From: Verrucomicrobiota bacterium | GTDB taxonomy: Bacteria > Verrucomicrobiota > Verrucomicrobiia > Limisphaerales > Palsa-1400 | Direction: 5' to 3' | Assembly: GCA_050014435.1 (NCBI GenBank) | Contig: JBEKDI010000006.1 | Coordinates: 9,205-73,204, forward strand | Length of the DNA: 64,000 nt | In this document: positions 1-64,000 of the stretch, one piece after another | Layout of the letters: each line of letters opens with the position of its first letter | How positions within the stretch are numbered: position 1 is the stretch's first letter | The notes under the pieces: generated by a model | What the model was told of the DNA's origin: nothing | Databases searched by the model: none | Seen by the model: only the letters and a program-made list of their open reading frames with translations | Translations under genes and position numbers: made by a program

Positions 1-630
1 TGCGTCATCGCCGCTTGGGCGCGATACGTCTCCCTGTGTGCCAGCGGCAGAGTAATTCACCGAACTGTCATCAACCACAAACTGGCCATTTCCAAGTGGA
101 TAGACCTGCAAATCTGGCAGCCAGTCATATGGGAGAGGCGGTCTGTTCTGAGCGGAATAAAACGTGCCGGTTCGCGGTAGATCCTCGGGCGGGACTGGCG
201 GGTTCGTTTCCGCCTGAGCCAGCAAGGAGAGGGGGCTTGTGCCGTTGCCACCAGCGTTTGACGGCGAAGGCATGCCTTTGTCGTTCGCAGGGGGCGCAGT
301 TTCATCACCGGCGCGGCGACCTGTTCGTCCCGATGGACCCGGCGTGGAATAAATCACAGACCTATCATCGACCACAAACTGGCCATTTCCAAGTGAATAG
401 ACCTCCAAGTCAGGCATCCAGTCGTACGGGAGAGGCGGCCGATTCTGAGCGGAATAAAAGGTGGCGCGTTGCGGCACTTCATTGGACGGGACTAGCGTTA
501 GCTGAACCGTGGAGGCCGATCCCATGTTGGTTCCCGATTGATCCTGGGCTCGGCAAACATCGCTCCATCCGATCAGGAGCATTGTCAGGATGGCCGCGCT
601 CAAAGTCAATGGTGTCAGAGCAATTCTCAT
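1..630 (-). CDS. secreted repeat protein, hypothetical; C-terminus cut by left window edge
   Basis: Absent from the ORF track because it runs off the edge. A minus-strand ATG at 630-628 opens a frame that stays open to nt 1 (210 codons). It begins MRIALTPLTLSAAILTMLLIGWSDVCRAQDQ, which looks like a signal peptide. It contains two ~99-aa repeats (nt period 297), each with TFYSAQNRPPLPYDW(M/L)PDL.VY.LGNGQFVVDD. The listed + ORF 15..674 is its antisense shadow. Confidence 0.6.
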   Translation of the reverse strand, partial: MRIALTPLTLSAAILTMLLIGWSDVCRAQDQSGTNMGSASTVQLTLVPSNEVPQRATFYSAQNRPPLPYDWMPDLEVYSLGNGQFVVDDRSVIYSTPGPSGRTGRRAGDETAPPANDKGMPSPSNAGGNGTSPLSLLAQAETNPPVPPEDLPRTGTFYSAQNRPPLPYDWLPDLQVYPLGNGQFVVDDSSVNYSAAGTQGDVSRPSGDDA

Positions 631-1344
631 CTTGTGTGTCCTTTGAACCCGAGGCTGGTCTAAAAAGCCACTGAAGCAAGGCCATCCGTCGGCTTCATTA
701 ATCATTTTTATCTGCTTGGCGGTGAGGAGACTGGACGTTAATGTTTTTAATGTCAAGAAAATATCCAGAAAAACGCCTAATAATTGTTGGTGTCACTTAT
801 TCGTGACATTTTCTTAACCAAATTGTCTTTCGGCGGAACGAATAAACGCCTCATCCCGTCCGACCGGGTTTCCGGGGAATTGTTCTTTAGTGTGGAAGCG
901 TTGAAACGGCTGTCAGAAATCAACGGCGAGCCTTTTCGCCCCTGCCCTGCCCTTTCAATGCCTGCTTCCGGGCTTTGGAAATGATTTCGCCAACGTCGAT
1001 CTGGACCGCTTCTCCGATGCTCCGGCAACGGGTTTAGCAACCAGTTCAGTGTTAAGCGGCGGGAATTTCAGCCCGCGCTGCAACCATCACATGACGTGGG
1101 ATTTTCACCACACCCTCTTTTGGACCGACACCGGGGCCAGGAGGCATGACGGATACGGCTTCGGCGGTAATATCAGGGCCCACCGCCGCAAAATCACCGT
1201 CTGTCATTTCAAGAATCTGGGGGCAATGATGCCCGCCCTCACATTGCTGCCGACCGTTTTGTCCAAGTCTTCGCAAAAACATAAAATGCCTTTCTGTTTT
1301 GGAATTCCCCTTGCCGGGTCATCTGCTCTCAGCAGAACCGGGCT

Positions 1345-1704
1345 TTGCCATTGTCAATATTCCCTGATGCTACCTTTAGGGAGTGTTCCTGTCAAGCGAG
1401 AAGTTTCACTCTGAAGCAAGTGAGACAAGGCATTTCAGAACGATTTCGAAAGCGACTCCGAGAACTGAGGGTCCAGCGTGGATGGACGCAGGAAAAAGCC
1501 GCTGAGGTTTGCGGAATTGGGCACAAAGTTTTTCAGCTTTATGAGCTTGGAATCAAGTCCAATCCCGGCCTATTGACGTTGGAGAAGATCGCAAATGGAT
1601 TCGAGATTGAAGTCCATGATTTGATCCCGCCTTCGCTTCCCCAAAAGTCGCCCAACGAGTGGACGCTCGCCAAGCAGGCTCGAACCAAAAAGCGGCAGAG
1701 GTGA
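1345..1704 (+). CDS. XRE (Cro/C1) family helix-turn-helix transcriptional regulator
   Basis: RLRELRVQRGWTQEKAAEVCGIGHKVFQLYELG...LTLEKIANGF fits the XRE HTH pattern. The true start may be the in-frame GTG at 1420. Confidence 0.75.
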   Translation: MPLSIFPDATFRECSCQARSFTLKQVRQGISERFRKRLRELRVQRGWTQEKAAEVCGIGHKVFQLYELGIKSNPGLLTLEKIANGFEIEVHDLIPPSLPQKSPNEWTLAKQARTKKRQR

Positions 1705-1827
1705 TCGACATGTCCGTCGCCCCGATTGCGTTCGTGCTGGACGGTTTCTTTTGCCGTTTTCAGGCCCCCTAAATATATCATTCCTCTGCGCTTGCCAGGA
1801 ATGCCAGTGACGTTTTAGAACGCTTGC

Positions 1828-2304
1828 ATGGCAGGGTTTTTGTCGTGGATCAATGGCAACTTTAACGTCATCCAAACTATCGGCATCATTGGAAGCCTGT
1901 GGACGGGGATTTTAGTGAGCCACCGGGAGGCAAAGGCTAAAGAAGCTGATACCCTCTGCACCTTGGCAGAGCAGCACCGCGAATTGTGGAGCGAGGCGAT
2001 TCAGAAAGCGGACTTGCAGCGAGTTCTTCGACCGGACGCGGATGTGGGTGTGAAGCCAGCGACATTGGCAGAAGAAGAGTTTTTGAATCTGGTGATTGTG
2101 CATTGGCTGAAAAGCTGGCGAATCGCGAAGGCCGGTGGAATCATCACCGCCAAAGAGTTGGGAGTCGATGCCGGTAAATTCTTTTCGCTTCCACTCCCCC
2201 GCGCGATTTGGGAGAAAACCAAGAAGTCTCGGAACCCGGAATTTGTCCGGTTTGTCGAGCGGGCAGTTGAGCGCGGCGGGCAGTTGAGCGCGGCGGGCAG
2301 TTGA
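1828..2304 (+). CDS. hypothetical protein with N-terminal transmembrane helix
   Basis: 158-aa ORF directly downstream of the XRE gene. It has a hydrophobic N-terminus (IQTIGIIGSLWTGILV). The stop codon lies inside the 17-bp tandem repeat. I recognise no family. Confidence 0.5.
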   Translation: MAGFLSWINGNFNVIQTIGIIGSLWTGILVSHREAKAKEADTLCTLAEQHRELWSEAIQKADLQRVLRPDADVGVKPATLAEEEFLNLVIVHWLKSWRIAKAGGIITAKELGVDAGKFFSLPLPRAIWEKTKKSRNPEFVRFVERAVERGGQLSAAGS

Positions 2305-2370
2305 GCGCGGCGGGCAGTTGAGCGCGGCGGGCAGTTGAGCGCGGCGGGCAGTTGAGCGCGGCGGGCAGTT
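2261..2370. repeat. 17-bp perfect tandem repeat, 6 full copies plus an 8-nt partial copy
   Basis: The unit GGGCAGTTGAGCGCGGC repeats head-to-tail from 2261 to 2362, followed by GGGCAGTT. Each unit carries a TGA, so stops appear in all three frames. Confidence 0.95.
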
Positions 2371-2854
2371 TCCAGACTGAGGTGATTTTCGAGAGAAGCG
2401 GGGAGCTTTTTGGGGACTTGTCAAGCCTCAGTATCGACGCAGTGCAATCGAATTGCTGGGCGCGGGAAACGAGAACGCTGTTGATGGATGCTTTACGCAT
2501 TATGCGTATTATCGAGCGCAAAATGCGTAAATGCGCCAGAATAGATGTCGAGCATTTCGAGGATTCGCTCGAAATGCTCGGCAAAAGGATGATATCGTTT
2601 CGCACCCCAGTTTTGCCTTCCGTTTGAACTCTCCGGAATTTCCGGTTGGTTGACCATTTCGGTGATTTCAACGACATGGCTGGCCAACGACAACTTAAAA
2701 ACCACCATTGCCTTGAATAATTGACGTTGACGGAAATGGCCACTCGTCGTGCGGTCACGAACAGTGAATGGACCAAAATCCAGTGCCGCATTTGCTCTAA
2801 ACCGTCAAAAATTTAACTGACATTTTAACTGACATTATCAGACATGCCGTTATT

Positions 2855-3943
2855 ATGGATGGCATGTTCGCGCCAGTTTACAACATCACCCCGGCAATCG
2901 CCAAAGCGCTGATGTCAATCGAGGCTGATAGGCAGGCGGTGGCGGACCTGCCCATTGATGTCACGATGCTCGCCAAGCTCCGGGAGACGGCAAAGTTGGT
3001 TTCGACGCATTATTCCACCCAGATTGAGGGCAATCGGCTGACGCAACGGCAAGTGAATGAGGCGGTGGCCGGTGCGCGCTTCCCCGGTAAAGAGCGCGAT
3101 CAACTGGAGGTTCGTCACCATTATCGTGCGCTTGAAGAGGTTGAAAAACTAGCGGCGGAGCGGAAACCCCTGACGGAAAAGCAAATTCAACGCATCCACG
3201 GCCTGGTGATGACGGGCCGCCCAAGGCCAACGCCATACCGTGACGCCCAGAACGTGATTCGCGACAGCCGCACGCGGGGAATCGTTTACATGCCGCCTGA
3301 GGCCAAGGCGGTGCCCGGCCTGATGGCGGATTTGGTAAACTGGATCAACAAGCAGCTTTATGAGGGGGATTTGCCGGTGCCGATCATCGCGGCCCTGGCG
3401 CATTATCAGTTCGCCACAATCCACCCGTATTATGACGGCAATGGGCGCACGGCAAGACTTCTGGCGAATTTCATTCTGCACAAGGCCGGTTACGGACTGA
3501 AAGGCATCTACTCGCTGGATGAATACTACGCCCGCAACTTGGAAGGGTATTATGGCGGACTGAACGTCGGACCTTCACACAATTACCACCTCGGGCGGGC
3601 GGAAGCGGACGTGACGGGCTTTCTGGTTTACTTCTGTGTCGGAATGGCGGATGCGTTTGGCGCGGTCAAAGTCCAGGCGGCAGAAGCCGCAAAGCGGGGT
3701 GGAGAGGATCAAAGCGCCGCCTTGAGAAAACTCGATCCCCGGCAAAGACGACTTTTGGAATTATTCAAAAAGCAGGAAGTAGCAACCGCAGAGGAGATTG
3801 CCGCTCATTTGCGGCTCAGTCACCGCACGATTGTGGGCCTGTGCCGAGGCTGGCTGAAATCGGGGTTTCTTGAACTGCATGATCCCTCCCGGAAGCGCCG
3901 CTCGTATCAGTTGGGGCGGGCGTTCAAGTCGTTCGTGGCGTGA
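2855..3943 (+). CDS. Fic family protein (class II, N-terminal inhibitory motif) with C-terminal winged-helix-like domain
   Basis: Fic active-site motif HPYYDGNGRTAR (HxFx[D/E]GNGRxxR). An upstream STQIEG matches the [S/T]xxxE[G/N] auto-inhibitory helix. The C-terminal LLELFKKQEVATAEEIAAHLRLSHRTI looks like an HTH. Confidence 0.9.
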   Translation: MDGMFAPVYNITPAIAKALMSIEADRQAVADLPIDVTMLAKLRETAKLVSTHYSTQIEGNRLTQRQVNEAVAGARFPGKERDQLEVRHHYRALEEVEKLAAERKPLTEKQIQRIHGLVMTGRPRPTPYRDAQNVIRDSRTRGIVYMPPEAKAVPGLMADLVNWINKQLYEGDLPVPIIAALAHYQFATIHPYYDGNGRTARLLANFILHKAGYGLKGIYSLDEYYARNLEGYYGGLNVGPSHNYHLGRAEADVTGFLVYFCVGMADAFGAVKVQAAEAAKRGGEDQSAALRKLDPRQRRLLELFKKQEVATAEEIAAHLRLSHRTIVGLCRGWLKSGFLELHDPSRKRRSYQLGRAFKSFVA

Positions 3944-4194
3944 CCCCCGGAAGGGCGTTGCTGCCTGGGCCACGAATTTTTAGCGGGTAGTATCAAAAAT
4001 GCCCCCTCAAGATAGAGCAACTACATGAGAGGCAGTTTGGAAAATGTGATACTGTCATTTGATACTACTTGCTCTTTTTTGGGTCTTTTTGGGGCCAAAC
4101 TGGTCCAAAATAAGAGTCCGCTTTTTCGACAGAAATGATTGAGGGTCAATGGGATGCCATCGAAGTCCACGCGGGTCAAAATTGCCTCTGTCAA

Positions 4195-4233
<39 letters not shown>

Positions 4234-4324
4234 GAACTGCACTATAATTTGTCCGCATCCGCCCCCGCGGCAAGTTGTTTTGACGGAACACCACCGTTGC
4301 CAGACCGTTGAGCCGCGGTTCGAA

Positions 4325-4996
4325 TCACCCTTTGTTGTCTTCTCTTTGCTTCAGCTTCCATTCTTCGTAAGTCGTTCGCGGGATGTGGAAAAAGGAATCC
4401 CGGGTCTTGACGTAGGCGCCCAGGCCGTTCATCCGGCCAATGGCGTGCATTTCTTCGGCACGGATATACGGTCCAGCCGGATCGAGGAATTCGTCCTTGA
4501 CGTGCATCGCCACCACCTGGCCCAGAATGACCCGGGCACGGCCAATTTCCATCGTCGTGATCTCGCGGCATTCCAAGCTGGCGGGAGCTTCCAGGATGCG
4601 CGGCACCGAAACGATGGAGGATGGGGCGGTCCTCACTTTGGCCAACTCCAATTCGTTCACGCCGGGCGGGAAGTCGATGGCGCAAAAAACCATCGCGTCG
4701 GCCATTGCCTCGTTGACCACGTTGATGACGAATTCCCGCTTGATGTGGATGTTTTGGGCCGTGTCCTTGCCGATGACTCCCGGCCCCGGCCGATTGGCGA
4801 CGCCGATGGCGACGATGGGCGGGTCAATGCCGACATAGTTGTAGGCACTGAAGGGCGCGGCGTTGAGCCGGCCCTGCAAATCCACGCTGGTGATCCACGC
4901 GATGGGGCGGGGCGCAACCAGGCCGATCAATAGATTGTAGGTTTGATGATTGGTGATTTTGGATAGGTCAAAGTCCATAAGCTTCCTGAGCCGCAT
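4325..4996 (-). CDS. flavin reductase family protein (FMN-binding split-barrel)
   Basis: LLIGLVAPRPIAWITSVD..G..NAAPFSAYN......PP.V..GV is the typical flavin-reductase-like domain signature. An alternative ATG lies at 4978. Confidence 0.85.
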   Translation of the reverse strand: MRLRKLMDFDLSKITNHQTYNLLIGLVAPRPIAWITSVDLQGRLNAAPFSAYNYVGIDPPIVAIGVANRPGPGVIGKDTAQNIHIKREFVINVVNEAMADAMVFCAIDFPPGVNELELAKVRTAPSSIVSVPRILEAPASLECREITTMEIGRARVILGQVVAMHVKDEFLDPAGPYIRAEEMHAIGRMNGLGAYVKTRDSFFHIPRTTYEEWKLKQREDNKG

Positions 4997-5086
4997 GGGA
5001 TGCTAGGGCAGGGGACGGGTTTGCGCAATGGGTGGGCGGCCTTTTTGTGAAAAAATGCGAAAAAATGCGAAAAAAACCGCAATCAG

Positions 5087-8000
5087 TTGTTGCAACTCGG
5101 AGGGATTTTCGTACAAAATAGCAAAATTTTAGAATGGATTGATGTGACGAGCGAAATAAGAACAGCAGAGACAAAACAGACACCGCGAATCGGATTGCCA
5201 CCGAAGCAGGGGCTTTATGATCCGCAGTTTGAGCATGATTCGTGCGGGGTGGGTTTTGTGGTCAATATAAAGGGCAAAAAATCGCATAAAATCATCCGGG
5301 ACGCCCTGACGGTGCTGATCAACCTGAACCATCGCGGGGCCTGCGGGTGCGAAGCGAACACGGGGGACGGCGCGGGCATCGTGATGCAGATTCCGCACGG
5401 GTTTTTCAAGGAGGTTTCGCGCAAGGACAAGATCAAACTGCCGCCGTTGGGGGATTACGGCGTGGCCATGGTCTTCCTGCCACGCGATGCCAACGAACGG
5501 CGGACGTGCGAAACGATGTTCGAGAACATCGTGGTGGAGGAGGGGCAGAAGTTTTTGGGCTGGCGGAGGGTGCCGACGAACAACGCCTCGCTCGGGGCCA
5601 CGGCGCTGGCGGGCGAGCCGTGCGTGCAGCAGGCTTTCATCCGGCGCAATCCGAAGCTGGAGGACAACATGGCTTTCGAGCGGAAGCTTTATGTCATCCG
5701 GAAGCGATCCGAGCGGGCCATCCGATACGGGGGGATCAAGGGGGGGCATTGGTTTTACATCTCCAGCCTTTCTTGCCGCACACTGGTGTATAAGGGAATG
5801 CTCCTGACCGAGCAGATGGACCAGTTTTACCCTGATCTGACAAACCCTGCCATGGAAAGCGCGCTGGCCCTGGTCCATTCCCGTTTTTCCACGAACACAT
5901 TTCCGAGTTGGGACCGCGCCCATCCCTATCGCTACATCTCGCACAACGGGGAAATCAACACCCTTCGCGGCAACGTCAACTGGATGCACGCCCGTCAGGC
6001 CATGTTTGAGAGCGAATTGTTTGGCGACGACTTGAAGAAGCTGCTCCCCATCATCAACCCGGACGGCAGCGACTCGGCCATGTTCGACAATTGCCTGGAG
6101 TTGCTCGTGCTGTCCGGCCGTTCCCTGCCGCACGCCGTCATGATGATGATTCCGGAACCGTGGGCCAACCACACCACGATGAGCGACGAGAAGAAGGCTT
6201 TCTACGAATATCACAGTTGCCTTATGGAACCGTGGGACGGACCGGCATCCATTGCGTTTACCGACGGCAAACAGATCGGCGCGGTGCTGGACCGCAACGG
6301 GCTGCGTCCCTCGCGCTATTACGTGACCAAGGATGATCTGGTCATCATGGCCTCGGAAGTGGGCGTTCTGGATATTCCGCCGGACCGGGTGCTGCAAAAG
6401 GGCCGGCTCCAGCCGGGGCGGATGTTTCTAGTTGACACCGAGGAAGGCCGGATCGTGGCGGACGAAGAATTGAAGCTCAAGATCGCCACCGAGCAGCCCT
6501 ATCGCAACTGGTTGAAACGGCACATGCTGGAGTTGGACGCGGTGGAGGCGGAGGTGCCGAAGGAAGCCGAAGAACCCCGTCTTCCCGTGCTGCAACGGCA
6601 GCAGGCCTTTGGCTACACCTTTGAGGATTTGCGGATCATTATGACGCCTATGGCGCGGGATGGGGTCGAGGCGGTGGGCTCGATGGGTTGCGACACGCCG
6701 CCGGCGGTTTTGTCCAACAAGCCGCAAATGCTCTACAACTATTTCCAGCAACTTTTCGCGCAGGTGACCAATCCTCCGATTGACTGCATCCGCGAGGAGC
6801 TGATCACGTCGTCGGAAACGACCCTCGGTTCCGAGCGCAATTTGCTCAAGCCAAAACCGGCCAGTTGCAATCTGATCAAGTTGCAGTCGCCCATCCTGAC
6901 CAACGAGGAATTTGCCCGGCTCAAACACGTCAGCGAGGCGGGCTTTAGATCCGTCACGCTGCCCATTTTATTCAAGGCCGGCAGCGGCGAGGTTGGATTG
7001 GCGGGGGCGATGGATGAGATATGCGCGCGGGCTACACGGGAGGTTGAGGCGGGGGCCAATATTTTGATTTTGTCCGATCGCGGCGTGAACCAGGAGATGG
7101 CGCCCATTCCCGCCCTGCTGGCCGTGGCGGGGTTGCATCATCATTTGATCCGGGAAGGCTCGCGCACGCGGGTCGGTTTGGTATTGGAGTCCGGCGAGCC
7201 GCGCGAAGTGCATCATTTCTCGCTGCTGATCGGTTATGGCGCGGGGGCGATCAATCCGTATCTCGCCTTTGAAACGGTGGAAGACATGATTCGCCAGGGG
7301 TTGCTGGTCAACATCACGCCGCACGATGCCTGCCACAATTACATCAAATCCGCCGTCAAGGGAGTGGTCAAGGTGATGTCCAAGATGGGAATCTCGACGA
7401 TTCAAAGTTACCGCGGCGCGCAGATATTTGAAGCGGTCGGATTGCATCCATCCGTGGTGGAAAAATATCTGACCGGCACCGCTTCGCGCGTCAGCGGCAT
7501 CGGCCTGGATGTCATCGCGCGCGAGGTGCAACTGCGTCATGAGCACGCCTTCCCCAAACGGCAGGTCAACGGGCACGTTTTGGATCCCGGCGGGTATTAC
7601 CAGTGGCGCGCGGATGGCGAGGAGCATTTGTTTAATCCGCAGACCATCCACAAACTGCAGCAAGCCTGCCGCAACACCGATTACAAGGCGTTCAAGGAAT
7701 ACGCGCGTTTGGTCAACGAGCAATCCAAGAAGATTTGCACGCTGCGCGGCCTGCTCGAATTGAAACCCGCCTCCCAGCCCATCTCCATTGACGATGTCGA
7801 GCCGGTGGAAGCGATTGTAAAGCGGTTCAAGAGCGGCGCGATGTCCTACGGCTCCATCAGCCAGGAGGCGCATGAGGCGCTGGCCGTCGCCATGAACCGC
7901 ATCGGGGGCAAAAGCAACACGGGCGAAGGAGGGGAGGACCCGGCCCGGTTCATCCCCGAGGCCAACGGCGATTCCAAAAACAGCGCGATCAAGCAGGTGG

Positions 8001-9781
8001 CTTCCGGGCGTTTCGGCGTCACCAGCCTCTACCTGGTCAACGCGCGGGAATTGCAGATAAAAATGGCCCAAGGCGCCAAGCCGGGTGAAGGCGGCCAGTT
8101 GCCGGGCGGGAAAGTTTATCCGTGGGTCGCCAAAGTCCGTTTTTCGACGCCGGGCGTAGGCCTGATCTCACCGCCGCCGCATCACGATATTTATTCCATC
8201 GAGGACCTGGCGGAATTGATTCACGATTTGAAGAACGCCAATACCAAGGCCCGCATCAGCGTCAAGCTGGTGGCCGAAGTGGGCGTTGGCACCATCGCGG
8301 CGGGCGTGGCCAAGGCCCATGCCGACGTGGTGCTGATCAGCGGACACGACGGCGGGACGGGGGCTTCGCCGCAGACGGGCATCAAGCACGCCGGCATTCC
8401 GTGGGAACTGGGCCTGGCCGAAACGCACCAGACGCTCGTCCTGAATAATTTGCGCAGCCGCATCGCGGTTGAAACCGACGGCCAGTTGAAAACGGGCCGG
8501 GACGTGATCATTGCGGCGCTGCTGGGGGCGGAGGAATTCGGCTTTGCCACCGCGCCACTTGTCGCTCTGGGCTGCATCATGATGCGCGTTTGCCATCTCA
8601 ACACCTGCCCGGTGGGTGTGGCGACGCAGAATCCTGAATTGCGGAAAAGATTCACAGGCGATCCGGCCCATGCGGTCAACTTCATGCGTTTCGTGGCGCA
8701 GGAAGCGCGCGAGATCATGGCCCAATTGGGCGTCCGCACCTTCAATGAATTGGTGGGCCGCACCGATCTGCTTGAACCGCGCGAAGCCATTGACCATTGG
8801 AAAGCGCGCGGGCTGGATTTCACCAATATCCTCTACCAACCCAAGGTGGCCGATGATGTTGGACGTTATTGCCAGATTCCACAGGACCACGGCCTGGATA
8901 AAGCGCTGGACAACACGCTTTTGCTAAAACTGTGCGCCCCGGCCCTGGAACGAAAAGAAAAGGTCTCCGCCAGCATCGAAATCAAGAACGTGAATCGAGT
9001 CGTGGGCACCATTGTGGGGAGCGAACTTTCCCGGCGTTACGGCGCGGAGGGTCTGCCCGAGGATACCATCAAGATCCACTTCCGCGGCTCAGCCGGACAA
9101 AGCTTCGGCGCTTTCATGCCGCGCGGCATGACTTGGATTCTGGAAGGCGACGCCAACGATTACTTGGGCAAAGGCCTTTCCGGCGGCAAAATCATTTTGT
9201 ATCCGCCCGAAGGCTCGACCTTCGTCCCGGAGGAAAACATCATTGCGGGCAACGTCGCCTTCTATGGCGCCACCGCCGGTGAAGCTTACATTCGCGGGAT
9301 GGCGGGCGAACGGTTTTGTGTCCGCAACAGCGGCGTCGCGGCGGTGGTCGAAGCGGTGGGGGACCATGGTTGCGAGTACATGACGGGCGGGCGGGTGGTG
9401 ATTCTGGGCCAGACGGGGCGCAATTTTGCCGCGGGCATGTCCGGCGGCGTGGCCTACGTGCTGGACGAGACAGGCGATTTTGACGTGCGTTGCAACCAGA
9501 AGATGGTCAAGCTGGAACGGTTGGAAGATCCGGCCGAGATTGAGGAAATCCGCCAGATGATTCACCGGCATGGGGAATACACGCGCAGCCAGCGCGCCTT
9601 CAAAATCCTGGCGCTTTGGGAGCAAATGACGCCCAAATTCGTCAAAGTGATGCCAACAGATTACAAGCGGATGCTGCAATCCATCAAGCGCGTGGAACAG
9701 GCGGGCCTGAGCGGCGAACAAGCCATCATGGCGGCCTTCGAAGACAATGCCAAAGACGTTGCGCGCGTGGGAGGCGGTTAA
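5087..9781 (+). CDS. gltB: glutamate synthase large subunit
   Basis: Has the Ntn-amidotransferase start (HDSCGVGFV), an FMN/Fe-S central domain and a C-terminal GXGXG domain. Total length ~1550 aa. The listed start is TTG; the in-frame GTG at 5144 is a plausible true start. Confidence 0.97.
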
Positions 9782-9807
9782 TTCAGCACAAGAAGAAAAC
9801 TGATACA

Positions 9808-11289
<1,482 letters not shown>

Positions 11290-11545
11290 CCGGCCTACCG
11301 CCCGGACGCGGCAGCGCCAGATCGGAGAAACCAATTTTCTAGGACCCTATCACTAGGACTGAGCCTTTCACTTTCACGCCTGCGGGATAGCGCATGGTGG
11401 CTCTCTCTGCGGGCAGGGAGTGTTGTGCTCTTGCTCACCCGAGTATTAGTGGTGAAAGGAATTGCCGGGTGAAAGGAATTGCATCGTAGATTTGCATTAT
11501 GCAGTATCCGAACGGATTGCCTCGATGAATAATCGTTAGGCTCCA

Positions 11546-11866
11546 TTGCACGTTTTTATGAAGATTCGCACTGTCACTATTCTGACTATCGTTATCGTGG
11601 CCGCGATGATTGTCGAATGGAAGTTTGTGGCGTTTACGACTGAGGCTCGCACCATACACGGCTACCACGGCATTTGCAACGATGGAGTTGGGCAGCCATA
11701 CGCTGACTTTATCCGGCAGCTTCGCACGATGGCCGAGAGTGGCGACACAAACAGACTTGTGGCAGTTTTACGTCGCGCAGATGAGCACAGTCGCGACATC
11801 TATGATGTTTGGCTTGCTGACGAGCGAGACGCTTATCGAGAGAGTCTTCATGAGATACTCAAATAG
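11546..11866 (+). CDS. hypothetical small membrane-anchored protein
   Basis: ORF with a hydrophobic N-terminus (KIRTVTILTIVIVAAMIV) in an AT-richer intergenic stretch. No family recognised. Confidence 0.4.
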   Translation: MHVFMKIRTVTILTIVIVAAMIVEWKFVAFTTEARTIHGYHGICNDGVGQPYADFIRQLRTMAESGDTNRLVAVLRRADEHSRDIYDVWLADERDAYRESLHEILK

Positions 11867-12148
11867 GTGGCCTCCTGCTTGACCCCGCTCGCAACCAATG
11901 CTCTGAGTCGGAATTGAAAATTTGTCATTGAGAATTTCTCATTTGCCATTCGGAAAGACGTGCCCTTGCCCTGACCTCGCGGGAAAGGGAAATGGGAATC
12001 GCAAAAAGGGAGCCTCCTGTCCCCGACCCTCCACAAGTGGGCGGAGGAGAGGGGAATGGACAAAATGGCAGCAGTGTACAAATGCACCCAATTCATTGGC
12101 GACATGCTAAAAAGTTCACTGAATGGGTATGCGCCGAAAGCGCGAGTT

Positions 12149-12188
12149 CCGTCGGCGAGACGCCGACGGGTGCGACCGAGACGGTCGC
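12149..12188. repeat. two adjacent REP-like hairpins with AGA loops
   Basis: CCGTCGGCG-AGA-CGCCGACGG (12149-12169) and GCGACCG-AGA-CGGTCGC (12172-12188) are both perfect stems. They sit in the non-coding leader before hicB. Confidence 0.7.
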
Positions 12189-12278
12189 GCTCCCAAGAAT
12201 TCGCCAATGATTCGGGCGAATGCACGCTTGTTCCAGTCTTTGCTTGAAAACAGCGAGCAAAAGGAGGACATTCCTTCT

Positions 12279-12482
12279 GTGACTTTGAAAATTGTCATTG
12301 AGCCTGGCGAGGACGGCTACTATGTCGCGCATTGCCCGGCGCTGAAAAGCTGTTGGTCGCAAGGCAAGACTCGCGAAGAGGCATTGAAGAATGTCCGGGA
12401 AGCCATTGATTTGTTTTTGGAGCCGTCACCGTCTGAGTTGACATCGTCCAATGAGCGGGAGGTTGTCGAGTTGACAATATGA
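12279..12482 (+). CDS. hicB: HicB-family antitoxin
   Basis: VTLKIVIEPGEDGYYVAHCPALKSCWSQGKTREEALKNVREAIDLFLE is the HicB/UPF0150 fold signature. AAGGAGGA lies 11 nt before the GTG at 12279. The stop overlaps the hicA ATG (ATGA). The start coordinate is uncertain (ATG at 12207 is also in frame). Confidence 0.8.
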   Translation: MTLKIVIEPGEDGYYVAHCPALKSCWSQGKTREEALKNVREAIDLFLEPSPSELTSSNEREVVELTI

Positions 12483-12697
12483 AGTTGCCGTTGCTGTCTG
12501 GCCGGCAGGTGTTGACCGCATTGCAGCGGCTCGGTTTTCAGGAAATCCATCGCAAGGGAAGCCACGTCAAGATGCAGCACCCGGATGGCCGGAGAATCGT
12601 GTTTCCCTTTCATACGGAAGTGGATCGTTACACCTTGAAAGGAGCCTTGCGCGATGGAGCGGTTGAACTGGAGGATTTTCTTCGACAGATTCGGTAA
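12479..12697 (+). CDS. hicA: HicA-family mRNA interferase toxin
   Basis: The 72-aa protein LSGRQVLTALQRLGFQEIHRKGSHVKMQHPDGRRIVFPFH matches the HicA/YcfA pattern. Confidence 0.9.
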   Translation: MKLPLLSGRQVLTALQRLGFQEIHRKGSHVKMQHPDGRRIVFPFHTEVDRYTLKGALRDGAVELEDFLRQIR

Positions 12698-12768
12698 ATG
12701 GCACGCCACGGGTGTTCCAGAACGGCAAAGGGAACAGGTGAATGGCCGCCGCGGCTCCGGCGCTTCCA

Positions 12769-14247
12769 TTATGGCCCAACGCGGGGTTTTGGTTTCGTCA
12801 AGGCACCGAGCACTCCGGCCCACGCCACAAACGCCAGGGTGAGCAGGGGAATGATCCAGAGCGGTTGCAGCCGGTGCGCTTCGGCGACGGTGACGCCATA
12901 GGCCGACGCCACCCACACGTCGATCCGCAAATTGAGCGTCAGCAACAGCACCGCGGAGCAGACAGCCAGATGGCCGTTGCTGGCTTGAGCCGCCGCCGCT
13001 CCGGTTTTGCCCCGGAGACGGATGAATGCCAGCGCGCACAGAATGACCACCGCTCCCGCCAGGGACCACGCTCCCAATAAATCCTCCGATATCCATGCCA
13101 CGCGGATCAGAGGAGAGAAGAGCGCCAGATGCATTCCGACCACCACAAACGTCAGCATCCACGGCTTCATTGGCTCCCTGACGGACGGGGTGGAATCACC
13201 GGCCAATTCGTTCGTGAAGCGGAAGCTCACCGCGCGTCCAGCCATCATGGACATCCAGGCGATCAAGGCGCAGCAATACAACCACCACCAGCCCGCCAAC
13301 ACCGTAAACAAGATGCGTCCGTTCCAGCGAAAATTGTGTGCCAGGGACCGAACCGTGATTTCGCCTCCCCAGGCAAGTCCAATGACAACCACCCAATAAA
13401 TGATGACTAGCGTCATTTTCCGTGCCCGCACTTTCGGGTCGGTTGTGCTGGCGCGGATGACAAGACATTGCGCCCCTGCGCCCGCCGCGACGCCAAGGAA
13501 GGGCGCCAGCGGGGCCAGCCATGTGGCGATAAAGCCCGACTTGGCCGCCGCCGTCCCTTTCGCTCCCATGCCCAAACCAGCCGTTGCCGCGGGGCCTGCC
13601 GCCAGGGGCAACGCCGCGAACACCGCGCCCGAGAACGCCTGCCCCGGCGCCGTCCGGCCCAACGTATTCTCCACAAACGCCTGGACCTCCTCCTGCAACA
13701 GCTTGCGCCCGCGCAGCAGCCTTTGCTTGACAGCGTCTTCCGACAATTCCAATGCCCCGGCCACATGCTCAATCGACTTATGCTGGCGGTAAAATAAAAT
13801 GAGCGGTTCGCGATACAGATCGGGGATTTTTTCCAACGACCGCCACAGGATCGCCTCTTCCTCGCGGCTGATGGTTTGGTCCGACGGCAGGGCCTCGCAG
13901 GCTGGCAGCTCGCGCGCGTCGTCCAGGGGCAGGGCGTTGAGGGCCGGCTGATGGACGTCGTTGCGCACGCTTCTGTGAATCCGGTTCCGGACGATGCCGC
14001 AGAGCCAGGAACGGAGTTTTGCCGGCTCGCGCAAATTCCGCAGTTCCGTCCACGCGGCCAGGAACGTTTCCTGGGCCACGTCCTCGCTTTGGGCAAGGTT
14101 GCCGGTGGCGTTGTAGGCCAGCGAGCAAATCAAGGTTTGGTACCGTTCAACAATGGCGCGAAAAGCATCCCGGCTTCCGCCCAGGCTTTCGGCCACCAGA
14201 TCGGCATCGTTGCGTTCCGCGGCGTTCATGAGTTCAGTAGTCATCAT
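12769..14247 (-). CDS. ECF sigma-70 factor fused to a C-terminal polytopic membrane domain
   Basis: The N-terminal ~190 aa carry sigma region 2 (DVAQETFLAAWTELRNL) and region 4 (REPLILFYRQHKSIEHVAGALELSEDAVKQRLLRGRKLL). The remaining ~300 aa contain about 7-8 hydrophobic helices. Confidence 0.85.
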   Translation of the reverse strand: MMTTELMNAAERNDADLVAESLGGSRDAFRAIVERYQTLICSLAYNATGNLAQSEDVAQETFLAAWTELRNLREPAKLRSWLCGIVRNRIHRSVRNDVHQPALNALPLDDARELPACEALPSDQTISREEEAILWRSLEKIPDLYREPLILFYRQHKSIEHVAGALELSEDAVKQRLLRGRKLLQEEVQAFVENTLGRTAPGQAFSGAVFAALPLAAGPAATAGLGMGAKGTAAAKSGFIATWLAPLAPFLGVAAGAGAQCLVIRASTTDPKVRARKMTLVIIYWVVVIGLAWGGEITVRSLAHNFRWNGRILFTVLAGWWWLYCCALIAWMSMMAGRAVSFRFTNELAGDSTPSVREPMKPWMLTFVVVGMHLALFSPLIRVAWISEDLLGAWSLAGAVVILCALAFIRLRGKTGAAAAQASNGHLAVCSAVLLLTLNLRIDVWVASAYGVTVAEAHRLQPLWIIPLLTLAFVAWAGVLGALTKPKPRVGP

Positions 14248-14288
14248 ATCACATCATAAGGGCCGGAAAAGGGCGGAGAGGTGACAGA

Positions 14289-15248
14289 TCATTTCGCAAA
14301 ATGGCACGAAGCCCAATGGCCGGGCGCGACTTCGCGCAATGCCGGCGGGTCGCTCCGGCAGCGCGCCTCGGCCAGGGGGCATCGCGGGTGAAAGGGGCAT
14401 CCGGGCGGCGGGTCAATCGGCGACGGCATTTCGCCCGCCAAAACGATCCGCGTCCGTTGCGCCGCCGGATCGAGCTGCGGCACAGCCGAAACCAGGGCCT
14501 GCGTGTAAGGATGTTTGGCCGTTTGCACGACGGCTTTCGCTCCGCCCAATTCGACGATCTTGCCCAGATACATCACCATGACGCGCCGGCTGATGTGCTC
14601 GACCACGGCCAAATCGTGCGCCACGAAAAGATAAGCCACTCCGCGTTCGCGCTGCACCTCTTGCAACAGATTAATGATCTGCGCTTGCACCGAAACGTCC
14701 AGTGCGCTGACCGGTTCGTCGCATACGATCAGCTTCGGCTCGACCGCCAGGGCTCGGGCAATGCCGATGCGCTGCCGCTGGCCGCCGCTGAACTCATGCG
14801 GGTAACGCCGAGCATGCGAGGCGTCCAGCCCGGCCATCGTGAGCAAGGCTTCGATCTTTCCCTCGCGCTCCGTCCTGCTCCCGGCCAGGTGATGAATATC
14901 CAGCGCTTCGCCGATGATTTCGCCCGCCGTCATGCGCGGATCCAAGGAATTATAGGGATCCTGGAAAATCATCTGGAATTTCCGGCGGCGCGCGCGCAAC
15001 TCCGCTCCGCTCAGGCGCGCGATGTCCTCCCCGTCAAGCCAGACACTGCCCGCGGTGGGTTCGACCAGCTTGACGATGGCCCGGCCCAGGGTTGTCTTGC
15101 CGCAACCGCTTTCACCCACCAAGCCCAGCGTCTCACCGGGACCAATGCTGAAACTCACATCATCAACCGCTTTGACGTGTTGCCGGACGCCGCGCAACAA
15201 GCCGTGCCGCACAGGATAATGAACTTTGAGATTTTTGACCTCCAGCAT
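14289..15248 (-). CDS. oligopeptide/dipeptide ABC transporter ATP-binding protein (OppF/DppF type)
   Basis: Walker A GESGCGKTT, signature FSGGQRQR, Walker B LIVCDEP. The C-terminal oligopeptide-type extension carries Cys (GCPFHPRCP). Confidence 0.9.
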   Translation of the reverse strand: MLEVKNLKVHYPVRHGLLRGVRQHVKAVDDVSFSIGPGETLGLVGESGCGKTTLGRAIVKLVEPTAGSVWLDGEDIARLSGAELRARRRKFQMIFQDPYNSLDPRMTAGEIIGEALDIHHLAGSRTEREGKIEALLTMAGLDASHARRYPHEFSGGQRQRIGIARALAVEPKLIVCDEPVSALDVSVQAQIINLLQEVQRERGVAYLFVAHDLAVVEHISRRVMVMYLGKIVELGGAKAVVQTAKHPYTQALVSAVPQLDPAAQRTRIVLAGEMPSPIDPPPGCPFHPRCPLAEARCRSDPPALREVAPGHWASCHFAK

Positions 15249-15257
15249 GAGCGGCTT

Positions 15258-16217
15258 TCAATTTCCGGCGTTGCAATAGGGACAGCGGACCCATCGGCCG
15301 GGTTCCACCTCGACGAGTTGCGGCACTTGCCTGGCGCAATCAGGACGCGCCCGGGCGCAGCGCGGTTCAAAGCGGCATCCCGGCGGCATGGCACCGGGGC
15401 TGGGCACGGTCCCGGGAATCGCGGTCAGCCGTTCCGCGCCGCCGCTTAGTTTGGGCACTGAATCGATCAGAGCCTGCGTGTAAGGATGCAAGGGGCGCCG
15501 CAACAATTCCCGGGCGGTCGCCGTCTCCACGATCTGTCCCGCATACATCACCGCCACCCTGTCCGCCATCTGGCCGACAATGCCCAGATTGTGTGTGATC
15601 AAGAGCATGCTCATGTTGAGGCGCTCCTTCAGTTCGCGGAGGAGATCGAGGATTTGCGCCTGGATGGTCACATCCAGCGCGGTGGTTGGCTCGTCCGCCA
15701 CGAGCAACTTCGGCTCGGAAGCCAGAGCCAGCGCAATCATGACCCGCTGCTGCATGCCGCCGGACATCTCATGCGCATAATTCCTCGAGCGCGATTCTGC
15801 CGCCGGGATCCCCACCAGCTTCAGCAAACGCACCACCTCCGCGTCCGTTGCCGCCTGGGGACGGTGCAAGCGCAGCGATTCCTTGATTTGCCGGCCGACG
15901 CGAAGCACGGGGTTGAGCGACGCGCCCGGCTCCTGGAAAATATAACTGACAACACCGCCCCGCAACCGGCGCAGCTCGTTCCGGGACGCCCGCAAGACAT
16001 TCCGGCCCTGCAGCAGAATCTCCCCGCCCGGATAATGGGCGGGCGGGCTGGGCAGCAACCGCGCGATGGACAACGCGGTGACGGTTTTCCCCGAACCGCT
16101 TTCGCCCACCAGGCAGACCGTTTCCCCGGCGCCGATGGACAGCGACACCCCATCGACGGCGCGGACCGCTTGTTGGCCCGAGCCGAAATCGATCAGGAGA
16201 TTTTTGATTTCCAACAA
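15258..16217 (-). CDS. oligopeptide/dipeptide ABC transporter ATP-binding protein (OppD/DppD type)
   Basis: Walker A GESGSGKT, signature MSGGMQQR, Walker B LLVADEPTTALD, C-terminal GCRFEPRC. Confidence 0.9.
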   Translation of the reverse strand: MLEIKNLLIDFGSGQQAVRAVDGVSLSIGAGETVCLVGESGSGKTVTALSIARLLPSPPAHYPGGEILLQGRNVLRASRNELRRLRGGVVSYIFQEPGASLNPVLRVGRQIKESLRLHRPQAATDAEVVRLLKLVGIPAAESRSRNYAHEMSGGMQQRVMIALALASEPKLLVADEPTTALDVTIQAQILDLLRELKERLNMSMLLITHNLGIVGQMADRVAVMYAGQIVETATARELLRRPLHPYTQALIDSVPKLSGGAERLTAIPGTVPSPGAMPPGCRFEPRCARARPDCARQVPQLVEVEPGRWVRCPYCNAGN

Positions 16218-16326
16218 CGCCGCCAGTGTAAGATTCCGTCCTCGCCGCTGACGAGTGTTATTTCGAAACGAATCATGGCTCTCTGGCGGCGGCGGGAGCG
16301 CCGGTACAAGGCGGGGCCGGGAAGGA

Positions 16327-18963
16327 TTATTGACTTTCCATCAAGAGCGCACCGCTGGCGCCGTTGACGATGAAGTAGCCCCGGGCATTGGTCTGCCCCT
16401 GGAGGATAACACCATTGCATTTGATCGTTTGGGGCAAACTGAACGGGTTGGCAAAACTGCCACTGATCATTCCGGTGGATTTATTGATTGACAATGTCAG
16501 CCGGGAGATGCCACCGCCCAGGTCAGCCACGGCGCCTGCGGGGGTGATGCCGATGGCGTTGGTAAAGCCCTTTCCCCATTCGGCGTTGGTGACACTCACT
16601 TGCGCGCTGGAGAAGCCGGTCGGAGGCTGCACATTCGGATTGAAAGGCCCGCCGGTGAGCGTTGCGCTCTGGTTGGTGAAGCCGCCGGTCAACGCTGCTG
16701 TCTTGCTCGCATTGCCGCCGTTGATCCAGCTCAAGCCTGGGTTTGCACACATCGTGCCGTTGGCGGATTGGTTCCAGCCCCAGAGCGAACCCTTGCCACC
16801 GTAAAGATTGAGGTAGAGAGGCCACCAGCCATTGGTCAGTATTGCGCTGGATTGGCTGACGGCAGTGCCGTCCGCCAGACTGCCGGCGAAGGCGAGCGCG
16901 CCCGTCGGGCTGATGGTCACTGTTCCCCAGCTTGAGCCGAGCGGGCCTTCGGCTGAGTTGGTTGTGCCGTCGATGACCAGCGTGTATTTCCCCTCGTATT
17001 CAGTCGCGTTGTTGTGCGGGCCAAAGATCGCGCGGTAACCGATCAGCGTCGAATAAAAGCTCCCGTCCGAGACGGTTCCTTCAACCGTGCCATGCGTCGA
17101 GTTCAACTCCAGCGCCGTCACCAGGGGGTTTTGCCCGGCGATTTTATTTGTCAAGACGAGGTTTGCGCCAACGGCCAGCTTCCCGCTCAACGGGATTGTT
17201 TTTGGCCCAAGCCGCAAAGCGCCGGACATCGCGCCGGCTGGCGTGATGTTCAAACTGAAATAGCCCGAGTTCGTCTGGCTGCGGTCGCTGTCCTGCGGCG
17301 CAAACAAGCCGTAATACGAGCCGCCGGCGAAGAGGAACTCGTTCGTGACAAAATTGGCTTGCAGAACGAGATTGGGTTCGTTGGTGAAGGTCAAGGTGGG
17401 CGCTGTGCCGAGGAGCGAGTAGGGTGGGTTGGTTCCGCCGACCCAGTTGACAAACGAATTCCCCGCAACCGGCGCCGCGGTGACGCTGTATTTTTTGCCT
17501 GTCACCAGCACCTTGGGCCAGGCTGGATGTTTGATCGTTCCGGAGCCATTGGTAACGAGCACGACAGCGTTGGTTGATTCGGTGGCGTTGGTATAAACGA
17601 CGCTCAACGTCGTCAGGTTGTCATTGGAAAGCGTGACAAACTGGTTCGTTGGCGGCATCCAGCCTTCGGCGGAGGAAAACGAAATTTCATACGTGCCCGC
17701 CAGCAGGTTGCTGAGGGTGGCTCCGCTGCTCTGCAATGGGCCGCGGTTCAATTGCCACATCGCGCCGGAACTGATGGCGTTGCCCGGGGCAATGAAGACT
17801 GTCAAGTAATTGTTGGCGCTGGTCAGCGGCGGCAGGACCACGCGATAAACCACACCCTTGTTGAAGCTTCCGCCTGAGGAAGTGAGCCCATACAGATTGC
17901 CATCCGGACCATAGGTGAGTCCAGAGGAAGGATTTGCTCCATTTGTCCCGTTAAAGTTTTCCAGGAGGGTCAATGTCCCTCCGGGTGTCATCCGATATAA
18001 AGTTCCCATATTGCCAACGCCACCGAATGTCGTTGTGCTGTAGAGGCTCCCATCGGGACCTTGGATCAGTCCTCCGTCAAAGGGATCTTCTGCGCCGATG
18101 GTTTGGAGGGGAGATTCGCTGATCAGCGTTCCATTTGTCGTGGCGTGAAACACAACTCCCGCATTACTGGTTCCACCTTCGGCCGTGACTCCAAAAAACG
18201 TGCCATCGGCCACCATCGTCAATGCGGAGGATGGATTGCTTCCGTTGGCGCCATTGAAATTAATCAATGCGACCAGGCCGTTGGATCCATATTGGAATAC
18301 GACACCATTACTGGCAGTCCCTCCAGATGCGGTGGTGCCATAAATGTTGCCGTCCTGACCGAGGACCATCGGATATTGAGGATTTAGCCCATTGAGGCCA
18401 TCAAAGCTGGGAGCCGTCTCAAAGCCGCCGTGGGACGGAATCGCAAAAATCTCTCCCCCATCATTGAGTCCGCCGTTGGCAGTCGTGCCGATCAGTTCGC
18501 CATCCGGCTCCAGAAGCAAACCCCCCTCTGGATGGTCGCCACCGGCGCCGGTGAAATCGTAGATCGTGGTGAGCGCGCCACCGGTCGTCATTCGAAACAC
18601 CGTGCCGAGATTACTCGTTCCACCGGCGCTGGTCAGACCGTAAAAATTGCCATCAAGCCCCAGGGTCAGTGCCGCCTCCGGATAGGCGCCATTCGGCCCG
18701 GTGAAATCAACCAGCTTCGTCAGCGTCCCGGAGGTGGACACTTGAAACACGGTTCCTTCACTTGCGCTGCCGCCCTCGGCGGTCGTGCCATACAACAAGC
18801 CGTCCGGGCCCAGCGTCAAAGGAGCCTGCGGAAGGGACCCGTTGGTCCCGTTGAAAGAGCAAATCGGCTGAATAATTTGGGCCGGGACGCCGCTGCTTAT
18901 CAGCGATCCCAACAGGATCAAGGCCGCAATCCGCCTGCTTGTGAAAACAAATGGAACTCTCAT
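16327..18963 (-). CDS. secreted GloVer (Gloeobacter/Verrucomicrobia) tandem-repeat protein
   Basis: A signal peptide starts at the ATG at 18963 (MRVPFVFTSRRIAALILLGSLISSGVPAQ). About 8 repeats follow the pattern F.G.NG..P...L..G.DG.(L/F)YG(T/L)T..GG....G(T/V)(V/L)F. I recall this as the TIGR03803-type repeat. A beta-rich C-terminal half follows. Confidence 0.8.
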   Translation of the reverse strand: MRVPFVFTSRRIAALILLGSLISSGVPAQIIQPICSFNGTNGSLPQAPLTLGPDGLLYGTTAEGGSASEGTVFQVSTSGTLTKLVDFTGPNGAYPEAALTLGLDGNFYGLTSAGGTSNLGTVFRMTTGGALTTIYDFTGAGGDHPEGGLLLEPDGELIGTTANGGLNDGGEIFAIPSHGGFETAPSFDGLNGLNPQYPMVLGQDGNIYGTTASGGTASNGVVFQYGSNGLVALINFNGANGSNPSSALTMVADGTFFGVTAEGGTSNAGVVFHATTNGTLISESPLQTIGAEDPFDGGLIQGPDGSLYSTTTFGGVGNMGTLYRMTPGGTLTLLENFNGTNGANPSSGLTYGPDGNLYGLTSSGGSFNKGVVYRVVLPPLTSANNYLTVFIAPGNAISSGAMWQLNRGPLQSSGATLSNLLAGTYEISFSSAEGWMPPTNQFVTLSNDNLTTLSVVYTNATESTNAVVLVTNGSGTIKHPAWPKVLVTGKKYSVTAAPVAGNSFVNWVGGTNPPYSLLGTAPTLTFTNEPNLVLQANFVTNEFLFAGGSYYGLFAPQDSDRSQTNSGYFSLNITPAGAMSGALRLGPKTIPLSGKLAVGANLVLTNKIAGQNPLVTALELNSTHGTVEGTVSDGSFYSTLIGYRAIFGPHNNATEYEGKYTLVIDGTTNSAEGPLGSSWGTVTISPTGALAFAGSLADGTAVSQSSAILTNGWWPLYLNLYGGKGSLWGWNQSANGTMCANPGLSWINGGNASKTAALTGGFTNQSATLTGGPFNPNVQPPTGFSSAQVSVTNAEWGKGFTNAIGITPAGAVADLGGGISRLTLSINKSTGMISGSFANPFSLPQTIKCNGVILQGQTNARGYFIVNGASGALLMESQ

Positions 18964-19092
18964 AGACCAATTAGGAACCGTGCTGGACGGTATCTTAACT
19001 TCTAATCTCGGCAAGCGCAAGCCCTTTCCGGCAGAGTGTGTTACCGAAATCAACAGGCAGCCTGAGGAAGGTTCCGGTGGGAGGCGGCGTGT

Positions 19093-19596
19093 TTAAAGTC
19101 CATCCATTCTTTCACGGAGGCTTGCCCGAAGCGCGTCCATATCGACATCCGGCGGCTTTGTCCTTGCTCTCGCAAAAGCAAAAGCCAACACCCCTGCCCC
19201 AAGCAAAACACCAAAACTGAGAAAAAACCACTTGCCGGTTCCTGCGTCTCCCCCGTGATTCTGAGGGAAAAAGTAACCGTCCGGGAAATAATAGCCGGGA
19301 ATGGCATCCCCCAGGTTTACACTGTTGAAAAAATCGCGCGTAGCCGCAATGTTCACTTTTGGCTGCCGGTTGCTGCTGAAAACGACGTGTGGCCAGGCGC
19401 CCCTTCCATGATCGACATATTTCCTGACCACAGTGAGCGTCTCGGGCTGAACCTTGCCAGCTAGAATGCTTTGCAACCTGTCTTCATACTGCTGCTGGGA
19501 ATTACCCATGCGAATGAACGCCACAATGCCAAAAACAACAAACCCCAGTCCGAAAGCAACTGGCACGAACCTTTGAATGAATGCATTAAGACGCAT
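19093..19596 (-). CDS. hypothetical membrane protein (two TM helices)
   Basis: ATG at 19596 (MRLNAFIQRFVPVAFGLGFVVFGIVAFI). A second TM helix lies near the C-terminus. The upstream 48 codons of the track ORF are unlikely to be coding. Confidence 0.5.
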   Translation of the reverse strand: MRLNAFIQRFVPVAFGLGFVVFGIVAFIRMGNSQQQYEDRLQSILAGKVQPETLTVVRKYVDHGRGAWPHVVFSSNRQPKVNIAATRDFFNSVNLGDAIPGYYFPDGYFFPQNHGGDAGTGKWFFLSFGVLLGAGVLAFAFARARTKPPDVDMDALRASLRERMDGL

Positions 19597-19721
19597 GATG
19601 GTAAAGCCGCCTAACGTCCAGAGGTTGGGCATGCGCGATGTTTTCGCCGCCAGTGGCCAAAAGTCAAGGGCAGGCCTGAGTCCGTCTTGCTTCCAGCGCC
19701 ACAATTTGCCACTGTAGCCCC

Positions 19722-20240
19722 GTGAAATCGTTGGACCCACCGGATAGCCATTACCTTTCCGGCGCCATCGGCTGGCTGGGCCTCGGCAACTGGCAGGAGG
19801 CGGACGAGGAATTCGAGAAGATTGCCCCGGAACTGCGCGCCCACCCTGACGTGTTGGAAGTTCGCTGGCAGATTTACGCCAAGGCCGGGAAGTGGGACAA
19901 AGCGGCTCAAATTGCCGCTACGCTCGTCGATATGCAGCCAAATGAGCCGGGAGCATGGATCAGTCTGGCGTATGCCACGCGGCGAAAGCCGGCCGGCGGA
20001 TTACTGCAAGCAAAGATGATATTGACCGCGATGGAAAAGCGGTTCCCCGAAGTGTGGCTGTTCCCTTACAACCTGGCCTGCTACTGCGCCCAACTGGGGC
20101 TGCTGGACGAATGCCAGGAATGGTTCAAAAAGGCGCTGGCCATCGACCAGCAGACCGTGAAGCGGGCCGCGATGGATGATCCCGATTTGCAGCCGCTCAG
20201 GGACATCATGGGCGGCACGCTCTGGCAGCGGTCGGAATAA
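19722..20240 (+). CDS. TPR-like repeat protein
   Basis: GTG start. Helical repeats (GNWQEADEEFEKI, AKAGKWDKAAQIA, LGLLDECQEWFKKALAID) fit TPR. Confidence 0.65.
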   Translation: MKSLDPPDSHYLSGAIGWLGLGNWQEADEEFEKIAPELRAHPDVLEVRWQIYAKAGKWDKAAQIAATLVDMQPNEPGAWISLAYATRRKPAGGLLQAKMILTAMEKRFPEVWLFPYNLACYCAQLGLLDECQEWFKKALAIDQQTVKRAAMDDPDLQPLRDIMGGTLWQRSE

Positions 20241-21122
20241 AATTCACCAGTTAAAACTTATGGCGGATGATTCACGGGTAATCCGGGCTAAACAACACAA
20301 TCCTCCTCCTCCTTCGTTGCCTTTGTTACCTTCTGTTGAGGATCCCCGATTGGTTTCGTCTTTGCGCCATTGCCCTTTGCGTTAAAACCGGATCGTTTTG
20401 GGTGATTGTCGAAAATACATATTTGACAAGAGCGCCACCGACACCCGTTTTCATCAATGTTTACAAGGGTTTCGTGTTTTAAAAACTGATCCCGCCACGG
20501 GGTGTACGCTTTTTCCTGTTTGTGCCACAATGCAAAAGCAAAGTCAGAATTATGAAGGCAGAATACAGAAGTGAATCCCCGGTTTCGCTGGCGGCTTGTG
20601 CAAAAGCGGCCTTGTCGCGCCGTCTTGTCCGCCATTGCCCTGCGGCGTCATTGGACTCGTCCGCCGCAACCCCGGCGGTGAAGGCGGAAGCCCTCGGACG
20701 AAAGCGGGATCAAACCCGCATCAAAGCGGGTGGCAGCGCGTCGCAGCCAGTCACAGCGATCTTTCCACGGCGTCGCATTCACTCGCATTCAAATCCGTGC
20801 CCATCCGTGTTCATCCGTGGTAAAAAGACTGTCCTTAGCCACCCTGAATTGCCTGCCCGTTTTCAAACCGATTGGGGCCATTTCAAAGCGATTCAAACCA
20901 AAAAAAGAATCATGAAATCTCCAAGTTCAAATTTCAGATCCTCCTGCAAAAGCCGGCGGCCTTGCTCCCTGCAAGGAATGGGCCAAAAAATCCGACTTAA
21001 TCGCACTTGCTCGCACTTAATCCGGCTTAATCGCACCATTTTGAAACATTTTTTATTTTTGGGCTTCCCTTCCGGCTCTCCTCGCGTTCCCGCCCCTTTT
21101 AATTTTACCGAAATGGTGTAGC

Positions 21123-22298
21123 ATGGAAGAGGTTTATTATCGTGCCAAAAACTATATGATGACAAAAACTTTTCCTCCTTTCAGCATGACGCGGCTGTTG
21201 ACAACGGTCTTCGCGCCAAAGCCGGGCGAACGCATCGCCATTCTCATTGATCTGCCGGACCCTCGCGCGGTCAAGGATTTCGCCTTCCTCAAAGACCCCG
21301 CCTTGACCATTCAGCGCCATGCGTACGATGTGTTTTATCAGGGCCTGAAAAATGGCGGCCTCAAGGAAATGCAGTTGACTGGCGGAGACCTCTTTGCCTA
21401 TGAGGTGACCGGCGGAAGCAACCTCGATCTGCCCGACACAGCCTTCGATCCCGCGGGGCGCGAAGTGCGGTTCGAGAAGGACATCTATCCCCGTTACAAC
21501 ATCCTGCTTTGCATCTCCACCTTTTCCGCCACCGCGCCTTTGACGGCTTTCGCCAAGCAGTTTGGTTTTCGCGGCGCCACGATGCACGGCCTGAACGACA
21601 TTATTTTAAAAACCGGCCTGGCGGTGGATTACAACCAAGTCAGTCGCGACGCGGAAAAACTCCGGCTCGGATTGACGCGGGCCGATTATTTTGAGATCGA
21701 TTTTGAGGTGCTAGGCCAGACGCACCGGCTCACCCTCCAGTGTGGACGCCAGGAGGCGCAGAAGAGCCACGGCATTTGCCGCGGGGAAAAGCCGGACGTG
21801 GCGAATCTGCCCGCCGGCGAAGTCTATTTTGTGCCGCAAGGAGCCGAGGGCGCATTCCCGATGCGTTACGAAGACGGCACCATCGGCCTCATGCAGGTCA
21901 GCGGCGGGCGGATACAAAAAGCCGCGTTGTTGCAAGGCCGGCAGAGCGTGGTCGATGAACACAACCGCAAGCTCAAATCAGATCCCGTCACCGGCGAAAT
22001 CGGCGAGCTGGGATTCGGCACCCAGGAGCTTCCGCCGTCGGGGCGCGACATTCAGGACGAAAAGATTTTCGGCACCCTGCATGTTGCGACCGGGCGCAGC
22101 GACCATTTGGGGGGGCATTTAACGCCGGATAAATTTGCCAGCGCCAAAAACGCCACCCACGATGACATCCTGTTTTCGCCCACCAAAACGCCGGAAATTC
22201 TCGTAACACAGGCGCGCATGTATCGCGACGGCAAAAAGGAAGTCGTCATCGAAAAGTTCCATCCTTCCGCTTATTTGCGCCAGTTGCTCGCCTCCTAA
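21123..22298 (+). CDS. conserved hypothetical protein, possibly aminopeptidase (M29/AmpS)-like
   Basis: Clean 391-aa ORF. The segment GEIGELGFGT....DEKIFGTLHVATG resembles the C-terminal metal-site region of M29 aminopeptidases. The functional call is weak. Confidence 0.4.
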   Translation: MEEVYYRAKNYMMTKTFPPFSMTRLLTTVFAPKPGERIAILIDLPDPRAVKDFAFLKDPALTIQRHAYDVFYQGLKNGGLKEMQLTGGDLFAYEVTGGSNLDLPDTAFDPAGREVRFEKDIYPRYNILLCISTFSATAPLTAFAKQFGFRGATMHGLNDIILKTGLAVDYNQVSRDAEKLRLGLTRADYFEIDFEVLGQTHRLTLQCGRQEAQKSHGICRGEKPDVANLPAGEVYFVPQGAEGAFPMRYEDGTIGLMQVSGGRIQKAALLQGRQSVVDEHNRKLKSDPVTGEIGELGFGTQELPPSGRDIQDEKIFGTLHVATGRSDHLGGHLTPDKFASAKNATHDDILFSPTKTPEILVTQARMYRDGKKEVVIEKFHPSAYLRQLLAS

Positions 22299-22304
22299 CA
22301 CAAC

Positions 22305-23060
22305 ATGGCCGAAAAATATTACGACAGCGAGCGCGCCCTTTCGGAATATTTGCTTTTTCATTATGGCGGGCAGGCGGACCGCATCCCCGTCTCTTTGGCT
22401 GCCGCGCTCCAATTTCCAGTTCGTTGCGTAAAAGAATGCCTCGATGCCACGCTTCTGCCGTTCCAAGCCCGGGCGCTGGATTTAGGCTGCGCCGTCGGGC
22501 GCAGTTCTTTCGAATTGGCCCGCCATTGCGCGCAGGTCCTTGGCATTGATTTTTCCGCCAACTTTATCCACGTTTCCACCCATTTGCGCGACACCGGCTC
22601 CTTCGATTTTAATTACATCGAGGAAGGCGAGTTGACCCGGCCACATCGCGCCGTCGTACCACCCGATATCGACCGCAAGCGGGTAAATTTCGAGCAAGGC
22701 GACGCCGTCAATTTGCGATCGGGTCTCGGACAATTCGACGTGGTGTTGATGGCCAATCTGATAGATCGCGTGGCCAATCCGGCAAGATGCCTCGAACAAC
22801 TCCCCGGATTGCTTAAGCCCGGCGGCCAACTTGTCATTACGTCGCCCTACACTTGGTTGCCCGAATACACCCCGCGCGAAAATTGGCTGGGCGGTTTTAT
22901 CCGCGACGGCCAGCCTGTGCAAACGTTTGACACCCTGAAAAAAATCCTCACGCCAAAAAATGAGCTGTCCTACCGGCAGGACTTGCCCTTTGTGATTCGC
23001 GAACACGCCCGCAAGTACCAATTGGGCCTTGCCGACGCCACCTGCTGGATTAGAAGATAG
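22305..23060 (+). CDS. class I SAM-dependent methyltransferase (OvoA C-terminal-domain-like)
   Basis: YYDSERALSEYLLFHYG followed by LDLGCAVGRSSFELA (SAM motif I) and LKPGGQLVI. From memory this resembles the 4-mercaptohistidine N1-methyltransferase-like family. Confidence 0.8.
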   Translation: MAEKYYDSERALSEYLLFHYGGQADRIPVSLAAALQFPVRCVKECLDATLLPFQARALDLGCAVGRSSFELARHCAQVLGIDFSANFIHVSTHLRDTGSFDFNYIEEGELTRPHRAVVPPDIDRKRVNFEQGDAVNLRSGLGQFDVVLMANLIDRVANPARCLEQLPGLLKPGGQLVITSPYTWLPEYTPRENWLGGFIRDGQPVQTFDTLKKILTPKNELSYRQDLPFVIREHARKYQLGLADATCWIRR

Positions 23061-23064
23061 ATAC

Positions 23065-23190
23065 ATGTTCCAATTGACCGCACAGGATTTCGAAAACTTT
23101 AAGTCGCAAATCGCGACTTCAACCTTGGAAGTGCCACAAATTGAAGATGTTGCACCGAACAGGTCGCAAATTGCGACCTTAAACATTTAA
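23065..23190 (+). pseudogene. fragment duplicating the central part of the downstream ORF6N gene
   Basis: A 41-codon ORF reads MFQLTAQDFENFKSQIATSTLEVPQIEDVAPNRSQIATLNI. It parallels FMFQLTAREFEDLKSQIATSSPEMPQIEGVASNWSQIVTSS encoded at 23357-23482 (offset 292 nt). Confidence 0.55.
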
Positions 23191-23203
23191 GCAAAGGGAA
23201 AAC

Positions 23204-23842
23204 ATGATGCCGAAAAGACCGATTGAAACACTGATTGTAAACGTGCGCAGCCAGAAGGTGATTCTGGATACGGATCTGGCGCAGCTCTACGGTGTGCCGA
23301 CGAAGGTTTTCAACCAATCGGTTAAGCGCAATGCCGACCGTTTCCCAGAAGATTTCATGTTCCAACTGACGGCGCGCGAATTTGAGGACTTGAAGTCGCA
23401 AATTGCGACTTCAAGCCCGGAAATGCCACAAATAGAAGGCGTTGCATCGAACTGGTCACAAATTGTGACCAGTTCAAAGAAGCATCGGGGTGCCACTTAT
23501 CGTCCCTACGCCTTTACCGAACACGGTGCATTGATGGCCGCTAATGTTCTTCATAGCAAACGGGCCATTGAAATGAGCGTGTTTGTTGTGAGGGCTTTCC
23601 TCAGAATGCGCGGGGCGCTCACGGAGACTCGGGAATTGGCCCGCAAACTCGCCGCGCTTGAATCCGAACTCAAATCCCGGCTGGACATTCATGAATCGGC
23701 GATAGTGGATGTCCTGGAGCGCATCATGAAGGTTCTCGATCCTCCACCCCTACCCCCAGAACCACCTCCGCCCGAAATCGGATTTCATATCAGAGAAGGC
23801 GATGTGCCCCATCGCGTAAGGAGAAAGCGCGGCAGATCATGA
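23204..23842 (+). CDS. ORF6N (KilA-N-like) domain DNA-binding protein
   Basis: IVNVRSQKVILDTDLAQLYGVPTKVFNQSVKRNADRFPEDFMFQLT ... YRPYAFTEHGALMAANVL is the ORF6N signature. The tail is Pro-rich. Confidence 0.85.
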   Translation: MMPKRPIETLIVNVRSQKVILDTDLAQLYGVPTKVFNQSVKRNADRFPEDFMFQLTAREFEDLKSQIATSSPEMPQIEGVASNWSQIVTSSKKHRGATYRPYAFTEHGALMAANVLHSKRAIEMSVFVVRAFLRMRGALTETRELARKLAALESELKSRLDIHESAIVDVLERIMKVLDPPPLPPEPPPPEIGFHIREGDVPHRVRRKRGRS

Positions 23843-23890
23843 TGCCGGCACACTCTGGCATGAGAAGATAAATGACCAAGAAAATGTCTT

Positions 23891-24718
23891 ATGACGAATC
23901 ACGAACGACCACGGAATGTCCAACTGGTGCGTCATCCATTAGTCATCAGGCTTTTATCATTAGCCATTCTCCTCTGCGCCCTGTCCGGCTGCTCGCCCAA
24001 ACCGCATCCGCAGTTGATCGTCGGCATGGAACTGGCCTATCCGCCCTTTGAAATGATTGACACGCAGGGCCGCCCCGCCGGCGTCAGCGTCGATCTGGCC
24101 CGTGCGCTCGGCCAGTATCTGGACCGAGAGTTGGAAATCGCCAACATTCCCTTTGACGGATTGATTCCCTCGCTGCAAACGCACAAGATCGACCTGATTA
24201 TTTCCTCCATGACCGCCACACCCGAACGCGCGAAGTCCATCGCCTTTTCCGATCCTTACTTGACAACCGGCCTTTGTCTCCTGGTCGGCAAAAGTTCGCC
24301 CATCCAGTCCATCGCCGAGGCCGACCAACCGGGGCGGACGATCGTGGTCAAGCGCGGAACAACCGGTCACATTTATGCCGCGGACCACATCAAAAAGGCG
24401 CGCCTGCTGGTGGTGGACAAGGAGGACGCCTGCGTTTTGGAAGTCGTGCAAGGGAAGGCGGACGCGTTTATTTACGACCAGATTTCAACTTACGAAAACT
24501 GGCGGCGCAACCCGGAGACGACGCGTCCGCTGTTGAAACCGTTTCAACGAGAGTCCTGGGCGGCCGGCCTGCGTCCGGGCGACGCTGAACTGCTGACGAA
24601 AGTCAATCATTTTTTTAAGGACTACAAGGCGCGCGGCGGTTTCGAGCAATTGGGCGACCGTTACCTGAAGGACCAAAAAGAGGCTTTCAGAAAAATGGGG
24701 TATCCGTTCTACTTTTGA
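23891..24718 (+). CDS. polar amino-acid ABC transporter substrate-binding lipoprotein (family 3)
   Basis: Lipobox LSGC. The segment YPPFEMIDTQGRPAGVSVDLARALG....L.I.NIPFDGLIPSLQTHKIDLIISSMT is typical of this family. Confidence 0.9.
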   Translation: MTNHERPRNVQLVRHPLVIRLLSLAILLCALSGCSPKPHPQLIVGMELAYPPFEMIDTQGRPAGVSVDLARALGQYLDRELEIANIPFDGLIPSLQTHKIDLIISSMTATPERAKSIAFSDPYLTTGLCLLVGKSSPIQSIAEADQPGRTIVVKRGTTGHIYAADHIKKARLLVVDKEDACVLEVVQGKADAFIYDQISTYENWRRNPETTRPLLKPFQRESWAAGLRPGDAELLTKVNHFFKDYKARGGFEQLGDRYLKDQKEAFRKMGYPFYF

Positions 24719-24721
24719 GCC

Positions 24722-25516
24722 ATGCCGTGGACGCGCTATTTTGCCGTGGCCGATGAGCCGGGAACGCTTCCGCCCGGGTGGCCGGTGCGGGCGCTCAATT
24801 TCGGCCTTGCTGTCCTGGCCATCTCGCTCGTTTTCTGCCTGTCATTCCGGCATCTGGCTTATCATCTGCGCTGGGGTTCTGTTTATCAGTACCGGGCGCT
24901 CTTCTGGCAGGGATGGCTCACCACGATTGGTATTTCCGTCGCCGCCTTGGTTTTAAGCACCGTCATCGGGCTGCTCTCGGCCCTGGCTCTGCGCAGCCGT
25001 CTTCTGCCGTTGCGCTATCTGGCCAGGATTTACGTGGAACTGGTTCGCGGCACGCCGTTGCTGGTGCAAATCCTGATCTTTTTCTACGTCGTGGCGGATG
25101 CGATTGGCGTGGGCAATCGCTACCTGGTTGGCGTGCTCACGCTCGCTTTCTTCAGCGGGGCTTACATTTCGGAAATTATTCGCGCGGGTATCGAGAGCGT
25201 CGGCCAGTCGCAGCTCGAATCGGCCAGGGCGATCGGCCTGACCCCGGCGCAGACTTAGCGGCACGTCATTTTCCCGCAAGCCTTGCGCCAGACACTGCCG
25301 CCGCTGGCCGGGCAGTTCGTCTCCCTGGTCAAGGACTCGTCGCTGCTCTCCATCATTTCCATCAGCGAATTCACCTGGAACGCCGAAAGCGTCAGCGCAA
25401 TGACCTACAGCACGTTGGAAAGCTATCTGCCGCTGGCGGCCGGCTATCTGGTTTTAACCCTGCCCATTTCCCTTTGGACGCGACATCTGGAAAAACGGCA
25501 CCGCTACGAAACCTGA
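24722..25516 (+). pseudogene. amino-acid ABC transporter permease interrupted by one in-frame TAG (25256-25258)
   Basis: Track ORFs 24722..25258 and 25283..25516 share one frame. The protein reads ...ESARAIGLTPAQT*RHVIFPQALRQTLPPLAGQFVSLVKDSSL... through the conserved EAA-loop region of His/Glu/Gln/Arg-type permeases. Confidence 0.8.
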
Positions 25517-25518
25517 CG

Positions 25519-26250
25519 GTGAAACTCGCCCTCCAACAGATCAGCAAGCGATTCGGCATCCATCCGGCGCTGGACGGGGTGTCCCTGCAGCTTGAGAAGG
25601 TGCATACGCTGGCGCTGATCGGTCCGTCGGGCGGCGGCAAATCCACCCTGCTCAGAATCATCGCCGGCCTGGAACATCCAGATTCCGGGACGGTGGAGAT
25701 CAACGGCGAGCGCATTGTTTTCGAGGAGGAGCGCCTGCGGCAACATCGCCGCACCATCGGCACGGTCTTCCAGGCCTTCAATCTATTCCCGCATTTGACC
25801 GCGCTGCAAAACATCACCCTGCCGCTCGAGAAAGTTCACGGCCACCCCGCGCCGGAAGCGGAGGAAATCGCCCGTCGGCTCCTCGCCCGATTTCGCCTGC
25901 AAGATCACGCCGGCAAACGTCCGGCCGAATTGTCCGGCGGCCAGCGCCAGCGGGTCGCCATCGCCCGCGCCATTTCCATCAAGCCGCGCCTGTTGCTCTT
26001 CGACGAACCCACCTCCGCCCTGGACCCCGACATGACTTCCGAGGTCCTGGACATGATCAAGGAACTGCGGGAAGAAGGCCGTGATTTCGTTCTTGTCACC
26101 CATGAAATGGGCTTTGCCCGCCAAGTCGCCGATCAGGCGGCCTTTCTCGCCGGGGGCCGCATTATCGAGGCCGGCCCCGTCGCGCCGCTTTTCGATTCCT
26201 CCACAGCGCCGCAGACCCGGGATTTCCTCGCCAAGGTGCTCAAATACTAA
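25519..26250 (+). CDS. amino-acid ABC transporter ATP-binding protein (GlnQ type)
   Basis: GTG at 25519 (VKLALQQISKRFG). Walker A GPSGGGKST, signature LSGGQRQR, Walker B LLLFDEPTSALD. The 247 codons upstream in track ORF 24778..26250 are out-of-frame read-through over the permease. Confidence 0.9.
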   Translation: MKLALQQISKRFGIHPALDGVSLQLEKVHTLALIGPSGGGKSTLLRIIAGLEHPDSGTVEINGERIVFEEERLRQHRRTIGTVFQAFNLFPHLTALQNITLPLEKVHGHPAPEAEEIARRLLARFRLQDHAGKRPAELSGGQRQRVAIARAISIKPRLLLFDEPTSALDPDMTSEVLDMIKELREEGRDFVLVTHEMGFARQVADQAAFLAGGRIIEAGPVAPLFDSSTAPQTRDFLAKVLKY

Positions 26251-26268
26251 CACCGCCCCTGCGGCCCA

Positions 26269-26526
26269 TCAAAGGTCAAAACCGGACTCGGGTTTTTGCA
26301 AAACGCTTCGCCTGCGGTATTTGTCAGAAACTTCCAGCAGCAGGGCCTTTTCCGCCGGCGTAAGACTGTCCGCGCCCTTTTCGGATATTTTTTGCAGGAT
26401 GGCGTCGACCTCCTTCTCGGGCCGCCTTGGCGGAGAGGAGCGGGCGGGTTGGCCGCGTTTGCCGAAATCAAATGCCTCCAGCGGAAGAAACAACGGGTTC
26501 TTCACCACGTAGATAAACAACAGCAC
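26269..26526 (-). CDS. small TM protein with a helical tail, or the frameshifted C-terminus of the rhomboid gene
   Basis: VLLFIYVV TM segment followed by EKEVDAILQKISEKGADSLTPAEKALLLEVSDKYRRR. From memory this resembles a short tail found fused to some rhomboids. It overlaps the rhomboid ORF by 25 nt in another frame. Confidence 0.5.
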   Translation of the reverse strand: MLLFIYVVKNPLFLPLEAFDFGKRGQPARSSPPRRPEKEVDAILQKISEKGADSLTPAEKALLLEVSDKYRRRSVLQKPESGFDL

Positions 26527-27137
26527 CGTGCCGAGCGATAGGCCGCAAAAAGCTTTGGGCTGTATCGAACCATTTCCGGATAGAGCAGCGCGGCGGTAAA
26601 CATTCCAACCAACGCCCCACCCAGATGCGCATCATGGCCGACGTTGCCCATATGGGTTTTCATTCCGTAAAACGAGCCGGCCAGGAAGCCGATGGCGTAA
26701 AGCCAGGAGGGAATGTGCACGGGAATAAAGACGATGTTTATGGCAGAGCCGGGAAACAAAAAAATAAACGCATAGATGATCCCGCAAACGCCTCCCGAAG
26801 CCCCGTAAGCGCGATAATCGTGATAACGATGCACCACCAATGATAGTAAATCACCGCCGATTAGCCCGGCAAAATAGATCACCAGAAACTGGCCCGCCCC
26901 ACACCGGAACTCGATGAGAGACCCGAACAAATACAAGGTGACCATGTTCATCGCCAAATGCACTCCGCTGGCATGAAGAAATCCCGACGTAACGAGACGA
27001 TAATATTGATGCTGGGCAAGAATCGCTTCCGGCCAAAAAATATATTTTTGCTCGAAGCAGGAACTCCTGAATCCCTGGTAGGTAACCCAGCAGGTGATGG
27101 CAATCACCAGAAAATTAGCATAGGCGAGGCGTTCCAT
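26502..27137 (-). CDS. rhomboid family intramembrane serine protease
   Basis: ATG at 27137 (MERLAYANF). Six TM helices. The rhomboid motifs are FLHASGVHLAMNM, the catalytic GASGG, and HLGGALVG. Confidence 0.9.
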   Translation of the reverse strand: MERLAYANFLVIAITCWVTYQGFRSSCFEQKYIFWPEAILAQHQYYRLVTSGFLHASGVHLAMNMVTLYLFGSLIEFRCGAGQFLVIYFAGLIGGDLLSLVVHRYHDYRAYGASGGVCGIIYAFIFLFPGSAINIVFIPVHIPSWLYAIGFLAGSFYGMKTHMGNVGHDAHLGGALVGMFTAALLYPEMVRYSPKLFAAYRSARCCCLSTW

Positions 27138-27219
27138 GGGAATAGTTCTGTGCTCAAGCACAGCATGGCACGCGCGAAGCCGCCCTGTCAATCCAGTAAC
27201 GTCAAAACGGCAAAAAAAC

Positions 27220-27375
27220 TCAGTGGCTGAAAATGCCGTATCTGACCAGGGCCAGGACAAAACCGATCAGGCTCACGGCCAAAAGCCAGAAGATTCCCTT
27301 GACCGCCAGTACCACACCCGTGACCAGGAGCGCAGCCATTATCAGCCAAACCAAAATAACCACAAAAATATTCAT
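27220..27375 (-). CDS. possible 51-aa double-TM micro-protein
   Basis: MNIFVVILVWLIMAALLVTGVVLAVKGIFWLLAVSLIGFVLALVRYGIFSH, from ATG at 27375 to TGA at 27220. It is below the ORF-track size cut-off and supported by hydrophobicity only. Confidence 0.3.
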   Translation of the reverse strand: MNIFVVILVWLIMAALLVTGVVLAVKGIFWLLAVSLIGFVLALVRYGIFSH

Positions 27376-27459
27376 GCAGCAGACAATCTAATCCACTTGC
27401 AGGAGGAATCAAGCCGGGACTTGACTATGCGTTAAACAACCATGGTGCGACTGGCGGCG

Positions 27460-28257
27460 TCACCTGCCAGGGCCGGGTTGGGCTTGCGGCTTGAAGAAGC
27501 CGTTGTCGAACGTGAATTGCCAGGCGATGTAGCATTGGAACTTGATCGGGCCGTCGAGGCACCGGCCGGCGGAAAAAAGCAAATGCTGATGCTCGCTGAA
27601 ATCAATGACCGTGCCGACGTTGAATGCGGTGCCAAAATTGGGAAAGTCGGTTTCATACAACGTCTGATGATAAACCTCCATACCAATGAGGACATTGGTC
27701 CAAACCTGTTTCTGCAACACGCCCCCGGCAAACCCCCAGTTGTCGTGGCCGGTAAAGGAATTGATTCCATAGCCAGCCCCGCCGTAAGCCGTCCATGAAC
27801 CCCAACTCTTCTGAATCCACAAGGGGAGAAAGGCCTGGGTGTGGCCATTGCCGAGATTATCGCGCTCGCTGCCGGTCGGCAGTTCCACCAAGGGAAAAAT
27901 TCCCACTTGGGGCCACCCGTTCGTCTCCTGGATAAACCGGTACTTTGCGCCCAGTTCAAGATCGCCCGACCCGTAATGCGCGGCTCCCTCCGGTGGCGAA
28001 TCGTAGGCCAGGGGCATGATCATGTGAAGCTGCAAGTCCGGCACCGCCCCATAGTTGACTTCAATGTGCGGCGCAGTGCCGGACCAGTCACCCCCGAGTT
28101 CCGAATGCATCGAAGCGACGTAAAACTCCCAATTTTGGTACTCCACCGGCTCCGGATCGTCCGTGACGAACGGCGGACCGCCCAGGGAGGCTCCAACCAT
28201 CCGCAGGCTGAGGGCGGCCGACAGAGCAATGACGGACAAGCGTTGTTTGGTAAGCAT
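27460..28257 (-). CDS. outer-membrane beta-barrel transporter (MetA-pathway/phenol-degradation-like family)
   Basis: A signal peptide starts at ATG 28257 (MLTKQRLSVIALSAALSL). It continues with PFVTDDPEPVEYQNWEFY and alternating beta-strand patterns ending in an aromatic-rich C-terminus. Confidence 0.75.
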   Translation of the reverse strand: MLTKQRLSVIALSAALSLRMVGASLGGPPFVTDDPEPVEYQNWEFYVASMHSELGGDWSGTAPHIEVNYGAVPDLQLHMIMPLAYDSPPEGAAHYGSGDLELGAKYRFIQETNGWPQVGIFPLVELPTGSERDNLGNGHTQAFLPLWIQKSWGSWTAYGGAGYGINSFTGHDNWGFAGGVLQKQVWTNVLIGMEVYHQTLYETDFPNFGTAFNVGTVIDFSEHQHLLFSAGRCLDGPIKFQCYIAWQFTFDNGFFKPQAQPGPGR

Positions 28258-28267
28258 GACAGACTCC

Positions 28268-28588
28268 CTAATCGGCGACCAAATAAAAGCCCAGGACGAT
28301 GAGAACGCCCGCAATCACTCCCAAATAAACAATGCCGGTCAAGCGATGGACGGTCGTTTTCGACCCCTGGCCGCGATTCATCCCAGCCAAGCCAAACCCC
28401 AGCACAAGATAAACAACGAGAACAATGGCCACATGGGTGACCCAATGATTGCCGGTCATTTTTTGCATCCATTCCGCGACACCTTTGCTCTTCTCCTTGG
28501 CGATCACCAGCAAGGCGTTGAGCACGGCGCAGAGGGCCAGCGCCAACCCGAACGAGATCGTATGTTTGGAGACGGCGGGATTTTCCAT
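28268..28588 (-). CDS. hypothetical integral membrane protein
   Basis: 106 aa with 3-4 hydrophobic helices. It lies 10 nt upstream of the OM transporter gene and 4 nt downstream of 28593..29054, forming an operon. Confidence 0.6.
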   Translation of the reverse strand: MENPAVSKHTISFGLALALCAVLNALLVIAKEKSKGVAEWMQKMTGNHWVTHVAIVLVVYLVLGFGLAGMNRGQGSKTTVHRLTGIVYLGVIAGVLIVLGFYLVAD

Positions 28589-28592
28589 GATA

Positions 28593-29054
28593 TCAATTTG
28601 GCTTCACCAGAAGCGCCACCTTCACTCCCATCGCAATGATCGCGCCGTGCCCCTCGGCCAGCAAGGCCAGCACCGCGACCAGCGCCGCCACGCACAGCGC
28701 CAGCCGCCGCGCCTCCCGGTTCGCCGCCAGGTTGTTGGAAGCCGCGATGGGGAGATACGTGGCCAGCAGCAACAGCGTGATGACAAAATGCTCCTTTGTC
28801 TCCATGAAGTAGTCATGGGCAAACGGCCAGGGCCCCTTGAGAATGATGCTTTTATCCGCCTTGTAGAAAACAACATACCAATAGCCGCCGATCAAAAAGG
28901 CGCTCCACATGGCAGCCGCGAGGGCCCAACTCATCCTTCGGATCCGTGCTTGATTCGTGGCAGAGGCATGCAACACATCCACAAAAATCCATACGGCGAC
29001 GAGGAGGCAACCCACTCCGAAAACAACATGCGCCATCAAGATCGGTTGGTTCAT
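28593..29054 (-). CDS. hypothetical integral membrane protein
   Basis: 153 aa with 4 hydrophobic helices. It is the first gene of the three-gene membrane operon. Confidence 0.6.
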   Translation of the reverse strand: MNQPILMAHVVFGVGCLLVAVWIFVDVLHASATNQARIRRMSWALAAAMWSAFLIGGYWYVVFYKADKSIILKGPWPFAHDYFMETKEHFVITLLLLATYLPIAASNNLAANREARRLALCVAALVAVLALLAEGHGAIIAMGVKVALLVKPN

Positions 29055-29108
29055 ATCAGCCGGCGCGGAAACATTGCATTTCGTACCACATTGTCAACCG
29101 CAAATTGC

Positions 29109-30866
29109 TCACTTTGGCGTGGGTGCCGCCGGGGCATTGGCAGTTTTCAATTCCTTCTCGATTTCCCTTTGCAACCGGCGTGCCATCTCGAAGCGGGGAT
29201 CCAACCGCAACGCCTCGGCGCACGCTTCCCGGGCCTTGGCGGGCTGCCCCGTCCGCTCATACACGCTGGCCAGATTGAACCATCGCTCCGAAAAGCCCGG
29301 ATTCTGACGCGCCGCCAATTCCAGCCACGCCACCGCTTCCCGCCACCGGCCGATTTTCGCGTCCGTCAGGCCAAGTTGCGTCGTCAGCCTGTCGTTTTCC
29401 GGATAAATTTGCCGCGCCCGTTGCAAGGTCGTGATGATCTGGTCCGCCTGCTCCGGGGTCAGCGTCTTGGCCGTCCGCCATTTCGTCATCTGGGGCAGAG
29501 CGAAAACCGACGCCACTGCATTATGCTCGATGCGTTTGATCCCTGGATGTTGGAACTCCGTCCGCATATATAAAGTCAGGTCGTCCCGCCAGGCGCCCAT
29601 CTGGCCGAGGCTCGTGCCCGTCCAGATGGCGATCAACGCCGCCGCCGCCGTGGCGGCCAGGCGCGGGCGCAGCCGTGAACCGTTCAAAAACGCGCCGCCC
29701 AGCGCCAGCAGAAATCCCATTAACGGCAGATATAGAAATCGCTCCGCCATGTATTGCATCATCGGCAGGAGATTGGAAACAGGCAGCAGGAACAGGCCAA
29801 GCCAGATCAAACCGAACGCTGACATTCGCCACTCCGGACGCCGCCACAGCCACGCCGCCAGCGCGACGAAGAACAATACCAAAAGCACTCCACCCAGCAC
29901 CGCTCCTGAAAGAAAAGGATGCGGCGGCGCGCCCACCATGAAATCATAATCGGCGCAAAACGGTGGGATGCCCCAAAGCAGCCGCCAGTATTCCAACGCC
30001 ACCGGAAGCATATCGACCAAGGTTTGTCCATAACTCCCGGAGAGCGGCGCGCACTGCGCGGATTGGCCGAGGACCAGATGGCGATAAACCACGTAGAACC
30101 CAGCCACCGCCAAAAACGCGGTCGTCAGCGCCGCGCTCCGCCGCCAAGGCAGTTTCAACACCCTGGCAAACACGACAAACACGATCAGGGCCAGCGGCAC
30201 GGCGGATTCCTTGGAAAAAGCCGCGAGCAAAAAAAACACCAGCGCGGATGCATAATGTGCCGTTGCAGACATGGATTTCCAATGATCCCCTCTCCCCGCA
30301 AGGCGGGGAGAGGGCAGGGAGAGGGGTTCGTATAGGAGCAGCGACCGCATTGCGGCGAGCACAAACACCGCCGCCATCAAATCATCGAGACACTTGACCC
30401 AGCAAACTGCTTCAGACACCACCGGATGCGCCGCGAAACCGAGTGCGACCAACAATGCCGTCAACCTCGCCGCAGGCGGCGTCGCGCCCGCAACGCGCTG
30501 GCAGAGCAATGCCACCACCGAAAACAGCAGCATCGCAGCCAGCCCGTGCCACAGAACATTCGACAGATGAAAAATCCACGCTTGCGGCTCCGCCCGGCCG
30601 CCGATGGCCTGAAGCAGCGCGTAAAAGGCCGTGCGCACCGGGCGAAAACTCGGCACTACTTCAGCCGATTGCGCCTTCACCGACGTAAAAATCGCGGGCA
30701 GGTTCTTCAGCGAGCGGATGCTCGTGTTTTGCACCACCAGCACAGAATCATCCCAGACAAACCCAAACCGAACCGTGTTTCCCCAGACCAGGATCGTGAA
30801 GAGCCAGATCAGGCCGCAACAGGCCCACGTCCTGGACAGATATTTTTCCAATGCCACGCCCTGCAT
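29109..30866 (-). CDS. polytopic membrane protein with C-terminal TPR domain (PMT/TMTC-like glycosyltransferase family)
   Basis: The N-terminus FGFVWDDSVLVVQN (a DD/DE motif after TM1) and ~10 TM helices fit this family. The C-terminal TPR reads YPENDRLTTQLGLTDAKIGRWREAVAWLELAARQNPG...YERTGQPAKAREACAEALRLDP. Confidence 0.7.
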   Translation of the reverse strand: MQGVALEKYLSRTWACCGLIWLFTILVWGNTVRFGFVWDDSVLVVQNTSIRSLKNLPAIFTSVKAQSAEVVPSFRPVRTAFYALLQAIGGRAEPQAWIFHLSNVLWHGLAAMLLFSVVALLCQRVAGATPPAARLTALLVALGFAAHPVVSEAVCWVKCLDDLMAAVFVLAAMRSLLLYEPLSLPSPRLAGRGDHWKSMSATAHYASALVFFLLAAFSKESAVPLALIVFVVFARVLKLPWRRSAALTTAFLAVAGFYVVYRHLVLGQSAQCAPLSGSYGQTLVDMLPVALEYWRLLWGIPPFCADYDFMVGAPPHPFLSGAVLGGVLLVLFFVALAAWLWRRPEWRMSAFGLIWLGLFLLPVSNLLPMMQYMAERFLYLPLMGFLLALGGAFLNGSRLRPRLAATAAAALIAIWTGTSLGQMGAWRDDLTLYMRTEFQHPGIKRIEHNAVASVFALPQMTKWRTAKTLTPEQADQIITTLQRARQIYPENDRLTTQLGLTDAKIGRWREAVAWLELAARQNPGFSERWFNLASVYERTGQPAKAREACAEALRLDPRFEMARRLQREIEKELKTANAPAAPTPK

Positions 30867-30946
30867 TATAATCCTTGCCCCTCAGAAGTCGTCTCAGAAA
30901 TGGTCACGCGGTTGACAGGGGATTGGTCTTGCGGGATGATGCGCTT

Positions 30947-31369
30947 ATGGAAAAAATTATTTATCCGCGCAGTCCGCGCGAAATGATGTCCGGCTGGGTC
31001 TATCTTCCCCGGTTCGTCGATAAAATCCGGCTGCACAAGGCCGGCAAACTCCATGCCGATTACCAGGAGAATTTTACCAAGGGCTTCGACGGCGCCTGGC
31101 TCAAGGCCGCCGGCCTTACCGCCGAAAAATTCCTCCCAGTGGTCGAAAATTCCCTGACTGACGGCGAGGTGGCTGATTGGGTCGCCAAGAATGTCCACAA
31201 GTCGGATGCGGACAAAGCCACCTTTCGTGATTTTGTTTTCAATCGCGGGCGTGACGATGAAGCCGGCAAGGCCCGTTTGAAAATGCGCAAGGAGGAAGCA
31301 GGTTTTGCCCAACGCGACGATATCCAGACCTTTGTCGATTTCATCGACGCCGACGAGAAAAGGCTTTGA
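30947..31369 (+). CDS. DUF5069-like protein
   Basis: ATG at 30947. YPRSPREMMSGWVYLPRFVDKIRLHKAGKL matches my memory of the DUF5069 N-terminal motif. Confidence 0.6.
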   Translation: MEKIIYPRSPREMMSGWVYLPRFVDKIRLHKAGKLHADYQENFTKGFDGAWLKAAGLTAEKFLPVVENSLTDGEVADWVAKNVHKSDADKATFRDFVFNRGRDDEAGKARLKMRKEEAGFAQRDDIQTFVDFIDADEKRL

Positions 31370-31380
31370 ATCGCCGGCCC

Positions 31381-32838
31381 TTACGCGACCTTGATGACAT
31401 AGCCCGTCCGGGGAGCGCGCCGCAACAGACGATTGGCGTTTTTGTTCTGGATAAACTTCGCCGTGGCTGGGTTGATTCTTAGAACTGCTCCGAGTGTCAC
31501 TTGGGTCTTCTGCAAGTCAACGCCGTTGGCCGCCAAGTGTTCCGCCATGCGCTCGAAGGCGGGCAGCGCGTCCTTGTCGCCTTGGATCTGTTCACGCATC
31601 TCGCCGGGCGGTTGCGCGCGCCCCAGGCGGTAGGAGATATTGGAGATGTGGCAAAGGGCGGCGGAAAGGTGCCCTTCCTCAATGGGTGCATGCAGGTCAC
31701 TGTCGCGCCGGTTGCGCACTGCCTGGATGAAATTCTCGAAATGATTGGTCGCGCCCTCGAAGCTCTTGATTTCCTTGCCGCTTTTGTCAAAGGCCTTTGC
31801 GCTGGTGTAATTGGGCACCAACACATGCCCGCCCTCGCATTCGATAACGACGCCGATTTCCGCACCTTTGTAATTATCCATTTTCGTGGAACCCGTTTTC
31901 TCGGGCAACCCGCGCACTTCCATGATCAGCGGCGCGCGCTTGAAATCGTGAATGGTTATCAAAGTATTGGGAGTCTGGCCGTCGTCGGTGTAACCGAGCC
32001 GGCCGCCCACGGAAAACGCCCTGTAGGACACCGTTTTCTCCCCCAGGAACCAGCGCGCCACATCGACTTCATGAACACCCTGATTTCCCAAGTCGCCCGC
32101 CCCGTAGTCCCAAAACCAGTGCCAGTCATAATGAAACTTCGCGCGTCGCGGCGGCGTCAGCGGCGCGGGGCCGCACCACAAATCGCAATCAACGGTGGCC
32201 GGAACGGGTTGCGGTCCTTCTGTTGTCCCAATGCTGGGCCTCCGCTTGTAACAAATGCCCCGGGCCGCCACAATATTCCCCAACGCCCCATTATTGACCC
32301 ATTCCACCGCTTCTTGAATTCCCTGGCTGGAGCGCGACTGTGTTCCTGCCTGCACGATTTTCCCGTTGCGGAGAGCCGCCGCAATTAATTGCTCCCCTTC
32401 CCAAAAATCGTAAGAAACAGGTTTCTCTACATAAACGTCTCTGCCGCTTTGCATTCCCCAGACGGCGGCCAGGGCGTGCCAATGATTGGGTGTGGCAATG
32501 GATATCGCATCGACATTTTTGGCCTCCAGCAGTTTGCGAATGTCGGTGTAAGCGGCCACCGTCAGGCCGTTCTCCGCGCAATGTTTGACACTGGCGTCGA
32601 GCACGGCGCGGTCCACGTCGCACAAGGCCGTCAGGCGCACGCCGGCGAGCTTGCGCCATTCCTTGATGTGTTCCTTCCCGCGCCCGTTGAATCCGATCAC
32701 CGCCACCCGCACGTCCTGATTGGCCCCCGGCACTTGCGACCAGGAACGCGCCGACAGGCTGATGGCGCCGGCGGCGAAGGCGGCTTGTTTGAGGAAACGG
32801 CGACGGGTGATTGTAGTTCTCATAGAATAGCGCGGCAT
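31381..32838 (-). CDS. Gfo/Idh/MocA family oxidoreductase with Tat signal
   Basis: Twin-arginine signal TRRRFLKQAAFAAGAISL. Rossmann segment VRVAVIGFNGRGKEHI. Starts at ATG 32838 or 32823. The upstream 123 codons of the track ORF are not credible. Confidence 0.9.
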   Translation of the reverse strand: MPRYSMRTTITRRRFLKQAAFAAGAISLSARSWSQVPGANQDVRVAVIGFNGRGKEHIKEWRKLAGVRLTALCDVDRAVLDASVKHCAENGLTVAAYTDIRKLLEAKNVDAISIATPNHWHALAAVWGMQSGRDVYVEKPVSYDFWEGEQLIAAALRNGKIVQAGTQSRSSQGIQEAVEWVNNGALGNIVAARGICYKRRPSIGTTEGPQPVPATVDCDLWCGPAPLTPPRRAKFHYDWHWFWDYGAGDLGNQGVHEVDVARWFLGEKTVSYRAFSVGGRLGYTDDGQTPNTLITIHDFKRAPLIMEVRGLPEKTGSTKMDNYKGAEIGVVIECEGGHVLVPNYTSAKAFDKSGKEIKSFEGATNHFENFIQAVRNRRDSDLHAPIEEGHLSAALCHISNISYRLGRAQPPGEMREQIQGDKDALPAFERMAEHLAANGVDLQKTQVTLGAVLRINPATAKFIQNKNANRLLRRAPRTGYVIKVA

Positions 32839-32860
32839 GCGTGTTTGTTCTTCGACAGGT

Positions 32861-33856
32861 TTAGGGCGTCTTCGTTCGGCTGTATTCTTGATATTGTTCG
32901 GCGACGCCAGCCTGCTGTTCGTCCCCCTTGTGCAGGTAAAAGCGATAACGGAAAGTGACGCTTTGACCCGCCGGGATCGTAAAATCACCCGTTCCCTTCG
33001 GCTTGTTCTCGAAATGATGAACGCCGAATGGATTGGCCGCGAAAAGTCCGTAATCCCGCACATGCCACCAAGTCGGATGCCGTGGATTATCTGGATGATC
33101 GAAAATGGCCATGCCGACGATTTCTCCATTGACTGGCCCGTAATAATCGCACCACTCCGCCCGTTTGCCCCAAGTCTCTGCGTCACGGACGCCGGACGAC
33201 AAAACAATGTGTCCCTCGCCCGGCCCGTCCAGATGCTTCAACCGCATCGTCTCGGCCAACCTTGCCGCCATCGCGCCGTCCTTGTCGTCGCCGAAAACGA
33301 CCGGCCTGTCCGGCGGCGCCTGGAGGGTGACTTCGAAATCAAACAACCGTTGGTCCTCGGGCCGATTGTAAACGCGCAGGGTGCGCACGTCTGTGCAGAT
33401 AATCCTCCCGTCGGGCGCCAGCCAATTGTCGGTGGACCGAATCAGGCCCGATTTCCTGCCGGATTGGATGGCGAGGAATTTCCCATGGACAATCGTGCCG
33501 CCATTGGTGATGCCATCGGTCCAAAAATCGACGCCATCCACACTGGAGTGGGCGTACCAAAGCGAGCGGTGATGATGATGGTCGTGTTGTTCATTGGTGG
33601 TGTTTTCCATCGGCCAGCGCCGGGTCATGGGAACCTCGTCCGGGCCCAGCAGCGGGTAGAAATAAGGCCGCGGCACGTCATGATAGCAGTATTCGGTAAA
33701 AAGCTTTCCGTTGATTTCGACACGAATCTTACTGCCATCCCGCGAGATCCGCACGCCGTTGGAATGGCGACCCTGAGTATGGGCGCAACCCGCCAGCAAG
33801 AACATTCCCAGCATCCCGGCAATGCCGGCCAGGGCAAGAATTGGCTGTGTCTTCAT
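32861..33856 (-). CDS. PmoA-family (DUF6807-like) lipoprotein
   Basis: Lipobox LLAGC. Motifs RPYFYPLLGP and HHHHRSLWYAHSSVDGVDFW, with a C-terminal beta-rich region. This family is commonly paired with Gfo/Idh/MocA genes. Confidence 0.75.
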   Translation of the reverse strand: MKTQPILALAGIAGMLGMFLLAGCAHTQGRHSNGVRISRDGSKIRVEINGKLFTEYCYHDVPRPYFYPLLGPDEVPMTRRWPMENTTNEQHDHHHHRSLWYAHSSVDGVDFWTDGITNGGTIVHGKFLAIQSGRKSGLIRSTDNWLAPDGRIICTDVRTLRVYNRPEDQRLFDFEVTLQAPPDRPVVFGDDKDGAMAARLAETMRLKHLDGPGEGHIVLSSGVRDAETWGKRAEWCDYYGPVNGEIVGMAIFDHPDNPRHPTWWHVRDYGLFAANPFGVHHFENKPKGTGDFTIPAGQSVTFRYRFYLHKGDEQQAGVAEQYQEYSRTKTP

Positions 33857-34413
33857 GCCCCGATTATTGGAAGCGAGACAGCCGGATGGCCAGTAAAAAC
33901 TTTAATCAAGCTTGGCTCGCATCACTAGCACGCCGGTCCGGCGAACCGCCAAACCTCGGAGAACCCAAGCTATGGTACCGACGGAGGGGGTCGAAGCCAA
34001 ATTAAGGGTTTTCGTCCTCCTGCGTAAATGTGCGTCTTGACCGCATGAATAAAGGAGATCATGCACTTTTTTTCAGTGACCGTCAAGAAGGCGTTTCGCG
34101 CACCAAAACGCACCAAAACGTGCATTGAGTGTAACAACATTGTAACAACAAAACGAACGCGATACGATGTGGGTGGAAAACCCACGGCACTCATTTCGAC
34201 CACTGTAACAACAAATCCTTCTTGAATCAACCGTGCCCTGTCCGTTTCGCTTGGCGGAAACGAATATATTTTAGTAAATAAATACCGCTTTTCCAGCTAT
34301 TTGAAAAATAGCCCTGGATAACTCGGTTTGCGGCACGGGCGAATTTATATTTATGTAGTCTTGCATATCAGACACCAATTGACTTCCAGTCCGATATAGA
34401 GGACACTAAACCC

Positions 34414-34731
34414 ATGTCGCAAAAGATTGCCTCCATGCCATTGCCCGCCGACCGTGCGCTTCGCAAGTTGGGCCGCGACCTCGCGCTTGCGCGGCGCAAG
34501 CGCGGCATCGCCACCGGCGACATGGCCGCGCGGCTCTTTGTCAGCCGTGATACGCTATGGCGGCTTGAACGCGGCGACCCGACCGTTGCACTCGGCACTT
34601 TGGTAACGGCCACCTTCATTCTTAATTTGCACGAACGACTCGCAAATCTACTGGCACCTGCCAGCGACGACCTTGGCTTGAGTCTGGATGAGCGCCGCCT
34701 GCCGCAACGAATTCGTCGCCACAAATCATGA
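34414..34731 (+). CDS. hipB: HipB-like XRE-family antitoxin
   Basis: The HTH LALARRKRGIATGDMAARLFVSRDTLWRLERG is present. Its stop overlaps the hipA start (ATGA at 34728-34731). Confidence 0.8.
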   Translation: MSQKIASMPLPADRALRKLGRDLALARRKRGIATGDMAARLFVSRDTLWRLERGDPTVALGTLVTATFILNLHERLANLLAPASDDLGLSLDERRLPQRIRRHKS

Positions 34732-35957
34732 GCATGGAAGTCCATATTGATTGGCAGGGCGAAACCCTTTTGGTGGGACGGCTTCACGCCGCTGAACGCG
34801 GTTCATCCGTTTCGTTTGAGTATGACGCCGGATGGCTTCAGCGTGACGCCGCCTTCGCGATTGATCCCACCTCGCTCCCCTTGCAACGCGGCGCGCATCA
34901 TGGGACAACGCTTTTCGGCGCGATTCACGATTGCGGACCTGACCGTTGGGGGCGCGTCCTGATTGAACGGGCTGTCCGTAAAAAGGTTCTCGCTCAAAAG
35001 CCGTATCACGAAATTGATTATGTGCTGGCGCTGGACGATGCGTCGCGCATCGGTGCGCTGCGCTTCCGGCTCGATGCCGCCAGTCCATTTCTCGCGGCCA
35101 CCACCGGAAAGCTCCCGCCATTGGTTCGACTCAACGCCCTTCTGCGCGCCACCGACGCAATTCACAGCGAGACGGAGACCGCCCAGGATTTACGCTTCCT
35201 GCTCGGCGCAGGTTCACCGCTCGGTGGTGCCCGGCCAAAATCAGCCGTCGCCCTGGCCGATGACCGGCTCGCCATCGCAAAGTTTCCAAAACCTGATGAC
35301 ACCCGCGACATTGCGGCAGGCGAAACTCTCGCGCTTACACTTGCGGCACAAGCTGGCGTCCAAGTCGCGGAACATCGGCTCGTATCGGTGGGCAGCCAAA
35401 GCGTCGCCATCATCACCCGATTTGATCGCGCGGGAAAAACCCGCATCCCATTCATCTCTGCGGCCAGCTTGCTGGGTTTGCCCCAAGGTGAGCTTGGTGC
35501 CTACACGATGCTGGCGGATGGCATCCGTCAATTCGGCAGCGACGTTGGCGGCGACCTCCGCGAATTGTGGCGTCGCCTCGTCTTCTCGCTGCTCGCCAGC
35601 AACTACGACGACCATCTCCGTAATCATGGTTTCCTGATGCACGAACCGGGACGCTGGTCGCTTTCACCAGCCTATGACCTCAACCCGGTGCCGGAAATGG
35701 ATCGTGCCCGCGTGAGTAAGACCGCGATTACCGAGAGCCAGGAAGAACCGACCATCGCCAGTGCGCTAATGGCTGCCACCCGTTTTGGTCTCAAGGCAGC
35801 CGAGTCGAAGAAAATTCTTCGGGAAGTGTTCAATGTCGTTTCTGGCTGGCACAAGACCGGACGACAATTACGCATCAAGGCGGCTACGCTCGACGCCTAC
35901 GCCAGTGCCTTTGAGCATCCGCTCATGGATGAAGCCAGAAACGTAATCGGAAAATAA
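34728..35957 (+). CDS. hipA: HipA-family serine/threonine kinase toxin
   Basis: N-terminal coupling domain (LLVGRLHAAERGSSVSFEYDAGWL). GAGSPLGGARPK P-loop-like motif. The catalytic region is LASNYDDHLRNHGFL...LSPAYDLNP. Confidence 0.9.
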   Translation: MSMEVHIDWQGETLLVGRLHAAERGSSVSFEYDAGWLQRDAAFAIDPTSLPLQRGAHHGTTLFGAIHDCGPDRWGRVLIERAVRKKVLAQKPYHEIDYVLALDDASRIGALRFRLDAASPFLAATTGKLPPLVRLNALLRATDAIHSETETAQDLRFLLGAGSPLGGARPKSAVALADDRLAIAKFPKPDDTRDIAAGETLALTLAAQAGVQVAEHRLVSVGSQSVAIITRFDRAGKTRIPFISAASLLGLPQGELGAYTMLADGIRQFGSDVGGDLRELWRRLVFSLLASNYDDHLRNHGFLMHEPGRWSLSPAYDLNPVPEMDRARVSKTAITESQEEPTIASALMAATRFGLKAAESKKILREVFNVVSGWHKTGRQLRIKAATLDAYASAFEHPLMDEARNVIGK

Positions 35958-36050
35958 ATATGGTTCCGCCGTGACCAACGCGCTTTCTTGCTCCACTTCA
36001 CCGGCCGCTGTTCGGCCAAATCCCCTCACAACCGCGCCGGTTCCGTTCCG

Positions 36051-36076
36051 CAAAAAAGCGCGCTCGTCACGAGCGC
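36051..36076 (-). terminator. rho-independent terminator for the Gabija-like operon
   Basis: On the minus strand GCGCTCG-TGA-CGAGCGC (7-bp stem) is followed by GCTTTTTTG. It lies ~200 nt past the gajB-like stop. Confidence 0.6.
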
Positions 36077-36271
36077 ATTTCAAATGCCGAATGATCGGCG
36101 GCTTTCCGCCTGCGGTTCCGCGACGGTCGTTTCGCTCCGGCTCCGTTCCCGCCGTCTCTCCGCCTCCACTTCACTTTCCCGTTCGCCGAACCGCAGGCCG
36201 AAGCCTTCGGTGGATCGCAGGAGAACTCATGCTTATGCAGCCCAGCCCTAACAGCTTCATGGAACTCATCT

Positions 36272-37306
36272 TCACGCGGATTTGAATTTCTTGAACATCT
36301 GGTCAGATACCAGATACAAATTCCCGCGAGTCCTTGAACACGCGACGTAAAGCTTATTTCTCGTCTGAGGGGCCACGGTATTCAGAACATTATTTTTAAA
36401 CGCCTTGTATGCGGTGCCATTCAGGACCACACAAACATCTTGGTAATGGTCAGCGCCTTTGGAACTGCCCCAGTTTTCAGAATAGCACCCATACTTGTGA
36501 TGTTCTTGGTAGAAAAGTTTAACGGTTTTTTCGCAAGCGTGAAAACGATCTACATCACCTTGCCGCTCCAGAAAAATAACATCGGTCAACTTGGTGGAGT
36601 TTGAATAAATCTCAATTCCAAGTTGTTCGCGTATAAAACTGCACACGGCCTGACTGCACCTGTGGCTCTTTGCTAAGGACGTCGTGTCCACCACGAGTCC
36701 AGCTTTCACAAAGCGCGCCTTGTATCGTTCGTAGTCATCGTGAAGTGTTCTGTTAGTAGCTCCGTCTCGACTTGTATCAAACGTGTGTTGATGAAAGTCA
36801 CCAACAAGCATTAGGTCAACGTTGCAGCGGCATATCGCCATCAGCAAATCAAAATCGTGGCCGCCGAAATCCTGCACTTCGTCGACACAAATTACATCGA
36901 CGTATTTTTCCAATCGTTGCAACAAATCGGTTATCGCTCCCTTGGCGTCTAACAGTTTGGCAATTCGGTTGTGATAAAGCCGGCGGTGGTTGTCGACATA
37001 AAAAGCATCGGCTGTCCTTGGCAATTTTTGCGTCCACACAGGCGGATTCTCATAGTTAATCCCTCTAGTTCGCATTTGCATGAGAAGGAATGGTCGATAG
37101 CAAAACGTGTGCAGAAAAGTGAAATAGGAATATAGGGAGATGTTTGATGGGGAAAACCCAAACCGTTCAATAATTCTGCGACGAAGCGTCGAGAGATTGT
37201 TGTCAGTAAACGTAACAAGCAGAAACCGCCTCTTAAGATCGAGGCTGTTGACGATATGCGTTGTCTTGCCCGACCCCGCAACGGCAAACGTTACTTTTTT
37301 ATCCAC
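36272..37306 (-). CDS. gajB: short UvrD-like helicase (GajB-like)
   Basis: Walker A AVAGSGKTT, DEVQD Walker B/motif II, C-terminal VACSRTRGNLYL. It overlaps the upstream OLD-nuclease gene by 16 nt. At 344 aa it is much shorter than typical UvrD or GajB. Confidence 0.7.
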   Translation of the reverse strand: MDKKVTFAVAGSGKTTHIVNSLDLKRRFLLVTFTDNNLSTLRRRIIERFGFSPSNISLYSYFTFLHTFCYRPFLLMQMRTRGINYENPPVWTQKLPRTADAFYVDNHRRLYHNRIAKLLDAKGAITDLLQRLEKYVDVICVDEVQDFGGHDFDLLMAICRCNVDLMLVGDFHQHTFDTSRDGATNRTLHDDYERYKARFVKAGLVVDTTSLAKSHRCSQAVCSFIREQLGIEIYSNSTKLTDVIFLERQGDVDRFHACEKTVKLFYQEHHKYGCYSENWGSSKGADHYQDVCVVLNGTAYKAFKNNVLNTVAPQTRNKLYVACSRTRGNLYLVSDQMFKKFKSA

Positions 37307-38865
37307 GCGATGGCTTCTTGGATGTATGCTGGCGCGACGAGCACCGCTTCTTTCTTGTCCAGAAGTTCAAATGCGGCGTCGGCTTTATTGTTAAGCATGT
37401 AGTCTTGAACAGACAGCTTCACACGGCCGGGCTGGAAGAGTTCGTCACACGCAGCTTTGTTTGCATCGTAGAAGCAAATCTCAAATGTCCGCTTCACTGG
37501 GTCTTTGTCAGAAAAAACTTGTATGCGTTCACTTACGTAGTCGGCATAGGCTTTTACACAATTCTTCTCAAAATCAGAATCGTTATCGCGCACGACCGCC
37601 GTCTTGATGCCCAGCAGCTTCGCCAAACCCAAATAGCGTTTAAAGCTCGTTCCTCCGACAGATATTACATGCACTCCATCCGTCTCCAAAGTGGAGTTTC
37701 CTGGCTGCTTCTTATAGAGCGCATCGAACAAGATGAATTCAGCGTCCCCTTCGACTAGGATTACTTTGCTCGACAGCACGAATTCGAGAACATTGTTGTC
37801 CGGTGCTTTGATGAAAAACTTGGCTGTGTCTTCCGGCAAGTCTTTCAAGAAGGCTGGCTTTGCCACGAGGCTGTTCATAAGAATCGCCTTTCGCAAGTCA
37901 AGGCGCGTGCAGATGAGGCTGTTGTGGGTAGCAATGAAGAGCTGCTTCTTCTCCGACGCCGAGATCCGGTCAATCAGCTTCTTCATGTTGGTATGGCTGA
38001 GATGATTCTCCGGTTCTTCAAGAAGCATAACATCCAAGTCCTGCTCCTTCCGGAGGGCGAACTCTGTTTTGATGAAGCACTGGCGGCCTTTGCCTTTGCT
38101 TTCAATCGGCAGATTGTTCTCGGAAATTATGAGATCCGTCTCCAGATTCGATTTCGAGTTAGTCCTGACCCCGAATTTGTATGAATCCAGTTTTTGGTTG
38201 AGCTCGGCTAGGGCCTTGTCCTTAAATTCCGTTTTGCTTTTCCGATAGAGATACTCATTCTTGTTTTGCTCCATGACTGTCGCGTTGGAGCTGTAGATTG
38301 ATTTTGTGTATTCCCGCATCGCGTAATCGTTGTTAATCTGTGAACTGTCGATGACCAGATGCTTGAGGTGTTTCTTGAACCCCGAATACGGCAATCCTGC
38401 AAAAGTGTCGAACGTAACCGTGTAATATTCGAACGGGAAATTGGAAGCCGGGTCGTTTAGAACCTCAGAAACTTGTTCGCTGTAATCATCGTTGGGGCTA
38501 CATTCAAGCCGCAATCCGTCACAGACAATGCCTTTGGAGTTGTTTTTTCCATTCAGCTCAACCTTGCCTTGTTCAGACAAATAAATCTCCACGAACAGTG
38601 TGGGAAGCTGGTCGATTTTTTTCTCACCTGCCAAAAAAATGGCTACGACTTCGTTGTTGAAAAGCGCTTCCAACCCAATCGTTTCAATCTTGCTCCTGCT
38701 TCCGCCAAGGGCGAGATCGAGAGCGAGCAATACAGAGCTTTTGCCAGATTCGTTATCGCCGATGAGAATGTTCAGTTCGTCATCGAACTCAAGTTCGAGA
38801 TTCTTGAAGCGCTTAAAGTTTGACAGGATGACTTTCTTTATTGTCTTCATGTTGCTTTCTGCCAT
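37291..38865 (-). CDS. gajA: OLD-family ATP-dependent endonuclease (GajA-like)
   Basis: N-terminal ABC/AAA_15-type ATPase (ILIGDNESGKSSVLLAL; LLEEPENHLS). C-terminal Toprim (VILVEGDAEFILF ... VVRDNDSD). Confidence 0.85.
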   Translation of the reverse strand: MAESNMKTIKKVILSNFKRFKNLELEFDDELNILIGDNESGKSSVLLALDLALGGSRSKIETIGLEALFNNEVVAIFLAGEKKIDQLPTLFVEIYLSEQGKVELNGKNNSKGIVCDGLRLECSPNDDYSEQVSEVLNDPASNFPFEYYTVTFDTFAGLPYSGFKKHLKHLVIDSSQINNDYAMREYTKSIYSSNATVMEQNKNEYLYRKSKTEFKDKALAELNQKLDSYKFGVRTNSKSNLETDLIISENNLPIESKGKGRQCFIKTEFALRKEQDLDVMLLEEPENHLSHTNMKKLIDRISASEKKQLFIATHNSLICTRLDLRKAILMNSLVAKPAFLKDLPEDTAKFFIKAPDNNVLEFVLSSKVILVEGDAEFILFDALYKKQPGNSTLETDGVHVISVGGTSFKRYLGLAKLLGIKTAVVRDNDSDFEKNCVKAYADYVSERIQVFSDKDPVKRTFEICFYDANKAACDELFQPGRVKLSVQDYMLNNKADAAFELLDKKEAVLVAPAYIQEAIAWIKK

Positions 38866-39235
38866 TCGTGTGCCAGCGAACTGTATCAGACCCGGCCTTT
38901 GACGTAAACTTTACGCATCGGTTTCGACTCCTCAACCGCATCGCGAGTTCACCCGGCGCGCGAAGGCGGGCGGTGTGCATGGCGTCTAACACGACGCTGG
39001 TCATCCACCGATGAAGTATTCCGTTGAATTCATCCCGTCTGCACCCGCGCCTCTGGTTGCTCCGCGCAACATCGCGCCGGCGGCCGCAACATTTTTGCGC
39101 CCGCCGTCACTCAGTTGCTGATGCTCCGCTGCCCGGCGGCGCGGGCACAGCCGGGTGCGTTTTGTCAGGAGCGGTCCTGCTCTCTCCGGGCGGGTGAAGA
39201 GAGCAGTCCCGCTCCTTCAGAACAAAACGCAAAAC

Positions 39236-39775
39236 ATGAATACAACCGAAAACCTCATCGCCACTGGAAGCCCCGCTCCGAAACCCGTCAACCAACTCGT
39301 CAAGCCGGTAAAATTCCCGGCTCAACCGCAGGAATGGAAAATCGTTTCATTGAGGGAATGTCCCACACCCGACACACTGCAACATTGTGAAACGCCGGAT
39401 CAGGCAGCCGCCTATTGGAAAACGCATATCGCAACTCATCCATACTTCAATCCTGAATGTGAATGTTTGGTGGTGTTCATCCTCAACACCCGCCGACGCA
39501 TTAAAGGTCACTACTTGGTGTCCATTGGCACGATGGATACAATCCTTTGTCACCCGAGGGAAATTTTCAGGTTGGCAATAATGGCCAGTGCTGCCGCTAT
39601 CATTCTCGCGCATTCTCACCCGAGCGGAGACCCAACTCCATCGGAAGCCGACATAAAAATCACCCGTGACCTCATTCGAGCCGGTCAACTTCTAAAAATA
39701 GAAGTTCTCGACCACATCGTAATTGGAAATCCAAATCATTCCAGCCTTCGCAGTCTTGGCTATTTTTTCTCCTAG
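39236..39775 (+). CDS. radC: RadC-like JAB/JAMM domain protein
   Basis: HSHPSGDPTPSEADIKITRDL is the JAMM motif. The C-terminal VLDHIVIG fits the family. ATG at 39236. Confidence 0.85.
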   Translation: MNTTENLIATGSPAPKPVNQLVKPVKFPAQPQEWKIVSLRECPTPDTLQHCETPDQAAAYWKTHIATHPYFNPECECLVVFILNTRRRIKGHYLVSIGTMDTILCHPREIFRLAIMASAAAIILAHSHPSGDPTPSEADIKITRDLIRAGQLLKIEVLDHIVIGNPNHSSLRSLGYFFS

Positions 39776-39845
39776 CCGATAACGGCTTCCGAGAAATCGG
39801 AGGCCATTTTTATCTTCGTCGTGCACCGGCACCGGGCAGATTTTC

Positions 39846-40115
39846 TCATTCCTGGCCTTTTTCAGCGCGTTTCGACAGGTCTTTCTTTTCCGCAATCACA
39901 ATTTCTGTAACGAACGGCTGGCCTTGCTCAATCAAAGACCATTGGTGACTGGGCAATGTCTTCAGCAGCGATAACTGCTTCCGCTGCATGATCGTCTCGA
40001 TTCGCTCCAAGGAATCGCCACGAACCGACACTTCGTGCGTGACGAAAACCAGACGTAGTTGCTGGTGCTCGCCATAAGGCTTCAGATCGGCATAAACGAA
40101 CTGGTCAAACGGCAT
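39846..40115 (-). CDS. hypothetical protein downstream of the relaxase
   Basis: An internal ATG at 40115 avoids the 74-nt overlap with the relaxase 3' end. No family recognised. Confidence 0.4.
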   Translation of the reverse strand: MPFDQFVYADLKPYGEHQQLRLVFVTHEVSVRGDSLERIETIMQRKQLSLLKTLPSHQWSLIEQGQPFVTEIVIAEKKDLSKRAEKGQE

Positions 40116-40128
40116 CAATAAATGCTCG

Positions 40129-42984
40129 TCAGGTGCTAATATGATTTTGACCCCGGCCGCGTTGGGGTCGCTCTCCCAGCATTCTGGTGTTTTTGTGCTC
40201 ATAATTTTGTTTTTGTTGATGATTTTTGCGTTGAGTCGTTTTTAGATGGCAGAACATATCCGCTGCCCGCTGCCCAAACCGAAGCAGGTAGCCATGCAGG
40301 TGATCCCAAAGCACGTTGCTACGACGCGGCACGAAATCACCCGCTAATTCCAGTGCCAATGGCCGGTGACCGGAGCGGGACACGTTTTCGCGCAACTGCT
40401 CCTTGTCCGGCGTGAATATGCGGACGCCGCGCCGACCACGAGAGATGGTCACATACCACTGCTGCCCATTCGTCGCCGCCCTGATGGTGGAATCAGAAAA
40501 GAGAACGTAATCCACCGTCTTGCCCTGTGAACCATAGGACGTGACCGCGTAGCCGGGCAGGAACTCGCGGAAACTTTTGTCCAAAACGCGCCCGTCCGTC
40601 AGTTTGATGCCGCCGTCAGGCTGAACGGCCTTGACCGTGACCAGTTCACCGTTTGTAACGCGGCCACCGGATATTAGCTTGCGATTGGCTTTAAGATGCA
40701 AACGGTCGCCGGACGCAAGATTTACCTCACGGGTTTGGCAGAGCGTGATGCGGTCGAGCAATTTGTTCGGGACGGTGACAAATTTACCACCGACTTCGAT
40801 CAGCACACCCACCTTCACGATGCCAGCCAGTTTTCCTTTGGCACCGGGTTGAGCCGCGCTGACTTTTTGATTGAAGACGACGACGGCATCCGGCGGGTAA
40901 AATCGTGCATCGCGTTTCTGGGCATTCGTCAGGTCTAGCTTATCGAGCACCTTAACCACCGTGTCCGCTGCACCCAGCAATCCTTTTCCTTTCAACCCAT
41001 CGCGCACGCGTGAATTGACGCGATGCACTTCCCCCCAGGTTTGTGAGACCACCACGGCCGCAGCGTTTTGTTCCGCAAGCCGGACATATTCAGCGGCGAG
41101 CTTGTCCGCCTGTTCACCCAAACCGCACTGGACCACTGCGCCCATTTTTTCGAGGCGTTCAAAGGACTCGCCCATCTTGCCCGCCGCCGCCAGTTCAACC
41201 GCCTTGCGATATTTTTTGATGCGGGTGCGTTCATCGTCATCCCGGCCCCGCGTCGGGTCTTGGCGGCGAATTTTGTGCAACTCGACTGGTTTGACACCGG
41301 AATGTCGCTCGATGGCGAGCAGCGCGTCCGAGGCTTCCACGGCTCCATGCTGTCGCGTATCTCCGGCGAGGATCAGTCGGGCGTTGCGTTCGCGAATCAG
41401 CCGAACCAGGTCAAGCATCTGCCGCCCGCCAATCTGCCCCGCCTCGTCCACCACCACGACCGCGCCAGTGACCAGTTCGGGTTTGATCAGGAAGCTTGCG
41501 AGCGTCATGGGCGTTGGAAATCCGGCCTTCTCCATTTCCACGACTTGCTGACGTTGCGGCGCGAGCACAACCACGTGCCGACCGGATTGCTGAACTTGCT
41601 CAACCAGTTCGTTCAGGACAAAACTTTTACCAGTCCCAGCCCCTCCGCGAAACACAGATACCGTGTTCGTTGAGGCAAGCAGGGCTTTTATCGCGGTTCG
41701 TTGCTCGTCATCCAGTTTTGGATTGATTGGGTGGGGATTTCTCACCAGCGGATGAAGTGCCGCCACCCCCTCTCTGGCGGTTTCAACAATTTCCCATTCG
41801 CGCATCAAAACTTCGCGCAACGTCACCAGATTGGGATGCGCTTTGTCCCGGACGTAACCACGCTGCCGGGTGAAGTCTGTCAGTTCTGATATGGTGAAAT
41901 TCTCACCCCGCGCCCGACCTAATGCCTCCTGCCAAAGCTGGCATTCCAGCACGATTGAATTCCGGTCGAATAAATGTTCCTCCGCCCATGTAACCGCTTC
42001 AGCCACGCCAATGGGTTTATTATTCTTCACCGCTTTCTCCGGGATTTTCTGAAGTTGACGGAGCGATTCACGCTCGCTTTTGGTCAATTGTGAATTCCAG
42101 AGTGTTTGCAATTCATGCCGGCCCAAGTTTTTTTGTTTTCGGGTCCGTTCCGTGGTCGCCAGTTGTTCGCGCAAGTCCTGGAAATTTCCGGCGGCTAGTT
42201 TCGGTTTTTCCTTCAGTAATTTTGTCAGCGCCTCATCAACCTGTGTGTGGCGTTTGGAGAAACGGTCGCATAATTCTTCAGAAACACCTTCCACCTGGAA
42301 ATCTCCGCGCGCCCGATTGTGAAGTTGATAACCGAAACGGCGAAGTTCGCGGGCCAGTTCGTGGTAATAAACATTCTCGGCAAATTTTCTGGCGCGCAGA
42401 AGTTCATAGTTCTGGAGAGCTTTCCAGCGATTTTCAACCGGATCAAAGGTCGCATTGAATACGATGCAGTGCGTGTGCAAATGAGGATCAAGCGCGCGGG
42501 ATGTATCGTGTGTGAAAAGTGCCGCCGCAAAGTTGCCCGTCAGCCGGTCGTTCTGTGCGCCATTTTTCCGAATCCGCGTGGCTGCAAACGCCTCAAATTC
42601 ACGAAGGGCGGATTTGACGGCGTGAGCATGGACTTCCAGAATTCGTCCGTCTTCACTTATCAAACCCGCGATGGAAACCGACTTCGGCGGGGAAAATGTA
42701 AAGTCGTAAAAGATTCGCCGGTCCGCCACCTTCTCGCCATTTTGAATCCGCGTGGTTTTCAATTCCGGCGTCAACTTCTCACCTGTGGCCGGATGTTGAT
42801 TCTCACACAGCCGCAGAAAATCTTCGGCGCGGACTTTCCCGGACAATCCAAGTCGTTCCGCTCCCAACCCAATCCATTCGCCGGCCACACGTTGACCTTG
42901 ATCATAGTAATCACCGACGCAGAGATGTTCCTCGAAGTATTCCTGCGCGTTCTTCAGGTTGTGTTGTGTCTTGGCCGTGACCAT
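40129..42984 (-). CDS. MOBF-type conjugative relaxase (TrwC/TraI-like) with C-terminal RecD-like helicase
   Basis: Relaxase motifs FYDFTFSPPKSVS and HDTSRALDPHLHTHCIVFN. The helicase carries Walker A FRGGAGTGKSF, VVVDEAGQ, and a C-terminal YAVTSYGSQGKTVD. Confidence 0.9.
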   Translation of the reverse strand: MVTAKTQHNLKNAQEYFEEHLCVGDYYDQGQRVAGEWIGLGAERLGLSGKVRAEDFLRLCENQHPATGEKLTPELKTTRIQNGEKVADRRIFYDFTFSPPKSVSIAGLISEDGRILEVHAHAVKSALREFEAFAATRIRKNGAQNDRLTGNFAAALFTHDTSRALDPHLHTHCIVFNATFDPVENRWKALQNYELLRARKFAENVYYHELARELRRFGYQLHNRARGDFQVEGVSEELCDRFSKRHTQVDEALTKLLKEKPKLAAGNFQDLREQLATTERTRKQKNLGRHELQTLWNSQLTKSERESLRQLQKIPEKAVKNNKPIGVAEAVTWAEEHLFDRNSIVLECQLWQEALGRARGENFTISELTDFTRQRGYVRDKAHPNLVTLREVLMREWEIVETAREGVAALHPLVRNPHPINPKLDDEQRTAIKALLASTNTVSVFRGGAGTGKSFVLNELVEQVQQSGRHVVVLAPQRQQVVEMEKAGFPTPMTLASFLIKPELVTGAVVVVDEAGQIGGRQMLDLVRLIRERNARLILAGDTRQHGAVEASDALLAIERHSGVKPVELHKIRRQDPTRGRDDDERTRIKKYRKAVELAAAGKMGESFERLEKMGAVVQCGLGEQADKLAAEYVRLAEQNAAAVVVSQTWGEVHRVNSRVRDGLKGKGLLGAADTVVKVLDKLDLTNAQKRDARFYPPDAVVVFNQKVSAAQPGAKGKLAGIVKVGVLIEVGGKFVTVPNKLLDRITLCQTREVNLASGDRLHLKANRKLISGGRVTNGELVTVKAVQPDGGIKLTDGRVLDKSFREFLPGYAVTSYGSQGKTVDYVLFSDSTIRAATNGQQWYVTISRGRRGVRIFTPDKEQLRENVSRSGHRPLALELAGDFVPRRSNVLWDHLHGYLLRFGQRAADMFCHLKTTQRKNHQQKQNYEHKNTRMLGERPQRGRGQNHIST

Positions 42985-43347
42985 GCAACGGACATTAACA
43001 GGACTGTCTGCGCATCATGTGTAGCTGATACATCTTCGCGCACTTGATTTCTGGTGAACTGTCGCCATGAAAACGAGTGCGACACTGAAGTCTGGCAAGC
43101 GACTCTGGGGAATTTACCACACCGACCGGGAATTCGCCCGCGAGTTGGGTGATCCACTTCGCACCGTCGTTGAAGCGCCGAACAAACTCATCGCCGAGGA
43201 ATCCGCCGCACAACTTGGATTTGGTGATCCGTGGGCGCATCCAGTCAATTCTGTAACGGCGAGACAGGCACAGTGGCATCACAAAAGCCGCCCAGGTCAC
43301 CGGCAGGAACTCGCGCACAAACCATCTCGCGGCATCCACATCTAATT

Positions 43348-43602
43348 ATGCAAACTCCATCCACATCCCAAATTCGCACTGCCATTGAGGTGCTCAAAAA
43401 ATATGGCGAACACATCAATCACAACGCCGTCAACACAGTGATCGAATTGTCCGACTCACAACTTCACGACCAACAACCTGGCCGAATTGAAGCCCGGACG
43501 ATTGAACAAACCACCCGCATTGAGACCGTCGCCGCACAACTGGAGCATTGGCGCGACGAGTTGTTGCAGCAGAGGAGGCAGTGTGTTTTTCATCATGTTT
43601 AA
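43348..43602 (+). CDS. hypothetical small protein
   Basis: 84-aa ORF from an ATG, divergent from the relaxase. It looks helical (QIRTAIEVLKKYGEHINHNAV). Coding status is uncertain. Confidence 0.35.
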   Translation: MQTPSTSQIRTAIEVLKKYGEHINHNAVNTVIELSDSQLHDQQPGRIEARTIEQTTRIETVAAQLEHWRDELLQQRRQCVFHHV

Positions 43603-43744
43603 GACAAGGCACGCCCTACCCCTGCCGGGAGGCAGGTTCTCATGGCCGCGAATCGGTCGCGGTGGAGGCGCGGAACGGCTTCGCAGTATGTATCGCTCAT
43701 GGCCGCAAACGCGGCATGGCCACGGTCATGATCTGGTTCAATGC

Positions 43745-44012
43745 CTGCCACGGACGCAATCTGTCCGTGTCCGCAACCAGTCCGCATCCGCGTTCTGTCC
43801 ACGCCAACAAGCACGTTCACAAACAGTCCGTATTCACGGACAGGCAATGGCGTCAATTGTCCATGAATGCGCATCGGCAGCGGTCACGGATTGTCCGCAA
43901 CCAGGCCAAAGTCGTGAACCATCCACGCCCGCGAATTGGCCATGGACGCGATTTGTCCGCAGTCGCAGACCGGCAATGTATTATGCGCGTCGCCGCATCG
44001 CTTTGTCCGCTT
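43745..44012. repeat. field of GTCCG/CGGAC half-site repeats (candidate oriT or centromere-like site)
   Basis: Inverted-repeat units: CGGACgcaatctGTCCG 43751-43767, GTCCGtattcaCGGAC 43826-43841, and GGACgcgatttGTCC(G) 43944-43959. The 13-mer TGTCCGCAACCAG occurs at 43769 and 43892. TTTGTCCGC lies at 44002. Confidence 0.6.
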
Positions 44013-44057
44013 GGGCGTCAATTAATTTCCCGGTTCAAATTCAAATAACTCCATTTT

Positions 44058-44501
44058 ATGAACACGTTTGATCCAGCCGAAGTCCGCAAGGCGGTCGCCG
44101 AATTCACTCCGCGCCGGCCACAGAAGTTTCAGGATTTAATCCCGGCTCACGAAGTCATCGTTGAGTTGCGGCAGAAAAGCGCTTCGTATCGCTCCATCGC
44201 CGACTTGCTGACGCAACATTGTTTGCCGACCAGCAAGACGGCCATCGCCATGTTCTGTCACCAAGTTCTCGGCGAAAACATCCGGCCACGCAAGCGGCCA
44301 GCGCGGAAACGACCGCCAACTTCGTTGTCCCCGAATGGGGGAACAAATGCTGCGGAGTTAGTGCCAGCGGGTGAATCCAGCACCCCGACAGAACCGGCCC
44401 CCAATTCTGATAACGGTGAAACACGTTCGCGCGGCCCGCGCATCGCACAGATCCGCAAACTAACCCCACAATCCCATGAAAAGACTGATTCTCATCCTTA
44501 A
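44058..44501 (+). CDS. hypothetical protein (possible HTH accessory protein of the transfer/partition operon)
   Basis: First ORF after the repeat field. VELRQKSASYRSIADLLTQHCLPTSKTAI resembles a resolvase-type HTH. The C-terminal half is low-complexity. It overlaps the parA-like start. Confidence 0.45.
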   Translation: MNTFDPAEVRKAVAEFTPRRPQKFQDLIPAHEVIVELRQKSASYRSIADLLTQHCLPTSKTAIAMFCHQVLGENIRPRKRPARKRPPTSLSPNGGTNAAELVPAGESSTPTEPAPNSDNGETRSRGPRIAQIRKLTPQSHEKTDSHP

Positions 44502-45168
44502 TGGCAAAGGCGGCGTCGGCAAAAGTTTCTTCGCCGTCAATTTCATCCAATTCCTCAAAGACAAGGGCGTCGCCCATGTCGCGATTGACAGCGATAATGA
44601 AAACTCGACGTTGAAACGGTTTCATCCCGACACACGGTTTCTCGATTTGAGCAAACGGCGTGACCTTGACGCCATTTTTACTGCATTGGCAAAGACAAAT
44701 CTGGTCGTCGTGGATTGCCGCGCCGCCTCCACCGACCTGTTTATTGATTTCTTCAACGAAATTGATTTGCCAGCCATGCTTGCAGCGTTTGACGCCAAGC
44801 TCACCCTGGTCATGCCGGTGAATCACGAATCGGACAGCGTGGATCAAATTCAACGAATGACCGATGAATTCAAAACCCGGTGCAATTACGTTGTCGTCCG
44901 TAACGCTGCGCACAGCGAGAGCTTCGCCATTTTTGAATCCAGCGAAGTCCGTTCGCTCCTCGCTGACAAACTCGACGGACGTGAAATCGCCATGACCCGG
45001 ATGCAGGACTGGCTGGTCGAGGCGCTCAATGCGGAAAATCTGACCATCGCGGCAGCCATGAAACATCCTTCGTTCAGCCTGCTGGATCGGCAACGAATCC
45101 AAACCTGGCAGCGGAAACTTTTCGCTGAAATCGAATCCGCCGCTGAAATCCTTTTGCCTTCAAAATAA
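44476..45168 (+). CDS. ParA/MinD-like P-loop ATPase (TraL-like)
   Basis: Deviant Walker A LNGKGGVGKS and VVVDCRA Walker B. It sits in an operon with the coupling protein. Confidence 0.8.
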   Translation: MKRLILILNGKGGVGKSFFAVNFIQFLKDKGVAHVAIDSDNENSTLKRFHPDTRFLDLSKRRDLDAIFTALAKTNLVVVDCRAASTDLFIDFFNEIDLPAMLAAFDAKLTLVMPVNHESDSVDQIQRMTDEFKTRCNYVVVRNAAHSESFAIFESSEVRSLLADKLDGREIAMTRMQDWLVEALNAENLTIAAAMKHPSFSLLDRQRIQTWQRKLFAEIESAAEILLPSK

Positions 45169-45539
45169 TGTCAGCACCTAAAAAAGAGCAATCCGACTAC
45201 GACGAGGAATTCACCAAGGCCGTTGCCGAGTGGCGCGATAGACATCGGCTGCGAGAAGACGACGTGGTGATATTCCTCGTCGAGTTGTTCCGCATCCACC
45301 AGCGGCATTGGGATGAACTGCGCCGCCGGGAGATGCCCGCATTTGGCGAATTTCGGACCGGCATCGGCAAGCTCGCCGAAACCGCCCGAACTTTTCAGGC
45401 TGAATCGGCGGCCCTGTTGGAAGCGATGCGTAACCAGCCGGCGGGTGAAAAGCTGGTTAGGATAACCCGCACCGCCGCGATTTTCGCCGCACTCGCCTGC
45501 CTGCTGGCCGGTTATCTCATCGGAAAGTATCACCCATGA
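45168..45539 (+). CDS. hypothetical membrane-anchored protein
   Basis: 123 aa with a C-terminal TM (AAIFAALACLLAGYLIG). Its start and stop overlap the neighbouring genes. Confidence 0.5.
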   Translation: MSAPKKEQSDYDEEFTKAVAEWRDRHRLREDDVVIFLVELFRIHQRHWDELRRREMPAFGEFRTGIGKLAETARTFQAESAALLEAMRNQPAGEKLVRITRTAAIFAALACLLAGYLIGKYHP

Positions 45540-47008
45540 TATTCAATTTTACCCAATTAAAAGCGCACATTCATCTCCAATACTTTCAAAATGAGATGAA
45601 AACCGTGAAGTTCGCGGCAGGAATTCTTCTGCTGATCCTGACAATTTGGGTGTTGCTAAAATCACGAGGGAAAAGCCCGGTCGCAAAGCTCGGCGGCTTG
45701 TCGTGGAAACGCAACCAATTTTGTCGTGGCTGGCTCATCACCGGTGACACCGGCTCTGGCAAGACCAGTTCCGGCATCAATCAACTCGCCCATCAAGTAT
45801 TCCAAAACGAACCGAAATGGGGCGGGCTGTGCGTTGATGAAAAGGGCGTTTATTGGGAAACGCTGGCTGCGATGGCACGTCAATATGACCGTGAACACGA
45901 TTTGATACATCTGCAAATCCGCGACGACGACACCGATGGGCAATCGCCGCCGCCGCACCGTTACAACTTGACCGGCGACCGCAGCATCCCATTTTCCACC
46001 TACGCCAAGTTCATCGTGGATACCGCCACCAGTCTGGGACAGGGCGGCGACAAAGGCTTTTTCAAAAGCCAGGCCCAGACTCATATCGCTTACGCCCTCG
46101 AAATGCTCTATGAATTGAACCTGCCTGTGACGTTGCTGGGTGCTTATGAATTGTTGTCCGATCCCGAAAAACTCGAAACAGAAATGGCAAATCTTGAAAA
46201 CCTTAATGAAACACCCCGCCGGGTCGCCGTTCATGCCCACTTTTTCGACCGTTTTATCACCCAACCGGCTGAACAATTTGGCGGCGTCCGTGAAACCATT
46301 GGCAACTACCTGCAATATTTCCTGACGCCGGGGGTTGCCGAAGTATTCTGCACAGGCGAAAGCACGTTTCATTTTTCGGCAATTGATTCAGGCAAAATCA
46401 TTCTCACGACGATGCCGCAAAAGTTTCAGACCGAGCGGCGTTATGTGAACACATTCTTGAAATTGCTTTTTTACAATCATGCCTTGCGCCGCTTTGACAA
46501 ATCCAAGGCCGACCGGTCAAAAGCCAATTTGCTCATCCTTTGGGCCGACGAGGCGCAGCGGTTCATGACGGCCAGCGAAGACGGCACGAGCGATTACAAT
46601 TGTGTGGATGTAATCCGGGAGGCCGGAGCCACCGTTGTCGCCGCCGCGCAAAGCACCACTTCGTTAATTCCACCGCTCGGCAATGACAAATCAAAAGTCC
46701 TGACTTTGAATCTGCGCAACCGGATGGTTTTCCGCTCTGCCGATGAAGCCGATGCCGTTCAAGCCGCCGATTTCATCGGCAAAAAGCGGGTCGTGAAACG
46801 CTCTTGGGGTTACAGCGCCGGAAAGCGCAATGTGAATTACAACGAGATTGAAGAGCACAAAATCAAGCCGCACAAACTTCGCAATCTCCGCGATCACGAA
46901 TGTGTTCTGGTTCACTGCGAGCGGGGATTTCGTCAGGTAACGCTGCCGCCTTTGGAAGCTGACGGCACGGTTTCAAAATGGTTTCCGTGGTGGAGAAAAT
47001 TATTCTGA
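45536..47008 (+). CDS. type IV coupling protein (TraG/TraD/VirD4 family)
   Basis: N-terminal TM, Walker A ITGDTGSGKTSSG, Walker B LLILWADEAQRF. Confidence 0.8.
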   Translation: MIFNFTQLKAHIHLQYFQNEMKTVKFAAGILLLILTIWVLLKSRGKSPVAKLGGLSWKRNQFCRGWLITGDTGSGKTSSGINQLAHQVFQNEPKWGGLCVDEKGVYWETLAAMARQYDREHDLIHLQIRDDDTDGQSPPPHRYNLTGDRSIPFSTYAKFIVDTATSLGQGGDKGFFKSQAQTHIAYALEMLYELNLPVTLLGAYELLSDPEKLETEMANLENLNETPRRVAVHAHFFDRFITQPAEQFGGVRETIGNYLQYFLTPGVAEVFCTGESTFHFSAIDSGKIILTTMPQKFQTERRYVNTFLKLLFYNHALRRFDKSKADRSKANLLILWADEAQRFMTASEDGTSDYNCVDVIREAGATVVAAAQSTTSLIPPLGNDKSKVLTLNLRNRMVFRSADEADAVQAADFIGKKRVVKRSWGYSAGKRNVNYNEIEEHKIKPHKLRNLRDHECVLVHCERGFRQVTLPPLEADGTVSKWFPWWRKLF

Positions 47009-47146
47009 ATAATCCTCGTTGCGCAACAAGGCGGCGTGAACTTCAGCAGGTTTACCCGTCAGATCATTGTCCGCCCATTTCCAGAAATAGTAGGTGGCGA
47101 TCATTTGTTTGGCGCCGAATCAATGTGTTTATGTTCTGACACTGCC

Positions 47147-47671
47147 TTAGTTCATCTGGAACCGGGACGGTCCGTTCAGTTTGGGTTTGCTGGTCTTGGT
47201 TTTGCTCTTTGTCTTCTCTTCGGATGTTTTCAATTCCGCCAGCACCTTAGCGGGGGCGACTCCGGCGTAAATAACCTGCATGATGGCCGGCAGAAACCGG
47301 TCCATTGTCGACATGTTCAAGGAGAGGAGATTGTCCAGATGCTCCTGCTTGGGCGGCTCCTCGTCATACGGGATGGTGGTTTTGAAAAAAAGCTGACCGT
47401 CCACGAAATCCATCTCAAAACAGCCAAGCGCCATCGCAAAATTGATCCGCGTCAGGAGCTCGGCGCAGGCCACCCGTTTCGGCTCCGGGCAGTCGACGGG
47501 AAACCGGGATAAAATCGCAAACGCGAAATCCGTCACGGCACCGGCGCGAACGCGCCATTGGCCGTTGTCACCGCGGCATCCCGTGATGATCATCTGGGTT
47601 TCCTCCTCCAGTTCGAAATTCCAGTCCCTGGCCTTGAAAACCTCGGTCATTTTCTCCGTTGCAGCATTCAT
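47147..47671 (-). CDS. YbjN-like (putative chaperone/sensory) domain protein
   Basis: ATG at 47671. An acidic ~140-aa globular part is followed by a Lys-rich tail. The family assignment rests on overall pattern only. Confidence 0.4.
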   Translation of the reverse strand: MNAATEKMTEVFKARDWNFELEEETQMIITGCRGDNGQWRVRAGAVTDFAFAILSRFPVDCPEPKRVACAELLTRINFAMALGCFEMDFVDGQLFFKTTIPYDEEPPKQEHLDNLLSLNMSTMDRFLPAIMQVIYAGVAPAKVLAELKTSEEKTKSKTKTSKPKLNGPSRFQMN

Positions 47672-47760
47672 GTTTTCCTTTGGTTTTGTTGGTTGATAAA
47701 GCTTCTGCGCCCAACTTAAACCAATGGGTATGACAAAGACTGTCACACACTAAATAAACA

Positions 47761-47916
47761 CGGGAGTATGTATTTAACGCAAATCAGGTCAAAAGCGGCG
47801 ACTGGCTTTAACTGGCTATCCCTTTTGCGGGGGGCATCCATCAACACGATTGCCCGTTTTCAAAAAACAAACTTTTTTGCAGACATCGTCCAATTTGCGT
47901 TATCTACATACTCCCG
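47761..47916. mobile_element. 156-bp MITE-like element with 24-bp terminal inverted repeats and an 8-bp target-site duplication
   Basis: IR-L CGGGAGTATGTATTTAACGCAAAT (47761-47784) matches the reverse complement of 47893-47916 at 22 of 24 positions. AATAAACA directly abuts both ends (47753-47760 and 47917-47924). Confidence 0.55.
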
Positions 47917-47958
47917 AATAAACACGAAAATATGTTTTGGAAGCTAAGGAAAGGTCGG

Positions 47959-48951
47959 CTAGGTCTTGTAGCGGTTCAGCAAATTTTTAGCCGTTTCGCG
48001 CAACCGTTCGGCAAGCGCCTCCGGGCGGATTACGGTGGCGTGTTTGCCCCAGCTTAAGACCCAGCGTTCGGCTTCCTCAATGCTATTTAATCGCAAACGC
48101 AAGCGGAGTTGGCGTCTGGGCAACTCGATAATTTCCTGGCTGGCGTGCCATTTCCGCCCACGGACAAGGTCCGCCGCCCAGGAATCAAATTCCACCACGA
48201 TTTCATAATCGTCCTCACCCTTGAAAACGCTAAAACTACCCTTCAAGTATTCGTTCAGGTTGAATTTTTTGGGGATTGTGAAACGTTCGGTCGTGATTTC
48301 AGGGGATTTCAATCGCACAAGGGCAAATGTGCGCATCGCCTGGCGCTTCACGTCAAAAGCGAACAGATACCAGTGATTGTCCACGCAACCCAGGTGATAC
48401 GGATGCACCAACCGCCCTTGCGCCTTATCTGTGTCCAAGTTCCTGTATTGGAATTTCAACACCCGCCGTTCCTTCAAAGCCCGGGTCAGTATCTCAAAAG
48501 TTTCTAAATCGTTATCCTCCGGCGCAAAGGGTCGGAAAGATAACGCCTCATCCAAATTACCAATCAAATATCTTGCAGAGGAATCCAACTGGCCGGTCAA
48601 TCTGCGGAAAGCCAGTGCTAATGGGTGTTCAAACGGTGTGCCCCGGTATTGGGCAACAGCTTTGTGCGCCACCAGCAGGGCGAAAATCTCCGCTTCGGTG
48701 AACGGCAGTTGTGGGAATTGTTCCACCATTTCCGTGTAATAATAGCCGTTGCGCTGGCTGTCGAATTCAATGGGCAGGTTCAGGCGGTCCCTCATAAAAT
48801 CCATGTCCCGCATAATGGTGCGCAGGGAAACCTCAAATTCGTTGGCCAATTTGGAACAATTGGGAAACGACTCCTCTTTGATAAGGTTGTGAAAGCGCAT
48901 CATCCGCTCCCATGGCGGACGGCTGAATGCCTTGTTTTGAATTTTGGCCAT
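47959..48951 (-). CDS. HTH-WYL-WCX transcriptional regulator (BrxR/CapW/PafBC-like architecture)
   Basis: N-terminal wHTH (NCSKLANEFEVSLRTIMRDMDFMR). The WYL domain contains VHPYHLGCVDNHWYLFAFD. A C-terminal extension follows. ATG at 48951. Confidence 0.9.
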   Translation of the reverse strand: MAKIQNKAFSRPPWERMMRFHNLIKEESFPNCSKLANEFEVSLRTIMRDMDFMRDRLNLPIEFDSQRNGYYYTEMVEQFPQLPFTEAEIFALLVAHKAVAQYRGTPFEHPLALAFRRLTGQLDSSARYLIGNLDEALSFRPFAPEDNDLETFEILTRALKERRVLKFQYRNLDTDKAQGRLVHPYHLGCVDNHWYLFAFDVKRQAMRTFALVRLKSPEITTERFTIPKKFNLNEYLKGSFSVFKGEDDYEIVVEFDSWAADLVRGRKWHASQEIIELPRRQLRLRLRLNSIEEAERWVLSWGKHATVIRPEALAERLRETAKNLLNRYKT

Positions 48952-49156
48952 ATTTCTTTTTGCACCCTCTGACACCACATGTCAAACCCTTCCTGCCTGG
49001 TGCTCTAAAAAAGAATTTCCACCTGTGACCGTATTTGTCATACCCCCGCCGATAATCTGCCCGAATGAATATTAAATTGTCCCTCGATAATCCGATGGTG
49101 TCGCATTTCGCCCAAAGTTGCGATTTGTCGTTACCTTCACGTCCTTAAAATTATTT

Positions 49157-49468
49157 ATGAATAAAATACTGATTGGAACCAACGAACATAAATTCTGCGA
49201 TGTGAGCGAATCTTGGATACACCATCATGTCCATGAGCGGCATGCTGAAGGTCAACCAGTGTGCGCACAAGTCATCTTAAAAACTCATTCCGTGGATATG
49301 GCGCTTTCTACCCCGCACTGCACTCGCGGGCACGGCGGCGGGCGGCGTCCCAACCAAAAAGAAGAAGAAATCCTCAAGATTTGGGAGAACGAACACCTCA
49401 ATGACCCTGCTTGGACGGCAGGTAATTTGATTGCTTTCGTCAAACGGGTGCGTCACTTGGTTTGCTAG
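49157..49468 (+). CDS. hypothetical His/Cys-rich small protein (first gene of the chaperone-recBCD operon)
   Basis: A 103-aa ORF from ATG 49157: MNKILIGTNEHKFCDVSESWIHHHVHERHAEGQPVC...HC.RGH. It is AT-rich. No family recognised. Confidence 0.5.
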   Translation: MNKILIGTNEHKFCDVSESWIHHHVHERHAEGQPVCAQVILKTHSVDMALSTPHCTRGHGGGRRPNQKEEEILKIWENEHLNDPAWTAGNLIAFVKRVRHLVC

Positions 49469-50589
49469 GGTGGGTCCTGATGAGGGTAAAAATCCATTTC
49501 ATTATCCGATTTAGTTTTTCGTGCGCAACTTTCAGGCAAATCTACCCCAATCCCATGAAGATAGGACTATTCCAAGGTGTCAATAGTTGCTGCGTGGCGA
49601 ACCAAGACTGTCTGCAAAAGCAAGCCGACATCTCTAAACCGGTTAATCAACAGCCCAATCTCCTTCTGGAACCAAGTCCGGCCGAGGCGGACCACATGGC
49701 CATGCAATCAGCCTTGGCGAATTACAAAAAGAGGGTGGCAGAGCAGCCCGATTCTGCATGGGCTTGGTATCAATACGGCGATGCGTTGCTGGGGTTGAAA
49801 CGGCCGGAGGAAGCCGTCCCCGCCTTGCGGAGGGCGGTTGAACTTTCCCCGGAGACCACACTGTTTCATTATGATCTTGGGTTGGCGTTGTATGACTTGA
49901 ATCAATCCGAGGCCGCCAGTGAAGAATTTGCCGGGATTGTGGCCACCGATCCCAAACTCAAATGCGCCTGGTCGAGTCTGATGCTGGCCGCCATGACCAA
50001 TCTGGCGTTGAGCCAGGAAAAGTTGGGCCTACGCGATGAGGCCATTCAAACATTGTTGCCGGCACTAGATACCGCCGTGGGGATTTTGTTCAACCTTGGG
50101 TTTCTGCATTTTCGCGCCAAGCGGTTTGATGCCGCGCTGCCTTATGCGCACGCGGCCTACGTCCTGAAACCCAACAACGAGGACATCGTTCATCAATACG
50201 GAACGATATTGATGGAAGTAAAGCGGCTGCGAGAAGCGGTGAAAATCCTGAAGCTGGCGACCGAGTTGAACCCTGAATGTGCCGCAGCATGGTATGACCT
50301 CGGACTGGCGCACGCCCGGCAGAAACACCGAGAAAAGGCGCGCTGCTGTTTTCTGCAATCGCTGGAAATTGAGCCGAGGCGAGCATGGTCCTATTACGAT
50401 CTAGCCTGCCTGGACGCGCTGGAGGGGAAACGAGAGGCGGCTTTTGAGCATCTGATGCGGGCAGTGGTGTGCGGATTCAAGGACGTCGGGTATCTGCTGA
50501 AGGATACCGATTTCCGGTTATTGCGGCGGGATGCGCGGTGGAAAAAATTGATCCAGCACATCCGTGATTTGGAATATGCCAACAATTAA
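49462..50589 (+). CDS. TPR repeat protein
   Basis: At least six TPR units (AWAWYQYGDALLGLKRPEEAVPALRRAVELSP; LFHYDLGLALYDLNQSEAASEEF; AAWYDLGLAHARQKHREKARCCFLQSLEIEP). The start is uncertain (TTG 49462, ATG 49480 or 49555). Confidence 0.75.
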   Translation: MLGWVLMRVKIHFIIRFSFSCATFRQIYPNPMKIGLFQGVNSCCVANQDCLQKQADISKPVNQQPNLLLEPSPAEADHMAMQSALANYKKRVAEQPDSAWAWYQYGDALLGLKRPEEAVPALRRAVELSPETTLFHYDLGLALYDLNQSEAASEEFAGIVATDPKLKCAWSSLMLAAMTNLALSQEKLGLRDEAIQTLLPALDTAVGILFNLGFLHFRAKRFDAALPYAHAAYVLKPNNEDIVHQYGTILMEVKRLREAVKILKLATELNPECAAAWYDLGLAHARQKHREKARCCFLQSLEIEPRRAWSYYDLACLDALEGKREAAFEHLMRAVVCGFKDVGYLLKDTDFRLLRRDARWKKLIQHIRDLEYANN

Positions 50590-50594
50590 AAGGA

Positions 50595-52988
50595 ATGATT
50601 ATGAATGGTGCAGATTACTGTTTCGGAATTGACCTCGGCACGTCCAATTCGTCTATCTGTTACGTCAACCCCAAAGGACGGCACCGTCTTCCCTACGTCC
50701 ATGTCGAAGCGGCAAAAATCCCGCGAGACGAAGCGGGTGAATATTCGCATCGCCTCCCGTCCGTTCTTTTCGCCACCGGTAAAATCGTGTCCGCAGGCTT
50801 TGAAGCCCAATCGAAGTGGAAGAAGGGTCGCCTGTGGGAAACCCTGTTTCCGTCGGCTAAATCGGAACTGGGCGCGCATCGGTTTTATGACGAGGCGGTC
50901 AACGAGAAATTGGACACACCGGTCAAAGTGCAGGCGGAGATTTTACGGCGGCTGATTGCCTCCGCCAAAGAACGCACCGGTGAAGATCCCCGCAAATCAA
51001 AGGTTGTCATCACTGTGCCCGCATCTTTTGAAATGGGCCAACGCAAGGACACTTTGGAGGCGGCGAAATTGGCGGGGTTGAATTTGGGCGACGGCGACCT
51101 CCTCGACGAGCCGAATGCTGCATTTCTGGATCTGGTCAACAGTCAAGCCATCGACCGGTTGGATTTATCGGCTCCCAAAAACATTCTGGTCTTCGATTTC
51201 GGCGGCGGGACCTGCGACATCTCGATCCTCCGGGTTCAACGCGATGACAAAAATGCACCGTTGGCATTGCTCATCGAAAATTTGGCGATCAGCAACTACG
51301 CGAGGCTCGGCGGTGATAATCTGGATCTGCTGTTGGTTCACAAAATTCTGCTGCCGAGAGTGTGCCGAGAGAGTGGTGTGGTGTTTGAAAGTCTTTCGGA
51401 GCGTGACAAACGCGATTTGCGATGGAACTTAAAGGAGACCGCCTGTCGCCTGAAAGAGCGGCTTTGCGAAAAGGCCATCAGCGAGCGGGAAAAAATCAAG
51501 TTCGCGAACCCCAAGCAAACGTGGACGGCGGAGGCGTTCGGGCTGTCTGACGCTGGCGTCAGCACGAAGAAAATCAAAGGAGAGCTTGCCTATTTTGAAT
51601 TTGAAAATCTGATGACGCCGTTCTTGGGCTTGTTGACCGGCAGCCAGATCACGCTAGCGGACGGTTACTACATGGGTTCAATTTTCGCTCCGGTGCTGGA
51701 GTCGCTCGACAAAGCGAGATTAAACCCTGACCAGATTGACGCGGTGCTTCTCAATGGCGGGAGTTGCCGAAATCCACTCGTGGTCCGCGCCTTTCGTGAA
51801 TTGGACATCTTTCGGAATGCGGAGATTCTCGAAAAAGGCGATCTTGACCTCGCAGTGGCTCGTGGTGCCGCCGTGCGCTGTTTCTTCAAACACTATCAGA
51901 ACTACGATCCAATCACACCCATCGTGAGTGCTGAACTTGGGGTCATCACACACGGCGAGAATCATGAAATGCTGGTGTCAGCCGGAACCCGGTTGCCGTT
52001 TCCTCCCAATGATGAGTTCAAGACATTCACCGACCGATTTTGGGTTCCCAAGGAGAAAATGGCGAAGATTCACCTGCCAATATATTCCGGCAAGGACGGA
52101 AACAGGCAACTGGTTCAAACGATGTCCCTGGAAGTGCCCAAGGAAGCCATGCGCGGCGACCGGGTGGTAGTTGAACTGAAAATCGACTTGAACAAGATCA
52201 TGCGTTTTCGCGCCTTTCTGGCAGAACACCCGAAAGTGGCGTTGGATGTGACACTGGAAAATCCGCTCGCAATGCGCAGCCTATCGGTAGAACAACGGGA
52301 GGCGCTTGAGGAACGAAAACGGATTTCAGGCAAGCGGCTTGAAAATCCTCTCTATCGGCCATCGGTTGCAGAGTTGGTTCGACTTGCCAATCTGGAACGG
52401 CTGGCCGACGAACCGGAACGGGCACTGGAAATTCTCCAACGGCTCCAGGGGCGACTAAAGAAACAAAATGAAACGCTGCCAGCGTCGGGTCACAACATTT
52501 TGGGATTGAGTTACGGGATGCTGGGGCGGCGGAATTTAAGTTTTGAACATCATCGCCAAGCGTCGGAAATGGAGCCAAATAATAGCACCTACACCGCCAA
52601 TTGTGGTTATGAACTGACGCAAATGGGAAAAGCGGAAGATGCCATTCCGTTTTTGAGACGAGCCATCTCTGCCGAACCGGCAGATGGATACGCATACGTC
52701 GTCTTGGGCGATGCGCTTCGCCAGTTGGGGCGCGAGGAGGAAGCGTTGAAAGAGTTTCAAGAGGGAAAACGACGGTTTGAAATTAAATTGCGGACATTTC
52801 CCAATAGCACGCACATGCTCAGTTGGGCTGAAGGCGCTTGCCGTCGCCTCAGTGAATATGAAGACGCGGCGGCCTTCAGCCGTCGCAGAAATGAATCTGA
52901 ACGCACCGCCTATCTTGGCGCTTCATCGGATGAGCTTGTCGCTGGCATGGACAGTGGCATCATTCGGTCCGGAGAACTCTCCGCCTGA
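50595..52988 (+). CDS. divergent Hsp70 (DnaK-like NBD + SBD-beta) with a C-terminal TPR domain replacing the lid
   Basis: The actin-fold motifs occur in order: GIDLGTSNS, DEPNAAF, VFDFGGGTCDIS, LNGGSCRNP. A beta-sandwich-like segment follows (ITPIVSAELGVITHGENHEMLV...VVVELKIDLNKIMRFRAF). The last ~250 aa are TPR (NILGLSYGMLGRRNLSFEHHRQASEMEPN..., YAYVVLGDALRQLGREEEALKEF). Confidence 0.85.
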   Translation: MIMNGADYCFGIDLGTSNSSICYVNPKGRHRLPYVHVEAAKIPRDEAGEYSHRLPSVLFATGKIVSAGFEAQSKWKKGRLWETLFPSAKSELGAHRFYDEAVNEKLDTPVKVQAEILRRLIASAKERTGEDPRKSKVVITVPASFEMGQRKDTLEAAKLAGLNLGDGDLLDEPNAAFLDLVNSQAIDRLDLSAPKNILVFDFGGGTCDISILRVQRDDKNAPLALLIENLAISNYARLGGDNLDLLLVHKILLPRVCRESGVVFESLSERDKRDLRWNLKETACRLKERLCEKAISEREKIKFANPKQTWTAEAFGLSDAGVSTKKIKGELAYFEFENLMTPFLGLLTGSQITLADGYYMGSIFAPVLESLDKARLNPDQIDAVLLNGGSCRNPLVVRAFRELDIFRNAEILEKGDLDLAVARGAAVRCFFKHYQNYDPITPIVSAELGVITHGENHEMLVSAGTRLPFPPNDEFKTFTDRFWVPKEKMAKIHLPIYSGKDGNRQLVQTMSLEVPKEAMRGDRVVVELKIDLNKIMRFRAFLAEHPKVALDVTLENPLAMRSLSVEQREALEERKRISGKRLENPLYRPSVAELVRLANLERLADEPERALEILQRLQGRLKKQNETLPASGHNILGLSYGMLGRRNLSFEHHRQASEMEPNNSTYTANCGYELTQMGKAEDAIPFLRRAISAEPADGYAYVVLGDALRQLGREEEALKEFQEGKRRFEIKLRTFPNSTHMLSWAEGACRRLSEYEDAAAFSRRRNESERTAYLGASSDELVAGMDSGIIRSGELSA

Positions 52989-53002
52989 CCGTCTCCGTCA
53001 AA

Positions 53003-53521
53003 ATGAAGAAAAAAAATCAATCAATTCGTAACCGGCGGAAAAAAGTGAGCCAACCAAAGGCGAGCCGTCCCAGACGTCCGCGCCGGGTGCATCTGGCCAT
53101 ACGCAAACTGCTCGACACCACCAATCATATTCAGGCGCGGGCGGCGGAATTGGAAAATGCCCTTGATGAATTGCGTGAGCAGGAGAGGATCAAAGCAGTG
53201 AAAGATTTATTGCTCGCGCTCCGAAACAGCGCCAACGGTGATTTGTTGCGGTTTGATTCAACCGTGCCGGTCGAGAATGACCGCACGCGAGCAATTGTCG
53301 ATGCGGTTAGCGAGGCATTTTCCATCGTGCCGTTGCACCAGATTGGGGAGCGAATTCCGGTTCGTGACGGAAAAATTCCTGACAGCTTGGAACTGGATCG
53401 TTCCATCGGCGAAGAAGTCGGGAAATGTGTTGCGGCTGAAATTGTGTCCGTCGGCTGGAAGTTCAAGGAACAAACGATCATCAAGCCCGTGGTTCGGCCT
53501 TTGTTCCGGGCATCCTCGTGA
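53003..53521 (+). CDS. GrpE-like putative nucleotide-exchange factor (weak assignment)
   Basis: A basic N-terminus is followed by a coiled-coil (ARAAELENALDELREQERIKAVKDLL). A C-terminal segment IVPLHQIGERIPVRDGKIP......VAAEIVSVGWKFKEQTIIKPVVRP parallels the GrpE pattern (G.PFDP..H.A......V..V.QKGY...GR.LRPA.V). The gene is solid; the function is inferred. Confidence 0.45.
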   Translation: MKKKNQSIRNRRKKVSQPKASRPRRPRRVHLAIRKLLDTTNHIQARAAELENALDELREQERIKAVKDLLLALRNSANGDLLRFDSTVPVENDRTRAIVDAVSEAFSIVPLHQIGERIPVRDGKIPDSLELDRSIGEEVGKCVAAEIVSVGWKFKEQTIIKPVVRPLFRASS

Positions 53522-56500
53522 CGCAACAGATGATTGAATTGCCAATGTCAAACTTGAGATTATACACTAGCAACCGGCTGGAGAACTTGGCGGAAGGCCT
53601 GGCCGAGGGCGTCCGTCGTCCGCTCCGTTCTCCGCTCGAACCGGAAACCATTCTGGTGCAAAGCCAGGGCATGGCCCGCTGGCTCAAGCTTCAACTGGCC
53701 CGGCACCACGGCATTTGCAGCAACTGCCAGTTTCCGTTCCCGCGCGCCTTCAGCTACGAGGCCTTCAAGACAGTGCTGGGCGACCTGCCGGCGGAGGAGA
53801 CCTACAACCCCGAGGTGTTGATCTGGCAGGTCATGAAGCAGATGCCGGGGTTTCTGGAACAGCCCGGGTTTGAAGCCGTGAAAAACTATCTGGGAACAGA
53901 ACATGACGACCGGAAGCTTTATCAACTGGCAGACCGTATCGCCAACGCGTTCGACCAGTATCTGGTTTTCCGGCCCGAAATGATCCGGCAATGGGAAGCC
54001 GGAGCCGACCAGGATTGGCAGGCGAAATTGTGGCGCGAGGTCAGTGTCCCGTTTCGTAATCAACATCCGGCCGCGTTGCAATCCAGACTCATCCAGCAAT
54101 TGGAACAGACCGGCGATCCAATTGCGGGCTTGCCGGAACGGGTCGCCATTTTCGGCGTCTCGGCGCTTCCGCCGTTTTACCTTCGCATTTTTGCGGCGTT
54201 GTCCCGCCACGTTGAGGTCAGCCTCTACCTCCTGCAACCCTGCGAACAATTCTGGGGCTATATCAGTTCCGTGCGCGAGCAGGAGAAAACCCTGAAACGC
54301 GCCGGCAAAGGTGCCGCCGAGGCAGACCAACTGCACTTGGAGCGAGGCAATCGTTTGCTTGCCTCAATGGGGCAACTGGGCAGGGATTTCCTTTTGGTTC
54401 TGCAAGAAGCCGGCGACTGGCACGAATCGGAGCCGTCGCGGTTTGAAGCCACCGGCCAGGAACACCTCCTTTCCTGCATCCAAACCGACATTTTGAATTT
54501 GGAAGACAGCCTGACCGGTGAAAGCGCCAAGAAAGTTATTACGGCCAAAGACGATTCCGTCCAAGTCCACTCGTGCCACAGCCCACTGCGGGAATTGGAA
54601 GTGCTTTACGACCATCTGTTGGACTGGTTCGAGCGCGACCCCAATCTTGCGCCGCGTGACATTTTGGTGATGATCCCGGACATCGAGTTGTATGCGCCCT
54701 ATATCCAGGCGGTATTCGGTTCCCCCGAACAGGATTCGTTTCGCATCCCCTTCAGTGTTGCCGACCGGACGGCACGGACGCAGAGCCACCTGATTGACAC
54801 CTTCCTGTTCTTGCTAAACCTCTCGGACTCGCGTCTCGGTGCCAGCCAAGTGCTCACGTTGCTGGAATCCGAGCCCGTCCGCCGGAAGTTCGAGCTGGAC
54901 GAAGACGACTTGGAACTGGCGCGGCACTGGGTTGAAGAGGTTCGCATCCGATGGGGGCAGGACGGAGAACAGCGGGCCGGTCTGGGCCTGCCCTCATGGT
55001 CCGAAAACACCTGGCGACATGGCATGGAGCGGTTGCTTTTGGGCTACGCCATGTCCGGAAATGGAGAGCAACTTTTTGAAAAAATCCTCCCCTACGATGA
55101 TATCGAGGGCAACCCGAGTGAAGTTTTAGGCCGCATGGCGGAATTTATTGAACGCCTCTTTACCGCCCTTGGGTCCCTCAAGACGGCACGGCCGCTGAAT
55201 GAATGGGCGGCAACTTTCCATTCCATCTTGGAAAATCTTTTTGAAACCAGCGAAGAGGAGGCCCAGGAGTTGCAGGTTCTCAACGCCTGTTTTGAAAAAC
55301 TCGCAGCAGCGGTGGAACGCGCGGGCTTTAATCAACCGGTTGGACTGGCAGTCGTGCTTGAACAGTTGAATCGTGATTTGTCGGAGGATTACTTCGGTTC
55401 GGGTTATCTGACCGGGGGCGTCACTTTCTGCGCTTTGAAGCCGATGCGGAGCATACCGGACAAGGTGATTTGCCTGCTGGGAATGAATGATCGTTCCTTC
55501 CCGCGCACCTCCCCGCAGTTGAGCTTTGATCTCATGGCCCTAAAGCCCCAACTGGGCGACCGCTCCAGCCGGGCGGACGACCGCTACCTGTTTCTCGAAA
55601 CGCTCATCTCGGCCCGCGACCGGATTTATATCAGCTATGTCGGCCAGTCGATTAAAGACAATAGCGAAGCGCCACCATCCGTGCTGGTTAGCGAACTGTT
55701 CGATTATGTGGCCCAACGATTTGAGCTTCCCGGCAAAGACATCGTTGAGGATCACATCTTGACCCGGCACCGTTTGCAGGCTTTCAGCACCGCCTATTTC
55801 AAAGGCGGAAGTTTATTCAGCTACTCGCGGGAGAATCTCAAGGCCAGTCAGGTCATCGCGCCGGAACGTAAGACACCCGGTGATTTTATTCCCAAGCCGC
55901 TGGCCAGTCCCGAATCGGAATGGCAGCGACTGAGCATCCAGACGCTGGCGGGGTTCTTTTGCAACCCGTCAAAATTTCTGGCGGAGAAACGTTTGGGTCT
56001 GAAATTGCCAGATGGTGCAGCGGCATTGGATGAACGCGAGGCGTTCGATATCGCGGGATTGGACCGCTATCAACTCCAGCAGGAACTGCTGGAATTGAAG
56101 TTGGGAGGCATGAGCTTGAAGGACTCATGCGAACTGGTCAGAGCTTCCGGGCGGCTGCCTGCTGGTATTTCCGGCAGTGTCCATTTTGCGCAAGTTCGCC
56201 GGGATGTTGAAGTTTTCAGCAAACGGTTGCTGCCATTCAATCCCGGCAGTTTTCAAACTCCGGTGCCATTCGAGCTGACCATCAACAATTTCGTGTTGAG
56301 TGGCAATATCAGCCACGCAACACCCGATGGGGGATTGCTCTTCTACCGCCTTGCTAACGTTAAGCCAAAAGACCTTTTGCGGGCTTGGGTTGAGCATATT
56401 GTTTATCACGCTACTCGCGCTGAGGGCGAGACGGCAGAAACCGTTATCGTAGGCACCGAATCCATCTGGAAAATCGCGCCCATTTCAGAACCACTGCCCG

Positions 56501-56817
56501 TGCTCGAAAAATTGCTCACAAATTATTGGGCCGGTCTGTCCGAGCCGTTGAAATTCTTTCCGGAAAGTTCGTTTGCTTTTGCGGAGGCGGATTACAAGGC
56601 ACAAACCGGCACACAAGGCAAAACATCCAAAAACCCGATCGACTTTGCTTTGGAAAAGTGGAACGGGAACGACTTCTTTGGGTCGCCCGGGGAATGTCTG
56701 GACGAATATGTTTCCTTGTTCTTCAAAACCGAAGACGCGCTGGCCGGAGATTTTGAACCCCGCGCCAGGGACGTGTTTCAACCGCTCTTGGAAAATTCTG
56801 AGGAGGTCAAAGAATGA
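53518..56817 (+). CDS. recC: exodeoxyribonuclease V gamma subunit
   Basis: About 1090 aa. The N-terminus MSNLRLYTSNRLENLAEGL is typical of RecC (ATG at 53545; a GTG at 53518 overlaps the upstream stop). It is followed by recB and recD with ATGA overlaps. Confidence 0.9.
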   Translation: MTQQMIELPMSNLRLYTSNRLENLAEGLAEGVRRPLRSPLEPETILVQSQGMARWLKLQLARHHGICSNCQFPFPRAFSYEAFKTVLGDLPAEETYNPEVLIWQVMKQMPGFLEQPGFEAVKNYLGTEHDDRKLYQLADRIANAFDQYLVFRPEMIRQWEAGADQDWQAKLWREVSVPFRNQHPAALQSRLIQQLEQTGDPIAGLPERVAIFGVSALPPFYLRIFAALSRHVEVSLYLLQPCEQFWGYISSVREQEKTLKRAGKGAAEADQLHLERGNRLLASMGQLGRDFLLVLQEAGDWHESEPSRFEATGQEHLLSCIQTDILNLEDSLTGESAKKVITAKDDSVQVHSCHSPLRELEVLYDHLLDWFERDPNLAPRDILVMIPDIELYAPYIQAVFGSPEQDSFRIPFSVADRTARTQSHLIDTFLFLLNLSDSRLGASQVLTLLESEPVRRKFELDEDDLELARHWVEEVRIRWGQDGEQRAGLGLPSWSENTWRHGMERLLLGYAMSGNGEQLFEKILPYDDIEGNPSEVLGRMAEFIERLFTALGSLKTARPLNEWAATFHSILENLFETSEEEAQELQVLNACFEKLAAAVERAGFNQPVGLAVVLEQLNRDLSEDYFGSGYLTGGVTFCALKPMRSIPDKVICLLGMNDRSFPRTSPQLSFDLMALKPQLGDRSSRADDRYLFLETLISARDRIYISYVGQSIKDNSEAPPSVLVSELFDYVAQRFELPGKDIVEDHILTRHRLQAFSTAYFKGGSLFSYSRENLKASQVIAPERKTPGDFIPKPLASPESEWQRLSIQTLAGFFCNPSKFLAEKRLGLKLPDGAAALDEREAFDIAGLDRYQLQQELLELKLGGMSLKDSCELVRASGRLPAGISGSVHFAQVRRDVEVFSKRLLPFNPGSFQTPVPFELTINNFVLSGNISHATPDGGLLFYRLANVKPKDLLRAWVEHIVYHATRAEGETAETVIVGTESIWKIAPISEPLPVLEKLLTNYWAGLSEPLKFFPESSFAFAEADYKAQTGTQGKTSKNPIDFALEKWNGNDFFGSPGECLDEYVSLFFKTEDALAGDFEPRARDVFQPLLENSEEVKE

Positions 56818-59800
56818 ATGCGCCATCTCCATTCATTCTGACGGAGACACCTTTGACCCGTGGCGTCAGCCTCATCGAGGCCAGTGCCGGCACCGGCAAA
56901 ACCTACGCCATCACGGCCCTGTTTGTGCGGCTGATCGTGGAGGAAAACCTTTCGGTGCGAGAGATTCTTGCAGTCACCTACACGGAGGCGGCGACCGAAG
57001 AACTGCGCCACCGCGTGCGTCAGGCGTTGGTCAACGCCTTGCAAGCCTTTACTTCCGACGAAAGCGGAGTCCCATTTCTCAAGGCACTCGTTGCCAGATT
57101 CCGGGAACAATCCGCAGAGATGGTGGCGCGTCTGCAAAATGCCCTTTGCGATTTCGACGAGGCGCCGATCTACACGATTCATGGTTTCTGTCAGCGGACG
57201 CTCCGGGATCGGGCCTTCGAGAGCGGCTTGCTCTTCGACACCGAGTTGGTCACGGACCCATCGGAGTTTTTACAGGAGATCGCCGACGACTTCTGGCGCA
57301 AACGGTTTTACGAGGCCGGGCCGACCCTGGTAAATTTTGCGCTCAAGAACAAATTCGGCCCGGAACATTTTCTTAACCTGCTGCGAACCTGCAACAATTA
57401 CCCGCACATCGAATTCTTGTCGCAAGCCAAAGGCCACACGTTTGATTCGCTTTCGGCGGAACTGGAGAGCCGCTTTCTGTCCGCTCGTAAAGCGTGGCTC
57501 TCGGACGCAGACAAGATTAAGGCCTGCTTCGGTTCGACCATCAAATGGGGGAACAAACCTTACAACGATGACGAAGCAATGGCTTATCTATTCGACCAGC
57601 TCGACACCTGCTTTTCCGAGAGCGATACGGCCTTCGAAGCCTTGTCGGCTCTGACCGATTTTTGCGTCAGCCAGTTGCAGGAAAAAAGAAACAAACGATC
57701 CAAGTCCCCGCCACCGATTCCATCGCATCCCTTTTTCGACCTGTGTGAGGCTGTATGCCGGGCGGAACAACTTTGGCTGGCCGGCATCCAACTCGCCTTC
57801 GTGGAATATGCAAAAACAGAGCTTCCGCGCCGGAAGACCGAACGCAAAATTCAATATTTTGATGACCTGCTGACGCGGCTGGATGCCACCCTTTCAGGGC
57901 CGGGCGGTGAATCTCTAGCCTCAAACATGCAAGCCCGCTACCGGGCCGCCTTGATTGATGAATTTCAGGACACCGACCCGGTTCAGTATTCAATTTTTCG
58001 TCAGGCTTTCTCGGGTGGAAACACCTTCCTCTTCCTGATTGGCGACCCCAAGCAGGCGATCTATGGATTCCGTGGGGCGGACATCTTCACCTACCTCGAA
58101 GCTTCTGGTCAGGCCACCAGCCGTTATACGCTTGGGGAAAATTGGCGCTCCGAGTCTGGTCTGGTCACGGCGGTGAATAAACTCTTCAGCGCATCGCCCA
58201 GCAGCTTTGTATTTGATCGCATCGGATTTCAGGAAGCCGTGCCCAAAGGCAACGCCAATGACGAACCGCTCACATTGGAGAACAAGAAGGAGCCGCCATT
58301 CCAACTCTGGTTCATGCGGCGCAATGGCTCGAAGGAAATTTCAAAAACTTCAGTGACAAAAATATTGCCGCAAGTTGTGGCCACCGAGATTGTCCGGTTG
58401 CTCAACGGCAACACGAAGATCGGCGAGTGCCGGCTCAAACCTGAAGACATCGCCGTGTTGGTGCTGACGAACCGGCAGGCTGCCAACGTTCAGGAGGCTT
58501 TGAGCGAATTCAAAATTCCGAGCGTGCTTCACACCACCGCCAGCTTGTTTGAATCCCATGAAGCGGCAGAACTTCACCGAGTTCTGGCCGGCATTGCTCT
58601 GCCGGGCGACGAGCGCCTCGTCAAGTCCGCCCTTGCCACCGATATCTTCGGCATGGATGGCTGCCAGTTGGCGGAATGTTCCGAGGCCCAATGGCACGAG
58701 TGGTTGTTGCTCTTTCACGAATACCTCGAAGTCTGGAACCGTCATGGCTTTTTCCGGATGTTCCGACTTTGCCTGCAACGGCAACAGGTGCGGCAGCGCC
58801 TGCTGGCCTTTCCCGATGGTGAACGCCGGCTCACCAACATTCTTCACCTCGGAGAGGTTCTGCATAATGCTGAAACCGAGCGACGGCTGGGCGTAACCGG
58901 CCTGCAAAAATGGCTGGCCGAACAAATGGGCCAGTCTGAGGAAGCCCCGGAGGACCACCAGTTGCGTTTGGAACGGGACGACAACGCCGTGCGTATCGTC
59001 ACCGTGCATAAAAGCAAAGGACTTGAGTATCCCGTGACCTTCTGCCTCTTTTCATGGAAGGATTCGGAAATAAAGCGAGGCTCCGAGGAACTGGTTTATT
59101 TTCATGACGCCGCGCAGGGAAACAAGCTGGTGCGCGACTTGGGCCCTGACATTGCCGACGAGCATCGGCAACAGGCCAAGCAGGAGCGTCTGGCCGAAAA
59201 CGTGCGCCTGCTATATGTTGCACTGACGCGGGCCAGTCACCGCTGCTATTTCACTTGGGGCGATGTCAAAGGGGCTGCAACTTCCGCACCCTCTTGGTTG
59301 CTCCACCGCCCACCGACCACAACCGGTCCGCTGCTGGAAACACTTGAAGCGCACTTCAAATCCTTGAGCGATGAATCCATGCTGAAGGACTTGATCCCGC
59401 TGGGGGAGAAGTCGAACGGTGCTCTTGCCGTCTCCGACCTGCCCGAGCCAGCGAAAGCCGTTTACAAACCTGAAAATGATGGCAGCGCAATCTTGGAATG
59501 CCGCCAGTTTAAGGGGCTCATCCGGCGGGATTGGGTCATCTCCAGTTTCACCTATTTCAAGGCGGGTTTGCACGAGGAACTTCCTGACCGCGATGCGGTC
59601 GCCGCTCCGGCAAAGGAAGAGGCTCCCGGAAAAGGGATGTTCGCTTTTCCAAGAGGAATGAAGGCCGGCACTTGCCTCCACGAAATTTTGGAGAAACTTG
59701 CTTTCAATGCCACCGGCGAAGACATGCTCAAGCTCGTCAATCAACGGTTGCCGGCACATGGTCTGGCCGGCCCGGGCCATTGCGAAGCGGTTCAGCAGAT

Positions 59801-60362
59801 GTTGGAGGCACTCGTCCAGTTTCCACTCGACCCTGGACAAAAGGATTTCACCCTGTCGAAGCTCAACGCCTCCGATCGGCTTAGTGAGCTTGAGTTCTAC
59901 TTCCCGATTCAGAACGTGTCGCCGGCTCGTTTGCAGGAATTACTTGGGAAACTGGGATGGTCATCGGCTGTGCCCGCGCAACTTGACCGACTGGCATTTG
60001 ACCCGATCCAGGGCTTCCTCAAGGGATTCATCGACCTCGTTTTTAGATTTGAGGATCGCTATTACCTCGTGGATTGGAAATCCAACTGGCTCGGCAATCG
60101 GATGGAGGATTACTCGCCCGAGGCCATCAAGGACGAAATGCGGCGGCAATATTATTTCGTCCAGTATCACCTCTACACTGTGGCCCTGCATAAATATCTG
60201 GCTTTGCGTGTTCCCGGCTACGACTACGAGCGACACTTCGGCGGGGTGATTTATCTTTTTCTGCGCGGGCTCGATCCTGCCCACCCGGAGCGCGGGGCGT
60301 ATCGAGATCGTCCATCGCGCAGCGCTGTCGAACAACTCTCAGCCTTGCTGGAGGGCAAATGA
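56814..60362 (+). CDS. recB: exodeoxyribonuclease V beta subunit (UvrD-type helicase + PD-(D/E)XK nuclease)
   Basis: IEASAGTGKTY Walker A, IDEFQDTD, VTVHKSKGLEYP. The C-terminal nuclease motif is GFIDLVFRFEDRYYLVDWKSN. Confidence 0.95.
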   Translation: MNAPSPFILTETPLTRGVSLIEASAGTGKTYAITALFVRLIVEENLSVREILAVTYTEAATEELRHRVRQALVNALQAFTSDESGVPFLKALVARFREQSAEMVARLQNALCDFDEAPIYTIHGFCQRTLRDRAFESGLLFDTELVTDPSEFLQEIADDFWRKRFYEAGPTLVNFALKNKFGPEHFLNLLRTCNNYPHIEFLSQAKGHTFDSLSAELESRFLSARKAWLSDADKIKACFGSTIKWGNKPYNDDEAMAYLFDQLDTCFSESDTAFEALSALTDFCVSQLQEKRNKRSKSPPPIPSHPFFDLCEAVCRAEQLWLAGIQLAFVEYAKTELPRRKTERKIQYFDDLLTRLDATLSGPGGESLASNMQARYRAALIDEFQDTDPVQYSIFRQAFSGGNTFLFLIGDPKQAIYGFRGADIFTYLEASGQATSRYTLGENWRSESGLVTAVNKLFSASPSSFVFDRIGFQEAVPKGNANDEPLTLENKKEPPFQLWFMRRNGSKEISKTSVTKILPQVVATEIVRLLNGNTKIGECRLKPEDIAVLVLTNRQAANVQEALSEFKIPSVLHTTASLFESHEAAELHRVLAGIALPGDERLVKSALATDIFGMDGCQLAECSEAQWHEWLLLFHEYLEVWNRHGFFRMFRLCLQRQQVRQRLLAFPDGERRLTNILHLGEVLHNAETERRLGVTGLQKWLAEQMGQSEEAPEDHQLRLERDDNAVRIVTVHKSKGLEYPVTFCLFSWKDSEIKRGSEELVYFHDAAQGNKLVRDLGPDIADEHRQQAKQERLAENVRLLYVALTRASHRCYFTWGDVKGAATSAPSWLLHRPPTTTGPLLETLEAHFKSLSDESMLKDLIPLGEKSNGALAVSDLPEPAKAVYKPENDGSAILECRQFKGLIRRDWVISSFTYFKAGLHEELPDRDAVAAPAKEEAPGKGMFAFPRGMKAGTCLHEILEKLAFNATGEDMLKLVNQRLPAHGLAGPGHCEAVQQMLEALVQFPLDPGQKDFTLSKLNASDRLSELEFYFPIQNVSPARLQELLGKLGWSSAVPAQLDRLAFDPIQGFLKGFIDLVFRFEDRYYLVDWKSNWLGNRMEDYSPEAIKDEMRRQYYFVQYHLYTVALHKYLALRVPGYDYERHFGGVIYLFLRGLDPAHPERGAYRDRPSRSAVEQLSALLEGK

Positions 60363-62224
60363 ACATCAATAAATTTCAACACTCACCACCAGCCGAAACC
60401 CTTACCCCCATCGACCGGCACTTTTCCGGCTTGATGGCTAGATTATCAGGCAATGTGCCCGAGGTGAAGCTGGCCGCTGCTCTGGTGAGCCACTATCGCC
60501 GGCTGGGAAACATCTGCGTGGACTTGGACGAATACAAAATCAAGCCACCGCCAGTGGAGATTGCCGTTGAACTGGGATTTGATGTCTGGCCTGACAAATC
60601 AATTTTGCTCAAGGGACTCAAAGGCTCTCCGGTCGTGGGCCGCCCCGGCGATTTTAAGCCGATGATTCTGGATGACCAAGGCCGACTTTATCTCCACCGC
60701 TACTGGAAGTATGAATCAGAACTTGCGGAATCCATTGGCCGACTGGCGAATGGAAACGCCCCAGCCGTGGGGCAGCAGGAACTCAAGAAAGACCTGATCA
60801 GGTTGTTTCCAAAAACAAATGGGGAGGAAATTGATTGGCAGTTGGTCGCCGCTTTTGCCGCCATGCGCCGGAGGCTGTGCATCATCTCCGGCGGGCCAGG
60901 CACGGGTAAAACCCGCACGGTGGTGGTTCTGTTGGCACTATTGCTCGAACATCACCCGACAATGAGGATTGCCATGGCCGCGCCGACTGGAAAAGCCGCC
61001 GCTCGCCTTCAGGAAGCGGTGAAAAACGCCAAGGCCACGCTGCCCTGCGAGCAGGCAACCAAAGACCGGCTACCAGCGGAGGCCAGCACGATTCACCGGC
61101 TGTTGGGTTCCATCCCGGATTCCGCCTATTTCCGTCACAATGGAGATAACCCGCTACCGTTCGATGCGGTCATCGTTGACGAAGCCAGCATGGTGGACTT
61201 GGCTTTGATGGCCAAATTGGTGGCGGCCATTCCGCTGTCGGGGCGACTCATTTTGTTGGGAGACAAAGACCAACTGGCTTCCGTCGAAGCCGGAGCGGTT
61301 CTCGCCGACCTTTGCAACGGCGGAGAACAGCGCCGGTTTTCTGAGCAGTTCAACAAAGAATTCAAAGCGCTCACCGGCCAGACACTGCCGTCCGAACTAT
61401 GCGCTGGCAACGCTTCAGAGCTGGCCGATTGTATTATTGAGCTGCGCAAGAATTATCGCTTCGGCGACCAAAGTGGCATTTATCGGCTGAGCCAAGCTGT
61501 TAATGAGGGGAATTCTGAAAATGCCTTCGCGGCGCTCCGGGACTCCGGCGGGGAGGCTAACGGCCAAATTTCTTGGAAAACGCTGCCGTTGCCGTCGGCA
61601 CTCAAGGGGGCTTTGAAACCGCATGTGCTTTCACGTTACAAGGATTACCTTCAGGCTGCGAACCCGGCTGAAGCTCTCAATGCCTTTGGACGGTTCCGCA
61701 TTCTCTGCGCCCTGCGGAATGGTCCCTATGGCGTGGAAAACTTAAACCGGTTGGTCGAAGAAATCCTGTCAGAGGCCGGACTGATCCATGCCGATGGGCA
61801 CTTTTATGCGGGCCGCCCGGTGATGGTCGTTCGCAATGATTACAACCTCAAACTTTTCAACGGCGATATCGGGTTCGTTCGGACTAACGAAACGAAGGAA
61901 CTTCGCGCGTGTTTTGCGGGACCAGAGCAAACCCTCCGCGAAGTCATGCCGCTGCGCCTGCCTGAACACGAAACGGCTTACGCCATGACCGTTCACAAAA
62001 GCCAGGGGTCGGAATTTGATAGGGTGTTGTTGATCCTGCCAAGGGAGGACAGTGCCGTGCTGACACGTGAACTGGTTTACACCGGGCTGACCCGGGCCAG
62101 CACCGGGGTCGAACTTTGGTCCGACCCGGAAATCTTCAAGACCGCTGTTCGCCGCAAAATCAGTCGCCGATCCGGTTTGCGGGAGGCGTTGTGGGCAGAC
62201 CAAGTAAAAAGAACTACAAAATAA
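60359..62224 (+). CDS. recD: exodeoxyribonuclease V alpha subunit
   Basis: ISGGPGTGKTRTV Walker A, VIVDEASMVD, YAMTVHKSQGSEFD, TGLTRA. Confidence 0.95.
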   Translation: MNINKFQHSPPAETLTPIDRHFSGLMARLSGNVPEVKLAAALVSHYRRLGNICVDLDEYKIKPPPVEIAVELGFDVWPDKSILLKGLKGSPVVGRPGDFKPMILDDQGRLYLHRYWKYESELAESIGRLANGNAPAVGQQELKKDLIRLFPKTNGEEIDWQLVAAFAAMRRRLCIISGGPGTGKTRTVVVLLALLLEHHPTMRIAMAAPTGKAAARLQEAVKNAKATLPCEQATKDRLPAEASTIHRLLGSIPDSAYFRHNGDNPLPFDAVIVDEASMVDLALMAKLVAAIPLSGRLILLGDKDQLASVEAGAVLADLCNGGEQRRFSEQFNKEFKALTGQTLPSELCAGNASELADCIIELRKNYRFGDQSGIYRLSQAVNEGNSENAFAALRDSGGEANGQISWKTLPLPSALKGALKPHVLSRYKDYLQAANPAEALNAFGRFRILCALRNGPYGVENLNRLVEEILSEAGLIHADGHFYAGRPVMVVRNDYNLKLFNGDIGFVRTNETKELRACFAGPEQTLREVMPLRLPEHETAYAMTVHKSQGSEFDRVLLILPREDSAVLTRELVYTGLTRASTGVELWSDPEIFKTAVRRKISRRSGLREALWADQVKRTTK

Positions 62225-62257
62225 AAAACGACCGCGCCGGGAATATTTTATTTTCAA

Positions 62258-62287
62258 AACCATTCGAGGTTCTCGAATGGTTATTTT
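62258..62287. terminator. bidirectional rho-independent terminator between convergent recD and the HIRAN gene
   Basis: AACCATTCGAG-GTT-CTCGAATGGTT is a perfect 11-bp stem. It is followed by ATTTTG on the + strand and by a T-rich run (TTTGAAAATAAAATA) on the - strand. Confidence 0.7.
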
Positions 62288-62700
62288 GAATGCAGAATAA
62301 AACAGACGATGCCAATGATGATCGCCATACAAATGCAAACCGGCAGGCAACCGCCCGACGGCTTCGCGGCGGATGGTGATTTTAAGGACGATATTCGTGG
62401 GGAGTGAAGCCAACGCTCGTCAAAAAGGACATGCGCGTCAAAACGAGCAGGCTTATGGGATACTGAAATCACAAATGCTTTAACGACTGCCCCACCATCA
62501 ATGATGGGAGCCAAGAGCATGGCGTCATCTCGACTCAGGTGTCCCAAACTGGTGCCGGACAGGGTCTGAACCCTGACAGCGTTTCGATCGTGAGGATTCG
62601 ATGGTTCGCGAACCAAAACCAAATCCATTCCCGGATGAACAGCGCCTACACCGGCATGGTAATGGCAACCCACTACTTTAACTGGTTGGGTGATGTCCAT
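62281..62700 (-). CDS. HIRAN-domain protein with C-terminal transmembrane anchor
   Basis: VVGCHYH......G..L.LVREPSNPHDRNAVRV is the HIRAN signature. The C-terminal CLPVCICMAIIIGIVCFIL is a TM helix. Confidence 0.7.
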   Translation of the reverse strand: MDITQPVKVVGCHYHAGVGAVHPGMDLVLVREPSNPHDRNAVRVQTLSGTSLGHLSRDDAMLLAPIIDGGAVVKAFVISVSHKPARFDAHVLFDERWLHSPRISSLKSPSAAKPSGGCLPVCICMAIIIGIVCFILHSK

Positions 62701-62703
62701 GAC

Positions 62704-63246
62704 TCAACGCGGCAGGATTATGCCTTGGAGCAAGAACTCCAACTTGAGAGCATTCTTTGTCTTGTTTCTGTGGTCGAGCTGGCTTAGTCGCAGGGCAATG
62801 TTAAGATTGTTTTCCCTGCGAATATAAAGGGTAGTAACTAAATCAGTGGCAATACCGTAGGCAGCCAAGCAAACTTCGCAGGCAATCTCGCCCTTGCAAA
62901 TTTTGTTTGGCGGAGTAACTATCACCAAACTGAGCTTCTCTAACGATGAATCACAATCGCAAACTGGAAACGGACTCTCGCTTATCATGTCTTCTGCGAA
63001 ATCGAATTCCACCTGGAGATTCGTGTCTTCTGTCGAGGCATGGGGTCCAGCTTGTCCAGTATAGGCGTCGCCATCTACCCAAAGACGAACTAGAATATCC
63101 CTCGAAAATGTATCTCCTGGCCGGAAACCGAGCGCTCGAATCTTGTGGGCTCCCGATTGACTGACCTGAAAGACCTTCACCTCACCGGCAATGCAGGTTT
63201 TGATATAATACCCGTTCTGATTTACATATTGGTAAAGAACAGGCAT
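62704..63246 (-). CDS. hypothetical 180-aa protein (Cys cluster CDCDSS...CKGEIACEVC)
   Basis: AT-richer ORF 3 nt upstream of the HIRAN gene and 108 nt downstream of the brxL-like gene. No family recognised. Confidence 0.55.
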   Translation of the reverse strand: MPVLYQYVNQNGYYIKTCIAGEVKVFQVSQSGAHKIRALGFRPGDTFSRDILVRLWVDGDAYTGQAGPHASTEDTNLQVEFDFAEDMISESPFPVCDCDSSLEKLSLVIVTPPNKICKGEIACEVCLAAYGIATDLVTTLYIRRENNLNIALRLSQLDHRNKTKNALKLEFLLQGIILPR

Positions 63247-63354
63247 AAACCGTCCCCCTCAGCAGACTGGCAGACTGCGACTAAACAACATATCTGGAGT
63301 CCGGCTATTATTTGTTTGAACCTCATGATTTGACGTGATTCGACAACAGACCTT

Positions 63355-64000
63355 TTACTCGACAAGCGCCTTAAGAAGTGCGTCGCGAACATCAGAGTAG
63401 TAATGGATGGTGACCCGGGTGGCGACTTCATCTGGTAACTCGACCAGTTGTTTGCGAGCTGAGATGGGCATGAGCACAGCCTTGGCTCCTTTGTCGGCAG
63501 CTAGTTCAACAACGGTGACAGCGTTGTGAACGGGTTCAATGGAGCCACCCAAATTGAGGCCACCCACAACCGCAAGCCCACCGGCCAGATTCTTTTGTAG
63601 AAGGGCAGAACAGAGGGCGAGAATCGTGCCCACCCCGGTTGCAACGCCACTCTTGGCGGCATCAAATGCACGCAATTGAACGGAGAATTCATGTGCACGG
63701 GGATCACGGTCGCCAACCAATTCTTTGCATCGTGCATATAGATTCTGTTCCGCGCAGCGGACGCTTTCCTTGAACGCTGGGGGGGCGGGTTGGTTCAGAA
63801 TCTTCAAGCCAGATCCAGGCATTTCAGTAACATCAATGCGGAAAAGGCCGGGATGTTCATCTTGTCCACCGGGAGAAAGTGTCCAAACCTGGCCGGGAGG
63901 CAGCGGATCGTCGCCAATGCTGTCTTCGCTTTGAAGTTCCGGCGTGGCGACAAACTTTTCGACACCTTCCGGCAGGAGCTGATAGCTAAAGTGCGTATTG
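63355..64000 (-). CDS. brxL: BrxL-like Lon-related protease (BREX), C-terminal part; N-terminus beyond the right window edge
   Basis: The frame is open from 63999 down to the TAA at 63355-63357. The protein reads ...PPGQVWTLSPGGQDEHPGLFRIDVTEMPGSGLKILNQPAPPAFKESVRCAEQNLYARCKELVGDRDPRAHEFSVQLRAFDAAKSG...GGLNLGGSIEPVHN...ADKGAKAVLMP. It matches my memory of the BrxL C-terminal region. The track shows only the part from an internal Met. Confidence 0.7.
   Translation of the reverse strand, partial: NTHFSYQLLPEGVEKFVATPELQSEDSIGDDPLPPGQVWTLSPGGQDEHPGLFRIDVTEMPGSGLKILNQPAPPAFKESVRCAEQNLYARCKELVGDRDPRAHEFSVQLRAFDAAKSGVATGVGTILALCSALLQKNLAGGLAVVGGLNLGGSIEPVHNAVTVVELAADKGAKAVLMPISARKQLVELPDEVATRVTIHYYSDVRDALLKALVE

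Follow-up and report, generated by a model that had tools for sequence, protein, structure and literature searches.

DriD of Caulobacter and PafBC of the Actinobacteria are wHTH-WYL-WCX activators that sense ssDNA and act in SOS-independent damage responses, and CapW and BrxR are their repressor counterparts, which adjoin defence operons. DriD recognises the site ATACGAC-N7-GTCGTAT and controls recA and recJ, and its homologues each have a site of their own some 17 nt before the start codon (PMC10853764). CapW, also a WYL regulator, is activated by the products of RecBCD (PMC11662680). Among chaperone systems, those implicated in biological conflict include MoxR-vWA ternary systems and systems in which a GAP1-N2 GTPase occurs with Hsp70, GrpE and TPR or DnaJ proteins (Kaur, Burroughs, Iyer and Aravind, 2020; PMC7159879), and the CoCoNuT systems, which are type III McrBC-related, encode Hsp70-like NBD/SBD proteins named CnuD (PMC11090510). 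In the window analysed here (the whole 64,000-nt stretch of DNA) a wHTH-WYL-WCX regulator is divergent from an array of seven same-strand genes in which a specialised Hsp70 system precedes recCBD. No described system with such an architecture was found with PADLOC or in the literature, in agreement with the first-pass annotation of this DNA. The explanation that we favour, and hold to be moderately probable, is that a mobile cassette was joined by local rearrangement to a housekeeping recCBD operon, with which it is now probably co-transcribed.

The seven plus-strand ORFs had been described as running head-to-tail, and both their coordinates and their identities hold. Gaps within the array measure 5-23 nt, with either 8 or 86 nt at the first junction. 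The proposed ATGA overlaps at 56814-56817 (recC/recB) and 60359-60362 (recB/recD) are present, but two other junction calls had to be revised. An overlap of genes 1 and 2 at 49462/49468 requires a TTG start that is unsupported by homology; alignment of the TPR gene with an orthologue of 344 aa begins at the ATG at 49555, with the ATG at 49477 as an alternative, so that a gap separates the two genes. For recC, homology with stand-alone recC genes opens exactly at the ATG at 53545, which rules out the GTG at 53518 as its start and leaves a spacer of 23 nt after the GrpE-like gene. The Hsp70-TPR gene probably starts at 50601 because an identical database protein is 795 aa long. A scan of 47.7-62.8 kb for terminator-like sites ranked highest a hairpin after recD (62258..62282, plus strand; an 11-bp stem followed by a T-rich tail) and returned nothing comparable between 52988 and 53545, as had been claimed.

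The regulator (47959..48951, minus strand; Pfam HTH_11, WYL and WCX) has the same three-domain architecture as DriD and PafBC and, like them, is divergent from the operon it would control. Its best PDB sequence matches are PafBC (6sj9, 1e-17), DriD (8tp8/7u02, ~1e-6) and CapW (7tb6, 5e-4). Between its ATG at 48951 and the first operon gene, a distance of 205 nt, lies a strong palindrome, TGTGACCGTATTTGTCATA (49024..49042), 114 nt upstream of that gene, with counterparts upstream of the first cassette gene in the related loci L081 (7580-7598), L084 (8760-8778) and L099 (6303-6321). A weaker palindrome with two mismatches, TCTGACACCACATGTCAAA (48968..48986), is found 17 nt upstream of the regulator's own ATG, as in DriD homologues (PMC10853764), and is a candidate autoregulation site; its counterpart is kept at the same position in L081 (6341-6359). 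The third, TATGACAAAGACTGTCACA (47729..47747), matches TRTGAC-N7-GTCAYA perfectly and is a putative WYL operator 79 nt upstream of a ybjN-like gene (47147..47650, minus strand; PF10722, Pfam YbjN, E 2.7e-8), an arrangement shared with L081, L084 and L099. This gene, the product of which is 63% identical to YbjN of L081, is probably within the WYL regulon. The 6-N7-6 form of the palindrome is that of the DriD site, with the half-site one position off the DriD consensus TACGAC (TAYGAC). Three matches occur in the window against 0.17 expected (up to two mismatches, 14-base pattern), and about 0.35 sites with at most one mismatch to TRTGAC-N7-GTCAYA are expected per 64 kb. Sites with at most one mismatch to the 12-base core occur at conserved positions in L081, L084 and L099; none was found in the cassette-free loci L114-L116 and L118, and in L112 a single stray site falls ~9.9 kb downstream of the start of recC. 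Directly upstream of recC no palindrome was found in any of the loci scanned. The earlier suggestion that the operon is WYL-regulated is made plausible by a DriD-type palindrome in the divergent intergenic region, at a position conserved in relatives. The putative targets, a specialised Hsp70 system, ybjN and recCBD, are unlike those of DriD, PafBC, CapW and BrxR in that they are not recA/recJ/didA, CBASS or BREX.

The conserved unit is a two-gene pair encoding an ~800-aa Hsp70-TPR fusion and a ~175-aa protein that is GrpE-like by fold only. Hsp70-TPR (gene 3; 50601..52988, plus strand; Pfam HSP70, 103 bits) consists of NBD, SBD-beta, about 10 TPR-type helices and a conserved C-terminal tail. 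Its ATPase motifs are all invariant across a 20-sequence alignment, and full-length DnaK and BiP are the top Foldseek matches to its AF2 model (pLDDT 87). It is a complete Hsp70 with intact NBD and SBD-beta, as in the HscA/HscB, HscC-DjlB/DjlC and DnaK-DnaJ-GrpE systems. Unlike these, it has its lid replaced or extended by the TPR array, and the cassette is mobile, lies in islands and encodes no J-domain protein by Pfam search; the score of Hsp70-TPR is also far below the NCBIfam equivalog cut-offs for DnaK and HscA. Gene 4 (53003..53521, plus strand), which follows the Hsp70-TPR gene directly in every case, even where Hsp70-TPR identity falls to 38%, encodes a 172-aa protein with a long, basic, disordered N-terminal tail. 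No sequence match to it was obtained in Pfam, NCBIfam or the PDB and, unlike canonical GrpE, it is missed by all sequence models. Its AF2 model (pLDDT 78.7) has one long and one short helix and a beta domain, and GrpE accounts for all 11 of its best fold matches in the PDB, which bears out the GrpE-like assignment in the first-pass annotation. The protein is a putative dedicated nucleotide-exchange factor encoded beside its Hsp70, as in specialised Hsp70 systems and canonical DnaK-DnaJ-GrpE. CoCoNuT CnuD differs in several respects: the cassette has no McrB or McrC partner, the ATPase motifs are fully conserved in Hsp70-TPR and degenerate in CnuD, the repeats are TPR rather than HEAT, and Hsp70-TPR has a GrpE-like partner.

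The first-gene slot of the cassette varies. Here the product of gene 1 (49157..49468, plus strand) is 103 aa long and belongs to an uncharacterised family with 502 representative clusters (E<=1e-3); it has conserved W, C, GGGGGR and AFL motifs, gave no match in Pfam and PDB searches and is absent from every other module locus checked. L081 has a 445-aa vWA protein in this slot and L084 has ARPP-1. Gene 2 (49555..50589, plus strand; Pfam TPR families) encodes a 344-aa TPR protein, 71% identical to that of L081 and found only in the window and the L081 clade. Likenesses to the conflict systems of Kaur et al. (PMC7159879) are an NTP-driven chaperone with a peptide-binding co-factor (vWA in L081), TPR repeats, an Hsp70 with a GrpE-type factor, variable accessory genes and an island location. 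Unlike those systems, the cassette lacks MoxR, tubulin and any GAP1-N2 or DO-type GTPase, its Hsp70 is itself fused to TPR repeats, and it appears to be under WYL control.

The remaining genes are recC (53545..56817, plus strand; TIGR01450, 996 bits against an NCBIfam equivalog cut-off of 583), recB (56814..60362, plus strand; TIGR00609, 915 against 696, with UvrD helicase and PD-(D/E)XK domains) and recD (60359..62224, plus strand; TIGR01447, 569 against 310). RecC orthologues form a graded series from 100% down to 57% identity. Module-free recCBD is found at 81% RecC identity with an E2/E1/JAB gene upstream, at 74% with cbb3 oxidase genes upstream and at 70% with a response regulator, HU and a tRNA upstream. 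These stand-alone relatives share with L084 and L099 a conserved element upstream of recC, CTTGAYC...CCCTGAGCTGAYYATG; the window and L081 have lost the CTTGAYC element and retain no more of the recC leader than its final ~12 nt. Comparison of these sequences identifies the 23-nt cassette/recC junction (53522..53544, plus strand) as the predicted rearrangement breakpoint. The fusion is confined to the window and the relatives that are 90% identical to it, and it has survived the roughly 14% nucleotide divergence that separates the window from L081. Because the native upstream element is gone, recCBD is probably on the same transcript as the cassette, although there may be a promoter inside the GrpE-like gene. 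The data favour the possibility, raised as a caveat in the first-pass annotation, that these are the housekeeping recBCD genes.

The independent contexts available for comparison numbered no more than a dozen or so. In seven lineages among them, with Hsp70-TPR identities of 84% to 38%, the pair has no recC within 10 kb where that much flank was recovered, and it lies mostly in defence or mobile islands. The seven are L117 (84%), L116 (82%), L087/88 (76%), L091/92 (64%; beside a CHAT-TPR protein and an integrase), L089/90/111 (58%; with an integrase and IS1595), L093 of the Nitrospirota (38%; beside Lamassu, a KAP NTPase and another WYL gene) and L118-121, in which the pair is directly upstream of an SNF2/DUF1156/DUF499 BREX-related system (PMC12839542). 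Most copies of the pair have no WYL gene. In L084/85/86/102 and L099, WYL-ARPP1-Hsp70TPR-GrpE-like-RR forms a discrete 6.4-kb block, 89% identical in nucleotide sequence between L084 and L099 as against 69% for the flanking ybjN, and lies 2-7 kb from ybjN-recC in the opposite orientation; RecC of L084 is 71% identical to that of the window. In all three WYL-bearing groups examined (window/L081, the L084 group and L099) the WYL cassette is within 10 kb of recC. There may be selection for this linkage; since L099 keeps a lineage-type recC leader, it is explained by one ancestral co-location. IS1595 has been active at the locus: L081 carries a full copy, and the window a MITE whose inverted repeats match. 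The window also holds a complete Gabija pair, and its previously noted setting between a conjugative-element remnant and a BREX tail was confirmed, with TrwC relaxase, T4CP and ParA upstream and a BrxL C-terminal fragment and a HIRAN gene downstream.

Two joined units would best explain the locus. One would be an autonomous mobile cassette of about 6-7 kb comprising a DriD/PafBC-type regulator, a ybjN-like gene, a variable first gene (here the 103-aa and TPR proteins, elsewhere vWA with TPR, or ARPP-1) and the invariant pair; the other would be the lineage's ordinary recCBD operon, inherited vertically. In the window clade a local rearrangement would have left just 23 nt between the cassette's 3' end and the start codon of recC, and a single inversion of the ybjN-to-cassette segment would account for the gene order. 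As this would have removed the native upstream element, read-through from the WYL-controlled promoter is now the most likely source of recCBD transcripts.

The chaperone genes had been proposed to be dedicated to RecBCD, and the TPR, Hsp70-TPR and GrpE-like proteins might assemble it, reactivate it after the action of phage inhibitors, or guard it with a response on inhibition. The tight co-directional array with its 23-nt junction and no terminator until the end of recD agrees with this, as do the conservation of the arrangement in the 90% relatives, the coupled expression implied by loss of the element upstream of recC, the nearness of the cassette to recC in L084 and L099, and the activation of CapW by RecBCD products (PMC11662680). 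However, linkage to recC is not conserved on either side, as the pair has no recC within 10 kb in seven lineages and the nearest recCBD relatives (81%, 74% and 70% RecC identity) have no pair. Furthermore, in L084 and L099 transcription of the cassette leads away from recC; the cassette is mobile as one discrete block, and its adaptor genes vary (vWA, ARPP-1, small protein), at odds with a fixed client. We therefore consider dedication to RecBCD very unlikely; a mobile cassette joined to recCBD in the window lineage only is probably not a dedicated RecBCD chaperone, and a physical link between the two, while possible, is just as improbable. Retron Ec48, a RecBCD guard, is like this locus only in the concept of monitoring RecBCD put forward in the first-pass annotation; the locus has no reverse transcriptase, ncRNA (Rfam) or effector toxin, and the linkage of the cassette to recBCD is not conserved.

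A rather unlikely alternative is that cassette and recCBD belong to an SOS-independent DNA-damage regulon of a DriD/PafBC-like activator, with Hsp70-TPR serving damage-induced proteostasis rather than anti-phage defence and with the placing of recCBD behind WYL-controlled promoters (that of ybjN in L084/L099, that of the cassette here) having been selected. The regulator is indeed nearest in sequence to these activators of repair genes, DriD controls recA and recJ, and the operator is DriD-like, with one site upstream of ybjN, the gene directly before recC in L084/L099 (PMC10853764). L084 and L099 nevertheless retain a separate conserved recC element between ybjN and recC, and recC in these loci could thus be independent of the ybjN promoter; the palindrome is directly upstream of recC in none of the loci, most copies of the pair have no WYL gene beside them, and the cassette is horizontally mobile, usually among defence systems and integrases. 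It is also conceivable that Hsp70-TPR has an affinity for helicase machines. Distant relatives are translationally coupled to UvrD-like SF1 helicases, with the gene for a UvrD-like helicase of 389-414 aa touching or overlapping that for Hsp70-TPR in four distant lineages (Acidobacteriota, Bacteroides, Verrucomicrobiota and Gracilibacteria), and in three lineages the pair sits upstream of SNF2 helicase systems, an SNF2/NOV_C helicase lying 200-300 nt downstream of the cassette in L084, L116 and L118. A general accessory or loading factor for helicase-nuclease machines, with RecBCD here replacing the usual helicase (UvrD-like SF1 in the distant subfamily, SNF2-NOV_C in others), is nonetheless improbable. 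Promoter-sized gaps set the SNF2/DUF1156/DUF499 trio, a described system complete in itself (PMC12839542), apart from the cassette. Helicases are common in defence islands, so that neighbours of this kind have a high base rate, whereas L087, L089, L091, L093 and L117 have no adjacent helicase. The distant subfamily has no GrpE-like gene and is thus a different system.

The joining of a mobile cassette to a housekeeping recCBD operon remains the preferred reading, and among specialised Hsp70 systems the cassette represents a variant not described before. DriD, PafBC and CapW provide the analogy for its regulator, which would bind the TRTGAC-N7-GTCAYA palindromes, and binding of ssDNA by its WYL domain, on DNA damage or degradation of linear DNA, would switch the divergent operon and ybjN. 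The invariant pair would comprise a complete Hsp70 (NBD and SBD-beta, with the TPR array as its lid region) and its own GrpE-like exchange factor; with the TPR array and the variable adaptor bringing in clients, Hsp70-TPR would cycle on them and be reset by the GrpE-like factor. The role of the cassette, as its usual neighbourhood suggests, may be in a response to attack by phages or mobile elements or to DNA damage.

The co-directional array of genes claimed by the first-pass annotation was confirmed, with a minus-strand regulator carrying HTH_11, WYL and WCX domain matches (47959-48951) being followed on the plus strand by the cassette genes and recC-recB-recD. The first gene of the array is a 103-aa ORF (49157-49468). 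This had been thought to overlap the gene for the TPR protein, but alignment of the latter with an orthologue begins at the ATG at 49555 and the first junction is therefore a gap. The Hsp70-TPR fusion gene (50601-52988, its start codon probably at 50601) and the gene for a 172-aa GrpE-like protein without family match (53003-53521) come next. Homology to stand-alone recC genes starts exactly at the recC ATG at 53545, giving a spacer of 23 nt after the stop codon of the 172-aa gene. Both of the ATGA overlaps proposed, at recC/recB and recB/recD, are present, and the hairpin noted after recD is the top-strength terminator-like hairpin of the 15-kb region (62258-62282, just 3' of recD); a scan of that region found no comparable hairpin inside the array. 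A sigma-70 promoter scan gave a result at chance level and GC3 was non-discriminating (0.63-0.66 in recCBD, 0.52-0.64 in the cassette and 0.68-0.78 in core genes). No tRNA was found in the window and no Rfam families between 46 and 64 kb.

The products of recC, recB and recD each exceed, at full length, the cut-off of the corresponding equivalog model (TIGR01450, 996 bits against 583; TIGR00609, 915 against 696; TIGR01447, 569 against 310). RecC orthologues form a graded series from 100% to 57% identity and, where RecC is 81%, 74% and 70% identical, recC-recB-recD stands alone with unrelated upstream genes and no ybjN. These stand-alone loci have in common with loci L084 and L099, which carry a related cassette, a conserved element upstream of recC that consists of CTTGAYC, a gap of approximately 17-18 nt, CCAAYCT and then CCCTGAGCTGAYYATG (at 9940-10003 in comparison locus L112, with equivalent positions in L114, L115, L084 and L099). 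This is probably the native recC promoter and leader of the lineage. The window and its close relative L081 keep only the final ~12 nt of the leader, the remainder being the 3' end of the GrpE-like gene. The stand-alone relatives and the shared element, with its last ~12 nt kept, bear out an earlier caveat that this could be the housekeeping recBCD: it is the ordinary operon of the lineage and, judged by sequence, orthologous to the stand-alone operon rather than an island paralogue. In the window a rearrangement breakpoint falls 13-23 nt before the recC start codon, and with it recCBD has lost the promoter-like element that it once had. From named homologues the lineage is taken to be Verrucomicrobiota. 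The regions upstream of recC vary among the relatives, which fits an island hotspot beside recC. That of L112 holds a cluster of fused E2/E1/JAB genes (ubiquitin-like conjugation; 5434-9512), and in L115 a tRNA-Gly(CCC) at 9774-9847 precedes recC by 150 nt, DruA and an IS66 element being farther off.

It had been proposed that the chaperone genes form a module dedicated to RecBCD. Two complementary surveys, one starting from the module and one from recC, showed no linkage beyond the window clade. The Hsp70-TPR and GrpE-like genes (the pair) abut recC only in the window and in its 90%-identical relatives (L081-L083 and L094), with which nucleotide identity is 86% over 12.5 kb. Elsewhere the pair is found alone (L087 and L088), beside a CHAT-TPR protein and an integrase (L091 and L092), beside an integrase, IS1595 and a giant helicase-HNH protein (L089, L090 and L111), or beside Lamassu, a KAP NTPase and another WYL gene (L093); other genes again are its neighbours in L116, L117 and L118-L121. 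Immediately downstream of the pair in L084 (10001-22439), L116 (10001-22511) and L118 (1029-13795) are genes for an SNF2-NOV_C helicase and then a DUF1156 methyltransferase, with a DUF499 ATPase in addition in L118. The SNF2/DUF1156(/DUF499) trio has recently been described as a BREX-related system (PMC12839542).

In the L084 group and L099 the genes WYL, ARPP1, Hsp70-TPR, GrpE-like and response regulator form a discrete 6.4-kb block, which is 89% identical between L084 and L099, the adjoining ybjN being 69% identical. The block lies 2-7 kb upstream of ybjN-recC and its transcription is directed away from recC. Identity to the window RecC is 71% for L084 and only 45% for L099. The idea that L099 is an independent host lineage, in which linkage to recC had recurred, was rejected on finding a leader of the lineage type and a degenerate recC start there (MRILRP..., within 1-2300 and ~170 nt upstream of the present recC). 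These remains suggest that a foreign recC, and perhaps a foreign recBCD, has taken the place of the original at this locus in L099. A single ancestral co-location of cassette and recC is enough to explain all three groups. Had the segment that runs from ybjN through the cassette been inverted in an ancestor resembling L084, exactly the order of the window would result, namely ybjN (minus strand), WYL (minus strand), gene 1, TPR, Hsp70-TPR, GrpE-like and recC. As no sequence traces of the inversion ends were found, the L084 ybjN-recC spacer having no significant match to the putative ends in the window, we can only infer this event. IS1595 elements are active at this locus, L081 having a full element of this family (6447-7565) between the WYL and vWA genes. 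A 156-bp MITE in the window (47761-47916, within the region 47753-47924) has 24-nt inverted repeats that match the ends of the L081 element and, on either side, an 8-bp target duplication, the direct repeat AATAAACA. Its neighbours are the putative ybjN operator on one side and the WYL gene, at the 3' end, on the other.

The surroundings are as the first-pass annotation had described them. Upstream, the claimed remnant of an integrated conjugative element (39155-47008) was recovered with RadC, a TrwC relaxase (40129-42984, minus strand), a ParA-like ATPase and a TrwB/TraG-type coupling protein (45536-47008). It adjoins a gene for a HipA-type kinase toxin (34728-35957), and a complete Gabija pair is also present on the minus strand (36272-38865), comprising GajA (37291-38865; 373 bits) and a short-form GajB (36272-37306; 170 bits, covering 1-354 of the 369-aa PADLOC model). 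Downstream, the claimed BREX tail corresponds to a C-terminal fragment of BrxL, accompanied by a HIRAN-domain gene. The minus-strand genes here (62281-63822) are the HIRAN gene, an unmatched 180-aa ORF and a 155-aa ORF whose match to the BrxL model is confined to the final 154 positions. Upstream of the latter is an in-frame stop, so that brxL may be interrupted, or it may continue in a different frame past the end of the window. ARPP, which occupies the first slot of the cassette in relatives, has been reported elsewhere to be paired with HIRAN (PMC9503650).

Proteins of the Hsp70 superfamily are defined by an actin-like nucleotide binding domain (NBD) with phosphate-1, phosphate-2 and adenosine motifs and a beta-sandwich substrate binding domain (SBD). 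The Hsp70-TPR protein matches Pfam HSP70 with 103 bits, and the ATPase motifs GIDLGT, DEPxAA, DxGGGTxD and LGGD are invariant in an alignment of 20 sequences. Its AlphaFold (AF2) model (pLDDT 87) has a full NBD and beta-sandwich SBD with about 10 TPR-type helices where the lid would be, and structurally it is closest to full-length DnaK and BiP (E down to 8e-29). Orthology to HscA or DnaK was ruled out by scores of 117 and 105 bits against NCBIfam equivalog cut-offs of 708 and 648. The protein retrieves a large family of identical architecture and ~800 aa each, named members being annotated as Nitrospirota, Phycisphaeraceae and Vicinamibacteria. When genome contigs were scanned with the Hsp70-TPR alignment, ordinary DnaK swamped the matches listed; among these, L001-L004 and L006 match over most of the length and all are distant relatives. 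Plasmid tblastn with the C-terminal half gave generic TPR matches only. A distant subfamily (25-31% identity) occupies a separate tight operon with a compact UvrD-like SF1 helicase of 389-414 aa (L003 9950-14919; L006 2033-6959; L001 5428-9107; L004 9821-13524) in Bacteroides caecigallinarum, a Gracilibacteria MAG, Sulfotelmatobacter and a Verrucomicrobiota MAG. The next gene encodes a ~450-aa protein without family match in L003 and L006 and is another ORF in L001 and L004; the operon lacks the GrpE-like gene and has no PADLOC model.

The AF2 model of the 172-aa protein (pLDDT 78.7) contains a basic disordered tail, a helix of 50 residues, a short helix and a beta domain, and so has the long N-terminal helix, short helix and C-terminal beta domain of the GrpE fold. 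A Foldseek search of the PDB returned GrpE, from six organisms, at all of ranks 1-11 (E 9e-4 to 6e-2; probability 0.5-1.0), beyond which E leaps to ~1. The TM-scores against GrpE are modest (0.26-0.45) and the fold is therefore assigned, from this model, with moderate confidence. No Pfam or NCBIfam match, including GrpE, was obtained at E<=0.01, a PDB sequence profile search returned no GrpE, and neither PADLOC nor plasmid tblastn gave a match. Every close or mid-distance relative surveyed has the gene paired with that for Hsp70-TPR, the most divergent being a Nitrospirota MAG (38% Hsp70-TPR identity). The earlier description of the protein as GrpE-like thus stands by fold and by this strict pairing but not by membership of the sequence family, and it is only the pairing that points to a putative nucleotide-exchange factor for Hsp70-TPR. 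Six GrpE-like sequences used in a metagenome search retrieved 18 loci, of which few were long. The disordered tail of ~28 residues at the N-terminus (53003-53090) is very rich in Lys/Arg, a feature conserved throughout the family, and might bind nucleic acid. For the 103-aa ORF, ~500 representative clusters attest to a genuine family, as yet uncharacterised; the ORF is present in no other cassette locus examined and gave no match to Pfam or in a PDB profile search. Its slot is taken by a 445-aa vWA gene in a 90%-identical relative and by ARPP-1 in 82% relatives.

The regulator has a wHTH-WYL-WCX architecture (WYL 68.8 bits; WCX 55.9 bits; HTH_11 24.2 bits, slightly below the cut-off of 25), and among PDB sequences it is closest to PafBC, DriD and CapW. 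A 19-bp palindrome, TRTGAC-N7-GTCAYA, is found in the divergent intergenic region (49024-49042), with a weaker copy 17 nt upstream of the WYL ATG (48968-48986) and another upstream of ybjN (47729-47747). Three copies in the window compare with 0.17 expected, and three were reached in 0/100 shuffles. Sites are at equivalent positions in L081, L084 and L099; none with <=1 mismatch was found in the cassette-free loci L114-L116 and L118, L112 being an exception with one stray site ~9.9 kb downstream of the recC start. The DriD consensus is ATACGAC-N7-GTCGTAT and DriD homologues have their own site ~17 nt upstream of the start codon (PMC10853764). The claim that the array is WYL-regulated is thus well supported bioinformatically by palindromes that exceed chance, conserved positions and the PafBC, DriD and CapW matches, the sites themselves being predicted. 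DriD, PafBC and CapW all bind ssDNA through their WYL domains, and products of RecBCD activate CapW (PMC10853764, PMC11804915, PMC11662680). By analogy with these proteins, the WYL domain of the window regulator may also bind ssDNA (PMC11662680, PMC10853764, PMC11804915). Because recC lacks its own upstream element, recCBD of the window clade is probably expressed by read-through from the WYL-controlled promoter. We infer from this a possible positive feedback in which ssDNA made by RecBCD would induce more RecBCD.

Taken together, the evidence favours, with some margin for doubt, an autonomous, mobile, ssDNA-responsive cassette that was fused by rearrangement to housekeeping recCBD. The working core of such a cassette would be a specialised Hsp70 with its own exchange factor, and clients would be chosen via the TPR array and a variable adaptor. 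Alternatively, the cassette and recCBD might share a DNA-damage regulon of the DriD type, selection having favoured where recCBD now lies. We regard this as rather unlikely. Less probable still is that Hsp70-TPR proteins act in general as partners of helicase machines. It is suggested by the translational coupling of distant Hsp70-TPR relatives to compact UvrD-like helicases, seen in Acidobacteriota, Bacteroides, Verrucomicrobiota and Gracilibacteria.

A chaperone or guard dedicated to RecBCD has in its favour the position of the pair against recC in the window clade. This headline interpretation of the first-pass annotation fails its own comparative test and is largely refuted, and we give it very little credence. 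Equally slight is the chance of a fuller version, in which one ssDNA-induced transcript provides RecBCD and an Hsp70-TPR/GrpE-like machine that acts on it, with ssDNA from RecBCD feeding back via the WYL regulator. Such a machine might assemble RecBCD, strip phage inhibitors of the Gam/gp5.9 type or report inhibition and, if real, would represent a novel type of RecBCD guard or repair system. A more modest proposal, that the pair alone constitutes a chaperone-based anti-phage system, we hold to be less likely than not.

Taken singly, the components of the locus fall into established groups (wHTH-WYL-WCX regulators, RecBCD, the GrpE fold and the Hsp70 superfamily). As a whole, the cassette fits no model in PADLOC, in agreement with the earlier statement that no described system of this architecture was known, nor does it fit any Hsp70-containing conflict system so far reported. 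PADLOC v2 returned for it only generic WYL models and a marginal local match of the NBD to PDC-M61B (E 1.7e-4), with none for the GrpE-like protein, the 103-aa protein, vWA or ARPP-1. The GAP1-N2/DO-GTPase Hsp70 conflict systems (PMC7159879) need a TRAFAC GTPase, with or without tubulin, whereas no cassette gene in the window or the relatives examined has a GTPase or tubulin domain. CoCoNuT CnuD (PMC11090510) needs McrBC, which the cassette lacks. A RecBCD guard of the retron type consists of an RT, an msr/msd ncRNA and an effector, whereas the window has no RT domain and no Rfam family at 46-64 kb. Pairing of ARPP with WYL regulators is already known (PMC9503650) but with Hsp70 it is not, and the literature searched on Hsp70-based defence, ARPP-Hsp70 links and WYL-RecBCD operons does not describe the cassette.

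Hsp70-TPR and its cryptic GrpE-fold partner emerge as a widespread gene pair, from Verrucomicrobiota-like lineages to Nitrospirota, that is situated among defence systems. The pair is absent from PADLOC and from the literature searched, and its GrpE-like part from Pfam; it is a candidate chaperone-based response to phage or DNA damage. The regulator extends the DriD type of WYL protein, with a recognisable operator, outside Alphaproteobacteria and Actinobacteria, and its putative regulon takes in ybjN, the cassette and, in the window, recCBD. The window also offers a natural case in which housekeeping recCBD, minus its own promoter-like element, has apparently come under a promoter that is probably ssDNA-responsive and, if so, this arrangement would create positive feedback on RecBCD expression.
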